Part shown: positions 1-64,000 of the stretch, one piece after another
How the letters are laid out: every line of letters begins with the position of its first letter
Position numbering within the stretch: position 1 is the first letter of the stretch
Source: an uncultured Actinomycetota bacterium
GTDB lineage: Bacteria; Actinomycetota; Actinomycetes; JAHEKZ01
Assembly (NCBI GenBank): GCA_963718235.1
Contig: CAVQYR010000001.1
Coordinates: 128,001-192,000, forward strand
Direction of reading: 5' to 3'
Length of the DNA stretch: 64,000 nucleotides
Made by a program: the position numbers and the translations under genes
Notes under the pieces: model-generated
What the model saw: only the letters and a program-made list of their open reading frames with translations
Database searches by the model: none
Told to the model about the DNA's origin: nothing

Positions 1-1338
1 GTACTGGTCGGTGACCCAGCACTTGGAGGCGAGGTTCGGTGAGGCGGCCATCGTCAGCACGGTCTCGCGCAGCTCGTCGGGTGTGGAGGGGCGGTGGCAC
101 CGCTCCGCGGTGGGCTCGTCGGCCTGTCGGGCGTCCTGGTCGGCAGGGCGGGCGAGGGGTCGCTCGTAGACCGGCCCCTCGTGTGCGACGGTCCGCGGCG
201 GGACGTCGACGATGCGCTCGCCGTGCCAGTCGATGGTCAACCGGCCCCCCTCGACGACCTCGCCGATGACGGTGGCCTCGACGTCCCACTTCTCGCAGAC
301 GTCAAGGAACCCGGCGAGCTGCGCGGGTTGGACGACCGCGCACATGCGCTCCTGCGACTCGCTCATCAGGATCTCCTCGGGCGCGAGCGTGTGGTCACGC
401 AGCGGTACCCGGTCGAGCCACACGTGCATGCCGCCGTCGCCGTTGCTCGCGAGCTCTGACGTCGCGCAGGAGATACCCGCACCACCGAGGTCCTGGATCC
501 CGACGACGAGCTCGCCGGCGAACAGCTCCTGGCAGGCCTCGATCAGCACCTTCTCCGCAAACGGATCGCCGACCTGCACACTCGGGCGCTTGCTCGGGCC
601 ACCCTCGTCGAACGTCTCGGAGGCAAGCACGCTCACCCCACCGATGCCGTCACCTCCCGTGCGGGCGCCGAAGAGAATGACGAGGTTGCCCCGCCCCGAC
701 GCGTGTGCGGTCTGGATCCGCTCGTGCGGCACGACACCGACGCACAGGGCGTTGACCAGCGGGTTGCCCAGGTAGCTGTCGTCGAAGACGACCTCCCCAC
801 CGATGTTCGGCAGACCCAGGCAGTTGCCGTAGCCGCCGATGCCGGCGACGACACCGGGGAGCACCCGAGCGGTGTCGGGCGCGTCGGCCGCACCGAACCG
901 CAACGGGTCCATCACCGCGACCGGTCGGGCGCCCATTGACAGGATGTCGCGCACGATGCCACCCACGCCGGTGGCTGCGCCCTGGTAGGGCTCGACGTAG
1001 GACGGGTGGTTGTGGCTCTCGATCTTGAAGGTCACGGCCAGGCCTTGACCGACGTCGACCACGCCGGCGTTCTCCCCGATCCCGACGAGCAGGATGTCGG
1101 CTGCCTCGGCCGGAGCCTTGTCGCCGAACTGGCGCAGGTGCACCTTGCTCGACTTGTAGGAGCAGTGCTCGCTCCACATGACCGAGTACATCGCGAGCTC
1201 GGCCGACGTCGGCCGCCGACCGAGGATCTCCTTGATCCGGGCGTACTCGTCGCTCTTGAGCCCGAGCTCGGCGTAGGGCTGGACGACGTCGGGTGTCGAC
1301 TCCGCGTGCTTGACCGTGTCGGTGCCATGCAGCGTCAT
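1..1338 (-). CDS. purL: phosphoribosylformylglycinamidine synthase subunit PurL (3' end runs off window)
   Basis: Manual translation from ATG 1338: MTLHGTDTV...[19 protein letters not shown]...ESHNHPS; ATGA overlap with purQ stop; not in ORF track because truncated. Confidence 0.95.
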
Positions 1339-2012
1339 GCGCTCACCAGCCCGTGCAGGATCGACGTGAAGAAGCCCAACCCGTCGGTGGTCGGGCCGGT
1401 GAGCGACTCGACCGCATGCTCAGGATGTGGCATCAACCCGACCACGTTGCCCCTGGCGTTGGTGATGCCCGCGATGTCGCGGTACGAGCCGTTCGGGTTG
1501 TCGTGCAGGTAGCGCGCCACCACCCGGCCCTCACCCTCGAGCCGGTCGAGCGTCGCTTCGTCGGCGACGTAGCCACCCTCACCGTTCTTCAGCGGGACCA
1601 GGATCTCCTGGCCCCTGTCGTACTGGGTGGTCCACGCGGTGTCCGCGTTCTCGATCCGCAGCCACTGGTCGCGGCAGACGAAACGGCGGACGTCGTTGCG
1701 GATGAGCGCGCCGGGCAGCAGGTGCGACTCGCACAGGATCTGGAACCCGTTGCAGATCCCGAGCACCGGCAGCCCTTCGGCAGCAGCATCGATGACGTTC
1801 TGCATCACGGGCGCGAAACGCGCGATGGCCCCACACCTGAGGTAGTCGCCGTAGGAGAAGCCACCGGGCAGAACAACGGCGTCGACGCCGTGCAGGTCGG
1901 CGTCGCCGTGCCACAGCGCCACCGGCTCGGCGCCGGCCACGCGAACCGCACGCTGGGCGTCTCGGTCGTCGAGCGACCCGGGAAAGGTGACGACACCGAT
2001 CCGTGCCGTCAT
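1335..2012 (-). CDS. purQ: FGAM synthase glutaminase subunit PurQ
   Basis: [34 protein letters not shown] motifs. Confidence 0.97.
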
Positions 2013-2251
2013 CCGGCGTCCTCGATCCGCACCTCGTAGTCCTCGATCACGGTGTTCGCCAGCAAGGTGGCGGCGATCTCCTGCACCGTGGACGCGTCAG
2101 CAGGCCCGTCGAAGTCGATCTCGAAGCGCTTGCCCTGCCGAACGCTGGTGACGCCGCTGACCCCCAGCCGGGCCAGAGCCCCTTGGACGGCCTGACCCTG
2201 GGGGTCGAGGATCTCGGGCTTGAGCATGACGTCGACGACGACGCGAGCCAC
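2009..2251 (-). CDS. purS: FGAM synthase subunit PurS
   Basis: [12 protein letters not shown]...VRQGKRFE...[10 protein letters not shown]; coupled to purQ. Confidence 0.96.
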
Positions 2252-2331
2252 GAAGGTCTCCCTGGTCGAGGGGCTGGATCGTTCGGCGGGAAGGCGCCAC
2301 CAGTCTACTGACGCCTGGCACGATGCCGAGC

Positions 2332-2802
2332 ATGGGCAGCGCGGCGTACGACCGGGTCATGGGCCTGGTCCTCAGCACCACGACCCAGGTCCATCGGGTG
2401 GTCCATGCGGTGTCCGGGGGACGCTGGGCCCGGCGGTTCCCCGGCGGTGCCGTGGTGGTGTGGCTGACCCTTCCCGGACGCCGCTCGGGCCAGCCGAGGA
2501 CCACCCCACTGCTGTCGACCAGGGACGACGCGAGCGGGGCCTGGGTCGTGGCCGGATCCAACGCCGGCCAAGCCAGTGTTCCGGCCTGGGTGCTCAACGC
2601 GCGGGCGACGACGACCGGCCGGCTCGAGGTGGACGGCCAGTCCTTCGCCGTCACGGTGACCGAGGTGACCGACCCGGCGGACCGGGCTGGCTGCTACGCC
2701 CAGCTGGTCGAGGTCTGGCGGTGGTTCGACGGCTACGCGCGCCGGACGGCCGACGTCCGGCAGATCCCGGTCTTCCGCCTCACCCCGAACCCCCCAAGTT
2801 GA
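2332..2802 (+). CDS. deazaflavin (F420)-dependent nitroreductase family protein
   Basis: LTLPGRRSGQPRTTPL, VVAGSNAG..PAWVLN, RQIPVFRL motifs of the Ddn family; start chosen from CACGAT-N7-ATG leaderless pattern. Confidence 0.85.
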   Translation: MGSAAYDRVMGLVLSTTTQVHRVVHAVSGGRWARRFPGGAVVVWLTLPGRRSGQPRTTPLLSTRDDASGAWVVAGSNAGQASVPAWVLNARATTTGRLEVDGQSFAVTVTEVTDPADRAGCYAQLVEVWRWFDGYARRTADVRQIPVFRLTPNPPS

Positions 2803-2863
2803 TCTTGGACTTGATGTGCAGGCTCGACGGCTGTGGACCCCATCTTCTGCATGATCAACTTGG
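2794..2863. repeat. ~70-bp palindromic-ended repeat, family A copy 1
   Basis: CCAAGTTGATC...GATCAACTTGG terminal inverted repeats; internal similarity to copies at 53531 and 54026. Confidence 0.85.
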
Positions 2864-2885
2864 AGGAGGTGCCGGGGGGACGGGA

Positions 2886-3863
2886 TCAGCTGGGTGGGTG
2901 GGCCTGCCAGGCGGTCCAGGCGCTGCTCACCATGTCGGCCAGGTCGAACCGGGCCGACCAGCCCAGCTCGGCGGTGATCTTGTCGGCGGAGGCCACCAGC
3001 TCGGCCGGGTCTCCCGCCCGCCGACCCACCACGTCGACGTCGAACTCCTGTCCGGTCACCTCGCGCACGGCGTCGATGACCTCCTTGACCGACACTCCCT
3101 CGCCGCGCCCGACGTTGAAGACAGCACCGACGTTCGTACCAGCCGGCTTCCGCTCGACCAGGTCGACCGCTGCGACGTGCGCGTCGGCCAGGTCGGTGAC
3201 GTGGATGTAGTCGCGCACGCACGAGCCGTCAGGCGTCGGGTAGTCGTCGCCGAACACCTGCGGGTTCTTGCCCTGGGACAGTGCGCGGAACACCATCGGG
3301 ATCAAGTTGAAGACGCCGGAGTCGCCGAGCTCGGGAGTGGCTGCCCCGGCCACGTTGAAGTACCGCAGCGACACCCAGTCGAGGCCCTGCGCAGCTGCGA
3401 CGTCGTTGAGCAACCACTCACCGACCAGCTTGGTCTCGCCGTACGGGTTCACCGGACGGCAGTGGTACTCCTCGGTCAGCCGATCGACATCGGGCATGCC
3501 GAACGTCGCGGCGGACGACGAGTAGACCATCGTCTTGACCCCTGCGTCGTCCATGGCCTCGAGCAGCGACAGCATCCCGTCGACGTTCTCGCGAAAGTAG
3601 TACAGGGGGCGCTCGACCGACTCGCCAACCGCTTTCTTAGCCGCCGTGTGCACCACCCCGGTGACCGAATGCTCGCGCAGTGCCTTCTCGACCGCCGCCC
3701 GGTCGAGCACCGAGGCCTCGACCAACGGCACGCCCTGCGGGACCTTGCGGGCCTCACCCGTCGACAGGTCGTCGAGGACGACGACCCGGTGCCCCTGCTG
3801 CTGAAGGGACTGCACGATGTGCGCCCCGATGTACCCGGCGCCGCCGGTCACCATCCATGTCAT
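2886..3863 (-). CDS. galE: UDP-glucose 4-epimerase
   Basis: TGGAGYIGAH, YSSSAA, NPYGETK, LRYFNVAGA, DGSCVRDYIHV. Confidence 0.92.
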   Translation of the reverse strand: MTWMVTGGAGYIGAHIVQSLQQQGHRVVVLDDLSTGEARKVPQGVPLVEASVLDRAAVEKALREHSVTGVVHTAAKKAVGESVERPLYYFRENVDGMLSLLEAMDDAGVKTMVYSSSAATFGMPDVDRLTEEYHCRPVNPYGETKLVGEWLLNDVAAAQGLDWVSLRYFNVAGAATPELGDSGVFNLIPMVFRALSQGKNPQVFGDDYPTPDGSCVRDYIHVTDLADAHVAAVDLVERKPAGTNVGAVFNVGRGEGVSVKEVIDAVREVTGQEFDVDVVGRRAGDPAELVASADKITAELGWSARFDLADMVSSAWTAWQAHPPS

Positions 3864-3891
3864 GGACCCAAAGTACCGCCCGGGCAAGGGC

Positions 3892-4317
3892 TCAGACGAC
3901 CAGGGCGTGGTAGTCGTAGCCGGTCAGCCGAAGGGGCACGATACGGAACACGGCGCCCTCGAACGGCGTCTGGGGGTCGCGCCCTTCGTAACGCTGGAGG
4001 ATCCGTCGGTGCAGGGCCTCGACGTCGACTCCTTCGGCCACGGGATCGACCAGCTCGACGGCCTCGCCGCGTACCGACACGTACCTCTCGTGGTCGTTCT
4101 CGGCCATCACGACGGCCGCGACCTGGGGACGGGCGCGCATGTCCTGGGCCTTGGCCGCTGTGCCGTCCGTGGTGAAGAGCAATCCACCCTCGTCGGTCAC
4201 GAACCACACGGGTGCAACCACCGGGCCGCTGTCGCCGCGCAGGGTGGCCAGCACCAGGAAGGCCCGGGTCGAGTCGTCGAACAGGTCCTCGAAACCCTCG
4301 GGCACCTGCACGCTCAT
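3892..4317 (-). CDS. pyridoxamine 5'-phosphate oxidase-like (PPOX class, probably F420-dependent) protein
   Basis: [17 protein letters not shown]...K...RARPQVA...RYVSVRG; ATG 4317 overlaps purC stop. Confidence 0.8.
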
Positions 4318-5210
4318 CGCACCTGGTCGAAGCGCTCGCCGGTCAGACGCTCGTACGCCTCCACGTACTTGGCCCGAGTCTGCTCGACCACGTCGTCGGG
4401 CAGCGGCGGGGGCGGGTCTCCGGAGTCCCTCGACCAGCCGGACGCCGGCGACGTCAGCCAGTCGCGCACGAACTGCTTGTCGAACGACGGCTGTGTGCGT
4501 CCCGGCTGCCACTCGGCCGCGGGCCAGAACCGTGAGGAGTCCGGCGTCAGCACCTCATCGGCCAGGACCATGGCCCCGGACGCCGGGTCACGCCCGAACT
4601 CCAGCTTCGTGTCCGCCACGATGATCCCGCGCTCGCGCGCCAGCTCGTCGCCACGGGCATAGACCCGAAGGGTGAGCTCGCGCAGCAGCTCGGCGTCGTC
4701 GGCGCCGACAGTCGCCGCCACCGTCTCGTACGAGACGTTCTCGTCGTGCTCTCCGAGCTCGGCCTTGGTGGCGGGAGTGAAGATCGGCTGCGGCAGGCGG
4801 GAGCCGTCCTGCAGGCCCTGAGGCAGCTCGATGCCGCACACGGAACCCACCGCGCGGTAGTCGACCAGCCCCGAGCCGGCCAGGTACCCGCGAGCCACGC
4901 ACTCGACAGGAAGCATCGTGAGCGGTCGCGTAACCATCGCGCGGCCGGCCACCTCCTCCGGCACGTCGGTGGAGACCAGGTGGTTCTCGACGACGTCGGC
5001 GAGCTGGTCGAACCACCAAAGGGAAAGCGCAGTCAGGATACGGCCCTTGTCCGGAATCGTGGTTGGAAGCACCCAGTCGTAGGCGGACATCCGATCGCTG
5101 GCCACGAACAGCAGTCGCCCGTCGGGATAGCGGTAAAGGTCGCGCACCTTGCCCGAGTAGGCGTGGGTCAGCCCTTCGATCACCGGTGCGACCGGGACGT
5201 TGGGGATCAC
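4314..5210 (-). CDS. purC: SAICAR synthetase
   Basis: [47 protein letters not shown]. Confidence 0.97.
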
Positions 5211-6637
5211 AGGATCGAGCCAGGCACGTAGGTAGCCGCCTCCGGATGACGCTGCACCACCTCGTCGACCTGCTTCGCGATCGCGGCAACCTGTGCCGTC
5301 GCGGCACCGGTGAAGCTCAGCGGCTCAGCCAAGAGACCGTCGAGCTGGTCTCGCGTGAGACCGAGCCGCTGGTCGGCCGCCAGGCGGTCGAGCAGGTCGT
5401 TGCGCTCGCTCCCCTGCTCGCGCATCTCCAGTGCTACGGCCACGGCGTGCTCCTTGATCACCTCGTGCGCCGTCTCTCGTCCGACTCCGTTGCGCACCGC
5501 AGCCATCAGCACCTTGGTCGTCGCCAGGAACGGTAGGTACCGGTCGAGCTCGCGCCGCACGACCGCCGGGAACACCCCGAACTCGTCGAGCACGGTCAGG
5601 AACGTCTCGAACAGTCCGTCAACCGTGAAGAACGCGTCGGGCAGAGCCACCCGGCGGACGACTGAGCAGGCGACGTCACCCTCGTTCCACTGGTTTCCGG
5701 CGAGCTCTCCGACCATCGACGCATAGCCGCGCAGAAGCACGGTGAAGCCATTCACCCGCTCGCAGGAGCGGGTGTTCATCTTGTGCGGCATCGCGCTGGA
5801 GCCGACCTGACCGGGTGTGAAGCCCTCGGTGACGAGCTCGTTGCCGGCCATCAGCCGAATCGTCGTCGCCAGGGATGACGGTCCGGCCGCAACCTGCACC
5901 AACGCCGTCAGCACGTCGTAGTCGAGCGAACGTGGGTACACCTGCCCGACGCTGGTGAGCACGTGGGCGAACCCGAGGTGAGCGGCGATCCGCTGCTCGA
6001 GCTGGGCCAGCCGCTCTTCGTCTCCGTCGAGCAGGTCGAGCATGTCCTGTCCGGTGCCAACCGGACCCTTGATGCCCCGCGAGGGGTACCGGGCGATCAG
6101 CTCCTCCAGACGCTCGTAGGCAACCAGCAGCTCGTCAGCGGCGCTGGCGAACCGCTTGCCGAGGGTGGTGGCCTGGGCCGCGACGTTGTGCGAGCGCCCG
6201 GCCATGACCAGGTCTGAGTGCCCGACGGCCAGGCTCGCGAGGCGGGCCAGGGTAGCGACCACCTTGTCGCGCGTCATCCGCAGCGAGTGCAGCACCTGCA
6301 GCTGCTCGACGTTCTCGGTCAGGTCGCGGCTCGTCATCCCCTTGTGCACGTGCTCGTGGCCGGCAAGCTCGGAGAACTCCTCGATCCGCGCCTTCACGTC
6401 GTGCCGAGTGACGGCCTCCCGGCGGGCGACGGACTCCAGGTTGACGTCGTCGACAACGACCTCGTAGTCCTCGATCACCCCGTCCGGGATCGGAACGCCG
6501 AGGTCGCGCTGTGCCCGCAGCACCGCCAGCCAGAGCTGTCGCTCCAGAACCACCTTGCGTGCCGGCGACCACAGCGCTGTCATGGCGGCCGAGGCGTAGC
6601 GATGGGCCAGGACGTCGGGGATCAAGGGCTTGCTCAC
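5207..6637 (-). CDS. purB: adenylosuccinate lyase
   Basis: [30 protein letters not shown]; GTG 6637 after GGAGA. Confidence 0.95.
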
Positions 6638-6668
6638 CGTGGCATTCTCCCCTATCGCCAGGCGGCCG

Positions 6669-8084
6669 TCAGGTGCGGGCGAGAACCTCGCGAGCTGCGT
6701 GCCACCCACCCATGCCGTGCACACCGCCTCCCGGTGGGGTCGAGGACGAGCACAAGTACAGGCCGGGAACCGGGGTCACCCACGGCGACCGGGTCAGCAC
6801 CGGCCGAGCGATGAACTGCCGCCAGTCGGACGCGCCCCCGGCGATGTCCCCTCCGACCTCGTTGGCGTTGTGCGCCTCCAGGGCCGCGGTGTCCATGGTG
6901 TGGCGGGCCAGGATCCGGTCGCGGAAGCCAGGCGCGAACCGCTCGATCTGCGCCTCGATCCGGTCGGTCATGTCGACTCTCGAACCGTGCGGCACATGGC
7001 AGTACGCCCAGCCGGTGTGCTTGCCCTCGGGCGCCCGCGTCGGGTCCGCCCCCGTCGCCTGGACGAACAGCACGAACGGCCGTTCCGCATGCTTGCCCGC
7101 TGCCGCCAGCCGCTCGCTGGAGGCCACCTCGGCGGCCGTCCCGCAGACGTGGACGGTGCCAGCATCAGCCAGCCGCGAGTCGGTCCAGGGCACGGGGGCG
7201 TCGAGCGCCCAGTCGACCTTGAACACCCCGGGGCCGTAGCGGAAGCCGGCCAGCCGGTCGCGGTAGCGCGTCGGAAGAACGTCACCGGCGACGTCGACGA
7301 CCTGCCTGGGGGTCAGGTCCAAGACGATGCTGGACGACGGCGGCAGCTCACTCAGGGAGGCGACGCGACGGTCGGTCTCGATCTCACCGCCCAGGGAACG
7401 AAGTCTCGCGACGAGCGCATCGGCGATGCTCTGGGAGCCGCCGACAGCGACCGGCCAGCCGACCACGTGCGCCAGGGCGCCGAGAAGCAACCCGAACCCA
7501 GCCGTGGTGAGCGAGGTGAGCGACAGCATCGAGTGCGCGGCGAGGCCCGAGAACAGCGCGCGCGCCGGCGGCTCGCGAAACGCCACCTTGTCGACCCAAC
7601 CCGACGGCCAGGCACCCACCGCACCGTAGGCGGCAAGAGCCAGTGGAGCCTTGGGTGGGAACTCCAGCGGTGAGAGCAGCCCGTCGACCAGCGGTTCGCC
7701 GAGCCCGGCCACACCCCCGACGATGCGTCGCCACGCGGCGCCGTCGCGGCCAAGACCGGCTGCGGTCTCGGCTACATCGCGCCACAGGAGTGCGGTGGTC
7801 TGCTGGTCGACCGGGTGTCCGAGCGGAACACCCGGCTGGGCGAAGGCCAGGCCCTCGCGGGACAGGTCGAGCGTGCGAAACGCCGGAGAGGCCATAGCCA
7901 ACGGGTGCACCGAGGAACAGACGTCGTGGCGAAAGCCGGGGAGGGTCAGCTCCTCGGTACGGACCCCACCGCCGACCTGCGAGGCGGCCTCGAGCACCAG
8001 CACCCTCTGACCGGCCTCGGCCAGCCGGACGGCGGCCACCAGCCCGTTGGGACCGGAGCCGACCACGATGGTGTCCGGGTTCAT
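6669..8084 (-). CDS. phytoene desaturase-like FAD-dependent oxidoreductase
   Basis: VVGSGPNGLVAA, LPGFRHDVCS, GLYLCSSSTPPGGGVHGMGG. Confidence 0.88.
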   Translation of the reverse strand: MNPDTIVVGSGPNGLVAAVRLAEAGQRVLVLEAASQVGGGVRTEELTLPGFRHDVCSSVHPLAMASPAFRTLDLSREGLAFAQPGVPLGHPVDQQTTALLWRDVAETAAGLGRDGAAWRRIVGGVAGLGEPLVDGLLSPLEFPPKAPLALAAYGAVGAWPSGWVDKVAFREPPARALFSGLAAHSMLSLTSLTTAGFGLLLGALAHVVGWPVAVGGSQSIADALVARLRSLGGEIETDRRVASLSELPPSSSIVLDLTPRQVVDVAGDVLPTRYRDRLAGFRYGPGVFKVDWALDAPVPWTDSRLADAGTVHVCGTAAEVASSERLAAAGKHAERPFVLFVQATGADPTRAPEGKHTGWAYCHVPHGSRVDMTDRIEAQIERFAPGFRDRILARHTMDTAALEAHNANEVGGDIAGGASDWRQFIARPVLTRSPWVTPVPGLYLCSSSTPPGGGVHGMGGWHAAREVLART

Positions 8085-8133
8085 GCGCCCAGCCTGCCGG
8101 TCGGTCGCCCCCGCCTCGGCGCTGGGGGGTCAC

Positions 8134-9306
8134 TCATCGGGCACGCAGCCACAAGGAGGTGTGCTCGGGCACCACCGTCGTCTCGACCACCTGCAGCAAG
8201 TCCTTGGTCACGACGTCGGGATCGACCTCGTCGCGCAGCCGGCTCGCGAACGCGTCCACGGTGTGCTCGGCGTCGTAGCGGGCCCGGTTGAACCGGTGGT
8301 CGACGGCGGACCGCACCCGCGAGAGCAGCGGCCGGAAGAGCGCCGCTGCGCACAGTGTGGCTGCGGCAACCGCCAGGGCACCGGACTCAGGCAGCAGCTG
8401 CGGAACAGTCCAGACGACAACCACGTAGACCAGCAGAAGAATCCCCGTCACGAGCACGTAGGAGGTCGTACGACTGATGATCCGGTCGATCTCGTAGAGG
8501 CGGAAGCGCAGGATCGCCACACCGACCGCCGCAGGAAGCAGCGACAGCGCCACCGCCCAGCCCAACGTCCCCAGCAACGTCGTGTCGGCCAACCAAGGAA
8601 GGGTAAGCAGAACGAGCATGATGGCCAGGAGGGCCACCGCAAAGGCCACCCAGCGGAACTGCACCTTCTCCACTCCGCGTGCGCGGCGGGCCCTGACTAC
8701 CACCGACGTAGCGGCAAGGACGGCAGTGACCGCAACTCCCAGCAGTGCGAGGTTCCGCAGCAGCCAGTCATCGGACGGACCGGCATCGGCCAGGAATCCC
8801 GGCGCGAGCGGGTTGGCGACCGTCATCGCTGGGGTCTGGAACTGCAGCACCGGCGACACGATCCCGCAGAGGGCGGCGAAGCCGGCGAAGACCACAGTCG
8901 CCACTCCCACCCATCGCCAGCGAACGGAAGCGAAGCCAGAGGGGAACACCAGAAGCGGCAAGGTCGTGCTCATCACGAGCAGCAGCGGCCAGATCCAGTT
9001 GGTCATCCAGGCCCCCGTCCAGCCCCACCACGACGTCAGGTTGCCGGTCTCCACCGCCCGCGCGACGGCGAAGTCAGCGAGCCCGAACAGTCCGAACAGA
9101 CCCCAGGAGCCCAGGAAGAGCCAGCCCTCGGCGTTCTCCGGACGGCGAGTCGTGAGCAGCCACCCAACCGTCGCGAACGTCAGGTACGGCAACAGGTAGA
9201 GGAGCTGAGCACTCCACGGCTTGGCCAGTCCGAGGGCCACACCGAGCAACCCCACCACGATCAACACCCACCGCAGCGCGGTCAGCCAACGTTCGCTCAG
9301 CTTCAC
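8134..9306 (-). CDS. multi-TM sensor-like membrane protein, array copy 8 (last transcribed)
   Basis: RRPEN.EGW, FPSG...RWR, V.NP, GVEKVQFRW, AILRFRLYEIDRIISRT, VDHRFNRARYDA...RLRDEVD...SLWL; GTGA overlap with upstream copy. Confidence 0.85.
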   Translation of the reverse strand: MKLSERWLTALRWVLIVVGLLGVALGLAKPWSAQLLYLLPYLTFATVGWLLTTRRPENAEGWLFLGSWGLFGLFGLADFAVARAVETGNLTSWWGWTGAWMTNWIWPLLLVMSTTLPLLVFPSGFASVRWRWVGVATVVFAGFAALCGIVSPVLQFQTPAMTVANPLAPGFLADAGPSDDWLLRNLALLGVAVTAVLAATSVVVRARRARGVEKVQFRWVAFAVALLAIMLVLLTLPWLADTTLLGTLGWAVALSLLPAAVGVAILRFRLYEIDRIISRTTSYVLVTGILLLVYVVVVWTVPQLLPESGALAVAAATLCAAALFRPLLSRVRSAVDHRFNRARYDAEHTVDAFASRLRDEVDPDVVTKDLLQVVETTVVPEHTSLWLRAR

Positions 9307-10487
9307 GAAGGTCCCCCCAACCACAGGTAGGTCCGGTTCGGCGCGACTGTCCGATCGACGACCTGCAGCAACTCCGTGGACACCCGCTCCGGATCGACTT
9401 CGTCGCGCAGCCGGTTGGCGAACGTCTCCACCGCCCGGTCGGCGTCATAGCGCGACCGGTTGAACCGATGATCGACGGCAGACCTGACCCGGGAGAGCAG
9501 TGGTCGGAACGCCGCGGCCGCTGCCAGGGTGGCAGCCGCCACTGCGAGTCCGTCGCTGGCCGCAGGCAGTGCCTGACTCACGGCGGCCACCACGACCACG
9601 TACACGACCACGACCAGACCGGTCACGACCGCGTAGGACGTCGTGCGGCTGATGATCCGGTCGATCTCGTACAGCCGGTACCGAAGGATCGCGATGCCGC
9701 ACGAGACCGGAACCAGGGTGACTACGACCGCGAACGCCACGTCGCCGAGCCGCGAGTCGCTGAACGCCGGGAACAACGCCTCCAGCACAAGCTCTGCGGG
9801 CAGCAGCGAGACGGCGAAGGCGAACCAGCGCATCTGCTGACGCTCGATGCCGACGGCACGTCGGCTCCTCACGAAGGCCGAGACCACCGCCGCGAGCCCG
9901 CACAACAGGAACACCAGTCCGACCAGAGCGAACGCCGTCGAGCTCTCGACGTCGCCCGCGTCGGCCATGAAGCCTGGCGACCACGGGTTGGCTACCGTTC
10001 GCTCGGGGGTGCAGTCACCAGAGGTGTCCCCGAGGCACAGGGTGGGCTGGAGGATCGACATCACCACCACGCCGACGGTCGAGGCAACGGCCAGCCACAG
10101 CACCGGACGCCAGCGTGGAGAAGGAAGTCCGGACGGGTACAGCAGCACGGTGAACGTTGTCATGAGAGCGAGCAGCGGGTACCAGTACCAGGAAGCGACG
10201 CCCGCGCCGGCGATCGCCCACCCGGACGGCGACGAGTCGTCAACGCCGGTCGACGCTGCCACCTCTGCCATGGAGCCGAGGCCCGTGAGGCCGCCCACGC
10301 CGAGGAACACCCAGCCGATCGGGTTCTCCGGGCGACGGGATGCCACCACAGCTCCGACCACCGTGTACGCGAGAACGGGCAGGAGGACCGCCTGGTTGTT
10401 GGCCTCCAGGCCGGAGGCGAGTCTGAGACCCGTGCCCACAGCGAAACTGGCGAGGAGCGTCCACCACAGGATCCGGTGACGGTTCAT
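9303..10487 (-). CDS. multi-TM sensor-like membrane protein, array copy 7
   Basis: Same motif set (RRPENPIGW, YPSGLPSPRWRP, GIERQQMRW, ILRYRLYEID, RYDADRAVETFANRLRDEVD...YLWL); ATGA overlap. Confidence 0.87.
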   Translation of the reverse strand: MNRHRILWWTLLASFAVGTGLRLASGLEANNQAVLLPVLAYTVVGAVVASRRPENPIGWVFLGVGGLTGLGSMAEVAASTGVDDSSPSGWAIAGAGVASWYWYPLLALMTTFTVLLYPSGLPSPRWRPVLWLAVASTVGVVVMSILQPTLCLGDTSGDCTPERTVANPWSPGFMADAGDVESSTAFALVGLVFLLCGLAAVVSAFVRSRRAVGIERQQMRWFAFAVSLLPAELVLEALFPAFSDSRLGDVAFAVVVTLVPVSCGIAILRYRLYEIDRIISRTTSYAVVTGLVVVVYVVVVAAVSQALPAASDGLAVAAATLAAAAAFRPLLSRVRSAVDHRFNRSRYDADRAVETFANRLRDEVDPERVSTELLQVVDRTVAPNRTYLWLGGPS

Positions 10488-11620
10488 GACCCGTCCCCTG
10501 GAAGCCACAGCCCGAGAACTGAGGGAGCAACCGTACGACGGATGACAGCGTGGAGGTCGACGTACACCTGGTCGGAGTCGACCTCGTCGCGCAGCCGGAC
10601 CGCGAACTCCTCGACCGCCCGCTCGGCGTCGTAGCGCGACCGGTCGAACCTGCGGTCCACCACCGACCGCACCCGAGACAACAACGGACGGAACAGCGCA
10701 GCCGCCGCCAACGTCGCCGCCGCTACCGCAAGATCGTTGGCCTCCGGCAGCAGCTGAGGTACTGCCCAGACCACCGAGACGTACACCACCAGAAGCAGCC
10801 CGGTCACCAACGCGTACGACGTCGTCCGACTGATGATCCGGTCGATCTCGTACAGGCGGTACCTGAGGACAGCGAATCCGATGGCCAGCGGTACCAGCGC
10901 GTAGGCCCCGATCGTCAGGGCCTGCAGGCCAACGGTCAGGGGCGAGTCACCAAAGGCGAGTGAGGTGACAAGGGTCACCCCCCACGTCGACACGAAGACC
11001 GCACCAGCCCACGCGATCCAGCGGATCTGCACCCGCTCTGACGAGCCGGCATGGCGGTAGCGGACGAACACCGAGTAGGCGCTGACCCCGAAGGCGACCG
11101 GGAGAGTCAACAGCACCAGGGGCGCGACTCGGGTCAGCAGAACCGAGTACGTCGGGTTGTTCACCCCCGAGGCCAGCGTCGGCTCCGACCCGGCCACCAC
11201 GAGCGAGGCAACAGCGATCAGCGCGAGGCTGCCCCACGAGAACCACCGCCACCCAGGTGACGGCAACCGACCGTCGGGGAAACGCAGCAGCACCTGGGTG
11301 CCCATGATGCCGAGTGGGGGCACCCAGAACGGCCACCACAGCAACCACCCGACGAGGGCGCCTGTCTCGCCACGGTCGACGAGGAACTGCCCCAAGGCGT
11401 AGGGGACGGCGGGGATGGACCAGAGCATGGCCACGGACAGCAGGATCCAGCCCATGACGTTGTCGGGGCGCCGTAGCGCAAGTACGCCACCAACGGCGGT
11501 GAAGCTGCCGAGCACCGCAATCGAGAACAGGACGTCCGAAGGCCCCGTGGCAAGGAGCATTCCCAGGAGCATCACCGATCCGCCGATCGTGATCATCACC
11601 CAGACTGCGACTCGCCTCAT
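10484..11620 (-). CDS. multi-TM sensor-like membrane protein, array copy 6
   Basis: RRPDNVMGW, FPDGRLPSPGWR, ERVQIRW, LRYRLYEID, RYDAERAVEEFAVRLRDEVD...GLWL. Confidence 0.87.
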   Translation of the reverse strand: MRRVAVWVMITIGGSVMLLGMLLATGPSDVLFSIAVLGSFTAVGGVLALRRPDNVMGWILLSVAMLWSIPAVPYALGQFLVDRGETGALVGWLLWWPFWVPPLGIMGTQVLLRFPDGRLPSPGWRWFSWGSLALIAVASLVVAGSEPTLASGVNNPTYSVLLTRVAPLVLLTLPVAFGVSAYSVFVRYRHAGSSERVQIRWIAWAGAVFVSTWGVTLVTSLAFGDSPLTVGLQALTIGAYALVPLAIGFAVLRYRLYEIDRIISRTTSYALVTGLLLVVYVSVVWAVPQLLPEANDLAVAAATLAAAALFRPLLSRVRSVVDRRFDRSRYDAERAVEEFAVRLRDEVDSDQVYVDLHAVIRRTVAPSVLGLWLPGDGS

Positions 11621-12771
11621 GGGGACCGCGCAATCAGTGAGACACCGGCCACCGTCGGCTGCACCGTGCGGTCGAGCAGAGACAGGAGGTCCTCGCTGAT
11701 CTCACCGCTGTCGACCTCGTCGCGCAGCCGGACCGCGAACTCCTCGACCGCCCGGTCGGCGTCGTAGCGCGACCGGTCGAACCGACGGTCCACCACCCCT
11801 TGCACCCGAGACAGCAACGGACGGAACAAGGCGGCCGCAGCCAACGTCGCTGCAGCCACGGCAAGGTCGTTAGCCTGCGGCAGCAGCTGAGGCACCGCCC
11901 AGACCACCGACACATAGACGACCAGGAGCAGCCCGGTCACCAACGCGTAGGACGTCGTCCGACTGAGGATCCGGTCGATGTCATACAGGTGGAACCGGGT
12001 GATAGCCACCCCTGCGGCGAGCGGAACCGCCGCGAGCGCCGTCCCGTAGAGAAGGTTGGAGACGGCAGCGAGGTCGGTGTACTCGGCGGTCAGGCCGCCA
12101 AGTACCCATCCGAGCACCAGCGCGGGAGCGGCTAGGATCATCCACTTCAGCTGCTGGCGCACCACCCCCTCCGAGCGGCGGAACCTGGCGACGAAGGCAG
12201 CGAGCGCGGTGAGCCCGGCCGCGAGGAGGAACAGCAGGATCGGGCTCTCGCCAGAGCCAGTGGTCAGTCCAAGTGCGGCCACGCCGATGGGGTTTCTCAC
12301 CACGAGTCCCTCGTTCCCGGCCTGGACCTCCGACGCCAGGGCGATCCGACTCGTTGCGGCAACCAGGCCGACCACGACCAGGAACAGCGCCGGTCGCCAT
12401 CCGGGTGACGGCGCACGCCCGGTGGGGAAGATCATCAAGATGACGATGGGGAGCCCGATCGCGGGCACGAAGTACCAGTCGGAGTACCACGACATCAGAC
12501 CCAGCCACGGAGTGGTGGGATCGACGATCTGCTCGGCGTGGTCGCTGATCACCGTGCCTGACGTCCAAAGCAGTCCAACCGCCGAGAACAACCAGCCCAT
12601 GACGTTGCCGGGGCGACGCAGGACCAAGAAGGCACCGACGAGGTACCACGGAGTCACACTGACGAACACGATGTCGGTTCCCGCACCGTTCAGGATGACG
12701 AGCAGGGTCATCGCGAGTCCGAAGACAGCGATGGCTGCACCGCCGACACGCCCGACGAGCCTCGACGTCAT
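11617..12771 (-). CDS. multi-TM sensor-like membrane protein, array copy 5
   Basis: RRPGNVMGW, FPTGRAPSPGWRP, RQQLKW, FHLYDID, RYDADRAVEEFAVRLRDEVD; ATG 12771 overlaps upstream stop. Confidence 0.87.
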   Translation of the reverse strand: MTSRLVGRVGGAAIAVFGLAMTLLVILNGAGTDIVFVSVTPWYLVGAFLVLRRPGNVMGWLFSAVGLLWTSGTVISDHAEQIVDPTTPWLGLMSWYSDWYFVPAIGLPIVILMIFPTGRAPSPGWRPALFLVVVGLVAATSRIALASEVQAGNEGLVVRNPIGVAALGLTTGSGESPILLFLLAAGLTALAAFVARFRRSEGVVRQQLKWMILAAPALVLGWVLGGLTAEYTDLAAVSNLLYGTALAAVPLAAGVAITRFHLYDIDRILSRTTSYALVTGLLLVVYVSVVWAVPQLLPQANDLAVAAATLAAAALFRPLLSRVQGVVDRRFDRSRYDADRAVEEFAVRLRDEVDSGEISEDLLSLLDRTVQPTVAGVSLIARSP

Positions 12772-13970
12772 GATCTGCCCCCTCCGGCCAGCCACAGCCC
12801 GGAGCGGGCAGGCTGAACCGTCCGGTGCAACACGTCGAGCAGGTCGTCGCTCACCTCGCTGGGGTCCACCTCGTGAAGCAGCCGGGCTGCGAACCCCTCG
12901 ACCGCCCGGCTGGCGTCGAACTGCTCGCGGTTGAACCGACGGTTGACCAGCCGCTGCGCCCAACCCAGGACGGGTCGGAACACGGTAGCCGCGGCCAGGG
13001 TCGCTGCTGCAACCTGCAAGGCGTTGGACCTCGGCAGCGGGATCGACACCGCGTACACGACCGCGAGGTACACCGCGACAAGGGCCACGGTCACCAGCAG
13101 GTACGCAGTGGTGCGACCGATGATCCGGTCGATGTCGTACAGGTGGTACCGCAGGATCGCCACACCGCAGGAGATGGGGATCAGCAACATGATCAGGATG
13201 AACGTGAAGTCACCCAGAACCGAGTCGACCCACCCGGTGACGAGACCCCCCAGCATGATGTGCAGGGGAACCAGGAGGATCACGAAGGCGAACAGCCGCA
13301 TCTGCAGGCGCTCCACACCGGTGGACCGCCACGTGCGCAGCACGACTGACCAGACCCCCGCAAGTCCGCAGAAGAGCAACAGCAGAACGCCCGCAGGCGC
13401 GGCCCACGACTGGGAGGCGGCTATCGCATCGGATACGACGGGTGGTGAAAGCGGGTTGGCCACGGTCCACGCGTTCGGGTCCTCACCCGGAAGCCCGATG
13501 TCGAGCGTGGGATAGAGCGCGACCAGGACCGTCGCCCCCACCGTGGCGCCGGCAGACAGCCGCAGTACCCACCGCCACCGGTTCGAGGCAACCCCCGTCG
13601 GGTAGAGCAGGAAGGTGAACGTGGTCGCCAGCATCAGGAGTGGGAGCCAGGCCCAGCTGTAGATCCAGGCGCTTGCCACCCCCCACCAGGGCGCAGGGGG
13701 ACCGGCCTCCAGAACCCTCTCCAGGACAGCGCCTGTGGCACCCACAAGCGCGAGCAGCGCCGCGATCTGCATGAAGACCCAGCCGATCGCATTCTCCGGA
13801 CGTCGCCGGGTCACGACCGCCCCGACCGCGGCGTACACGAGGACAGTGACCGGCTCCAGGACGTCGTCGGCGGTGTACTGCTGGTGGGCGAACAGGCTGA
13901 CGGCGCACCCGAGGATCGCCACGAGCACCATCGGCCACCAGCTCAGGCGCAGAGCAGATTGGCGCCTCAT
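12768..13970 (-). CDS. multi-TM sensor-like membrane protein, array copy 4
   Basis: RRPENAIGW, YPTG..S.RWR, GVERLQMRLF, ILRYHLYDID, NRRFNREQFDA...GLWL. Confidence 0.87.
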   Translation of the reverse strand: MRRQSALRLSWWPMVLVAILGCAVSLFAHQQYTADDVLEPVTVLVYAAVGAVVTRRRPENAIGWVFMQIAALLALVGATGAVLERVLEAGPPAPWWGVASAWIYSWAWLPLLMLATTFTFLLYPTGVASNRWRWVLRLSAGATVGATVLVALYPTLDIGLPGEDPNAWTVANPLSPPVVSDAIAASQSWAAPAGVLLLLFCGLAGVWSVVLRTWRSTGVERLQMRLFAFVILLVPLHIMLGGLVTGWVDSVLGDFTFILIMLLIPISCGVAILRYHLYDIDRIIGRTTAYLLVTVALVAVYLAVVYAVSIPLPRSNALQVAAATLAAATVFRPVLGWAQRLVNRRFNREQFDASRAVEGFAARLLHEVDPSEVSDDLLDVLHRTVQPARSGLWLAGGGRS

Positions 13971-15166
13971 CGCTTCGGCTCGTTCAGCCAGAGGCCAGCC
14001 GCCGAGGGTTGGACCGTTCGAGCCAGCACGCCCAGCAGGTCACTGGACACGGCACTCGAGTCGACCTCGTCGCGCAGTCGGGACGCGAACTGCTCCAGCG
14101 CGACCTCGGCGTCGAAGCGTTCCCGGTTGAACCGGCGGTCCACCACCCGTCGGGCCCAGTGCAGCACCGGGCGGAAGGCTGCGGCCGCGACCAGGGTCGC
14201 GACCGCCACCTGCAGGGCGTTGGACCGCGGCAGCGGGATCGACACCGCAGCGACCACGAGGAGGTACAGGCCGACCAAGGCACCGGAGACCAGCAGGTAC
14301 GCGGTGGTGCGCCCGATGATCCGATCGATGTCATAGAGGTGATAGCGAAGAACCGCGACGCCGCAGGCGACCGGAATGCACGTCAGTGCAATCGTGAAAG
14401 TGAGGTTGCCGAGCTGGGAGTTGCCGAAACCGGAGAACGTCTCCGAGACCAGGATCTGTAGCGGAACCAGCACGATCGCCGCCGCGAAGAGCCGCATCTG
14501 CAGTCGCTCCACGCCCCGCGCTCGCCAGGTGCGCCAGACCACGGATCCAACAGCGGCGACACCACAGAGCAGCCCCACGAGAACCGGGGCGAGAAACCAG
14601 CCCGACTCGTTGTCCCCATCGCTTATGCCGGCGAGGAACCACGAAGACAGCGGGTTGGCGATCGTGATGGGCGTCTCGGAGTCCGTGATCCATTGCAGGT
14701 CGAGCGTGGGGTCCAGCATTCCGAACAGGGTGGCTGTCACCGTTCCTGCGACCGAGAGCCACAGCACGGGACGCCAACGCGGTGAGGGAAGCCCGTTCGG
14801 GAACAGCAAGAAGGTGAAGGTGGTGGAGAGCATGAACAGCGGGTACCAGAACCAGTTGCCATACCAGGCTGCCAGCACGCCCCACCACGGAACCGGTGGT
14901 CCGGCCTCCAGCACCGCCTGGGTCCCCACATCGCTGAGACCAGTGAGACTGGCCAGCAGACCGACGAGCAGGAACAGCCATCCGATGGGGTTCGTGGGGC
15001 GTTGCCTCGCGACTACGGCTCCGACCAGCGCGTAGCCAAGAAAGGCCACCATCACGAGGTCGTCGACCTGGTAGTCCCGGATGAACGGCAGGCTCACCAC
15101 CAGACTCCCGACCGTCGCGACCACGAGAGCCCACCACCAGCCGCGCTGGACGCTTCGGGTGCTCAT
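13967..15166 (-). CDS. multi-TM sensor-like membrane protein, array copy 3
   Basis: RPTNPIGW, FPNGLPSPRWRP, GVERLQMRLF, LRYHLYDID, RLRDEVD...RTVQPSAAGLWL; ATG 15166 overlap. Confidence 0.87.
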   Translation of the reverse strand: MSTRSVQRGWWWALVVATVGSLVVSLPFIRDYQVDDLVMVAFLGYALVGAVVARQRPTNPIGWLFLLVGLLASLTGLSDVGTQAVLEAGPPVPWWGVLAAWYGNWFWYPLFMLSTTFTFLLFPNGLPSPRWRPVLWLSVAGTVTATLFGMLDPTLDLQWITDSETPITIANPLSSWFLAGISDGDNESGWFLAPVLVGLLCGVAAVGSVVWRTWRARGVERLQMRLFAAAIVLVPLQILVSETFSGFGNSQLGNLTFTIALTCIPVACGVAVLRYHLYDIDRIIGRTTAYLLVSGALVGLYLLVVAAVSIPLPRSNALQVAVATLVAAAAFRPVLHWARRVVDRRFNRERFDAEVALEQFASRLRDEVDSSAVSSDLLGVLARTVQPSAAGLWLNEPKR

Positions 15167-16344
15167 GACCGGCTCTCCCGGAGCCACAGGCCCGCCACCG
15201 CGGGCTGGACGGTGCGATCGAGCACGGTGAGCAGGTCACCGCGGATCTCGTCACTGTCGACCTCGTCCCTGAGCCGACCGGCGAACCTCTCCACCGAACG
15301 CTCCGCGTCGTACTGCTCGCGGTTGAACCGACGGTTCACCAGGCGCTGCGCCCAGCCCAGCACCGGCCGGAACAGCGCCGCCGCCGCCAACGTCGCCGCT
15401 GCAACGGCCAGGTCGTTGGACTGCGGGAGCAGCTGGGTCACCGCGGTCACCACCACGGCGTAGACGGCGAGCAGCACCCCTGAGACCAACCCGTACGCAG
15501 TGGTCCGGCCGATGACCCGATCGATGTCGTACAGGTTGTGCCGCAAGATGGCGACCGCGCAGGCGAGCGGGACACACAGGAACGCCGCGGCGAGAACGAC
15601 GTACCGCAGCGTCGAGTACCCATGCTCGGCGAGCCACTGCGCCGGCACGATCGAGAGGATGAGCATCAGGATCGCGAAAGCGAACAGGCGCATCTGCAAC
15701 CGCTCCACGCCCTTCGAGCGCCAAGCACGCTGCAAGGACGAGAAGGCCGACAGCAGCATCAGGACGAAGAGCAGACCCACCCAGAACAGGAAGGAGTTGT
15801 CCAACCCGGCGAAGGTAGGGGATACACCCAGCGGGTTCTGCACGTCGAAAGCGTTCGCACTCCCCTCCTCACCTATCGGGAGTGTTGGGCTCAACGCCGA
15901 GAAGAGCGGACTCAGTGCAATGAGCCCAGCCCCCAGGTACAGCACTGGCCGCCAGCGTGGGGAAGAGAGCCCCGACGGGTAGAGGAGGAACGTGAAGGCG
16001 GTCGAGAGAATGATCAGCGGAAAGGCGACCCCGGCAAGGACCCAGGCCGCGAGATACCCCCACCACTGGAGGGGCGGGCCCTCGACCAGGGCGGCCTGCT
16101 CGCCCACTCGCGCGAGCGCCGTCAGACTCGCGGCCAGCCCTACCCAGAGGAAGAGCCAGCCGATCGGGTTGTCCGGCCGGCGGCGGGCGATCACGGCTCC
16201 GACGGGGGCGTAGGCGATCCACACCGCGAACAGCAGGTCCTCCCCGAAGTAGCCCCGCTTCAGGACCAGCGTGAGCACGACACTCGCACCGATCAGGGTG
16301 ACGAACACCCACCAGCAGGCCGTCTGGAGCTCTCGAAGACTCAC
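15163..16344 (-). CDS. multi-TM sensor-like membrane protein, array copy 2
   Basis: RRPDNPIGW, YPSGLSSPRWRP, GVERLQMRLF, LYDIDRVIGRT, RLRDEVD...RTVQPAVAGLWL; GTG 16344 overlap. Confidence 0.87.
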   Translation of the reverse strand: MSLRELQTACWWVFVTLIGASVVLTLVLKRGYFGEDLLFAVWIAYAPVGAVIARRRPDNPIGWLFLWVGLAASLTALARVGEQAALVEGPPLQWWGYLAAWVLAGVAFPLIILSTAFTFLLYPSGLSSPRWRPVLYLGAGLIALSPLFSALSPTLPIGEEGSANAFDVQNPLGVSPTFAGLDNSFLFWVGLLFVLMLLSAFSSLQRAWRSKGVERLQMRLFAFAILMLILSIVPAQWLAEHGYSTLRYVVLAAAFLCVPLACAVAILRHNLYDIDRVIGRTTAYGLVSGVLLAVYAVVVTAVTQLLPQSNDLAVAAATLAAAALFRPVLGWAQRLVNRRFNREQYDAERSVERFAGRLRDEVDSDEIRGDLLTVLDRTVQPAVAGLWLRESRS

Positions 16345-17474
16345 GGGGCCGGCTCCCGGAGCCACAGACCGGCCGACGCGGGCTGCACGGTGCGGGTCAG
16401 CGCACTCAGGAGCTCCCCCGACACCAGGCTGGGGTCGACCTCGTGCCGCAGTCGCCCGGCGAACTCGTCGACGGTCACCAACGCGTCGTACCGCTCACGG
16501 TTGAACCGTCGGTCGACCACGCGCTGCACGCGCCGCAGGACCGGCCGGAACAGCGCCGCCACCGCCAGCGTCGACGCTGCGACGGCGAGGTCGGAGGACT
16601 CCGGGAGCAGGCTCGAGGCGGCGGCCACCAGCACGGCGTAGACGGCCAGCAGCCCGACGGTCACCAGGCCGTAGGAGATGGTCCGGCTGACCACCCGGTC
16701 GAACTCGTACAGCCGGTAGCGGGTCACCGCGACGCCTATGGCCACCGGCACGGCGTTCAGACCGATCGCAGTCGCTATCGCGTAGACAAGCTCCGGCACG
16801 TCCAAGGCGTTGAACAGCGTGCTGGTGACCAGCAGCGCCACGATCGCAACGCCGACCGCAAGGGCGAACCACCGGTACTGCAGCCGCTCGCTGCCGCGGC
16901 TGCGGCGCCACCGCGCCACCAGGCTCGTCAGGGCGCCCAGCATCAGCAGCGGGACGATCACGAAGCCCTGGTCGTTGAACCACCCGACGACCCCACTCAA
17001 CGCAGGAACGCCGAGTGGGTTGGGCTGTTGGCTGATCTGCAGCGGGAGGGGGTCCACGAGCCCGGCGACGACGACACAGCCGGCTGCGACCGCGGTGGCC
17101 CCGATCAGCAGTCGGGTTCCTGGTGTCTCGGCCCTTCCGGTCGGGAAGAGCACGACGGTCGCGATCAGGGTGACGTAGCCGAGGCGACCCGCCAGCACCA
17201 CCACCAGCTCGAGCCAGACCGACATCTCGCCGACCAGCCCGTACCCCACGAGCAGGATCGCCCAGCACGCCCCGGTGGCCATGAGCAGCCAGCCGATCGC
17301 ATGACCCGGACGCTGCCAGAGGATCAGCGCGCCCACCAACGGGAACCCGATCCAGCTCAGCCCCCACGCGACCCAGAAGGCGTTGCTCGCTGCTGCCCCG
17401 ACCAACAGCCCGATGACAATCGACGCCGTGACGACGGCGAGCGCCGAGCGGCGCAGGACCTCTCGTGTCGGCAC
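16341..17474 (-). CDS. multi-TM sensor-like membrane protein, array copy 1 (first transcribed)
   Basis: QRPGHAIGW, FPTGR, GSERLQYRW, TRYRLYEFDRVVSRT, RLRHEVD...RTVQPASAGLWL; start GTG 17474 inferred. Confidence 0.83.
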   Translation of the reverse strand: MPTREVLRRSALAVVTASIVIGLLVGAAASNAFWVAWGLSWIGFPLVGALILWQRPGHAIGWLLMATGACWAILLVGYGLVGEMSVWLELVVVLAGRLGYVTLIATVVLFPTGRAETPGTRLLIGATAVAAGCVVVAGLVDPLPLQISQQPNPLGVPALSGVVGWFNDQGFVIVPLLMLGALTSLVARWRRSRGSERLQYRWFALAVGVAIVALLVTSTLFNALDVPELVYAIATAIGLNAVPVAIGVAVTRYRLYEFDRVVSRTISYGLVTVGLLAVYAVLVAAASSLLPESSDLAVAASTLAVAALFRPVLRRVQRVVDRRFNRERYDALVTVDEFAGRLRHEVDPSLVSGELLSALTRTVQPASAGLWLREPAP

Positions 17475-17485
17475 GGGGGAGCGAA

Positions 17486-18253
17486 CTACCGAGCAGCCCG
17501 ATGAGGTCGCAGCATCCGCAGGGGAGCGGTGAGGATGTGCAGCCCCGAGCGGATCCCGGAGTTGTGCCAGATGTTGCGCCAGTTCGACCACAGCCGCTTG
17601 TGGTCGACGCAGACCGTCTCCTCGGCGACCTCGACGTCCGGGATGCCGTAGTGCGCCGCGAGGTTGTGCAACGTGCCCATCCAGAAGACGTCTTCCTTGC
17701 GCTTGGCCACCGGCCAGGCCATCTCCCACAGCGGGTCGTTGGGACGGATCAGGATCTTGATCTCGACCCGGGTGCGTTCGTCACGCTCCTCGGCAGAGAA
17801 CGTGATCATGCCCGCGAACATGTGGCCCTCAGGGGTCATGAAGGTGAACGACTCGTCGTCGGCGTAGAGGACCAGGATCCCCGTAGCCAGCTTGGGGCCA
17901 TGACTTGCTATGCCGACTTCGATGGGCGCGACGTCGCCCGGTTCGATTCCGGTGAGCGTGTTGTGGAACACACTGCCCGGCGGCCAGTAGTCGCCGAAGT
18001 TGACCTTCCAGTCACTCACGAGTGCACGCGCGCCCACGACATTCCCGAGATCGGCCGAGTAGGTGCGCTGCCACAGGCGACCGAACCCCTGCTGGGGACC
18101 TGTCACCTTCTTGCCCGTGATGTTGTAGCCGACCGAAGCCTTCTCGTCCGGTGCGGCCAACCGGTCGACCTTGGTCGCCCAGTTGCCGGCGTCGCGCGGG
18201 ACGACGGGTTCGCTGCTGGGGGCTGGAGTGGTCATGTCGGTCTCCTCGCTCAC
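17486..18253 (-). CDS. hypothetical soluble protein, possibly DUF1990/SRPBCC-like
   Basis: Globular-looking Trp-rich sequence; FTFMTPEGHMFAGMITF recalls the DUF1990 GH motif; GTGA-coupled to STAS gene. Confidence 0.6.
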   Translation of the reverse strand: MSEETDMTTPAPSSEPVVPRDAGNWATKVDRLAAPDEKASVGYNITGKKVTGPQQGFGRLWQRTYSADLGNVVGARALVSDWKVNFGDYWPPGSVFHNTLTGIEPGDVAPIEVGIASHGPKLATGILVLYADDESFTFMTPEGHMFAGMITFSAEERDERTRVEIKILIRPNDPLWEMAWPVAKRKEDVFWMGTLHNLAAHYGIPDVEVAEETVCVDHKRLWSNWRNIWHNSGIRSGLHILTAPLRMLRPHRAAR

Positions 18254-18600
18254 GCCGATGCCAAGGCTGCAGCGGCATCAGGATGAAGGGCGATCGCCTC
18301 ATCGAGGCGGGTCAGCTCGAAGATCTGCCGGTAGTGGTCGGTGAGCCCGACAGCGGCCAGCTTCTGCTGCTGCCGGTTGGCCCGTACGAGCAGCGTGACG
18401 AGCATGCCGATGCCACCACTGTTCATGTAGGTCAGGCCGGTGAAGTCCAGCACGATGAACCTCGTGCCGGGGGCGCATGCCTCCTCGTAGGCCGACATCA
18501 GCACCGGCTCACAGGCTGCGGTGACATCGCCCGCAATCTCGATGACTGCCGTCCCGTCGACCGGGTGGTGGACCGTCATGGTTACGTCCGGATCAGGCAT
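18250..18600 (-). CDS. STAS-domain anti-sigma factor antagonist
   Basis: 116 aa; IEIAGDV, IVLDFTGLTYMNSGGIGML, IFELTRL. Confidence 0.92.
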   Translation of the reverse strand: MPDPDVTMTVHHPVDGTAVIEIAGDVTAACEPVLMSAYEEACAPGTRFIVLDFTGLTYMNSGGIGMLVTLLVRANRQQQKLAAVGLTDHYRQIFELTRLDEAIALHPDAAAALASA

Positions 18601-18618
18601 GGTGTTCCCTTTCGCCGA

Positions 18619-18969
18619 TCATGCGGTCGCGGAGCCGACAGCGGCGTCCACGTCGGAGAAAACCTGGATGAAGTCCGACAGTCGGGTGATGTCGAAGACG
18701 TGTCGGTAGTGCTCGGTGAGACCGGCGGCATGCACCGCGCGACGGTCGGCGCGGGCTCGCCCCAGCAGACTCACGATCAGGGCGATTCCGGTTGAGTTGA
18801 TGTAGTCGACGGCGTTGAAGTCGAGGACGACCGTGGTCGGATCGCTCGCGACGGCAGCGTCATAGGAGCTCGCCAGAGCGGTTGCGGCTTCACGGTCGAC
18901 CTGTCCGGTCAACACGATCACGACCGTCGACGATGCTGGGTAGGCCGCTACCTCGTAGCCGGTGATCAT
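18619..18969 (-). CDS. STAS-domain anti-sigma factor antagonist
   Basis: 116 aa; LTGQVD, VVLDFNAVDYINSTGIALI, VFDITRL. Confidence 0.92.
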   Translation of the reverse strand: MITGYEVAAYPASSTVVIVLTGQVDREAATALASSYDAAVASDPTTVVLDFNAVDYINSTGIALIVSLLGRARADRRAVHAAGLTEHYRHVFDITRLSDFIQVFSDVDAAVGSATA

Positions 18970-20750
18970 GACGTGCCTCCGTCTGTCTGTGCGGGATCGA
19001 CCTCAGTGGGATCGACCTGAGTGGGATCGACGTTCAGGACGAGCCGGACGGTGTGTCGCTCGTCCTTGGTGTGCTCCTCGAGCACGTCGACCATGTTCTC
19101 GATCAGGAACAGCCCCCACCCGCGCGGCGTCTGCAGGCCGGCCAGCTTCAGCTCGAGGTCGGGCAGGTCGGCGACGGCGTCCTCGCGCCGCCCCCCGAGG
19201 TCACTGATCTCGACCGCGACGCCGGTCTGGGTGCGCATCACGGCAACATCGACCGGCAGCTCGGGACGGTTGTGGTTGCCGTGCTCGATCGCATTCATCG
19301 CCGCCTCGGCCGAGGCCGTCTTGATCCGCTCCAGGGCGTCTGCGTCGAGTCCGCACCCGGCCACCGCCTCTGCGACCTGGGCCAGCACCTGACGCTCGTT
19401 GCCGGGCTCGCTGGGGACCGAGAACGTCGCCAGGATCTCCTCACCCGGGGGTGCCTTGGGCCGGGCTGCGGAGCTTCGCTCCAAGGTGACGATCGTGACG
19501 TCGTCCTCTTGCTCGTTCTTGCCGGAGAACTGCTCCAGCGCGGTCACACACGCGTCGACGAGCTGCGAGCCGCTCGTGGCCGACGCAACCAGGTCGCGCG
19601 TGCGATGGAAGCCGAACATCTCGCCCTCGTCGTCGTGCTGCTCGGTGATGCCGTCGCTGTAGAGGAGCAGCACCTCACCCGGGTCGATCACGTCCTCCAG
19701 CTCGTCATAGCGGCTCTCGGGCATCAGCCCGAGCGGCATGCCGGTGGCTCGCAGCTCACGGACCTCACCGGAGCCGCGCAGGAAGGGAAGGTTGTGACCG
19801 GCGTTGGCGAACACGACGGCGCCGGTCTCGAGGTCGACGACGAGCACGAGGCAGGTGACGAACATGTGGGCCGGGATGTCGGTGCACAGCAGCTCGTTCA
19901 CCCGCTCGAGCACGGCAGCCGGCGAGACCAGCCGTGGCCCCGCCTCACGGAGCAGGGCGTGGGTGCTCGCCATCACCAGTGCGGCGGGGACTCCCTTGTC
20001 GGTGACATCGCCGGTGACCACCATGATCCGGCCGTCGGGAAGCTCCATCACGTCGTAGAAGTCGCCACCGACCGTCCGGGCGGGCAGGTAGAAGGCGGAC
20101 AGGTCCCACCCGGCCAGGTTGGGCAGCGAGCTGGGCAGGAACTGCTGCTGGATCAGCTGAGCGACCTTGAGCTCCTGCTCGATCCGCTCCCTGCTGCGCG
20201 CCTCGGCCTCCTGCTGGCGGACCAGCTGACCCAGGCGCAGCGCTGGGGCGGCGTACCGGGCCAGGGTGTCGAGCAGCCGCCGGTCGTCGTGGGAGTAGCC
20301 GCGTTCGGACAGTCGCGCACCCAGCGCCAGCAGCCCGACCATCTCACCCGATGCCACGAGCGGGACCACGAGCTCGACGCCGGCCTCGCGCATCTCGATG
20401 ACTGCGGGTGAGTCTGCGGGAAGGGTGTCGACGTCGACCGGCCCGGTGGCACCCTGCAGGAAGGCGAGCACGGGGTCGTTGGGTGCGATGTCGAGCTCGA
20501 CCCGGGAGGTGCCCGAGGGTGCAGGGTCGCCTTGCGAGCCGCCCTCGGGCGGGCGCCCCTTGCGACGCCACGACCGTCGCGAGCCGGCAGACCCCCGTAC
20601 CGCCGGCTCACTCGTCGTCGGGGCGACCGCACGGTCCGGCCCAGACGCTGGTTCGGTCGCAGCGGGGGCTTCGAGCTCGATCGGACGGACCACAACGCCT
20701 CCCGGTGCTGCAGGCCCCGGAGTGTCCGGGGGCTTTCTGGGATCCAGCAT
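18966..20750 (-). CDS. partial GAF + SpoIIE/PP2C phosphatase + RsbW-like HATPase fusion
   Basis: LVVPL..GEMVGLLALG..YS.DDRRLL (GAF C-part); VGGDFYD, GDVTDKGVPAAL, NAGH, YSDGITE, EDDVT (PP2C); EAAMNAIEHGN, ISDLG, RGWGLFLI (HATPase_c). Confidence 0.92.
   Translation of the reverse strand: MLDPRKPPDTPGPAAPGGVVVRPIELEAPAATEPASGPDRAVAPTTSEPAVRGSAGSRRSWRRKGRPPEGGSQGDPAPSGTSRVELDIAPNDPVLAFLQGATGPVDVDTLPADSPAVIEMREAGVELVVPLVASGEMVGLLALGARLSERGYSHDDRRLLDTLARYAAPALRLGQLVRQQEAEARSRERIEQELKVAQLIQQQFLPSSLPNLAGWDLSAFYLPARTVGGDFYDVMELPDGRIMVVTGDVTDKGVPAALVMASTHALLREAGPRLVSPAAVLERVNELLCTDIPAHMFVTCLVLVVDLETGAVVFANAGHNLPFLRGSGEVRELRATGMPLGLMPESRYDELEDVIDPGEVLLLYSDGITEQHDDEGEMFGFHRTRDLVASATSGSQLVDACVTALEQFSGKNEQEDDVTIVTLERSSAARPKAPPGEEILATFSVPSEPGNERQVLAQVAEAVAGCGLDADALERIKTASAEAAMNAIEHGNHNRPELPVDVAVMRTQTGVAVEISDLGGRREDAVADLPDLELKLAGLQTPRGWGLFLIENMVDVLEEHTKDERHTVRLVLNVDPTQVDPTEVDPAQTDGGTS
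18991..19031. repeat. 3 x 15-bp tandem repeat encoding VDPTQ-VDPTE-VDPAQ
   Basis: g[ct]gggatcgacct.a units in the 3' end of the phosphatase gene. Confidence 0.75.
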
Positions 20751-20840
20751 CTCGGGCTCCGCGTTCCGGGAACGTTACGAGGACGGCGTATTGCCGATGA
20801 TCTGGGACGTTAGCGGCCGGAAGGGCGTTACGGTGCCGAC

Positions 20841-23603
20841 GTGGAAGAACTCGTGGTGCAGCTCTTCGGTGCACCCCAGGTGACCAGGGACGGCGTGCAG
20901 GTCACCTTCGACACCCGCAAGGCCGTGGCTCTCCTGGCCTACCTCGCGGTGACCGGACGGCCCCAGCGACGAGAGAGCCTGGCTGCGCTGCTGTGGCCGG
21001 AGTCCGACCAGACCCGGGCCCGGGCCGCGTTGCGACGCACCCTCTCGGTCTCGGGGGCGGTGGGTCCAGCCCTGGTCGTGGGTCGGGGCGACATCGCCCT
21101 CGACCCGTCGCTGACCCGCAGTGACGTCTCGGAGTTCCTCCGACTGGCTGCCAGTGACGACCCCCTCGACTGGCAACGCGCCGTCGACCTGGCCCCCGAG
21201 TCGCTCCTGGCCGGGTTCACCCTGCGCGACAGTCCTGCCTTCGACGACTGGCTGGCCACGACATCGGACCTCATGCGGGACCGGCTCACCGGGCTGCTCG
21301 CCCGCCTGGTGGCCGCCCACACCGACGTCAGGCGCTTCGACGATGCTCTGGCGGCGGCCCACCAGTGGGCCACCCTCGACCCGCTCAGCGAGCCGGCCCA
21401 GCGTGAGGTCATGCGCCTGCTCGTGTGGAACGGACAGCGTCCAGCCGCGCTGCGGCAGTACCGGACCTGCGTTCGGAACCTGGACCGGGAGCTCGGCGTC
21501 GCGCCGTTGCCGGAGACCACCGAGCTCTACGACGACATCCGGGCCAACCGCCTGCCGGCACCCGACGTCGTCGGGTCGGTGACTGAAGCGGATGGACCGA
21601 ACCGGGGCACGGGCGCGACCACCGCGGCTGACCAGCGCTCCGGGTCGTTGACCACTGCAGGCGCAGGACCGCCGGTACCCCCGCTGGTCGGCCGCGCCGC
21701 CGAGCTCGCCGAGCTCGACCGACGGTGGCGCTCGTCAGCCCAGGTGCCGACCGCGTGCGCCGTCGTGGGTGCACCCGGCCTCGGGCGCACCGCCCTGGTC
21801 GCGTCCCTCGAGGCCTCGGTCTCGTCGGCTGGAGGCGGCGTCGTCTCCATCCGGGGGCATGCCGGTGAGGCGGACCTCGCGTTTGCCGCCGTGGTCGATC
21901 TCGTCCGTGCTCTCGCGGCTCGCAACCCGGCAGTGGCCGAGCCACTGGCAGCGGTCGGGCAGCCGGTTGAGACACCGGGAGCACTCGTCCGGCTGTTCGA
22001 GCAGGTCCGGGACGCCGTCACGGTCGCGCTGGCCGGCCCGGTGCCCGGCCTGCTCGTCGTCGACGATGCGCACTGGCTGGACCCGACGTCGGCCGATCTG
22101 CTCGCATACCTGGTGCGTCGTCCCCCGCCGGGGGTGCTCACCGTGGTCACGTGGCGAAGCGACGTACCGGCTCCGGTCTCGTCGATCGACGCGGCCGGCC
22201 TGGTCGCCCTGAAACCCTGGACCGTCGACGAGGTGGCCGAGGTCCTCGCTCACCTCGAACTGGCGAACCTGGACGCCTCGGTGGCCCACCACCGAACGCT
22301 CGGTGTCCCCAGGCTGGTCGTCGAGTACGCCCTGGCGGCCGACGGCGGGGTCCCGGGCCACGAGGCACAGCTGCGCGAGCTCGTGGTCTCGCGCCTCGAT
22401 GCCGCGCCGGCAGCCACCCGTCAGCTGCTGGGTACTGCGGCCGTCCTCGGCTCGGTGAGCGATCCTGAGCTGCTGAGGCAGACCAGCGGACGCGACGAGA
22501 GCGAGGTCGTGGACGCCATCGAGGACGCGGTCGAGCGACGGCTCCTCGTCGAAGACGGGCAGCGGGGGGGGTACGACGTTCCCTATGACGCCTTGCGCGA
22601 CCTGGTCCTGGAGCGGGTGAGCCTGGCTCGTCGACGACTGCTGCACAGCAGAGCGGCCGATGTCCTGGCGCGTCGACACAGCACCGAGAGCCGAGGCGCG
22701 TCCGCAGCGATGGTGGCCCGCCACCTGGCAGCGGCGGGACGTGACGACGAGGCAGCCCGTTGGTACTGGACGGCGGCCGTCGACTCAGGGACCCTCTACG
22801 CCTACCAGGAGATGCTCGAACATCTACGAGCCGCCCTCGCACTCGGGTACGACCCCGCGACCACACACGCTGCGACCGGTGATGCACTCATCCGTCTCGG
22901 GCGTTACCACGACGCGCTCGTCGCGTACGAGCAAGCAGCCGCGGCCGTCGATCCCTCGGACGCCCGGTCCCTCGCGGTGCTCGAGCACAAGCTGGCGGAG
23001 GTGCATGACCGACTGGGTGACTGGGCGGTGGCGCAGGCTCACCTGGAGAGTGCCAGTGAGCTGCTGGCCGGTGACGACGACCTCCCGAGGAGGGCCCAGG
23101 TCTGCGCAGACCTGGCACTGGTCGAGTACCGGCAAGGCGACGCAGCGGCAGCTGAGTCCGACGCGGCGCGGGCCCTCGAGCTGGCCGAGCGAAGTGACGA
23201 CAGCTCAGCCCTGGCACAGGCGCACAACGTGCTCGGGGTGCTCGCTGCGGCCAAGGGTGAGCTGACCGCCGCGCAGGCCCATCTCACGAGCAGTCGCAAC
23301 CACGCGCAGAGCGCGGCCGACGTCGGGCTGACCGTCGCGGCCATGAACAACCAGGCCCGGGTCCTCGAGGAGTCCGGGAACATCGACGAGGCGCTGGTCG
23401 AGGCGCAGGCTGCGCTGGCGCTGGGGGTCCAGCACGGGGACCGCCACCGTGAGGCGGCGCTGCACGACCACGTGGCCGACCTGCTCCATCGCGCCGGGCG
23501 CGACTCCGAGGCCATGGAGCACCTCAAGGCGGCAGCGGCCGCCTTCGCCGACGTCGATGACTCCAGCGTGCGTCCCGACGTCTGGAAGCTCGTCGCCTGG
23601 TGA
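20841..23603 (+). CDS. SARP/BTAD-type transcriptional regulator with AAA ATPase and TPR repeats
   Basis: RKAVALLAYLA..RESLAALLWPE (wHTH), LDPLSEPAQREVMRL..ALRQY..ELGVAP (BTAD), VGAPGLGRT, LVVDDAHWLD, helical C-terminal repeats. Confidence 0.9.
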   Translation: MEELVVQLFGAPQVTRDGVQVTFDTRKAVALLAYLAVTGRPQRRESLAALLWPESDQTRARAALRRTLSVSGAVGPALVVGRGDIALDPSLTRSDVSEFLRLAASDDPLDWQRAVDLAPESLLAGFTLRDSPAFDDWLATTSDLMRDRLTGLLARLVAAHTDVRRFDDALAAAHQWATLDPLSEPAQREVMRLLVWNGQRPAALRQYRTCVRNLDRELGVAPLPETTELYDDIRANRLPAPDVVGSVTEADGPNRGTGATTAADQRSGSLTTAGAGPPVPPLVGRAAELAELDRRWRSSAQVPTACAVVGAPGLGRTALVASLEASVSSAGGGVVSIRGHAGEADLAFAAVVDLVRALAARNPAVAEPLAAVGQPVETPGALVRLFEQVRDAVTVALAGPVPGLLVVDDAHWLDPTSADLLAYLVRRPPPGVLTVVTWRSDVPAPVSSIDAAGLVALKPWTVDEVAEVLAHLELANLDASVAHHRTLGVPRLVVEYALAADGGVPGHEAQLRELVVSRLDAAPAATRQLLGTAAVLGSVSDPELLRQTSGRDESEVVDAIEDAVERRLLVEDGQRGGYDVPYDALRDLVLERVSLARRRLLHSRAADVLARRHSTESRGASAAMVARHLAAAGRDDEAARWYWTAAVDSGTLYAYQEMLEHLRAALALGYDPATTHAATGDALIRLGRYHDALVAYEQAAAAVDPSDARSLAVLEHKLAEVHDRLGDWAVAQAHLESASELLAGDDDLPRRAQVCADLALVEYRQGDAAAAESDAARALELAERSDDSSALAQAHNVLGVLAAAKGELTAAQAHLTSSRNHAQSAADVGLTVAAMNNQARVLEESGNIDEALVEAQAALALGVQHGDRHREAALHDHVADLLHRAGRDSEAMEHLKAAAAAFADVDDSSVRPDVWKLVAW

Positions 23604-23619
23604 CGCCGCCTCGTCTGAC

Positions 23620-24147
23620 CTAGTCGCGCTCGACCCAGCGGTCGACCGCCCACAGCACAGCCAGGGCAAGACCTGGGTCGACCCCGTCTGCGACATCGAT
23701 CGTGTACGAGTCGCGGACCGTCACCCACTTCTGGGTGATACGCACGATCGGGCTCCCACCCGCGGCGATGTTGTACTCCTTCTCGATGAAGCTCCCCTCG
23801 AGCTGCCAGTCATCGCCAGTGTCCATCGTGAGAGACATCTTCGACTTGATGGGCGAGAACATCTTCGCCTTGAGCGAAGCCAGCTCGGTGTCGTGGGCAT
23901 CCAGGATCGCCATCTTCTTCGGAACGCCGAGCAGCTGCCCTCGCACCCGGTAGGCGACCTCGTCGGTCGCGTTCTTGATGTCGGCCTTCGGCCGGGTGCC
24001 CATCTTCCCGTCGATGAAGTACGCCTGCTCACCCTGGAGGTCGGTGACCGCGAAGTCCCGACCTGCGCCGAACTTGCTCTTGACGACGTACCGGGACCAA
24101 CCGGCAGGAGCGGCGTCCACCACATTCTCCTCGCTCTCGGGGGTCAA
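23620..24147 (-). CDS. LURP-one/Tubby-C-like (scramblase-like) protein
   Basis: DFAVTDLQGEQAYFIDGK, GSFIEKEYNI, ITQKWVTVRDSYTIDV, LALAVLWAVD. Confidence 0.8.
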   Translation of the reverse strand: MTPESEENVVDAAPAGWSRYVVKSKFGAGRDFAVTDLQGEQAYFIDGKMGTRPKADIKNATDEVAYRVRGQLLGVPKKMAILDAHDTELASLKAKMFSPIKSKMSLTMDTGDDWQLEGSFIEKEYNIAAGGSPIVRITQKWVTVRDSYTIDVADGVDPGLALAVLWAVDRWVERD

Positions 24148-24158
24148 CCCGCTCGACG

Positions 24159-25415
24159 CTACCGGTGCTCTCTCTGCTGCGCCGCCTCGAGGGCGATGTC
24201 ACGGCGGTACTGCGACCCGGCCAGCCCGATCGCGGAGACCGCCTCGTAGGCGCGCAGCCGCGCCTGACCCAACGACTCCCCTCGAGCCGTGACTGCGAGG
24301 ACCCGCCCCCCGGCACTCACGACGTCGTCGCCGTCACGCCGGGTCCCGGCGTGCAGGACGTCGACGTGCTCGAGCGCCGCAGCCGTCTCGAGCCCGGTGA
24401 CCGGGTCGCCGTTGCGCGGCGCCTGCGGGTAGCCCTTGGCCGCGACCACGACCGTGCATGCGAAGCCGGCGCTCCACCGAAGGGCAGGCAACTCCCCCAG
24501 CCGACCGCGGGCTGCGGCGTCCAGCACCGACCCGAGGGGTGTCTCGAGCAGGGCCAGCACGGCCTCGGTCTCCGGGTCGCCGAACCGGGCGTTGAACTCC
24601 ACGACGCGCGGCCCAAATGACGTCATCGCCAGGCCGACGTACAGGAGCCCGGCGAAGGGGGTGCCTCGGCGGCGCATCTCCTCCAGCGTGGGACCCACGA
24701 CCGACTTCATGACGTCGTCGACCAGCGTGGGCGCCGCCCATGGCAACGGCGTGTAGGCGCCCATGCCACCGGTGTTGGGTCCGGTGTCCCCGTCGCCGAG
24801 CCGCTTGAAGTCCTGGGCCGGGAGCAGCGGGACACCGACCTCGCCATCGGTCACCACGAACAGCGACACCTCCGGGCCGTCGAGGAACTCCTCGATCACC
24901 ACCCGTCCGCACTCGGCCGCATGGGTCTCGGCCTCGCCGCGGGACGTCGTCACCACGACACCCTTGCCTGCCGCCAGCCCGTCGTCCTTCACGACGTACG
25001 GAGGTCCGAACGCGTCCAGGGCCGCGGCCACCTGCTCGGGTGACTGGCACACCCGCGCCGCAGCGGTCGGCACTCCCGCGGCGGTCATGACCTCCTTGGC
25101 GAACGCCTTGGAGCCCTCGAGCTGGGCGGCCGCCCTCGACGGGCCGAAGCACGCGATGCCGGCAGCCCGTACGGCGTCAGCCACTCCGGCCACCAGCGGC
25201 GCCTCGGGGCCGACGACCACGAGGTCGGCGCCCAACGACTCAGCCAGTGCCGCAACCGCCGTCGGGTCAGTGGCAACGACCTCGACGTTCGTGGCCAGCG
25301 GCGCGGTACCCGCGTTACCGGGTGCGCACCAGATCGCGGCAACCCCGGGGTCGCGCGACAGGGCCAGGCACAGCGCGTGCTCACGGGCACCCGAACCGAC
25401 GACCAGGACCTTCAC
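24159..25415 (-). CDS. purD: phosphoribosylamine-glycine ligase
   Basis: GSGAREHA, VVGPEAPL, LEGSKAFAK, GLAAGKGV, GPNTGGMGAY, EFNARFGDPE. Confidence 0.97.
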   Translation of the reverse strand: MKVLVVGSGAREHALCLALSRDPGVAAIWCAPGNAGTAPLATNVEVVATDPTAVAALAESLGADLVVVGPEAPLVAGVADAVRAAGIACFGPSRAAAQLEGSKAFAKEVMTAAGVPTAAARVCQSPEQVAAALDAFGPPYVVKDDGLAAGKGVVVTTSRGEAETHAAECGRVVIEEFLDGPEVSLFVVTDGEVGVPLLPAQDFKRLGDGDTGPNTGGMGAYTPLPWAAPTLVDDVMKSVVGPTLEEMRRRGTPFAGLLYVGLAMTSFGPRVVEFNARFGDPETEAVLALLETPLGSVLDAAARGRLGELPALRWSAGFACTVVVAAKGYPQAPRNGDPVTGLETAAALEHVDVLHAGTRRDGDDVVSAGGRVLAVTARGESLGQARLRAYEAVSAIGLAGSQYRRDIALEAAQQREHR

Positions 25416-25457
25416 GGTGGCGAGGCTACCGATCCGGACGCCGGGTCTGCAGCGACC

Positions 25458-26819
25458 TCAGCCGGTGTAGTACGGAGCAAGCACGGTGAAGGCGTCGTCG
25501 AGCAGGGACAACCCCTCCTTGGCCTCCGCCTCGCTGACCGTGCACGGCGGGACGACGTGCAGCCGGTTGTAGTTCACGAAGGGCATGAGACCCCGTTGCC
25601 GGCACGCAGCCACGAGGTCCGCCATCGGCTTGTTCGCCTCGCCCGCGGCGTTGTAGGGCACGAGCATCTCGCGCGTGGCCCGACTCCTGACCAGGTCGAG
25701 TGCCCAGAAGACACCCATGCCGCGGACCTCACCGATCACCGGATGCCGCTCCGCAAGATCGCGCAGCCCGGGCCCCAGCACGTCCTCTCCGATCTGCTTG
25801 GCGTTCTCGACGATGCCCTCGTCCTGCATGGCCGTGAGCGTGGCCACGATCGAGGCGGCGGCCAACGGGTGGCCGGAGTAGGTGAGTCCACCGGGGAAGA
25901 CCCGCTCGTCGAACGTGGCCGCGATCTCGTCGCTGATGATGACTCCGCCTACCGGCACGTAGCCGGAGTTCACGCCCTTGGCGAAGGTGATCAGGTCGGG
26001 CTCCACGCCGAAGTGGTCGAACGCGAACCAGTCGCCGGTGCGTCCGAACCCGCACATCACCTCGTCGGCGATGTAGACGATCCCGTACTTGGTGCACAGC
26101 TCCCGGACGCCGGCCAGGTAGTGCGCCGGGGGGATCAGCACACCCGCGGTGCCGACCACCGTCTCGAGCACGAGTGCGGCGATGGTCTGGGGGCCCTCGA
26201 ACTGGATGACCGCCTCGAGGTGCTGCAACGCGCGGTCGGCCTCCTGCACGTCGTCCTCGGACCAGAAAGGCGAGCGGTAGGGGTAGGGACCGAAGAAGTG
26301 CACGATCCCGGCGATGCCGGTCTCGTTCGGCCAGCGGCGAGGGTCACCGGTCAGTGTCACCGCCGTGGCCGTGTTGCCGTGGTAGCTGCGGTACGCCGAG
26401 AGCACCTTGTGCCGCCCGGTGTGGAGTCTTGCCATACGGACGGCGTTCTCGTTGGCGTCGGCGCCGCCGTTGGTGAAGAACACCTTGCCGTGACCAGCCG
26501 GTGCGAGCGACGTGACCAGACGAGCGGCCTCACTGCGCACGTCGTTGGCGTGCTGGGGCGCGATCGTGGCGATCCGGCCGGCCTGCTCCTGGATCGCGGC
26601 GACGACCTTGGGGTGCTGGTGGCCGATGTTGGTGTTGACCAGCTGCGAGGAGAAGTCGAGGTAGCGCTTGCCCTCGTAGTCCCAGAAGTAGCTGCCCTCG
26701 GCCGCAGCGATGGGCAACGGCTTGATCAGCCCCTGGGCCGACCAGGAGTGGAAGACGTGGGCGCGGTCGAGGTCGTAGACCTCCTGGCCACGCGCGGGGT
26801 CGGGAGCGGGAACGGTCAT
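25458..26819 (-). CDS. class III PLP-dependent aminotransferase
   Basis: YLDFSSQL, SYHGNT, IADEVMCGFGRTG, PDLITFAKG, GLTYSGHP. Confidence 0.92.
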   Translation of the reverse strand: MTVPAPDPARGQEVYDLDRAHVFHSWSAQGLIKPLPIAAAEGSYFWDYEGKRYLDFSSQLVNTNIGHQHPKVVAAIQEQAGRIATIAPQHANDVRSEAARLVTSLAPAGHGKVFFTNGGADANENAVRMARLHTGRHKVLSAYRSYHGNTATAVTLTGDPRRWPNETGIAGIVHFFGPYPYRSPFWSEDDVQEADRALQHLEAVIQFEGPQTIAALVLETVVGTAGVLIPPAHYLAGVRELCTKYGIVYIADEVMCGFGRTGDWFAFDHFGVEPDLITFAKGVNSGYVPVGGVIISDEIAATFDERVFPGGLTYSGHPLAAASIVATLTAMQDEGIVENAKQIGEDVLGPGLRDLAERHPVIGEVRGMGVFWALDLVRSRATREMLVPYNAAGEANKPMADLVAACRQRGLMPFVNYNRLHVVPPCTVSEAEAKEGLSLLDDAFTVLAPYYTG

Positions 26820-26893
26820 GGTCGGACTCCTCGAACGGGTCAGCAGTCAGCCCAGCCTACGGAGCCGGCGCCGAACCGGGTAGGGCCAGGGGC

Positions 26894-27508
26894 TCAGCCG
26901 CCGCCAGGACCGGCGTCGGCCAGTCGTTGCCGAAGCCGGGCCTGCACGGCTGGCCACTCTCCGGCCAGGAGGGAGAAGTACACGGAGTCCCGCCACGTGC
27001 CGTCGGCCCGGAGCACCCGGTGCCGCAGGGCTCCCTCCCGGACCGCCCCGAGGGCAGCGAGCGCACCCTGGGAGCGAGCGTTGAGATGGTCGGTCTTGAA
27101 GGCCACCCGCTCCATGCCCAGGTCGTCGAAGGCGTGCGCCAGCAGGAGCAGCTTCGCCTCCACGTTGAATCCGGACCGCCAGACCGACGACGACAGCACC
27201 GTCCACCCGATCTCGACGTTGCGGTTCTCCACGTCCAGGTCGAGGAACGACGTCGAACCCACGACCGCACCGGTGCTCCGGTCGACCTGCGCGAACGGAA
27301 CCCGGACCCCCTCGCTGGCGTCGTCCAGTGCCCGGTCGACGAACGACTCCATCGCGCGACGATCATCCATGCGGTAGGGCCAGACCCAGGCAAAGACCTC
27401 GCTGCTGCCGCAGGTGCGCCACAGCTCGTCGAGGTCGCTCGCGACGAGCGGCCGGAGCAGCACCCGGTCACCCGTCAGTGTCGTCGGCTCGGGACGGCGT
27501 GCGGCCAT
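26894..27508 (-). CDS. GNAT (RimJ/RimL-like) N-acetyltransferase
   Basis: VEIGWT, EAKLLLLAHAF, RVAFKTD.LN.RS, EG.LR, RDSVYFS. Confidence 0.88.
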   Translation of the reverse strand: MAARRPEPTTLTGDRVLLRPLVASDLDELWRTCGSSEVFAWVWPYRMDDRRAMESFVDRALDDASEGVRVPFAQVDRSTGAVVGSTSFLDLDVENRNVEIGWTVLSSSVWRSGFNVEAKLLLLAHAFDDLGMERVAFKTDHLNARSQGALAALGAVREGALRHRVLRADGTWRDSVYFSLLAGEWPAVQARLRQRLADAGPGGG

Positions 27509-27516
27509 GGTTGACC

Positions 27517-29848
<2,332 letters not shown>

Positions 29849-29852
29849 GCGA

Positions 29853-30269
29853 TCAGGCGCCGAGGACGTCGGCCGCCGTCGGGCTGCTCTCGCGCAGGAA
29901 CAACGTGCACCGGGTGACCTCGTCGTCCTCTCCGAGAGCCGCGGCTGCCCGACGCAGGGCGTTGACGCTGCGCAGGAAGCCCTGGTTGCCCTCGTGCTCC
30001 CACGGCACCGGCCCGTGGCCCTTCCAGCCGTTGCGCCGTAGCTGGTCGAGGCTGCGGTGGTAGCCCGTGCGCGCGTAGGCGTACGCCGCCACCTCGTCGC
30101 CGTCGTCGAGGGACTGCTCGGCGAGCATCGCCCAGGCCAACGGGTAGTCGGGGTAGGCCGCGGCCACTTGGCGCGGGCCGGCTCCGCCGTCCAGCAGGGC
30201 CTTGGCCTCGCGGTTCTCGGGCAGGTGGGTGGGCGGTGGTCCGCCGAGGAGGTTCTGATCGATGGTCAC
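29853..30269 (-). CDS. DUF3151 family protein
   Basis: AYAYARTGYHRSLDQLRRNGWKGHGPVPWEHEGNQGFLR; usual purA neighbour in actinobacteria. Confidence 0.88.
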   Translation of the reverse strand: MTIDQNLLGGPPPTHLPENREAKALLDGGAGPRQVAAAYPDYPLAWAMLAEQSLDDGDEVAAYAYARTGYHRSLDQLRRNGWKGHGPVPWEHEGNQGFLRSVNALRRAAAALGEDDEVTRCTLFLRESSPTAADVLGA

Positions 30270-30305
30270 GAGGGCATTCTGCGCCGTCGGGGTGCGCCGG
30301 GCACG

Positions 30306-32210
30306 TCAGGGGCGGGGCCACTGCCACGTGGCGAGGGTCTCACCAGTGCCGGGGGCTCGGACGGTGAACGTCACCGTGCCGGTCGCAGCGCGACGATCGT
30401 CGACGACGGTCCACCCGCCGAGCGCAGCGAGAGCGATGCTGTCCCGCCACGCTCGCTCGACCGGCGACCGGGGCATGACGTCGACGGTGACCCGAGCTGC
30501 GCGCACCAGATCCAGACCGCCCGAGAAGGTGAACACCGTGCCGGTTCCGGTGCGTCGTCCGAGGAGAACCGTTGTGGAGCAGGCAGAGGCGACGAAGGAG
30601 AGGCCGCTCGCTCCGCCGCTCGGCAGCTGAACCGAACCGGCGCACCGGTCGGCGCCCGGGCCCTGGGCCCGCTGCACCAGGACCGGGTCGATCCGACCAG
30701 GCCCGGCCAACTCCATCAGCACGACGAGCAGCGGCGAGGTGCCAGCCCCCCGTCGGGCCACGGAGGTGACCGTGTGGCCGAGAACCCTGACCTGCAGCGG
30801 GCCCGCCCGCCCGAGGTCGCGCCACGCGGCGGTGGCCAGGTCGTAGTCGCCGGGCGTCAGGTCGGCGGAGCGGTCTGCGGTCTGCGGATCCTTGAACTGC
30901 ACCTCGCCCCGCTCGAGGACAAGCGACTCGCTGCCGGGCTCGGGCAGCTGCAGGGTCGACGAGACCGCTGCGCCGCCCGCCCCGCGCCCACTCAGGACGA
31001 CCACCCCCTCGGCCCGGCTGGACAGCAGGGCGAGCCAGTTCGAGCCGGCCAGCAGGTCGAGGGGCTGCCACGTGCTCACGTCGGCGTCCAGGCTCGGTAG
31101 GGCGCTCGGGATCGGCGAGGGCGAGGTGCGCTGCCAGCCCACCTCCTGACCCGCTCGCTCGTCGTCGCCTCGCCACCGCGGGGCGAGGATCAGCCCGTCG
31201 TTCTGCACGTCGCCGAACACCCGCGGAATCCCCGCCACGAGGCTCGCCGGCAGTAACAACGCGTCCGTGGCAGAACCCGGAGTGAGGACGTCGCTGGCCG
31301 CGAGCGACGGTTCATACCCGACCAGGAGCGCCACCCGAGGGTCTCCCGCCTCATCGGTGGCCTCGAGGACCACCACGGGAATCCCCCGAATGGTGTCGGA
31401 GGCCAGGGCATAGATGGAACCGGCCGGCCGCTCACCACGCTTGGCCAGCTCGGTCCACGCGTCGGTCGCCTTGCCCAGCCGCAGCGCATCTGTGGCCTGT
31501 TCACCGGCCGTTGGCCAGCGCAGGAGGCCGGTCCCCGATGGCGGCAGCCCGCTGACCAGCTCGGCCGACGGCCGGCCGAGGTGAGGAACGACGACCGCAG
31601 CGGCGAGCACGACCAACACCAAGGCGGCCGACGCGACCAGCACCGCTCGACGCCGGTCGCCACCGACCCTTTGGTACACCCAGTCGACCGGGTCGGCCGG
31701 ACCGGCACCCTCGTCCTCGTGGGCGCGTAGCGCCGCCTCGATCCAGGGCCCAGCGGCTCCGCAGCCGACCTCGGCCACGGTCTGCGCCTTCACCCCGGTG
31801 CGGTCCGCGATCTCGTCGTCGTCCAGGCCGTGCACGTGACGCAGGACCAAGACCGCCCGACGGCGCGGGTCCAAAGCGTCGACCAGCTCGACCAGCTCGG
31901 CATGCCTGGACTCGGTCGACCCCTGCGGGTCGGGAGCCCAGCCCAGGAGCCGCTGGCCCGCGTCGGGGCCCGGGTCCTCCCGGTGGCCCCGCTGCCGCGC
32001 CAGGTAGCGCTCGAGGACCTGCTGCTGGACCACGCTCTCGCCGCCGGCGTCCTCGACCTCACGCCACCGCCGGGCGGCGTCGGCCAGCGAGGCCTGGACC
32101 AGTCTCGAGGCTTGCTCGGGATCGCCGGTGAGCACGCAGGCGTAGCGAAGCAGGGCAGGCGTGCGCGACCCCACGAACCGCTCGAACCGCTCGTCGCCCT
32201 GTCGGCCCAT
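30306..32210 (-). CDS. degenerate ECF sigma-like N-terminus fused to TM helix and extracytoplasmic domain
   Basis: FERFV..RTPALLRYA.VLTGD (region 2-like), LDPRRRAVLVLRH..GLDDDEIA..TG (region 4), then RRRAVLVASAALVLVVLAAAVVV TM and ~430 aa tail. Confidence 0.7.
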   Translation of the reverse strand: MGRQGDERFERFVGSRTPALLRYACVLTGDPEQASRLVQASLADAARRWREVEDAGGESVVQQQVLERYLARQRGHREDPGPDAGQRLLGWAPDPQGSTESRHAELVELVDALDPRRRAVLVLRHVHGLDDDEIADRTGVKAQTVAEVGCGAAGPWIEAALRAHEDEGAGPADPVDWVYQRVGGDRRRAVLVASAALVLVVLAAAVVVPHLGRPSAELVSGLPPSGTGLLRWPTAGEQATDALRLGKATDAWTELAKRGERPAGSIYALASDTIRGIPVVVLEATDEAGDPRVALLVGYEPSLAASDVLTPGSATDALLLPASLVAGIPRVFGDVQNDGLILAPRWRGDDERAGQEVGWQRTSPSPIPSALPSLDADVSTWQPLDLLAGSNWLALLSSRAEGVVVLSGRGAGGAAVSSTLQLPEPGSESLVLERGEVQFKDPQTADRSADLTPGDYDLATAAWRDLGRAGPLQVRVLGHTVTSVARRGAGTSPLLVVLMELAGPGRIDPVLVQRAQGPGADRCAGSVQLPSGGASGLSFVASACSTTVLLGRRTGTGTVFTFSGGLDLVRAARVTVDVMPRSPVERAWRDSIALAALGGWTVVDDRRAATGTVTFTVRAPGTGETLATWQWPRP

Positions 32211-32275
32211 GCGCTGATTGAACCGCTACGCACGACTGCCGCCACCCGAGACCGGCGTGTCGCATGCACAGTGGT

Positions 32276-33274
32276 TCACCCGCGGGCTCTGTCCAGGTCC
32301 TGGGCGGAGTACCGGACGTGATCGGCCAGCAGCGGTCGCGATCTCAGCGACTGCCGCTCGAAGCTCTGCCTCAGCTGGGCCACCACCGGGGCGAACGACG
32401 GGGTGTCCGCCGTGTCGCCCCAGAACCATCGGACGACGGCCAGGCCGGCCCGCTCCAGCTCACGCTGACGCAGCTTCTCCCGCCAGAGCGCATCCGACGC
32501 TTGGCGGTACTTGCCTCGACCATCGGCCTCGCCCACCACGGCAAGCTCCGGCCACAGGAAGTCGACCCGCCACTCGGCGGTGTCGATCCAGATGCGAACC
32601 TGCGGCACCGGTGGCTCGACGCCGGCCTCGTGGAGCCGCCACCGCGACAGCGACTCCAGCGGTGACTCCGCTCGCCCGTCGGCGAACTCGGCGACGGTCC
32701 GAGCGGTGGAGACCCCCGGCGTCGCGGCGAGACCGAGTGCCTCGTGGCTCAGCTGGGCCGCCGTGGCTCTCCCGATCGCCAAGGCCGCGTCTGAGACGAC
32801 CAGACCGGCTTCCAGCCCGTGGGTGCGGGACACGTCGATGCACGTTCGCACGGCGGACGTCACCGGTAGCCCGGACTGCCGTTCGCTCTCGGGCATCACC
32901 CTGAGCCGATGAGACCTCGTGCCGGTCAGGGCTCGACCGGTCAGCGGCCGGGTGATCTCCGGTCGCCCCACGTGGCCCAGGATCGGCAGCCCGTGGAGGA
33001 CGGCCGCGCTGCGATGGCTCACCACGCAGTTCGGCGCGCGGACCACCGTGGCCGCGAGGACCAGGTGGTGCCGGGCGAGGACGTCGTCCCGGGTCAGGCG
33101 CCACGACGTTCCGTCGACGAACGTGTCGGACGCCACCCGAACGAGGAGCCCCGCGCGCAGCCAGCGCCCGAGGTCGGCCCGGGTCGAACCTCGCGCCCGA
33201 AGCTGGTGGCCAGCGACCGCGCCGACCTGGCTGGCCAGCAGCGCAATGACGTCGGCGGGCAGCATCGGTGGCAC
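32276..33274 (-). CDS. AbiEi-like N-terminal domain + DUF559/Vsr-like nuclease-fold protein
   Basis: VVSHRSAAVLHGL, VTS..RT.IDV.R, AESPLESLSR, P.PQ, RVDFLWP..VVGEADG..KY, EK.R..LE..G..VVRW. Confidence 0.8.
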   Translation of the reverse strand: MPPMLPADVIALLASQVGAVAGHQLRARGSTRADLGRWLRAGLLVRVASDTFVDGTSWRLTRDDVLARHHLVLAATVVRAPNCVVSHRSAAVLHGLPILGHVGRPEITRPLTGRALTGTRSHRLRVMPESERQSGLPVTSAVRTCIDVSRTHGLEAGLVVSDAALAIGRATAAQLSHEALGLAATPGVSTARTVAEFADGRAESPLESLSRWRLHEAGVEPPVPQVRIWIDTAEWRVDFLWPELAVVGEADGRGKYRQASDALWREKLRQRELERAGLAVVRWFWGDTADTPSFAPVVAQLRQSFERQSLRSRPLLADHVRYSAQDLDRARG

Positions 33275-33431
33275 GGCAGCACGATCACGGACGACGAGAC
33301 GCCACGTGCCGCTCGTCCGTCGCGCTGTGTACGGCTACGCACGCGACTCGCCGTGCACAACGGCATCGGAGTGTGCCTGCCGGTACACCGGCCGCTGGTT
33401 CTCAGGCGGGTGCGGCCGGGCCGCGGTGCGA

Positions 33432-34097
33432 TCAGGGCTGGACGGGACCGGACACCTGGTCGAAGCAGTGGCGGCGGACCCACGCGTGCATGGCGATCGC
33501 TGCCGCCGCACCAGCGTTGATCGACCGGGTGGACCCGTACTGCGCGATCGACAGCACTGCCTCGCAGTGCTCATGGGCCGCCTGGGACAGACCCGGCCCC
33601 TCCTGCCCGAGCAGCAGCACGCACCGCACCGGCAGCTCGAACGTCTCCAGCGCGACCGCACCCGGCAGGTTGTCGATGCCGAGCACCGGCAGACCCTGGT
33701 CGTCGGCCCAGCCGACGAAGGCGACGAGGTCGTCGTGGTGGTGCACATGGAGGTACCGGTCGGTGACCATCGCCCCGCGACGGTTCCAGCGGCGACGTCC
33801 GATCACGTGCACGGCCGCGGCGTTGAATGCGTTGGCCGTCCGCACGACCGACCCGATGTTGAAGTCGTGCTGGAAGTTCTCGATCGCCACCGAGAACGGG
33901 TGACGGCTCGCGTCCAGGTGGGCCACGATGGCGTCGTTGCGCCAGTAGCGGTAGCGGTCGACCACGTTGCGACGGTCCCCGGCCTGAAGCAGCTCGGGGT
34001 CGTAGTGAGGGTCGGTGGGCCAAGGCCGCGGGTGTGGACCCACCCCTGGAGGCACCGCCCGTGGCGGCCGCACGTGGCCCGGCTCGTCGAGTGGCAC
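33432..34097 (-). CDS. TrmH/SpoU family RNA methyltransferase
   Basis: HDFNIGSVVRTANAF, LLGQEGPGLS, IAQYGSTRSINAG. Confidence 0.92.
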   Translation of the reverse strand: MPLDEPGHVRPPRAVPPGVGPHPRPWPTDPHYDPELLQAGDRRNVVDRYRYWRNDAIVAHLDASRHPFSVAIENFQHDFNIGSVVRTANAFNAAAVHVIGRRRWNRRGAMVTDRYLHVHHHDDLVAFVGWADDQGLPVLGIDNLPGAVALETFELPVRCVLLLGQEGPGLSQAAHEHCEAVLSIAQYGSTRSINAGAAAAIAMHAWVRRHCFDQVSGPVQP

Positions 34098-34142
34098 GAC
34101 GCCAGCGTACGACGCCCGTCACGCTGCCCCTACCCTGATCTG

Positions 34143-34775
34143 GTGCCTGCACTCCTGACCTCTACTCTCGCGGTCTCGATCCTCGACCCGGAGAGCCTCA
34201 TCCAGTCGTTCGGGCTGATCGGCATCCTGGTCATCGTCTTCGCCGAGTGCGGTCTGCTGATCGGGTTCTTCCTTCCGGGCGACTCACTGCTGTTCGCGGC
34301 CGGACTGCTCGTCGCGGGTGGCCTGCTGGACTACCCCATCGCATACGTCTGCCTGCTCATCACCCTGGCTGCGTTCCTCGGCAACCTCACCGGCTACTGG
34401 ATCGGGTGGACGGTCGGTCCACGGGTGCTCGACCGTCCGGACGGACGGTTCTTCAAGCGCGCCTACGTCACCCAGACCCGGGCCTTCTTCGACCGACACG
34501 GGGCCCGCGCCGTCATCCTGGCCCGGTTCGTCCCGATCGTGCGCACCTTCATCACCGTGATGGCCGGTGCGGTCCGGATGGACTTTCGCCAGTACGTGCT
34601 GTTCACCGCGATCGGGGCCGTGCTCTGGGGAACCGGCGTCACCCTGCTGGGCTACTACCTGGGGAACATCCCGATCATCAAGGACAACATCGAGGTGTTC
34701 CTGCTCGGGTTCGTCGCGCTGTCGATCCTGCCCATCGTCTACGAGCTGTGGCGCGCGCGGCGGCGGACCAGCTAG
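34143..34775 (+). CDS. DedA/VTT family membrane protein
   Basis: FAECGLLIGFFLPGDSLLF, ARFVPIVRTF; GTG 34143 after TACCCT-N6. Confidence 0.92.
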   Translation: MPALLTSTLAVSILDPESLIQSFGLIGILVIVFAECGLLIGFFLPGDSLLFAAGLLVAGGLLDYPIAYVCLLITLAAFLGNLTGYWIGWTVGPRVLDRPDGRFFKRAYVTQTRAFFDRHGARAVILARFVPIVRTFITVMAGAVRMDFRQYVLFTAIGAVLWGTGVTLLGYYLGNIPIIKDNIEVFLLGFVALSILPIVYELWRARRRTS

Positions 34776-34798
34776 CCGGAGCACACGACGCCCCGGGG

Positions 34799-35344
34799 TC
34801 ACCCGTCACGTACCACCAGCTGTGCGACGTCCGCACCGAAGTGACGCACCGCCTCGTAGTCGGTGTAGTCGTAGTCGCGATGGGTGTCCGTACCCAGCCC
34901 GCCCTTCTTCGCGATCGTCTTGAGCAGCCGCCGCTTCGCGAACCCGTAGCGGGTGTAGAGCAGCGCTCCGCCGAAGAGCCCGACCAGGTCAGGGTGCCAA
35001 CCGGTCTGGTCGATGAAGCCGTCGACGTACGTCGTGGCCTCCCCACGCTGCTCGGGATCGGCCCCCGGGGCGGAGGAGAGACTGACCTGGAAGAACGCCG
35101 ACGGCAGCGCAGTCAGGGCTGCATGGTTGGCCGCAGCCCACGACACGACGTCCTTGTGGTGCTGGCCCATGTGGATCGACGAGCCGACCACGACGCCGCC
35201 GTAGCCCTGCGGCTCTCCCGGGGCGTTCTCGATCGCCCGGAGGTCGACCTGGTGACCGCCCTCTGCTATCGCCTCGATCATGGTCTTGACGACGTCTTCG
35301 GTGTGACCTTCGGCCGTGCCGTACAGAACGAGTACCCGGGTCAT
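34799..35344 (-). CDS. flavodoxin-domain protein (HemG-like)
   Basis: VLYGTAEGHT, VVGSSIHMG, AFFQVSL, FGGALLYTRY, DYDYTDYEAV. Confidence 0.83.
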   Translation of the reverse strand: MTRVLVLYGTAEGHTEDVVKTMIEAIAEGGHQVDLRAIENAPGEPQGYGGVVVGSSIHMGQHHKDVVSWAAANHAALTALPSAFFQVSLSSAPGADPEQRGEATTYVDGFIDQTGWHPDLVGLFGGALLYTRYGFAKRRLLKTIAKKGGLGTDTHRDYDYTDYEAVRHFGADVAQLVVRDG

Positions 35345-35391
35345 CCCCACACGATGGTCGGACGCCGCCAAGGGCGCCAGGGCCACTAGTC

Positions 35392-35952
35392 CTAGAACTG
35401 CACCTGGGGGGCCGAGCGGATGTTCGGGTCGTCGACCTCGAAGTACTCGGCCTCGGTGAAGTGGAAGAGGTTGGCCACGATGTTGCTGGGAACGGACTGG
35501 ATCTTGGTGTTGAAGGCCCGCACGTTGGCGTTGTAGAAGCGACGCCCCGCCGCGATCCGGTCCTCGGTCTCGGTGAGCTGACGCTGCAGCTCCAGGAAGT
35601 TCTGGTTGGCCTTGAGGTCCGGATAGGCCTCGGCCACGGCGAACAGCTGCCGCAGGGCGCCGGTCAGCATGTTCTCCTGCTGCGCCTGCTCGGCCGGGGT
35701 GGCACCCGGCGTCGAGGCAGCGGCCCTGGCCTGGGTCACCGCCTCGAAGGTGCCACGCTCGTGGCTGGCGTAGCCCTTGACGGTCTCGACGAGGTTCGGG
35801 ATGAGGTCGTAACGCCGGTGCAGCTCGACGTCGATCTGCTTCCAGGACTCCTGGACGAGGTTCCGCAGTCGGATCAGACCGTTGTACGTGACCGTGAACC
35901 ACAGACCGACCAGCACGATCAGGACGACGAGCACGATCCAGATCCAGGTCAC
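35392..35952 (-). CDS. lemA: LemA family protein
   Basis: N-terminal TM, RRYDLIPNLV, AVAEAYPDLKA, EDRIAAGRRFYN. Confidence 0.93.
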   Translation of the reverse strand: MTWIWIVLVVLIVLVGLWFTVTYNGLIRLRNLVQESWKQIDVELHRRYDLIPNLVETVKGYASHERGTFEAVTQARAAASTPGATPAEQAQQENMLTGALRQLFAVAEAYPDLKANQNFLELQRQLTETEDRIAAGRRFYNANVRAFNTKIQSVPSNIVANLFHFTEAEYFEVDDPNIRSAPQVQF

Positions 35953-36020
35953 GGAGTACTCCTCGGGTCAGCAGTCGGGGCGATCCCGGTCTTCGTGGAT
36001 CGTATCGCCGTTCGGCTCGG

Positions 36021-36566
36021 TCAGAGCCCGAGGTCAGCCGCGGAGTACACGTACCGGTACGGCAGTCCGGCGGCCTCGACGACCGGCGCCGCCCCCCGCT
36101 CGACGATCACGACCACACCGACCACCTCCGCCCCGGCGTCCCGAAGGGCGTCGACCGCCGTCATCACCGAACCGCCGGTGGTCGAGGTGTCCTCGACCGC
36201 CAGGACCCGACGTCCGGAGACATCAGGTCCTTCGATCCGGCGCTGCAGCCCGTGCTGCTTCTCCGACTTGCGCACGACGAACGCGTCGAGCGCGCGCCCC
36301 TCGGCGGCCGCCGCGTGGAGCATCGACGTCGCCACGGGGTCGGCCCCGAGCGTCAGTCCCCCCACGGAGTCGTACTGCCAGTCGGCGGTGAGGTCGAGGA
36401 GGACCCGACCCACCAGCGGTGCCGCCTGTGCGTCGAGGGTGATCCGGCGCAGGTCGATGTAGTAGTCGGCCTCCTTACCGGAGGACAGGACCACTCGACC
36501 GTGCACCACGGCCTTGTCGAGGATCTGCTGCTTCAGCTGCTGCCGGAGAAGGTCTCGTTCACTCAC
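36021..36566 (-). CDS. pyrE: orotate phosphoribosyltransferase
   Basis: LSSGKEADYYIDLR, VRK..K.HG, LAVEDTSTTGGS. Confidence 0.95.
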   Translation of the reverse strand: MSERDLLRQQLKQQILDKAVVHGRVVLSSGKEADYYIDLRRITLDAQAAPLVGRVLLDLTADWQYDSVGGLTLGADPVATSMLHAAAAEGRALDAFVVRKSEKQHGLQRRIEGPDVSGRRVLAVEDTSTTGGSVMTAVDALRDAGAEVVGVVVIVERGAAPVVEAAGLPYRYVYSAADLGL

Positions 36567-36637
36567 GATGCCAGGCTAGTCTGCGGCGCATCGTGCGCCG
36601 TCGGGTGCATCGACCCGTGCAACCGATGAGGAGCAAT

Positions 36638-37582
36638 GTGGCTGTCATCGAGGTGCAGGGCGTGCACAAGGCCTACCGGCGCCGGGGACGCCCGCCCAAG
36701 GCCGCCCTCGACGGACTCGACCTCAGCGTCGAGGCCGGGGGCGTCCATGGGTTCCTCGGACCCAACGGGTCGGGCAAGACCACCCTGTTGCGCTGCCTGA
36801 TGGGGCTGGCCCGGGCCGACGCCGGCCAGATGAGCATCCTCGGCCGGCCGACCCCGAAGGCGCTTCCTCACGTCGTCGGAGACGTCGGCTCGCTGTTGGA
36901 GAGCCCGGCGTTCTTCCCGCCGTACAGCGGACGGCTGAACCTGTCGCTGCTCGCGACCGCGCAGCGTCTCCCCCAGGCCCGGGTCGACGAGGTGCTGGAC
37001 GTCGTCGGCCTCACGGACGCCGCCAACGACCGGGTCAAGGGCTACTCGCTCGGCATGCGCCAGCGGCTCGGCATCGCCGCGGCCATGCTCAACCGACCGC
37101 TAGTGCTCGTGCTTGACGAGCCGAGCAACGGCCTGGACCCGGCCGGCATGAAGGAGGTCCGGCTGCTGCTGAGGCAGCTCGCCGACCAGGGAACCACCGT
37201 GCTGCTCTCGTCACACCTGCTCAACGAGGTGCAGCAGATCTGCGACCACGTCACGATCGTCAGCCACGGACGGCGGGTGTCGGCCGGGACCGTGGCCGAA
37301 GTGCTGGCCACTCACACCGGGACCGCTGTCCGGCTCGGGGTCGCCGACTCCCCCGGTGCCGTGCAGGTGCTCGTGGCCGCAGGGTTCGCAGCCCGTGACG
37401 AGGGTGGGCTGGGGGTCGTCGTCGACAACGCGCCCGACCCGGCGCTGGTCACCAAGGCCCTCGCCGACCAGGCGCGCTACGTGTCGTGGCTCCAACCGCA
37501 GACGGCCGACCTCGAGGAGGTCTTCCTCCAGCTGACCACCGACCCGAGTGAGACACCGACGGTCGAGGGCGGTGCCGCATGA
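36638..37582 (+). CDS. ABC transporter ATP-binding protein
   Basis: GPNGSGKTT, YSLGMRQR, LDEPSNGLD, SSHLL; GTG after GAGGAG. Confidence 0.93.
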   Translation: MAVIEVQGVHKAYRRRGRPPKAALDGLDLSVEAGGVHGFLGPNGSGKTTLLRCLMGLARADAGQMSILGRPTPKALPHVVGDVGSLLESPAFFPPYSGRLNLSLLATAQRLPQARVDEVLDVVGLTDAANDRVKGYSLGMRQRLGIAAAMLNRPLVLVLDEPSNGLDPAGMKEVRLLLRQLADQGTTVLLSSHLLNEVQQICDHVTIVSHGRRVSAGTVAEVLATHTGTAVRLGVADSPGAVQVLVAAGFAARDEGGLGVVVDNAPDPALVTKALADQARYVSWLQPQTADLEEVFLQLTTDPSETPTVEGGAA

Positions 37583-38616
37583 GCACCGACATCGCCCAGA
37601 CGACACCGGCTTCCCCCGCTCCCCGCGGTGCCGGGGCGTTCCTCCCGCTGCTGCGCGCAGAGCTCAGCCGGGTCAGCCACCGCCGGCTGTTCTGGATCTG
37701 CTCCTCGCTGCTGCTCGCCGGCATCGTCGTGGTGAGCGGGATCATCTTCTTCAACAGCTCCAGACCCGGGCCGATCCCAGCCGATGTTCAGCGGGCCTAC
37801 GAGCAGGACCTGGCCCGACAGCAGAACTTCTACGACAAGTGCGTCACCCGCAACGTCCCTGAGGGTGAGGACCCGATCCAGTACTGCGGGGAGCCGCCCG
37901 AGGAGTACATGAGCGTCTACAGCTACACCAACGAGTCGCCGTACCGGGCCAAGGAGGCGCTGCTGCCCGTGGTGATCGCGATCAGCATCGGCTCGGCCAT
38001 GCTCGCCTTCCTGATCGGGGCCAGCACGGGGGGCGCGGAGTGGTCGTCGCGGTCGATGACCCTGCAGCTGCTCTGGGAGCCGCGACGCCTGCGACTGCTT
38101 CTCACCAAGTGGCTGGCCCTGGCGATCGTGATGACGCTCACCGCCGTCGTGAACCTGGCTGTCGGGCTGGGTCTGGGCGCGGCGACCGCCTCGCTGCGCG
38201 GGACCTGGGACGGCGTCCCCGACGGGTTCTGGCCGGAGCTGCTCGGCGTGGCGGCGCGGGGCGCGGTGCTGATCGTGTTCGCGGCCACCGTGGCATACGC
38301 GATCTCCATGCTCGTCCGCAACACCGGGGGCTCGCTCGGAGTGGGCTTCGTCTACTTCGCCGTCGCCGAGCTCGGCATCAGGCTCGGGCTCGGGAAGTAC
38401 GGGCCCGACGTCTACCTGCTGTCCACGAACGTCGGCGCGTGGCTGGTTCCTGGTGGCATCGACGTCCCGGGCCGGCAGACTGACCTCGCCGACGGGTCAA
38501 TCATGATCGAGCAGGTCCACCTGTCGAACCTGCACGGTCTGGTCGTGATGAGCGGCTACCTGCTGGTGCTGGCCCTGCCGGCACTGTGGTCGTTCCGGCG
38601 CCGTGACGTGAGCTAG
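37579..38616 (+). CDS. ABC-2 type permease
   Basis: LLRAEL.R, about 6 TM, GAEWSSRS, EPRR.RL, FRRRDV; coupled to ATPase. Confidence 0.88.
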   Translation: MSTDIAQTTPASPAPRGAGAFLPLLRAELSRVSHRRLFWICSSLLLAGIVVVSGIIFFNSSRPGPIPADVQRAYEQDLARQQNFYDKCVTRNVPEGEDPIQYCGEPPEEYMSVYSYTNESPYRAKEALLPVVIAISIGSAMLAFLIGASTGGAEWSSRSMTLQLLWEPRRLRLLLTKWLALAIVMTLTAVVNLAVGLGLGAATASLRGTWDGVPDGFWPELLGVAARGAVLIVFAATVAYAISMLVRNTGGSLGVGFVYFAVAELGIRLGLGKYGPDVYLLSTNVGAWLVPGGIDVPGRQTDLADGSIMIEQVHLSNLHGLVVMSGYLLVLALPALWSFRRRDVS

Positions 38617-38620
38617 GTCC

Positions 38621-39367
38621 ATGGACCCGGTCGTCCTGCTGCACTCGCCGCTGACCTCCGCCACCGCGTGGGGGCGTCTGCCCGAGGTCCTGCGCGGGTC
38701 AGGTCTGCGGGTGGTCGTCCCCGAGGTGCTGGACGACGACGAACCCCCCTACGCCGTTCGCTACGTCGGCCGGGTCGCCGTCCAGCTGCGTGAGCTGCTC
38801 GGCTCGACGCCGTGCGTCCTCGTGGCCCACAGCGGGGCAGGACCGCTCATGCCGTCGCTCGGGTTCGCCCGGCACGCCGCTGGCGGTCGGGTGACCGGGT
38901 ACGTCTTCCTCGATGCAGCGCTGCCGCGGGTGCTCCACGCGGCGACCCGCCTCGAGCTCATGCGCCTGGACGACGAAGCGTTCGCCGGGCAGCTCGAGAC
39001 CGCCCTGAGGTCCGGCGCGCGGTTCCCGAGGTGGTCGGACGGCGACCTGCGTGACGAGGTGCCGGACCCCGGCGACCGAGCTCTCCTGCTCGCCGGACTG
39101 CGGCCGCGTTCACTCGACTACTTCACCGAGCCGCTACCGATGCCGGAGGACTGGCCCGACGCTCCCGCGGCCTACGTTCGCCTCTCCGACGCCTACCTGC
39201 GCCCGGCCGAGACCGCACGGCGGCGTGGCTGGCCGGTGGTCACGCGGGACCCCGGCCACTTCGGGGCGCTGACCGACCCCGAGCAGGTCGCGCAGGCGCT
39301 GGCCGAGGTCTTCACTGCGGTGTTCGGCGAGTCCGGGTCGACGCCTGGAACCGTGCCGGACGACTAG
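38621..39367 (+). CDS. alpha/beta hydrolase fold protein
   Basis: VLLHSP, LVAHSGAG, VFLDA.LP, GHF. Confidence 0.8.
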   Translation: MDPVVLLHSPLTSATAWGRLPEVLRGSGLRVVVPEVLDDDEPPYAVRYVGRVAVQLRELLGSTPCVLVAHSGAGPLMPSLGFARHAAGGRVTGYVFLDAALPRVLHAATRLELMRLDDEAFAGQLETALRSGARFPRWSDGDLRDEVPDPGDRALLLAGLRPRSLDYFTEPLPMPEDWPDAPAAYVRLSDAYLRPAETARRRGWPVVTRDPGHFGALTDPEQVAQALAEVFTAVFGESGSTPGTVPDD

Positions 39368-40134
39368 CGGGACAGGCGCCTCCTGCGCAAGCGCTCGGCC
39401 CGGCGCACGACATCGCGCGGGAGGACCCGGGCCACACCCGACACCGCCTTGTAGTGGAGTCCTGGAACGCTGACCGCCTTGCCCCGTCGGAGGTCGGACA
39501 GCGCGTCGTCGACCACGCGATCGGCGTCGAGCCAGACCCACTCCGGGTAGGCGGACATGTCGATTCCGGCGCGCTGGTGGAACTCCGTGTGCACGAACCC
39601 CGGGCACAGCGCCATGACGTGCACGCCGGTACCAGCGAGCTCACCGGCGAGTCCCTGGCTGAAGGCGGTGACCCACGCCTTGGCTGCGCTGTAGGTGCCG
39701 AACGGAAGGAAGCCGGCCACGCTGGACACGTTGACCACAGCGCCGCGACCACGCCCGACCATGCCGGGCAGCGCCGCATGCGTCAGGCGCAGGACGGCGG
39801 TGACCAGCACGTCGAGCAGCTCCTGCTCGGCCTCCACCCGGCCACCGACGAAGCTCTGGGTGATCGCGAAGCCGGCATTGTTGACGAGCAGGTCGACGGG
39901 TCGCTCGGGCGAAGCCAGTCGCTGCTCCACCCGCGCCAGCTCGTCGCGCACCGTGAGGTCAGCCACGAGCACCTCGCCCTCGACTCCGTGCCGCTGCGCC
40001 ACATCGCGAGCGACCGCGGCCAGCCGGTCGCCGTCCCGCGCGACCAGGACGGTGTCGTGACCGTCGGCCGCCAACCGGTCGACGAACGCACGGCCGATTC
40101 CTGCTGTTGCACCGGTGACCAGGACCCGACTCAC
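39364..40134 (-). CDS. short-chain dehydrogenase/reductase
   Basis: TGATAGIG, LVNNAG, NVSS, YSAAK, CPGFVHTEF. Confidence 0.92.
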   Translation of the reverse strand: MSRVLVTGATAGIGRAFVDRLAADGHDTVLVARDGDRLAAVARDVAQRHGVEGEVLVADLTVRDELARVEQRLASPERPVDLLVNNAGFAITQSFVGGRVEAEQELLDVLVTAVLRLTHAALPGMVGRGRGAVVNVSSVAGFLPFGTYSAAKAWVTAFSQGLAGELAGTGVHVMALCPGFVHTEFHQRAGIDMSAYPEWVWLDADRVVDDALSDLRRGKAVSVPGLHYKAVSGVARVLPRDVVRRAERLRRRRLSR

Positions 40135-41234
40135 TGTTGGGTCGCCCACTCCTGCAGCAGCGCCTCGCGCAGGGGCCGGGTCTGGGCCTGCACGAGGTGA
40201 AACAGCCCCTCGCGGGCCCAGCGCTGGGCCGATGACAGCAGCAGCATCGCGCTGCCACCCTGGGCCGCCACCCGCGCTGCGGTGATCCGCTGCAGAAGGA
40301 CCAACGACCGGGCGCGCAGGAGCACCCGCTCGTCCAGTGCCTCACCTGCCGGCACCTCGTCGACCAGCCGGTAGGCCGCCTCGCGATTCGCGCGCACCTG
40401 GGCGGCGAAGGTGGTCGCCGCCTCGACTGCCAGGGGCTGGTTCCGCTCGACGCCGCTGCGGTGCAGATCGGCGATCACCGCGCGCATCAGGCCGAAGACG
40501 GCTGGCGCGGCGTTCGCCGTCCGCTCGGTGTCCTGCGCGAGCCAGTCGCTCTTGGGCACGACGGCAGCAACCTCGTCGTCGTCGACCGGCAGGGTGTCCA
40601 GCCAGGCGCCCACCGTCGACGTCCCACCCATCGCGGCCAGACCGAGCGGACCGGTGACGACGAACCCGACCCGCTCGTGGGCCGGGATGAGCGCCTGGAC
40701 GACCTGACCGTCGTCGGTCTCGGCCATGAGCAGCAGCACGTCGGCCAGACCCCACGACGTCACCCAGTCGAGCGTGCCGCTGACCTGCCAGCCCGTGCCC
40801 GTGCGGACCGCGCGCACCGACGGGTCGCCGGGGCGCCGCAGGTGCGCGAAGGACACCGCACCCAAGGCCTTGCCGGTTGCCAGCGGCACCGCCCATCGCT
40901 CGTGGGACGACGTTCCCGTCGCCGCGACCGCGCACTCCATCGGCGTCCGGTGCTGGGCGGCGACGAACCACACCGCACCCGACGCCCCGGAGAGCGTCTC
41001 CCCGACCTCGCGGACCACGGCAGCCGGAGCGGCCAGGCCACCGAGCTCGACCGGCGCGGACACACCCAGGACGCCGTGGTACGCCAGGGCGTCGACGTGG
41101 GCTCGGGTGACCCCGGACACGTCGATCGACTGCGCCTCCCAGGCCAGCCGGGCCAGCGCGTTCTGGACGCCGGTGATGGCGGGGTGCCCCGCCGCGTCCG
41201 GCACCGGGCCGACGAGGTCGTGCTCGCTCATCAC
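40131..41234 (-). CDS. acyl-CoA dehydrogenase-like flavoprotein
   Basis: P.ELGG, W.VSG...WVTSWG.AD, LAAMGGTST, GGSA....S.AQR..REG.F. Confidence 0.78.
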   Translation of the reverse strand: MMSEHDLVGPVPDAAGHPAITGVQNALARLAWEAQSIDVSGVTRAHVDALAYHGVLGVSAPVELGGLAAPAAVVREVGETLSGASGAVWFVAAQHRTPMECAVAATGTSSHERWAVPLATGKALGAVSFAHLRRPGDPSVRAVRTGTGWQVSGTLDWVTSWGLADVLLLMAETDDGQVVQALIPAHERVGFVVTGPLGLAAMGGTSTVGAWLDTLPVDDDEVAAVVPKSDWLAQDTERTANAAPAVFGLMRAVIADLHRSGVERNQPLAVEAATTFAAQVRANREAAYRLVDEVPAGEALDERVLLRARSLVLLQRITAARVAAQGGSAMLLLSSAQRWAREGLFHLVQAQTRPLREALLQEWATQQ

Positions 41235-41352
41235 GCCCGCCAACCTAGCCCGCCGACGAGATCGGGGCTGCACATCGGCAAACCCACCTCACCGCCAGCA
41301 AAGTGCGGTGCAGCCCCCGCGCGACCGATCCCGATCCGCCTACGGTGTCCCC

Positions 41353-42538
41353 GTGGCCCGAGACCCAGTACCCCTTGTCCCCCACCTGCGCGGGCTCGGG
41401 ACGACGATCTTCGCCGAGATGTCAGCGCTGGCCACCTCCACTGGCGCGGTCAACCTCGGACAAGGGTTCCCCGACACCGACGGTCCCGCCTCGGTCGCCC
41501 AGGCAGCCGCGGACGCGGTGCTCTCCGGTCACGGCAACCAGTACCCGCCCGGCCCCGGGATCCCCGAGCTGCGCCAAGCGGTCGTCGACCATCAGCGCAC
41601 GGTGTACGGCATCGAGCTCGACGTCGACCGGCAGGTCCTGGTCACGACCGGCGCCACCGAAGGCATCGCCGCCGCGATCCTGGCGCTGGTCGACGAAGGC
41701 GACGAGGTGATCGCCCTCGAACCGTTCTACGACTCCTACGCCGCGACGGTGACGATGGCGCGTGGGCGGATCGTCCCGGTCCGGTTGTCGGCACCTAACT
41801 TCGCCCTCGACGGCGACCGGTTGCGCGACGCGGTCAGCCCGCGCACGCGCATGATCCTCCTGAACAGTCCGCACAACCCGACCGGCGCCGTACTGACCTC
41901 CGCCGAGCTGGCTCTCGTCGCGGCAGTCGCGCACGAGCACGACCTGATCGTGGTCTCTGACGAGGTCTACGAGCATCTGGCCTTCGACCGGCCGCACGTG
42001 CCCATCTCAATGCTTCCCGGCATGGCCACGCGCACTCTGACCATCAGCAGCGTCGGCAAGTCGTTCTCCTTCACGGGGTGGAAGATCGGCTGGGTCACCG
42101 GCCCGGAGGACCTTGTCGCGGCAGTGCGCACCACCAAGCAGTACCTAACGTTCGTCAGCGGTGGCCCACTGCAGTACGCCGCGGCGTACGCGCTGAACCA
42201 CGAGCTGCCGTGGGTCGAGCTGCTGCGACTCGACCTCGCACGACGACGTGACCTGCTGTGCGATGGCTTGGCGGCGGCTGGGCCTCGCCGTCAATCGGCC
42301 CAGCGGCACGTACTTCGCCACCACCGACATCCGCTCGATCGGCTGGGACGACGGCATGGCCTTCTGTCGCGAGCTGCCTTCGCGCGTGGGTGTGGTCGCG
42401 GTCCCCTGTGCCCCGTTCTACCTGCAGTCGGACCCTGACGCCGTGTCGCTGGTGCGGTGGACCTTCAGCAAGCAGGACTCAGTGCTCGAGGAAGCGATCA
42501 GACGGCTGACAGGGTCAGCCCTGACGCGTCATCGCTGA
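41353..42538 (+). pseudogene. class I/II PLP aminotransferase (DapC-like), +1 frameshift near 42280 (probably sequencing error)
   Basis: NLGQGFPD, LNSPHNPTG, SDEVYE, SSVGKSFSFTGWKIGW; C-terminal P.GTYF...VRWTFSK continues in the next frame. Confidence 0.8.
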
Positions 42539-45071
42539 CGTCGACCCGCACGGTGTCGCCGTCCTTCACATCACCTGCGATCAGCAGGCGCGCCAAGGGG
42601 TCGCCGATCGCCGTCTGGATCAGACGGCGCAACGGGCGCGCACCGTAGGCGGGGTCGAACCCCTCGGTAGACAGCCACTCGCGCGCGCCGTCACTGACCT
42701 CGATCGTGATCCTTCGGTCGGCCAGCCGCTCGTCGAGGGCGACGACCTGGAGATCGACGATCCGGGCCAGCTCGTCGGGTGAGAGCGCATCGAAGAGCAC
42801 GACGTCATCGAGTCGGTTCAAGAACTCAGGCTTGAACGTCAAGCGCACCACGGCCATGACCGCGGCAGCCTTGGCGTCCTGGTCCATCTCCTGGTCGACG
42901 AGGAACTGCGAACCCAGGTTCGAGGTCAGGATCAGGATCGCGTTGCGGAAGTCGACGGTGCGCCCCTGGCCGTCGGTCAGGCGTCCGTCGTCGAGCACCT
43001 GCAGCAAGAGGTCGAAGACCTCGGGGTGGGCCTTCTCGACCTCGTCGAGCAGGACCACGCTGTAGGGGCGACGGCGTACCGCCTCGGTGAGCTGACCGCC
43101 CTCCTCGTAGCCGACATACCCGGGTGGGGCACCGACGAGCCGCGCCACCGAGTGCTTCTCGCCGTACTCGCTCATGTCGATCCGCACCATCGCGTGCGGG
43201 TCGTCGAACAGGAAGTCGGCCAGTGCCTTGGCCAGCTCGGTCTTGCCAACCCCCGTGGGGCCGAGGAAGAGGAAGGAGCCCGTGGGTCGGTTGGGGTCGG
43301 CGATCCCCGCCCGCGAGCGCCGGACGGCGTCGGACACCGACTGCACGGCGGCCCGCTGACCGATCACGCGGTGGCCGAGCTCGTCCTCCATGCGCAGCAA
43401 CTTGGCACTCTCGCCCTCGAGCAGGCGCCCAGCCGGGATTCCCGTCCAGGCCGCAACAACCTCGGCAATGTCGTCGGGGCCGACCTCCTCCTTCACCATC
43501 AGGTCAGTGGGGGTCTCGGCGGCCGCGGCCTCGGCCGCCTCCCGTTCCAGCTCCGGGATCTCGCCGTAGAGCAGCGCAGAGGCCGTCGCCAGGTCACCCT
43601 GACGCTGGGCGCGTTCGGCCTGGATCCGCAGCTCGTCCACCCGCATCTTCAGGTCACCGACCCGGTTGAGCGACGACTTCTCCTGCTCCCACCGCGCGTT
43701 CAGGGCGCTGAGCCGCTCCTGCTTGTCGGCGAGGTCGGCGCGCAGCTTCGCGAGCCGTTGGACCGAAGCGGCGTCGTCCTCCTTGGCCAGCGCCAGCTCC
43801 TCCATCAAGGCTCGGTCGACCGCGCGCTGCAGCTCGTCGATCTCGATCGGTGAGCTGTCGATCTCCATCCGCAACCGCGACGCTGACTCGTCGACGAGGT
43901 CGATCGCCTTGTCGGGCAGCTGGCGCGACGTGATGTATCGGTTGGACAAGGTGGCTGCCGCGACGAGGGCGCTGTCGGCGATCTGGACCTTGTGGTGAGC
44001 CTCGTAGCGCTCCTTGAGCCCCCGCAGGATCGCGACTGTGTCCTCGACACTCGGCTCGCCGACGAACACCTGCTGGAAGCGTCGTTCCAGGGCTGGGTCC
44101 TTCTCGACGTTCTCCCGGAACTCGTCGAGCGTCGTGGCGCCGATCATCCGCAGCTCGCCACGCGCCAGCATGGGCTTGAGCATGTTGCTCGCGTCCATCG
44201 ACGAGTCACCAGTGGCACCCGCACCCACCACGGTGTGCATCTCGTCGATGAAGGTGACGACCTGTCCCCCGGCGTCCTTGATCTCCTCCAGCACTGCCTT
44301 GAGGCGCTCCTCGAACTCTCCGCGGAACTTCGCGCCCGCGACCATCGCGCCGAGGTCGAGGGCGATCAGCCTCTTGCCACGCAGCGACTCGGGGACGTCG
44401 CCTGCGACGATGCGCTGCGCGAGACCCTCGACAACTGCGGTCTTGCCGACTCCCGGCTCGCCGATCAGCACCGGGTTGTTCTTGGTCCGACGGGACAGCA
44501 CCTGGATCACGCGGCGGATCTCGTTGTCACGCCCGATCACCGGGTCGAGCGCACCGTCGCGCGCACGCTCGGTGAGGTCGACGCCATACTTCTGCAGCGC
44601 GTCGAAAGTGCCTTCCGGATCTGCGGTCGTCACCCGCGAGGACCCGCGCACGCGGGCCAGCGCATCGGCCAGCGCGGTCTCGGTGGCTCCCGCCGCGGAC
44701 AGCAGCTCACGCGCTCCACTCGGCACCGTGGCCAGGGCGAGCAGCAGGTGCTCGGTGGAGACGAACGTGTCACCCCGCTCGGTGGCCCGCTCGGTGGCGG
44801 TGGCCAGGACTCGCTGCAGGGCACCGGATGCCTGCGGTGAGGCAACAGACGACCCGGCTGCGCTGGGAAGCGCGGCGACAGCGGCGCGCGCTCGCTCGGC
44901 CAACACGTCGCGGTCGACCCCGACCGCGCTCAGGACGGCCGTGGCGATTCCTTCGGGCTCATCGAGCAGTGCGAGCAGTACGTGCACCGGCTCGAGCGCC
45001 GGGTTGCCGTCGGTCACCGCCCGCCGCTGTGCCGCGGAGAGCACCTCGTGGCTTCGGGTGGTCAGTTCCAT
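42498..45071 (-). CDS. clpB: ATP-dependent chaperone ClpB
   Basis: Two AAA modules ([17 protein letters not shown]), coiled-coil middle domain, [16 protein letters not shown]. Confidence 0.96.
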
Positions 45072-45120
45072 CACGTCGTCCTCAGGTCTTGGGGTGCAGG
45101 AGTAGGAGTGTGCGCCGCCG

Positions 45121-45543
45121 TCAACGGAACGGGTTGCGCACGTGCACGACCGATGTGTGGCCACGCAGCGCAACCTCCGAGCCGGCCCCTGCCGACCCAC
45201 GACCGACGTCGGCGCCGACATGACGCAACAGCAGGTACGCGCGCTCGAGGTCGGCCTCGAGCTCGTCGACCCGTCGGTGCAGGGCGGCCACAGTCTGCTG
45301 GAGCTCCAGGACCTGACGGATGCCCTCCAGTCCGACACCTTCGCCGGACAGCTGCTGGATCTGGCGGAGCCGAGTCACGTCGCTGAGTGAGTAGCGTCGC
45401 CCGCCTCCGGCCGTGCGCTGCGGCGCGACCAACCCCAACCGGTCGTACTGCCGCAGCGTCTGGGCATGCAGACCGGTCAGCTGCGCCACGACCGAGATCA
45501 CGTAGACCGGCGAGTCGTCGAGCGGGTCGTAGGTCATCGTCAC
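45121..45543 (-). CDS. hspR: heat-shock repressor HspR (MerR family)
   Basis: [38 protein letters not shown]; follows dnaJ. Confidence 0.93.
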
Positions 45544-46698
45544 TCCTTCGCCGCGCTGGCCAGCAGGTCAATCCGAGGGTCGTGGTCGGTTGTGGCGTCG
45601 CGGTAGGCGCGCAGGGCGGCCAAGAGCATCGCCGTCGACCCGCTGCGGCACAGCGACATCGACAGTGGCCAGCAGGTCGCCTCGTCTGCCGTCCTTGCGC
45701 TTGAAACCCTTGCCGCGGACCCGCAACGTGCGCCCTGATGGCGTGCCCGCCGGGATCTTCACCGAGACCGGGTCGCCGTCGAGAGTCGGCACCTTCACGG
45801 TCGCCCCGAGGGTCGCTTCGGGGAAGGTGATCGGCACGGTGAGCGTCAGATGGTCGCCCTTGCGTCCGAAGACCGGGTGTCGGCGCACGTGCACGGTGAC
45901 GAACAGGTCACCCGGCTGTCCCCCGCCCTGTCCGGCCCCGCCCTTGCCCTTCACCCGGATCCGCGCGCCGTCCTTCACACCAGCGGGGAGCCGAACCTGC
46001 ACGGTGCGGGTCTGCTGACCCACCCCAATCCCTCGGCAGGCTGGGCACGGGTCGTCGACGACGACTCCTCGACCGTGGCAGTCGCGGCACGCCTCGGAGA
46101 ACGCGAACCCGCCTTGTTCCCGGACCGACTGCCCACTGCCGCGACAGCTCGCGCAGGAGTGCGGTGAGGTACCAGGCTTCGCGCCTGTACCCCCACAGGT
46201 GTGGCAGGGGCCGTCGGTCGACAACCGAAGCGGCAGAACCGTTCCGTCGACTGCGTCGCGGAAGCTGATCGTCACCTCCGCGTCGAGGTCGGTGCCTTTG
46301 CGCGCCCTGCGGCCGCGCGGTGCCCGCCCCCCGAACAGTCCGCCCAGCGTCTCGCCGAGGCCGCTGTCGCCGAAGAGGTCATCGAGGTTGACGGTGTGCT
46401 GGCCTCCCCCGAACGGGCTTCCAGCACCGAACGGGTTGCCCTGCCCACCGGAGAAGCCGGCCGATCCGTAGGCGCGCATCTCGTCGTACTCGCGGCGCTT
46501 GTCGTCGTCGGAGAGGACGTCGTAGGCCTCGGAGACCTCCTTGAACTTCTCCTCGGCCTGCGCGTCACCGGCGTTCGCGTCGGGATGGTGCTTGCGCGCG
46601 AGGGTGCGGTACGCCTTCTTGATCGCATCGGCGTCGGCGTCCTTGGCGACGCCGAGAGCCGCGTAGTAGTCCTTCTCCAGGTAGTCCCTGGTGCTCAT
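45540..46698 (-). CDS. dnaJ: chaperone DnaJ; apparent +1 frameshift near 45622 alters the last ~27 codons
   Basis: HPD J-domain, four CxxCxGxG; removing one base gives ...[22 protein letters not shown] with GTGA overlap on hspR. Confidence 0.92.
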
Positions 46699-46728
46699 CG
46701 TCGTCGCCTCCCTTCGCGGTGACGTCGG

Positions 46729-51158
<4,430 letters not shown>

Positions 51159-51354
51159 GAGTCCTCCTGGGGGCCGACCTGACCGCGACCCACCACGGAG
51201 TCACGTCGCCCCCGACGGTAGTGCCCGTCGCGAGCGCAGGCCAAGAGACACCCCGCGGGCCTATTGGATACGTTGGGCGTCGGCTGACCCGCGAGTCAGC
51301 CGGTTCGGCACCCGAACCCGGGTGCTCGAGAGCCACGACCCCCAGGAGGACGCC

Positions 51355-53535
51355 GTGCGGGTGGCCCTCGTCATCGGCCTGTTGCTGACGGCTGCCGCGT
51401 TCGCGATCGCCGGTCGCCGGGTCTACGAGCTCTGGCGGATGTTCCGCAGCGGTCAGCGGGTCGCCCCACGTCGTCCCGTCGACCCCAGGGCGGCGATGGA
51501 GTCCGAGGCCACCGAGGTGCTGGGGCAGCGCAAGCTGCTCAAGTGGACCGTGCCCGGACTCGCCCACTTCTTCGCGTTCTGGGGGTTCATCGTCCTGGGG
51601 CTGACGATCCTCGAGGCGTACGGGGCGTTGTTCACCCCTGACTTCTCGATCCCGGTCATCGACCAGTGGGCGTGGGTGGCCTTCGTCGAGGACTTCTTCG
51701 GCGTCGCCGTCCTGGCCGCGCTCGCCGTCTTCACCGTCATCCGGATCCGGCAGAACCCGCACCGCCGCGGGCGCCTCTCGCGTTTCTACGGCTCGCACAC
51801 GGGCGCGGCGTGGCTCGTGCTGTTCATGATCTTCAACGTGGTCTGGACGCTGTTCCTGTACCGGGGCGCGCAGATCAACACCGGCAACTTCCCGTACCCC
51901 GACCAGTGGGCGTTCGCCTCGCAGGCCGTGGCCCAGGTGCTGGAGCCGTTGGGCGAGCTGGCCAACGAGCGGATCGAGACCGTTGCCATCCTGCTGCAGA
52001 TCGTCGTCATCCTCGGGTTCCTGGTGCTGGTCGTGTACTCCAAGCACCTGCACATCGGGCTGGCGCCCATCAACGTCTTGCTCAAGCGGCAGCCGAACGC
52101 CCTCGGCCCACTCCTGCCGATGTACTCGCACGGGCAGCCGATCGACTTCGAGGACCCCAAGGACGACGACGTGTTCGGGGTCGGCCGGGTCGAGGAGTTC
52201 ACCTGGAAGGGGCTGCTCGACTTCGCCACGTGCACCGAGTGCGGCCGCTGCCAGTCGCAGTGCCCGGCCTGGAACACCGAGAAGCCGTTGAGCCCGAAGC
52301 TGCTGATCATGGGCCTGCGCGACCACGCCTTCGCGAAGGCGCCCTATCTGGTTGCCGAGCGGTTCCCGACCTACCTCGCGGCCCAGCCGAACCAGCCCCT
52401 GCAGGCGGCCCCGGCGAACCTGGACGCTCTTCCGGCATCGGCGACCGCGCAGCTGGAGCGTCCGTTCGTCGGAGCAAGGCCCGAGGATGCCGACGCACCC
52501 CAGCCCGTCGTCGAGGACGACGTCCTGTGGTCGTGCACCTCCTGCGGAGCCTGCGTCGAGCAGTGCCCGGTCGACATCGAGCACATCGACCACATCATGG
52601 ACATGCGTCGCTACCAGGTGCTCGTCGAGAGCGAGTTCCCGAGCGAGCTCGGTGGGCTGTTCAAGAACATGGAGACCAAGGGCAACCCGTGGGGCATGAA
52701 TGCGTCGTCGCGCCTCGACTGGGCGGCCGACCTCCCGTTCGAGGTGCCGGTGGTCGACGGTCCCCTCGACGAGACCGTCGACTACCTGTTCTGGGTCGGC
52801 TGTGCCGGTGCCTTCGAGGACCGCGCCAAGAAGACGACCCAGGCCGTGGCCGAGCTGCTGCACATGGCCGGCGTCAGCTTCGCGGTGCTCGGCGAGAGCG
52901 AGACCTGCACCGGCGACTCGGCGCGGCGTTCGGGCAACGAGTTCCTGTTCCAGATGCTCGCGATGCAGAACGTCGAGACGCTGAACGAGATGGGTGTCAC
53001 CAAGATCGTGGTCACCTGTGCCCACTGCTTCAACACGCTGCGCAACGAGTACCCCCAGGTCGGCGGGCACTACCAGGTCGTGCACCACACTCAGCTGCTG
53101 AACGAGCTGGTTCGCGAGGGCCGACTCACCCCGGTCACCGCAGTCGACGAGCGGATCACGTATCACGACCCGTGCTACCTGGGTCGGCACAACAAGGTCT
53201 ACAGCCCTCCGCGCGACCTGCTCGGCGCACTGCCGCAGGCGGAGTTCACCGAGATGCCGCGCAACGGCGACCGCAGCTTCTGCTGCGGCGCCGGCGGTGC
53301 CCGGATGTGGATGGAGGAGAAGATCGGCAAGCGGATCAACATCGAGCGCACCGAGGAGGCGATCGGCACCGGCGCGCGCACGATCGCGATCGGGTGCCCG
53401 TTCTGCCGGGTGATGATCAGCGACGGCGTGTCCGAGATTCAGCGCGACGTCGAGAAGGACGAGCAGGTCCAGGTCATGGACGTGGCTCAGCTGCTGCTGC
53501 GGGCCGCCAAGAACGGCGCCCCCACCCCACGTTGA
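51355..53535 (+). CDS. membrane-bound Fe-S oxidoreductase (FadF/HdrD-like)
   Basis: TM region, CTECGRCQSQCP and CTSCGACVEQCP, CCG domains (HDPCYLGR, FCCGAGG, CPFC); AGGAGG RBS. Confidence 0.92.
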   Translation: MRVALVIGLLLTAAAFAIAGRRVYELWRMFRSGQRVAPRRPVDPRAAMESEATEVLGQRKLLKWTVPGLAHFFAFWGFIVLGLTILEAYGALFTPDFSIPVIDQWAWVAFVEDFFGVAVLAALAVFTVIRIRQNPHRRGRLSRFYGSHTGAAWLVLFMIFNVVWTLFLYRGAQINTGNFPYPDQWAFASQAVAQVLEPLGELANERIETVAILLQIVVILGFLVLVVYSKHLHIGLAPINVLLKRQPNALGPLLPMYSHGQPIDFEDPKDDDVFGVGRVEEFTWKGLLDFATCTECGRCQSQCPAWNTEKPLSPKLLIMGLRDHAFAKAPYLVAERFPTYLAAQPNQPLQAAPANLDALPASATAQLERPFVGARPEDADAPQPVVEDDVLWSCTSCGACVEQCPVDIEHIDHIMDMRRYQVLVESEFPSELGGLFKNMETKGNPWGMNASSRLDWAADLPFEVPVVDGPLDETVDYLFWVGCAGAFEDRAKKTTQAVAELLHMAGVSFAVLGESETCTGDSARRSGNEFLFQMLAMQNVETLNEMGVTKIVVTCAHCFNTLRNEYPQVGGHYQVVHHTQLLNELVREGRLTPVTAVDERITYHDPCYLGRHNKVYSPPRDLLGALPQAEFTEMPRNGDRSFCCGAGGARMWMEEKIGKRINIERTEEAIGTGARTIAIGCPFCRVMISDGVSEIQRDVEKDEQVQVMDVAQLLLRAAKNGAPTPR

Positions 53536-53596
53536 TCTTGGACATGATCTGCCAGTTCGACCCGTCTGGACCTCATCTTCTCCATGATCAACTTGG
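53531..53596. repeat. family A repeat copy 2
   Basis: GTTGATCTTGGACATGATCTGC...CTTCTCCATGATCAACTTGG. Confidence 0.88.
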
Positions 53597-54049
53597 GAGG
53601 GTGGGGGCGGGACGGCGTCGGCGAAGGACGAGCCCGCTGACGGCGAGCACCACCGCCGCCGCTGCGGCGACCAGCGCGGCGATCACGGTCACCACCGGGG
53701 CGCCCAGACCGCACAGCTCGGTGCACGTTCCGGTCCGGCGTCCCACGAAGCCGCCGACCTGGGCTGCTCCGACTGCGACGGCGCACGCCACCAGCACCCC
53801 TGAGGACAGGCGGACCAGCCACGCGCTCAGCCCACCGCTCCGTGGCCAGGGGACGCCGGCGAGCAGCAGCCCCACGCCCCCGGGCCCCAGGAGCACCAGC
53901 GCCGTCGTCAGCGGGGTGCTCAGGCGGTCGTCGACCGGAGCCCACGTGGGCTCGGCGGCGAGCCCGTAGCACCACGCGGCCAGCACACCGAGGCCGACCA
54001 CCCCCAGCCCGCCGCCCACCCACACGTTGATCTTGGACATCATCTGCAT
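53588..54049 (-). CDS. orphan ~4-TM membrane protein
   Basis: Four hydrophobic segments, CTELC loop, RRRR after last TM; start and stop lie in the flanking repeats; start could be 54040, 54043 or 54049. Confidence 0.55.
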   Translation of the reverse strand: MQMMSKINVWVGGGLGVVGLGVLAAWCYGLAAEPTWAPVDDRLSTPLTTALVLLGPGGVGLLLAGVPWPRSGGLSAWLVRLSSGVLVACAVAVGAAQVGGFVGRRTGTCTELCGLGAPVVTVIAALVAAAAAVVLAVSGLVLRRRRPAPTLPS

Positions 54050-54091
54050 GCTCGACCCGTCTGAGCGACAACTTCTCCATGATCAACTTGG
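54026..54091. repeat. family A repeat copy 3
   Basis: GTTGATCTTGGACATCATCTGC...CTTCTCCATGATCAACTTGG. Confidence 0.88.
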
Positions 54092-54100
54092 GGTGCAGGG

Positions 54101-54703
54101 TCAGGAGGGGGGCGGGGCGTCTCCCGGGTCGATCGGGGTGCGGTGGAAGCCCTGGAACGACTTGGACGGCGTCGGGCCGCGTTGCCCCTGGTAACGCGAG
54201 CCGTAGACCGACGACCCGTACGGGTGCTCCGCCGGCGACGACAGCCGGAACAGGCACAGCTGGCCGATCTTCATGCCGGGCCACAGCTTGATCGGCAGCG
54301 TGGCGACGTTGCTCAGCTCCAAGGTGACGTGCCCGGAGAAGCCGGGGTCGATGAAGCCCGCGGTCGAGTGGGTCAGCAGGCCCAGTCGCCCCAGCGACGA
54401 CTTGCCCTCCAGACGTCCGGCGACGTCGTCGGGCAGGGTCACCACCTCGTAGGTCGACGCCAGCGCGAACTCACCGGGGTGCAGGATGAACGGCTCGTCG
54501 CCGTGCGGCTCCACCAGCCGGGTCAGGTCGGGCTGCTCGGCGGCCGGGTCGATGTGCGGGTACCGGTGGTTCTCGAACACCCGGAAGTACCGGTCGAGCC
54601 GGACGTCGATGCTCGACGGCTGGACCATCGTCGGGTCGTACGGGTCGAGGCCGACCCGGCCGGAGCCCAGCTCGGCACGGATGTCGCGATCGGAGAGCAG
54701 CAC
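54101..54703 (-). CDS. dcd: dCTP deaminase
   Basis: [49 protein letters not shown]. Confidence 0.96.
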
Positions 54704-54773
54704 GGGCGCGAGGCTACTAGCCGACCCCAGACTGGGGCATAATCGGGCTGGCGCCGCCCACCACGCGGCCCGC

Positions 54774-54844
54774 GCGGGTGTAGTTCAATGGCAGAACATC
54801 AGCTTCCCAAGCTGACAGTGCGAGTTCGATTCTCGTCACCCGCT
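54774..54844 (+). tRNA. tRNA-Gly (CCC)
   Basis: Acceptor GCGGGTG/CACCCGC, anticodon arm TCAGC-TTCCCAA-GCTGA, T arm GCGAG-TTCGATT-CTCGT; CCA not encoded. Confidence 0.95.
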
Positions 54845-55573
54845 CCGACGCGCCACCCACGTGGCCCGAAGGGTGGACTCCGACACCGCCTGAGTCGCGT
54901 ACTCCTCGGTCACCCCGACCAACCCGAAGCCGGCTTCGCCCAGCGCGCGGCTCACCTGATCGTCGGTGAAGAAGTACTGGCGATGGCGCTCGGTGAAGGT
55001 GTCGCCGTCGCTGAGGCGGGTGACCACGATCGTGGTGTCACACACCCTGTCGTCGACGTAGACCTCGCTGGAGATCGTGAAGCGCCGCCCGTGCGCCTCG
55101 CCGTCCACGACTGCGTGCGCGGCGGTGAAGTGCATCATCGCCTCGGTGTGCAGGTCGAAGACGAGCCAGCCACCCGGGCGCAGGTGCTGCGCCACCGCGC
55201 TCAGGCTGGCCCCCAGCTCCTCCGGCTCCAGGTAGTTCAGGCCGTCGAACGTCGACACCGCCGCGTCGAAGACCCCGTCGACGCTCAGGCGAGGCAGGGT
55301 CTGCTGCAGCAGGACGGCGTCCGGCCCGAGCAGCGACCGCGCCCGGCCGAGCATCGACGCCGACGCGTCGACTCCGGTCACCCGGCACCCTCGAGCCTGG
55401 AGCTCAGCCGCCATCAGCCCCGTGCCGCAGCAGACGTCGAGGACGCTGCGGACGCCGGCGTCGTCCTCGCGCCAGGCGTCGACGAGGAAGTCGGCCCAGC
55501 GGTCGTAGCAGGGGTCGACCACGATCTCGTCGTAGACCCCGGCCAGGCGGGTGTAGGCGTCGGTCCCGCTCAC
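54836..55573 (-). CDS. class I SAM-dependent methyltransferase
   Basis: VLDVCCGTG, GVDAS..ML, FDAAVSTFDGLNY, LRPGG.LVFD. Confidence 0.9.
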   Translation of the reverse strand: MSGTDAYTRLAGVYDEIVVDPCYDRWADFLVDAWREDDAGVRSVLDVCCGTGLMAAELQARGCRVTGVDASASMLGRARSLLGPDAVLLQQTLPRLSVDGVFDAAVSTFDGLNYLEPEELGASLSAVAQHLRPGGWLVFDLHTEAMMHFTAAHAVVDGEAHGRRFTISSEVYVDDRVCDTTIVVTRLSDGDTFTERHRQYFFTDDQVSRALGEAGFGLVGVTEEYATQAVSESTLRATWVARRSG

Positions 55574-55607
55574 CTGCGGCTCACGACACGCAGGCGTACA
55601 CCGTCGT

Positions 55608-55886
55608 TCAGATCCCGAGGGCCTTGGCCTTGGCCGCGGAGAACTCCTCGTCGGTCAGGACACCCTGGCTGTGCAGCTGGGCCAGCTCCTGCAGCTTGGC
55701 GGTGGAGTCCTCCGGAGCGGGGGCGGCCTCGGCGGGTTCGGCGTACTGAGCCGGGGCCTGCTGGGCGTACTGCTCCTGAGCTTGCTGGTCGTACTTCGAG
55801 GCCTGGCGGTGCGCGACCCGCCCGGACACTGCGGTCGCTGTTCCAGCGACGACGGCGGTGCGCGCCGCCATGCGAAGAAGTCCCAT
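55608..55886 (-). CDS. SHOCT domain protein
   Basis: MGLLRMAARTAVVAGTATAVSGRV; C-terminal LQELAQLHSQGVLTDEEFSAAKAKAL. Confidence 0.88.
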   Translation of the reverse strand: MGLLRMAARTAVVAGTATAVSGRVAHRQASKYDQQAQEQYAQQAPAQYAEPAEAAPAPEDSTAKLQELAQLHSQGVLTDEEFSAAKAKALGI

Positions 55887-55919
55887 CTCGATACCTCTCA
55901 GATCGTCAAGTGTCGGGGC

Positions 55920-56336
55920 CTACAGGTCGGGCAGGACGGCTTCTGCCACGTCGGCAGGGATCCTGATCTGGTCGATGACCACAGCATCGCTGTGGCGCAG
56001 GGCGTCGACGAACGTACGCGCCCAGACGTTCTCCCAGGCGATGAGGGCCACCGAGCTGTTCGGCTCGAGGTCGTCGGAGATCTCCTGGGCGTCCTCGTCG
56101 TTGAGTGCACCCGGCGCATGCAGCTCGAGCCCCGAGAACTGGGCGCCGACCTCGGGGTCGAGGTCGACGAGGTCGAAGGACCCGAGATTGCCCTCGGCGT
56201 CCTTGACCACGAACAGCAGGTCCAGCACTCGCACCGTGCCCGAGGACACGAGATCGGCAAGCGCAGGTGCGATCTTCCCGGTGAACTTGTTTCCAGGGAA
56301 GGCGATGATGGCCACATCGACCGGACCTAGGCCCAT
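55920..56336 (-). CDS. DUF6325-like conserved protein
   Basis: GPVD..IIAFPGNKFTG.IAPAL.DLV..G.VRVLDL, WENVWA, RIP; typically paired with the SHOCT gene. Confidence 0.8.
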   Translation of the reverse strand: MGLGPVDVAIIAFPGNKFTGKIAPALADLVSSGTVRVLDLLFVVKDAEGNLGSFDLVDLDPEVGAQFSGLELHAPGALNDEDAQEISDDLEPNSSVALIAWENVWARTFVDALRHSDAVVIDQIRIPADVAEAVLPDL

Positions 56337-56584
56337 GAATCCCTCCACGTCGTCGTTGCTGAGGACCGCACCCCGTCGCGTGGCGCGTCTGACGCACCCT
56401 AACGGCAGCCGACCGGACCTGCCACCGGCCACAGCATGTAGCGGGGGCCGGTGACGAGTGGTCGGCGGGACAGTCGAGGACCAGGCTCGACTCGGGTCGC
56501 CGGTGTCACCCGTTCGCCCGTCGACCCTCGATCCGAAGTCCGGACCATGGGACCATTCCGCGACGACACACCACCGGAGGACCC

Positions 56585-57403
56585 ATGGCCGTCAGTCGAC
56601 CGATTCGGCGAGCACTCGCAGTAGCCGTGGCAACGGCTGCACTGGCGACGCTCACCGCCGCACCGGCCACTGGCACGGCGACCACGGTCAAGCCCCTGCC
56701 GGTCAACGCGAAGTGGGACTACCAGATCGGCCAGGCCTACCGACCGCCCGCTGGCGTCAGGGTCGTCTCACGCGACCGTGAGGCGCGACCCCCGAAGTCC
56801 GGCTACGCGATCTGCTACGTCAACGCGTTCCAGGCCCAGCCGCAGGAGGCGAGGTGGTGGAAGAGCAAGCACCGCAACCTGCTGCTCCGGCGGGCTGACG
56901 GCAGCTTCGTGGTCGACAGCTCCTGGGGAGAGATCCTGTTCGACGTCGGAACACCGTCGAAGCGCCAGGCCCTCGCCCGCATCGTCGGGCGGTGGATCAG
57001 CGGGTGCGCACGTGACGGTTTCGACGCCGTCGAGCCGGACAACCTCGACTCGTGGACGCGTTCGAAGGGCCTGCTCAGTCGCGGCCAGGCGTTCGCGTTC
57101 GCCGCGCTGTTGGTCGACCGGTCGCACGCCGAGGGCCTGGCCATCGCCCAGAAGAACGCCGCGGGCAGCGTCGAGCGCGGCGTCGAGGTGGGGTTCGACT
57201 TCGCCGTCGCCGAGGAGTGCGGGCGCTGGCACGAGTGCGGCGCCTACGCCCGGGCCTACGACGACCGGGTCCTGGTGGTGGAGTACCGGGACGTCGACTT
57301 CACCCGCACCTGCACGCACTGGGGCGACCGGCTCTCGGTCATCCGACGAGACCGGATGGTGCGCGGGCCAGGGGCCGCCAGCTACCGGTACGACGCCTGC
57401 TGA
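56585..57403 (+). CDS. secreted endo-alpha-1,4-polygalactosaminidase (GH114-like)
   Basis: Signal peptide; WDYQIG, ICYVNAFQ, GFDAVEPDNLDS, AIAQKN, FDFAVAEEC. Confidence 0.88.
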   Translation: MAVSRPIRRALAVAVATAALATLTAAPATGTATTVKPLPVNAKWDYQIGQAYRPPAGVRVVSRDREARPPKSGYAICYVNAFQAQPQEARWWKSKHRNLLLRRADGSFVVDSSWGEILFDVGTPSKRQALARIVGRWISGCARDGFDAVEPDNLDSWTRSKGLLSRGQAFAFAALLVDRSHAEGLAIAQKNAAGSVERGVEVGFDFAVAEECGRWHECGAYARAYDDRVLVVEYRDVDFTRTCTHWGDRLSVIRRDRMVRGPGAASYRYDAC

Positions 57404-57413
57404 ACCCACCCGG

Positions 57414-58335
57414 TCACGCATTCATCCCGTCCGCGGCGAGCTCGGCTCCGGCGCGTCTCGGGCCCGCCGCGATGAGGGCAGCCAGGGCGCTCGCTGACAC
57501 CACGAGACACCATGCCGACGACCTGGTTGGCCGCGAGTCGCTGGCCGAGGACGACGAAGCCGGCCAGCGCCGCAACGGCCGGGTGCACGCTCATCATCAC
57601 GCCGAACAGCCGTGGTGGCACCACGCGTAGCGCACGCATGTCCGCGCTGTGCGGGACCACCGAGCTCAGCACGGCAACCGCGATCCCGAGCAGCAGCACG
57701 TCCAGCGTCAGCAACTGCGGCCCGGCCTGGGGGAGCGACCACGGCGCCACGACGAGTGCCGCCAACAAGGCCGCAAGGGGAAGAGCACCCTCGACCCCGG
57801 CCCGTGCGAGCAGGGAGTTGAACGTGATGTAGGCGGCCCAGCCGGCTGCAGCACCCAGGGCGAAGACGACGCCGACGAGCTGGGCACCGTCCAGCCCCCC
57901 GGCCAGGACGACGACGCCGAGACCGGCAACCGCCGCGATCGCCAGGTCTCTGGGCCGCCGGGACAGGGCCACGGCAACCGCGAGCGGGCCGACGAACTCC
58001 ACGGTGATGACCGCGCCCAGGGGCATCCGGTCGATCGCCGCGTACAGGGACAGAATCATCAGTGCCATGGACAGGCCGAGCCCACCGGCCAGGAGCAGGT
58101 GGCTTCGCGGTCGGCCCCGAAGGCGCAGGCCGCCGATCGCGACGAGCACCACGGCTGCCAGGGACAACCGCAGGCCGACGGTCGCCGACGTCCCGATCAG
58201 CGGGAAGAGCGTCGCCGCTAGCGCCGCGCCGAACTGCACCGACACCACGCCGGTGAACACCAGGCCGACCCCGCGTGCCTGCTCTCGGGGTGAGCCGACC
58301 AGCCCCTGCTCCGCGGAGCCACGGCCGTCGGTCAT
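57414..58335 (-). CDS. EamA/RhtA-like DMT transporter; apparent +1 frameshift near 57507
   Basis: SVQFGAALA..LF, RMPLG...TVEFVGPL, WAAYI, LSSVVP; removing one base restores last TM GMVLVVSASALA. Confidence 0.85.
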
Positions 58336-58426
58336 GCCCGGACGGTACCGGCGCCCAGTGAGGGACGAGCTCGACCTCCCAGATCGTCGCCTCGGGGCAT
58401 TCCTCCAACGATTCTGCTCAACCCCC

Positions 58427-58475
58427 TTGCCTAAGTTACCGATCAGTAGCACGATGGATGTTACTGACGGGTAGC
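58427..58475 (+). promoter_or_regulatory. putative promoter (TTGCCT-N17-CACGAT) with two GTTAC-N6-GTAGC operator-like sites
   Basis: Sites at 58435-58450 and 58460-58475 upstream of the acyl-CoA dehydrogenase. Confidence 0.55.
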
Positions 58476-58513
58476 CTCGCTGCAGGCGGGGACGGGTACG
58501 GGAGGACGACGCC

Positions 58514-60343
58514 ATGGGCCACTACCGGGCCAACCTGCGTGACATCGAGTTCACCTTGTTCGAGGTGCTCGACCGGCAGTCCCTGATGGGCCAGGGTCGC
58601 TACGCCGACCTCGACCTCGACACGGCCAAGGCGCTGCTGGCCGAGATCGAGCACCTGGCCACGACCACACTGTCCGACGCCTTCGCGGTGGGCGACCGCA
58701 CCCCGCCGGTCTTCGACCCCACCACGCACAGCGTCACCATGCCGCCGGAGTTCGCGGCCGTTTTCAAGACGTACATGGACGGAGGGTGGGCCGAGCTCGA
58801 CCTGCCGGCCGAGCTGGGTGGCAGCCCGATGCCGCCGTCGGTGCGCTGGGCGATCGCCGAGATGGTCCTCGGCTCCAACCCCGGCGTACACCTGTACTCG
58901 TCGGGACCGGCGTTCTGCCATGTGTTCTGGACCCTGGCCACCGACGAGCAGAAGCAGTGGGCGCAGGTGTGGGCGCAGCGCAAGTGGGGCGCCACGATGG
59001 TGCTCACCGAGCCTGACGCCGGCAGCGACGTCGGCGCGGGTCGGGCCAAGGCCGTCAAGCAGGACGACGGCTCATGGCACATCACCGGCGTGAAGCGCTT
59101 CATCACCTCCGCCGAGCACGACATGAGCGACAACATCGTGCACCTGGTGCTCGCCCGTCCTGAGGGACACGGGGTCGGCACCAAGGGCCTGTCCCTGTTC
59201 TTCGTCCCGAAGTTCCACGTCGACTGGGCGACCGGGGAGCTGTTGGAGCGCAACGGCGTCTACGCCACCAACGTCGAGCACAAGATGGGCATCAAGGTGT
59301 CGACAACCTGCGAGCTCACCTTCGGCGACCGCGAGCCGGCGGTCGGCTGGCTCGTCGGTGAGGTGCACGACGGCATCGCGCAGATGTTCAAGATCATCGA
59401 GTTCGCCCGGATGATGGTCGGCACCAAGGCCATCGCCACCATGTCGACCGGCTACCTGAACGCGCTGGAGTACACCAAGACCCGGGTGCAGGGCGCCGAC
59501 CTCACGCAGATGCTCGACAAGACGGCGCCTCGGGTCACGGTGATCCACCACCCCGACGTCCGGCGCTCACTGATGACCCAGAAGGCATACGCCGAGGGCA
59601 TGCGCGCCCTGGTGCTGTACACGGCGTCGATCCAGGACGCGATCGCCGTCAAGCAGGCCGCAGGCGACGACTTCGTCGCCGAGGACGCCATGAACGACCT
59701 GCTCCTGCCGATCGTGAAGGGCTACGGGTCGGAGAAGTCCTACGCCCTGCTCGGCAGTGAGTCGCTGCAGTGCTTCGGCGGGTCCGGGTACCTGCAGGAC
59801 TACCCCCTCGAGCAGTACGTGAGGGACGCGAAGATCGACACCCTCTACGAGGGGACCACTGCGATCCAGGGGCTCGACCTGTTCTTCCGCAAGATGGTCC
59901 GCAACAACTTCCAGGCCGTCACCGCGCTCGGACAGCAGATCGCCGAGACCACCAAGGCTGGCGAGGGTGACGATCCCCTCGCCGCCGAGCGGGCGCTGCT
60001 GGCCAAGGCCCTGGACGACGTCCAGGCCATGATCGGCGGACTCGCTGGGTTCGCGCTGGCGTCGCAGAGTGATCCGACCGAGCTGTACCGGGTCGGGCAG
60101 AACACCTCACGGCTGCTGTTCGCCGTCGGCGACCTCGTCGTCGGCTGGCTGTTGCTGCGTCAGGCCGAGGTAGCCACGGCCGCGCTGCCGACTGCGACTG
60201 GTGCCGACGTCGACTTCTACACCGGCAAGGTGGCCGCAGCTCGCTGGTTCGCCGCCCAGGTGCTGCCCCAGCTGACCGCACAGCGGGCGATCCTGGAGGG
60301 CACCGACAACTCCCTGATGGAGCTCCCCGAGTCCGCCTTCTGA
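58514..60343 (+). CDS. acyl-CoA dehydrogenase (FadE5-like)
   Basis: [65 protein letters not shown]. Confidence 0.93.
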
Positions 60344-60428
60344 CGTATCCGGCACCGCCACGCCCTGCCTCGCCGCGGTTCGTGGACACGGCCGGAACGA
60401 TCGCGGAGCCCACTGCGTTTGCCCGAGC

Positions 60429-60734
60429 ATGGGCACCCTGTTCGCGATGACGCTCCCGGCGCTGGTCCTCGGGCTCGTCGCGCTCGGGATCTGGGACCTG
60501 CTGCGGTCACGAGCGACCCGACGTCCGCGGACCGGCACCGCGTTGGCCGGGTTCCAGGTGCTCGACGGGGTCTTCACACCGAGCAAGGTGCACGAGATGG
60601 AGGAGCGCCAACGGGTCGAGCTGATGCGTGACGACGTCGACGACGGCGCGCCGCCGTTCAGCCAGATCGACCTGGAGTCCGGGAGGGCCCGGCTCGTGGT
60701 CCCGGTCAGGGGCGACGAAGCGCCAGCCAGGTGA
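60429..60734 (+). CDS. small actinobacterial membrane-anchored protein (DUF6191-like)
   Basis: MTLP.LV TM, F.P.K.HE.EER, RDD..DGAPP...IDL.SG. Confidence 0.65.
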   Translation: MGTLFAMTLPALVLGLVALGIWDLLRSRATRRPRTGTALAGFQVLDGVFTPSKVHEMEERQRVELMRDDVDDGAPPFSQIDLESGRARLVVPVRGDEAPAR

Positions 60735-61317
60735 ACGGCTGCTCGGCCGCCCACGGCGTGAGATGCACCAGGCGGCGCTCGGCGACGACGTCCAGGTCGG
60801 CACCGAGGGCATCGTGCAGCGCAGCAGCGTCGTAGCGCTGGACCGGCAGCCCCGAGCACTGCGCAGGGCCGTCCGCCGCGAAGGTCGCGACGACCGCGAG
60901 GCCGCCGGGTGGCAGCGCGTCGCGCATCCGTGCCGCATAGTGGTTGCGGTCAGCGGGGTCGGTGAGGAAGTGGAACACGGCACGGTCGTGCCACACGTCA
61001 AAGGTCCGCTCCGGTACCCATCGAGTGACGTCGGCCACGACCCAGTGCACCCCACGTGACTCATCGCCCAGACGCGCTTGGGCGCGGGCAAGTCCTTGCC
61101 CTGAGACGTCGAGCACGGTGACGTCGGAGTGCCCTCGTGCGAGCAACGAGTCGACGAGCACCGACGCACCGCCCCCGACGTCGAGCACCGACGCTTCCAC
61201 CGTCACACCGCACGCGTCCAGCATGTTGACGCTGTGTGCCGCGTCACGCTGGAACCAGCTCACGGCGTCCTCGGCCCTGGTGCCGTAGACGCTGTCCCAG
61301 TGCTCCGCTCCACTCAT
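60706..61317 (-). CDS. class I SAM-dependent methyltransferase
   Basis: HWD.VY..VSW, LDVGGGAS.L, WHDRAVFHFL, GP.QCSGLPV. Confidence 0.9.
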   Translation of the reverse strand: MSGAEHWDSVYGTRAEDAVSWFQRDAAHSVNMLDACGVTVEASVLDVGGGASVLVDSLLARGHSDVTVLDVSGQGLARAQARLGDESRGVHWVVADVTRWVPERTFDVWHDRAVFHFLTDPADRNHYAARMRDALPPGGLAVVATFAADGPAQCSGLPVQRYDAAALHDALGADLDVVAERRLVHLTPWAAEQPFTWLALRRP

Positions 61318-63137
61318 GACGGGGTCTCGGCTCCGGCGAGCACGAGCGTGACGGCATCAGCGCCACCAGGGGCCACCTCAACCGGCACACCCCAGTCCTG
61401 CTGGTGCACATGGCAGGCAGGGTTCTCGGCGGTCTCGTCGTCGCACGACGCCGCCCGGGCGGAGATGTGCAGGACGGCGTCGGCAACAGCGTCGGAGACG
61501 ACGACGTCGCGGTGCAGCTCGACACCGTGCCCGGCACCGGAGGCGAGCAACCCTGACGGAGACGAAGACACCGTGAGAAAGGTCGACGGTCCGTACCGGT
61601 CGTCCAGCTTCTGCCCGTGCGGCGGCTGGAAGACGACTCGGACTCGAACCAGACCGGGGCCGAGCTGCATCGGCGGGCGTCTCGTTCGACGAGAGTCGCC
61701 GTCGACCCGCCGCGCTGCCTCGGGCAGCCGAACCCTGGTGATCCGGTGCGCCGCGGACTCCACGACCACCAGGTGCTCGCCTTCGACGAGCACGTCGCTC
61801 GGCTCGTTCAGGTCAGTGGTCAGTGTCATCAGCTCGTGGGTCGCGGGATCGAACCGGCGGATGGTCCCGTTGTAGGTGTCGGCCACGGCGATGCTGCCGT
61901 CGGGCAGGACGGCCAGCCCCAACGGGTGCTGCATCAGCGCCTTCGCTGCGTCACCGTCGACGTGCCCGAAGTCGAAGAGTCCCTGCCCGACGACGGTGTT
62001 CACGACGTCGTTGTGGACGCGGCGCAGGCTCGAGGTCTCGGAGTCGACGAACCACAGCGTGTCGCCATCGCTCGCCAGTCCCGACGGCTGCGCCAGCCAT
62101 GCCTCGGTGGCCGGTCCGTCGACCAGGCCTTCGTTCGCCGTTCCGGCCCGAACGCTCAGCGCAGGTGTCACGGGATCGAACGACCACAGCTGGTGGGTGC
62201 CCGCCATCGCGACGGCCACCTCGTGCCACCCCGGGTGCCAGACGACGTCCCAGGGAGAGCTGAGCGGCACCGCTGGGTCGGAGTCGGAAGGCCGTGGGTC
62301 GCCGTGCATCCACTGCGTGCCGGTGCCGGCGACCGTGGTCACGTGACCGTCAGCAAGCCGTACGCCACGCAGCGCATGGTTGACGGTGTCAGCGACCACC
62401 ACGTCGTAGCCGCACCGGGAGGCGACCTCCGGGGGCAGCAGGCACAGCCCGTTGGGCTCGTTGAACCTCGCGCTCGCCGGATCACCGTCGGCCAGGCCGC
62501 GCACCCCGCTGCCGATCCGTCGTAGCAACGTCTCGCCGTCGGCCGCCAGCTCGGCGAGGCTGTGGTGACCGGCGTCGGCGACGAGCAGGGTGTCGTCGAC
62601 GAGCCGCACCGCTCTTGCCGGGAAGCGCAGTGTGGTCGGTTCCGGGGTGGGCGCGACGTACGGCCCGTCGCCCCGGCGCAGGGCTCCCGTCGCCTCGTGG
62701 TCGACGACCAGCTGGGCGACCAGGGCATCGAGGGCGTGGGCGTGCCCCTCACCGGAGTGCTGGGCGACGACGTAGCCCTCGGGGTCGACGACGACCAGGG
62801 TCGGCCAGGCGCGTACGGCGTACTGCTGCCAGGTCGTGAGGTCCGGGTCGTCGAGTACCGGGTGCGCCACCCCGTACCGCTCGACCGCCGCGGCCAGGGC
62901 CGTGGGGTCGGCCTCGTGGGCGAACTTCGGCGAGTGCACCCCGACGACGGCCAGCACGTCGCGGTACTTCTCCTCCAGCGGCCGCAGCTCGTCGAGCACA
63001 TGCAGGCAGTTCACACAGCAGAAGGTCCAGAAGTCCAGCAGCACGATCCGCCCGCGCAGCTCGCGCAGCGAGAGGTCCCGGCCGCCGGTGTTCAGCCACC
63101 CGCGCCCGGTGAGCTCAGGTGCCCGGAGTCGAACCAC
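61314..63137 (-). CDS. thioredoxin-like + NHL repeat protein
   Basis: LDFWTFCCVNC, GVHSPKF, RAWPT; NHL repeats (VADAGHH, FNEPNG, VADTVNH, AQPSG, QHPLG, VADTYN). Confidence 0.92.
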   Translation of the reverse strand: MVRLRAPELTGRGWLNTGGRDLSLRELRGRIVLLDFWTFCCVNCLHVLDELRPLEEKYRDVLAVVGVHSPKFAHEADPTALAAAVERYGVAHPVLDDPDLTTWQQYAVRAWPTLVVVDPEGYVVAQHSGEGHAHALDALVAQLVVDHEATGALRRGDGPYVAPTPEPTTLRFPARAVRLVDDTLLVADAGHHSLAELAADGETLLRRIGSGVRGLADGDPASARFNEPNGLCLLPPEVASRCGYDVVVADTVNHALRGVRLADGHVTTVAGTGTQWMHGDPRPSDSDPAVPLSSPWDVVWHPGWHEVAVAMAGTHQLWSFDPVTPALSVRAGTANEGLVDGPATEAWLAQPSGLASDGDTLWFVDSETSSLRRVHNDVVNTVVGQGLFDFGHVDGDAAKALMQHPLGLAVLPDGSIAVADTYNGTIRRFDPATHELMTLTTDLNEPSDVLVEGEHLVVVESAAHRITRVRLPEAARRVDGDSRRTRRPPMQLGPGLVRVRVVFQPPHGQKLDDRYGPSTFLTVSSSPSGLLASGAGHGVELHRDVVVSDAVADAVLHISARAASCDDETAENPACHVHQQDWGVPVEVAPGGADAVTLVLAGAETPS

Positions 63138-63159
63138 CGCCCCAGTCTCCCACCCGATC

Positions 63160-63200
63160 TCGCGCCCGATCAGGCCCGATTCGGGCGCGATCGGGCGCGA
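63160..63200. repeat. family B palindrome copy 2
   Basis: tcgcgcccgatcaggcccga-t-tcgggcgcgatcgggcgcga, closely related to the core of 49267-49321. Confidence 0.75.
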
Positions 63201-63202
63201 AG

Positions 63203-63994
63203 TCAGCGCAGCCGGCGGGCGAGAGCCTCCGGAATCACGGTGTTGGGGTCACGCAGGTCGGGGTCACGCAGCTCGCCCATTGCAGCCCGCGTGCCGACGA
63301 GTCCGGCGTACAGCGGGGGACAGGTCGGGCAGGAAGCGAGGTGCTGCTCGAGCACCCGACGGTCGGACTGCGGCAGCTCGTCGTCCAGGTAGTCCGACAC
63401 CTTGGCGCGGGCGTCCCAGCAACGCATCGGCACTCCCTTCAACGCGTGACGACGCTCGGCACCCAGCGCCAGCGCGGTGACGAGCATCATCCGACCGCGG
63501 CGCAGGCGCTGCTTCGCACCGGGTAGCCCAATGTCTTGCACAGCGGCGACCTCGCGCACGGTGAGACCCTCGGCGTCGTGCAGGACCACGGCTGACCGGT
63601 AGATGACCGGAAGCCGCGCCAAGGCGTCCTCGAGCTCGAGGCGGGTCTCCGCCCGTTCGACCACCACAGCTGAGTCGACGGTGTACGCGTCGTCGGACCA
63701 CTTGCGCTCGACCTCCAGCGCATCCGCCTCGTCGTCGGCGGGGCTGGAGAGATCTCCCACCGCGACCTCGCGGTCACGCCGCCCGGCATCTACCGCCAGG
63801 TTGTGCAGCACCCGGTGCAGCCAGGTCCGCAAGGACGACTCCCCACGAAACGTGTCGCCGCGCTCGAGGGCGCGGGTCAGGGTCTCCTGCACGAGGTCCT
63901 CGGCACGTTCGGGGTCCCGGGTCAGCGTGCGCGCGTAGCGCAGCAGGCCCGGGACCTCGTCGGCCAGTCGATCGGCGTCGATGCTCACCCGCAC
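63203..63994 (-). CDS. ECF sigma factor with fused C-terminal zf-HC2 (ZAS) domain; may start upstream of the window
   Basis: AEDLVQET, SLRTWL.R, LP..YR..VVL.D.EG (sigma 2/4); C...R..VSDYLDDEL......HLASCPTC. Confidence 0.88.
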   Translation of the reverse strand: MRVSIDADRLADEVPGLLRYARTLTRDPERAEDLVQETLTRALERGDTFRGESSLRTWLHRVLHNLAVDAGRRDREVAVGDLSSPADDEADALEVERKWSDDAYTVDSAVVVERAETRLELEDALARLPVIYRSAVVLHDAEGLTVREVAAVQDIGLPGAKQRLRRGRMMLVTALALGAERRHALKGVPMRCWDARAKVSDYLDDELPQSDRRVLEQHLASCPTCPPLYAGLVGTRAAMGELRDPDLRDPNTVIPEALARRLR

Positions 63995-64000
63995 GAAACT

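Follow-up and report, generated by a model that had tools for sequence, protein, structure and literature searches.

The locus studied here raises the question of how eight membrane proteins without an output domain could signal through one soluble enzyme encoded beside them. It lies in the window, the whole 64,000-nucleotide stretch of DNA that was analysed, from an uncultured Actinomycetota bacterium. A first-pass annotation had proposed that the C-terminal tails of the membrane proteins and the N-terminal region of the enzyme are two parts of one GAF domain. Based on our analysis, the eight output-less receptors probably plug into the single phosphatase–kinase by completing its GAF fold; the binding itself is predicted. 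The four conditions that the annotation had named as refuting were each put to a computational test, and the proposal withstood them all. Literature searches found no published description of a split-GAF receptor system.

Organisation of the gene cluster

The cluster comprises twelve genes on the minus strand, which encode a PP2C(SpoIIE)–HATPase enzyme, two STAS proteins (STAS1 and STAS2), a 255-aa hypothetical protein of DUF1990 type and eight paralogous ten-helix membrane proteins (receptors R1–R8, 377–400 aa), in that order; genes, strand and order are as first annotated. The features are as follows:

18966..20750, minus strand: soluble bifunctional enzyme with disordered basic N-terminus, half-GAF, helical linker, PP2C (SpoIIE) phosphatase and RsbW-like HATPase_c_2 kinase (Pfam, Foldseek)
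20217..20513, minus strand: half-GAF, residues ~80–178 (Pfam GAF_2, BLASTP to fused P0030, models)
19476..20039, minus strand: PP2C/SpoIIE catalytic domain, residues 238–425 (Pfam PF07228, AF2, Foldseek)
19038..19418, minus strand: HATPase_c_2 anti-sigma-factor-type serine kinase domain, residues 445–571 (Pfam PF13581)
18619..18969, minus strand: STAS protein 1, anti-sigma antagonist type, NSTG at residue 58 (Pfam STAS, E=1.3e-13)
18250..18600, minus strand: STAS protein 2, NSGG at residue 60 (Pfam STAS, E=1.1e-13)
17486..18253, minus strand: DUF1990-type protein, 255 aa, function unknown (Pfam DUF1990, E=0.0016, below cut-off)
16341..17474, minus strand: receptor R1, 377 aa from GTG 17474; GAF alpha1–beta1 tail 16344–16550 (alignment)
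15163..16344, minus strand: receptor R2, 393 aa; tail 15166–15372 (alignment, AF2 model)
13967..15166, minus strand: receptor R3, 399 aa; tail 13970–14176 (alignment)
12768..13970, minus strand: receptor R4, 400 aa; tail 12771–12980 (alignment)
11617..12771, minus strand: receptor R5, 384 aa; tail 11620–11826, terminus ...GVSL, not LWL (alignment)
10484..11620, minus strand: receptor R6, 378 aa; tail 10487–10693 (alignment, BLASTP to P0030)
9303..10487, minus strand: receptor R7, 394 aa; tail 9306–9509 (alignment)
8134..9306, minus strand: receptor R8, 390 aa; tail 8137–8337 (alignment)

The ATGA/GTGA overlaps reported earlier are present at all seven receptor–receptor junctions (4 nt; ATGA in five, GTGA in two) but not at the start of the first receptor: the hypothetical gene stops with TAG, and R1 most likely starts at GTG 17474, 11 nt downstream. 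Overlaps of 4 nt are also found between PP2C and STAS1 (ATGA) and between STAS2 and the hypothetical gene (GTGA). The two STAS proteins share 39–40% identity. The nearest ESM Atlas clusters of the hypothetical protein are named DUF1990 (score 0.97–0.98), and its gene, a conserved cluster member, recurs in 73 of 80 related loci. None of the twelve genes encodes a sigma factor or another target.

The phosphatase–kinase and its half-GAF

The enzyme has 594 aa, and 575 aa in its protein database version (P0119). Pfam matches SpoIIE (E=1.2e-49, profile 1–191 of 192) and HATPase_c_2 (E=1.3e-20, profile 1–126 of 127) are almost complete, and the kinase domain has weak NCBIfam matches to RsbA/SpoIIAB/RsbW. 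In Foldseek, the fold resembles SiaA-PP2C, RssB and the RsbU and RsbW parts of Rv1364c (3ke6); the PP2C domain (AF2 pLDDT 90–98) matches SiaA-PP2C 6k4e with E 3e-16. The absence of a membrane segment and the low-complexity N-terminus, both noted at first pass, are borne out: no membrane helix was found, the two hydrophobic windows (123–145 and 286–318) being the GAF hairpin and PP2C core strands, and the first ~85 residues are of low complexity and show little conservation across 13 orthologues. The conserved part begins abruptly at L.LDIAPNDP, and the conserved block ahead of the linker spans ~95 residues. A basic patch is conserved in every soluble form of the phosphatase.

A complete GAF domain was looked for in the N-terminal region. 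Pfam GAF families cover only profile positions 80/84/86–136, on enzyme residues 118–171 (GAF_2: profile 86–135 at residues 121–171), and none of the 80 related phosphatase frames contains a tail-HMM match. The region includes a beta2-like segment (SRVELDIA), alpha2, beta3, alpha4, the VPL/GLL hairpin and alpha5; alpha1 and beta1 are absent. When residues 77–440 were modelled alone with AlphaFold2 (31 sequences), the PP2C domain was confident and the GAF part had no strands, with pLDDT <50 over residues 128–152.

The receptors and their tails

All eight paralogues stop 3–6 residues past a shared ...TV.P....LWL block (R5, ending in ...GVSL, lacks the Trp), and the five receptors scanned with Pfam and NCBIfam contain no catalytic domain, in agreement with the endpoint and lack of output first described. 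Two more output-less paralogues are found elsewhere in the same genome. The paralogues share 35–40% identity with the first one and contain 7–9 hydrophobic windows each (Kyte–Doolittle). The AF2 model of R2 (pLDDT 88.5) has ten membrane helices, tail helices at 342–360 and 364–378, and its last 15 residues as coil. Mean identity among the eight is 31% in TM1–8, 67% in TM9–10 and 59% in the tail. At the extreme C-terminus of 116 receptors, P57 is conserved in 100% and W63 in 97%. Tail interface positions are only slightly more conserved than the rest (entropy of 1.67 bits as compared with 2.06, p=0.04 in a one-sided test), as expected of any buried face. The same endpoint is found in other organisms: 245 of 249 tails from 63 loci end no more than 31 residues past the tail profile, mostly 1–5 residues past it, and such repetition is far beyond chance.

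Tiling on fused homologues

Tails and half-GAF were also compared with proteins in which membrane module, GAF and SpoIIE phosphatase are fused. In P0030 (823 aa), BLASTP places R6 residues 177–373 at 248–445 and phosphatase residues 88–429 at 474–817, without overlap, and a GAF profile (1–130) extends over 420–554, that is, the tail plus the remainder. In the closer fused forms P0321, P0353 and P0315, the tail HMM ends 6–13 residues before the half-GAF block. The homologue P0099 has a full GAF_2 match (profile 1–136, 34.4 bits, cut-off 28.6) starting at residue 438, which aligns at about R2 residue 361, where the second tail helix aligns. The tails are homologous to GAF, and the split point is the GAF beta1/beta2 hairpin. 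The halves tile without overlap, which the first annotation had proposed to check, and its inference that the phosphatase supplies the remainder of the domain is upheld; the tail, first read as GAF alpha1–alpha2–beta1, keeps its GAF identity but is amended to linker helix, alpha1 and beta1.

Synteny and co-occurrence

The operon (PP2C, STAS, STAS, DUF1990, and 2–13 receptors) is found in the fetched loci of family relatives. Across 80 half-GAF phosphatase loci (Actinomycetota classes, Chloroflexota and others), 63 have one to nine adjacent tail-ending receptors on the same strand; 17 have no adjacent receptor, several of these being cut by contig ends. Genomes whose locus lacks receptors encode ~400-aa receptors elsewhere (10 of 10). 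Among 301 genomes of the phylum, the half-GAF is present in 50, all of which also possess receptors. Receptors without half-GAF are seen in 45 genomes; 17 of these were examined, and 16 contain only long fused frames. In the exception (G262, 98% complete, 230 contigs), four to five receptors without output occur and a half-GAF is not detectable. The expected co-occurrence of stand-alone receptors with half-GAF outputs is therefore seen in both loci and genomes, with the limitation that kin are not independent, as the 50 half-GAF genomes fall in ~8 families.

Modelled tail–phosphatase complex

An interaction between the R2 tail and the phosphatase N-domain is predicted, with ipSAE of 0.62/0.63/0.64, whereas the best-scoring of three controls has 0.00. 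Of 80 solved complexes, 58 attain the mark, as do 2 of 110 mismatched pairs. The models were built on own shallow alignments of 33 rows each. The partner has pLDDT 68–70, at least 90% of contacts agree between runs, and the enzyme chain reaches pLDDT 72–73 with the tail vs 55–57 with unrelated partners. In the predicted geometry, the strand of the tail lies beside the last GAF strand, paired in antiparallel register (phosphatase 138–146 with tail 57–64), and the tail-contacting phosphatase residues are 80–90, 138–148 and 152–178. Such a pass indicates compatibility, not affinity: a predictor that already knows the GAF fold can accept a split domain for its likeness to solved GAF structures.

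Alternative explanations

We consider it likely that the cluster encodes a partner-switching module in which sensor and enzyme were separated by gene fission inside the GAF domain, the tail docking by fold completion. There is a small chance that docking by complementation is real and that the membrane proteins are instead anchors, scaffolds or competing sinks which set the site or amount of the phosphatase, paralogue number tuning dosage or localisation. The receptors have no recognisable ligand-binding domain, the only sizeable outside element of the model being a ~30-residue hairpin loop; those of the window have no Pfam or NCBIfam match (no Pfam threshold reached), Foldseek found no solved structural relative, and comparison with 7TM bundles (VIA-align Z 9–11.6) remains under the caution line for helical bundles. 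However, the same membrane module precedes GAF–histidine kinase and GAF–PP2C outputs in hundreds of fused proteins, and HisKA_7TM (PF16927) is matched by 11 of 116 family members (best E=1.5e-8). Diversified TM1–8 with a conserved transmitter end is the pattern of a sensor family, and anchoring alone would hardly account for arrays of up to 9–13 paralogues.

It is also unlikely that the tail is autonomous, for example as a dimerising helix or membrane-proximal amphipathic segment, and does not complete the GAF of the phosphatase. Co-transcription would then reflect a common process or one pathway with other contacts (STAS, DUF1990, basic N-terminus), and the short N-domain would work alone or by homodimer swapping. 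In the receptor modelled alone, both tail helices have fair confidence (pLDDT 77–86); the basic patch might serve separately to bind membrane or receptor, and the pass of the complex may reflect memory of the GAF fold. Against these stand an endpoint falling exactly in a hairpin where fused relatives have an unbroken domain, the half-GAF not folding alone in the model, and the near restriction of output-less receptors to genomes with the half-GAF enzyme; moreover, the best-conserved tail residues are those of the terminal strand (P....LW), which is partnerless coil in the receptor model. We give almost no credence to the stops after LWL being sequencing or assembly frameshifts, or the genes being remnants of broken fused genes. 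Fragmented receptor frames do occur in some related contigs (L022), and the database protein P0005 (1410 aa) resembles a wrongly called read-through that joins two receptors to a phosphatase. The counts of shared endpoints from 63 independent loci contradict this, as do the seven precise start/stop overlaps in the window, a phosphatase frame closed eight codons upstream of its ATG (open frame of 602 vs 594 aa) and intact conserved frames across phyla; the first annotation had likewise argued against a frameshift.

Comparison with known systems

The nearest relatives are the fused phosphatases (P0020/P0024/P0030, 'SpoIIE family protein phosphatase', Chloroflexota/Anaerolineales; P0321, P0353). 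They share the end of the membrane module (LRYRLY.ID, TM9–10), the RRF.R.RYDA...LWL segment, the ...DP...VPL..GE.IG.L.LG.R.SE..Y..DD..LL block, linker and PP2C, with 47% identity to the phosphatase over 344 residues and 32% to R6 over 201. They are one polypeptide with a continuous GAF, whereas the cluster is cut in the beta1/beta2 hairpin, with the receptor half present in 8+2 amplified copies; on the enzyme side, a disordered basic N-terminus has been gained and an RsbW-like kinase sits at the C-terminus, and the cluster has two STAS genes and the DUF1990 gene attached. In HisKA_7TM/PrsK-type membrane–GAF–histidine kinases (PF16927; TIGR02916) and the HisKA_3 kinases P0022 and P0088, the same kind of multi-helix N-terminal module directly precedes a GAF or small GAF-like domain; unlike in the cluster receptors, the same chain continues into a histidine kinase output.

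In the stressosome, several RsbR paralogues that differ in their sensor parts but keep a conserved docking part likewise act on one phosphatase. The cluster lacks an RsbT-like kinase, an RsbR/RsbS STAS scaffold and the four-helix RsbU N-domain, its sensors are integral membrane proteins, and its proposed contact is fold completion, not the binding of two folded domains. As in the Bacillus subtilis RsbU system, the inferred output is STAS protein dephosphorylation. Incomplete folds completed by a strand, or strand and helix, of another polypeptide include donor-strand complementation in chaperone–usher pili, natural split inteins and split PH domains, whose roles lie in fibre assembly, protein splicing or scaffolding in eukaryotes. 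To our knowledge, no such case links a receptor to its signalling enzyme in bacteria, and none involves a GAF domain.

Rv1364c of Mycobacterium tuberculosis (PDB 3ke6; Foldseek E=1.7e-15, 28% identity, 234 columns) shares the PP2C fused to an RsbW-type HATPase and the STAS partner(s). According to PMC12143880, Rv1364c (PAS–RsbU–RsbW–RsbV) has a complete N-terminal PAS sensor and a fused STAS; the cluster has an incomplete GAF as sensor domain, separate STAS proteins and membrane receptors alongside. The same paper describes, for RsbT–RsbU of B. subtilis, a partner protein that binds the phosphatase N-terminal region and acts via a helical linker on the PPM dimer, similarly to what is proposed here (PMC12143880).

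Proposed mechanism

The split-GAF module that we favour rests on observed gene content, endpoints, homology, tiling, synteny and co-occurrence, with the docking geometry predicted. In it, the cytoplasmic end of each of the eight receptors, and of the two encoded elsewhere, consists of linker helix, alpha1 and beta1 and nothing further. The enzyme resumes the domain after its disordered basic stretch, from beta2 through alpha5, with alpha5 running into the long helical linker to the phosphatase. The tail would supply the missing helix and central strand, beta1 lying antiparallel to the last GAF strand and alpha1 packing on alpha5, and docking would both recruit the enzyme to the membrane and fold its N-domain. 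In other N-domain/coiled-coil-linker PPM phosphatases, an ordered N-domain acts via the linker on the phosphatase (PMC12143880). By inference, the ordered N-domain would here set the linker and hence phosphatase activity on the two phospho-STAS proteins, the inferred substrates, which the fused RsbW-like kinase domain may re-phosphorylate. The inferred integration is many-to-one: diversified receptors with one conserved transmitter end (TM9–10 and the tail) would feed a single output.

Composition of the gene cluster

The cluster consists of twelve genes on the minus strand, at 8134-20750 of the window, in a source genome of 3.17 Mb assembled in two contigs; the G+C content of the window is 66-73%. 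Its genes and immediate neighbours are as follows.

Genes of the cluster and adjoining genes
18966-20750, minus strand: PP2C-kinase of 594 aa (the phosphatase); Pfam SpoIIE, E=1.2e-49, residues 238-425, and HATPase_c_2, E=1.3e-20, residues 445-571
Within 8134-20750, minus strand: two STAS proteins (STAS1, STAS2) of 116 aa each; Pfam STAS (PF01740), E ~1e-13 for both
Within 8134-20750, minus strand: 255-aa protein; sub-threshold Pfam DUF1990 match
Within 8134-20750, minus strand: eight paralogous membrane proteins (receptors R1-R8); five were scanned, none of which matches a family
6669-8084, minus strand: FAD-dependent oxidoreductase (NAD_binding_8/Amino_oxidase), starting 49 nt downstream of the last receptor
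20841-23603, plus strand: BTAD-AAA_16-TPR (AfsR/SARP-like) regulator of 920 aa, divergent and directly upstream of the operon

In the ESM Atlas, the 255-aa protein is adjoined by clusters named DUF1990 (score 0.97-0.98). The first-pass annotation had described the receptor genes as joined by ATGA/GTGA overlaps; this holds for all seven receptor-receptor junctions and fails at the upstream junction of the first receptor, where the likely start of R1 is GTG 17474, 11 nt past the upstream TAG stop (our receptor alignment, A1, includes 5 extra N-terminal residues on R1). ATGA or GTGA overlaps are also found at PP2C to STAS1 and at STAS2 to DUF1990. A promoter and terminator scan of 6500-21500 returned no promoter-like and two terminator-like sites, fewer than in shuffled sequence, and is uninformative. 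Of 22 sequencing runs listed, none is recorded as RNA. The region is flanked by purine genes (AIR-synthase-related/FGAR-AT, adenylosuccinate lyase and GAR synthetase). Plus-strand AT skew is 0.25-0.35 exactly across the receptor array (window 7000-17000) and about zero over the soluble genes, presumably reflecting the codon composition of hydrophobic minus-strand proteins. A database protein from another contig (P0019, 876 aa) appears to join a homologous oxidoreductase to a receptor, so this adjacency may recur.

Receptors and their tails

All eight receptors stop 3-6 residues from a shared ...TV.P....LWL block in the alignment, which bears out the common endpoint reported for them earlier. 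The tryptophan of LWL is 97% conserved among 116 receptor relatives. Among the eight, R5 alone lacks a tryptophan in the terminal strand, its tail (11620-11826, minus strand) reading ...AGVSL in place of ...GLWL. Mean identity among the eight paralogues is 31% over the first eight helices, 67% over TM9-10 and 59% over the tail, a pattern that reads as a putative variable sensor joined to a constant transmitter, as expected if every receptor docks on one partner. Outside the window, the source genome encodes two more output-less paralogues that end in the same way (C1:237109-238320, minus strand, and C2:872356-873600, plus strand), placed among unrelated housekeeping-type genes.

Concerning known families, HisKA_7TM (PF16927) matches none of the five window receptors scanned, and 11 of the 116 family members at E<=0.01 (best 1.5e-8); the relatives P0024 and P0030 score 19.6 and 22.1 bits, under the 28.6 cut-off. 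The same five window receptors have no direct Pfam match to GAF. Homology of the tail to GAF is traced through P0099, a homologue in which GAF_2 (profile 1-136) spans 438-585 above threshold: the tail aligns to P0099 through residue 456, and residue 438, the start of the GAF_2 match, aligns to about residue 361 of R2.

The phosphatase and its incomplete GAF domain

The phosphatase is a member of the PPM/PP2C SpoIIE family by both profile (PF07228, positions 1-191 of 192, E=1.2e-49) and fold (Foldseek against 6k4e: E 3e-16, TM 0.84 on the target), and its PP2C domain structurally matches SiaA, RssB and the RsbU-RsbW protein Rv1364c. Its C-terminal part is a kinase of the RsbW/SpoIIAB type (HATPase_c_2, PF13581, profile 1-126 of 127, E=1.3e-20). 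Both STAS proteins qualify as anti-sigma antagonists by profile and by serine loop (NSTG at 58 in STAS1, NSGG at 60 in STAS2); we take the serine of this loop, by analogy, to be the phospho-site.

The N-terminal region does not match the whole GAF profile of about 130 positions (PF01590, PF13185 or PF13492). The Pfam GAF models cover only profile positions 80-133, 86-135 and 84-127, which is the last third, at residues 118-171; GAF_2 (30.1 bits) and GAF_3 (29.9 bits) are both just over the cut-off. About 35 conserved residues stand ahead of this match. Across 13 orthologues the first ~85 residues are unconserved save for a basic patch, and conservation sets in sharply at L.LDIAPNDP. The patch is short and arginine-rich (here SRRSWRRKGR), lies within the low-complexity, otherwise unconserved residues 1-79 (window 20514-20750, minus strand), and recurs in all soluble half-GAF phosphatases that were inspected, at a distance of 20-40 residues ahead of the conserved block. 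The search with the phosphatase returned 1320 database proteins at E<=1e-5.

Fused relatives and the point of division

Longer relatives of the receptor C-terminal third are of three kinds: tandem-duplicated receptors, HisKA_3 histidine kinases of ~665 aa and SpoIIE phosphatases of ~820-860 aa. The fused SpoIIE proteins carry the same membrane module and RRF.R.RYDA...LWL, then ...DP...VPL..GE.IG.L.LG.R.SE..Y..DD..LL, then PP2C. The prediction that receptor and phosphatase would tile on such a protein without overlap is met on P0030, where R6 177-373 corresponds to 248-445 and phosphatase 88-429 to 474-817. The Pfam GAF match of P0030 (profile 1-130) spans 420-554, and its first 26 residues are the homologue of the tail. 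In a phmmer search of P0030 against PDB sequences only PP2C chains were found, and no GAF chain.

When the 150 top-ranked half-GAF representatives (N-domain of the phosphatase) in a library of 1.84 billion proteins are sorted by architecture, the block stands at the N-terminus without a tail in 97, and a tail lies upstream in the same chain in 22, two of them resting on weak tail matches (P0351, E=27; P0311, 8.7e-4). A further 8 are giant multi-GAF proteins and 23 are fragments. In close fused forms only 6-13 residues separate the end of the tail profile from the half-GAF block (the junction of the fused phosphatase P0321 reads ...GLWLLEPELAKGLSPNDP...), which places the cut of the gene in the β1/β2 hairpin. 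Judged by these alignments, the receptor would retain the linker helix, α1 and β1, and the enzyme β2 through α5. A second, weaker half-GAF match lies within frames of 855-1109 aa in G067, G100, G129, G223, G225, G288, G303 and G314; fused and split forms thus seem to coexist within a genome.

Distribution of receptors and half-GAF phosphatases

Within the same family, each of 19 genomes has receptor profile matches, as many as 16 in one genome and nearly all in frames of ~400 aa. A phosphatase orthologue spanning the query (61-80% identity) is found in 12 of the 19, and three more (G011, G004 and G007) have a partial match (66-77% identity) that contig ends have probably truncated. The phosphatase was not found in the remaining four family genomes, of which two are 69% and 73% complete and two also lack receptor arrays; in this search G025 and G033 gave generic PP2C matches only. 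The order PP2C-STAS-STAS-DUF1990-receptors is kept in the family loci fetched, with 2-13 receptors. One relative (G012) holds, besides a complete cluster on another contig, a second partial cluster at a contig end (C13:209000-217664) with STAS2-like and DUF1990-like genes and four receptors.

A scan of one genome per species gave 80 loci, whose titles name Actinomycetes, Thermoleophilia, Acidimicrobiia, Rubrobacter, Chloroflexota, Dormibacterota and others; several are from named Kribbella strains. Two STAS genes are present in 78 of the loci and a DUF1990 gene in 73. In 63 loci one to nine tail-ending receptors lie on the same strand within the flank (upstream only in 43, downstream only in 18, on both sides in 2). 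The great majority of tails (245 of 249) end no more than 31 residues past the profile; the other four continue for 189-427 residues. Seventeen loci have no receptor, several of them being cut by contig ends, and a genome-wide search for ten of these found ~400-aa receptors elsewhere in all ten. The fragmented receptor frames of some related contigs (as at locus L022), and a 1410-aa protein (P0005) that seems to run two receptors and a phosphatase together via out-of-frame stretches, seem to be errors of assembly or gene calling and not biological.

Across 301 evenly sampled genomes of the phylum, the half-GAF block is found in 50 and a receptor match in 95. Every half-GAF genome also has a receptor match, in agreement with the co-occurrence that the first-pass annotation had named as a test. 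Receptor scores are weak in five of the 50; in four of these the receptor directly adjoins the phosphatase. In one family (G058:C13, G131:C196 and G173:C213) the phosphatase-adjacent receptor matches profile positions 186-392 only; its membrane module is shorter, and the tail is retained. Among the 45 genomes with receptors and no half-GAF, 17 were examined, and in 16 receptors occur only in long frames; the frames of full-length matches are at least 672 aa, except one frame of 491 aa and one of 441 aa at a contig end. Where read, these proteins are HisKA_3 kinases in which a small GAF is complete. The exception is G262, whose 230-contig assembly includes small contigs with four to five output-less receptors and yields no half-GAF match at E<=1e-12; a congener carries the enzyme. 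The counts are descriptive and do not amount to a statistical test, because the genomes are related. Several genomes are unpublished, and publication needs the depositors' permission: G067, G097, G131, G137, G169, G223 and G288 among the 50 with half-GAF, G197 and G275 among those with receptors only, and G025 and G033.

Predicted structures

In the confident model of R2 (116 aligned relatives, pLDDT 88.5), ten long helices are accompanied by a single hairpin on the outside (154-169), the tail forms two helices (342-360 and 364-378), and the chain finishes in 15 residues of coil, the final 10-residue block having pLDDT 66. Both termini are inferred to be cytoplasmic from the positions of conserved basic motifs. 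Foldseek found nothing for the receptor fold in the PDB at E<=0.001. VIA-align gave 7TM receptors and rhodopsins (Z 9-11.6, rmsd 4-5 Å across ~205-228 residues); since Z is under the caution line of ~13 for helical bundles, we make no fold claim.

Phosphatase 77-440 modelled alone gives a confident PP2C domain and a 50-residue helix. Its GAF part has no strands, with pLDDT <50 at 128-152, consistent with the earlier suggestion that this region is not complete by itself. Phosphatase 50-200 was modelled with the 69-residue R2 tail (a 33-row alignment for each). The interaction that the first-pass annotation had proposed is predicted: ipSAE is 0.62, 0.63 and 0.64, and the highest-scoring of three controls has 0.00. 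Partner pLDDT is 68-70, with at least 90% contact agreement between runs. The pass mark is one that 58 of 80 solved complexes reach, as do 2 of 110 mismatched pairs. In the model, phosphatase 138-146, the last GAF strand, runs antiparallel to tail 57-64 (..AGLWL), with i+j constant among the lowest-error contacts, so that a two-chain GAF is obtained, in prediction only. Further contacts with the tail come from phosphatase helix 152-178, which packs along tail residues 20-52, and from phosphatase residues 80-90. The arginine-rich patch makes no confident contact. Interface positions of the tail differ weakly in conservation from the others (p=0.04), which we judge not independent of simple burial.

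Alternative explanations

In a canonical GAF domain β1 is antiparallel to the last strand and α1 lies on α5. The modelled arrangement is that expected of a GAF, and the pass may therefore reflect the predictor's memory of GAF folds; the prediction shows that the pieces would fit, not that they bind. Another source of the missing α1-β1 could be the phosphatase's own N-terminus. We rejected this, the region being unconserved and the tail HMM matching none of the phosphatase frames in the 80 loci.

The cluster bears a functional likeness to RsbT-RsbU and to the RsbR paralogues of the stressosome, and is a member of neither. It fails the stressosome (RsbR/RsbS/RsbT) definition in that its receptors have no STAS match and the cluster has no separate RsbT-like gene. 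Donor-strand complementation shares the physical principle of the proposed docking; here too the cluster is not a member. The parts are already known (HisKA_7TM-like module, GAF, PP2C, RsbW-type kinase and STAS), and the fused architecture exists. Neither a split or half GAF nor such a cluster was found described in the open-access literature, subscription-only papers and supplements being outside the scope; the parts of PMC11109136 and PMC12143880 available to us likewise describe no split or half GAF. What is apparently new, in that we did not find it described, is a GAF divided between receptor and enzyme, together with the amplified receptor half.

Proposed mechanism and significance

We find a conserved cluster in which membrane proteins end with the first ~30 positions of a GAF and an enzyme begins with the rest, the two forms co-occurring. 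Completion of the enzyme's GAF sheet and helix pair by the tail is a prediction of the complex model, without binding data. Of the parts of RsbU/V/W-type partner switching, phosphatase, STAS and anti-sigma kinase are present, the fourth part being a sigma factor or other target; the two STAS proteins are likely substrates of PP2C and of the fused RsbW-type kinase. There is no sigma factor gene within the cluster itself, the neighbours being the BTAD-AAA-TPR regulator and the pur genes.

In PPM phosphatases, N-terminal sensor domains act via crossing helical linkers on the phosphatase dimer, according to the part of PMC12143880 available to us. We infer from this that a receptor-completed GAF would order α5 and the linker and would set phosphatase activity.

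Bacterial receptors are normally fused covalently to their output, or contact it via folded docking domains. We put forward tentatively, as a possibility just short of probable, a widespread mode of transmembrane signalling in which interchangeable plug-in receptors (in arrays of up to 13 or more) compete for, fold and switch one phosphatase-kinase via intermolecular GAF completion. Each receptor would carry just the first GAF helix and strand, and the signal transmitted would be either the docking event or the geometry that the domain adopts once complete. The two additional paralogues of the source genome would then act in trans on the single phosphatase. Binding, the key step, is only predicted; bench work is directly possible because culturable carriers exist, namely the Kribbella strains.

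The proposal would account for many-to-one signal integration by a structural mechanism that is concrete and testable, in which natural strand-and-helix complementation serves signalling, and the ~45-residue tail could be a tool for coupling receptors to outputs. A split GAF would explain two large families: membrane proteins without an output, and phosphatases whose truncated GAF is puzzling. If true, the short tail is a portable tag wiring new receptors to an output, and domain fission with fold complementation is a natural bacterial route from a one-sensor enzyme to a many-sensor hub.
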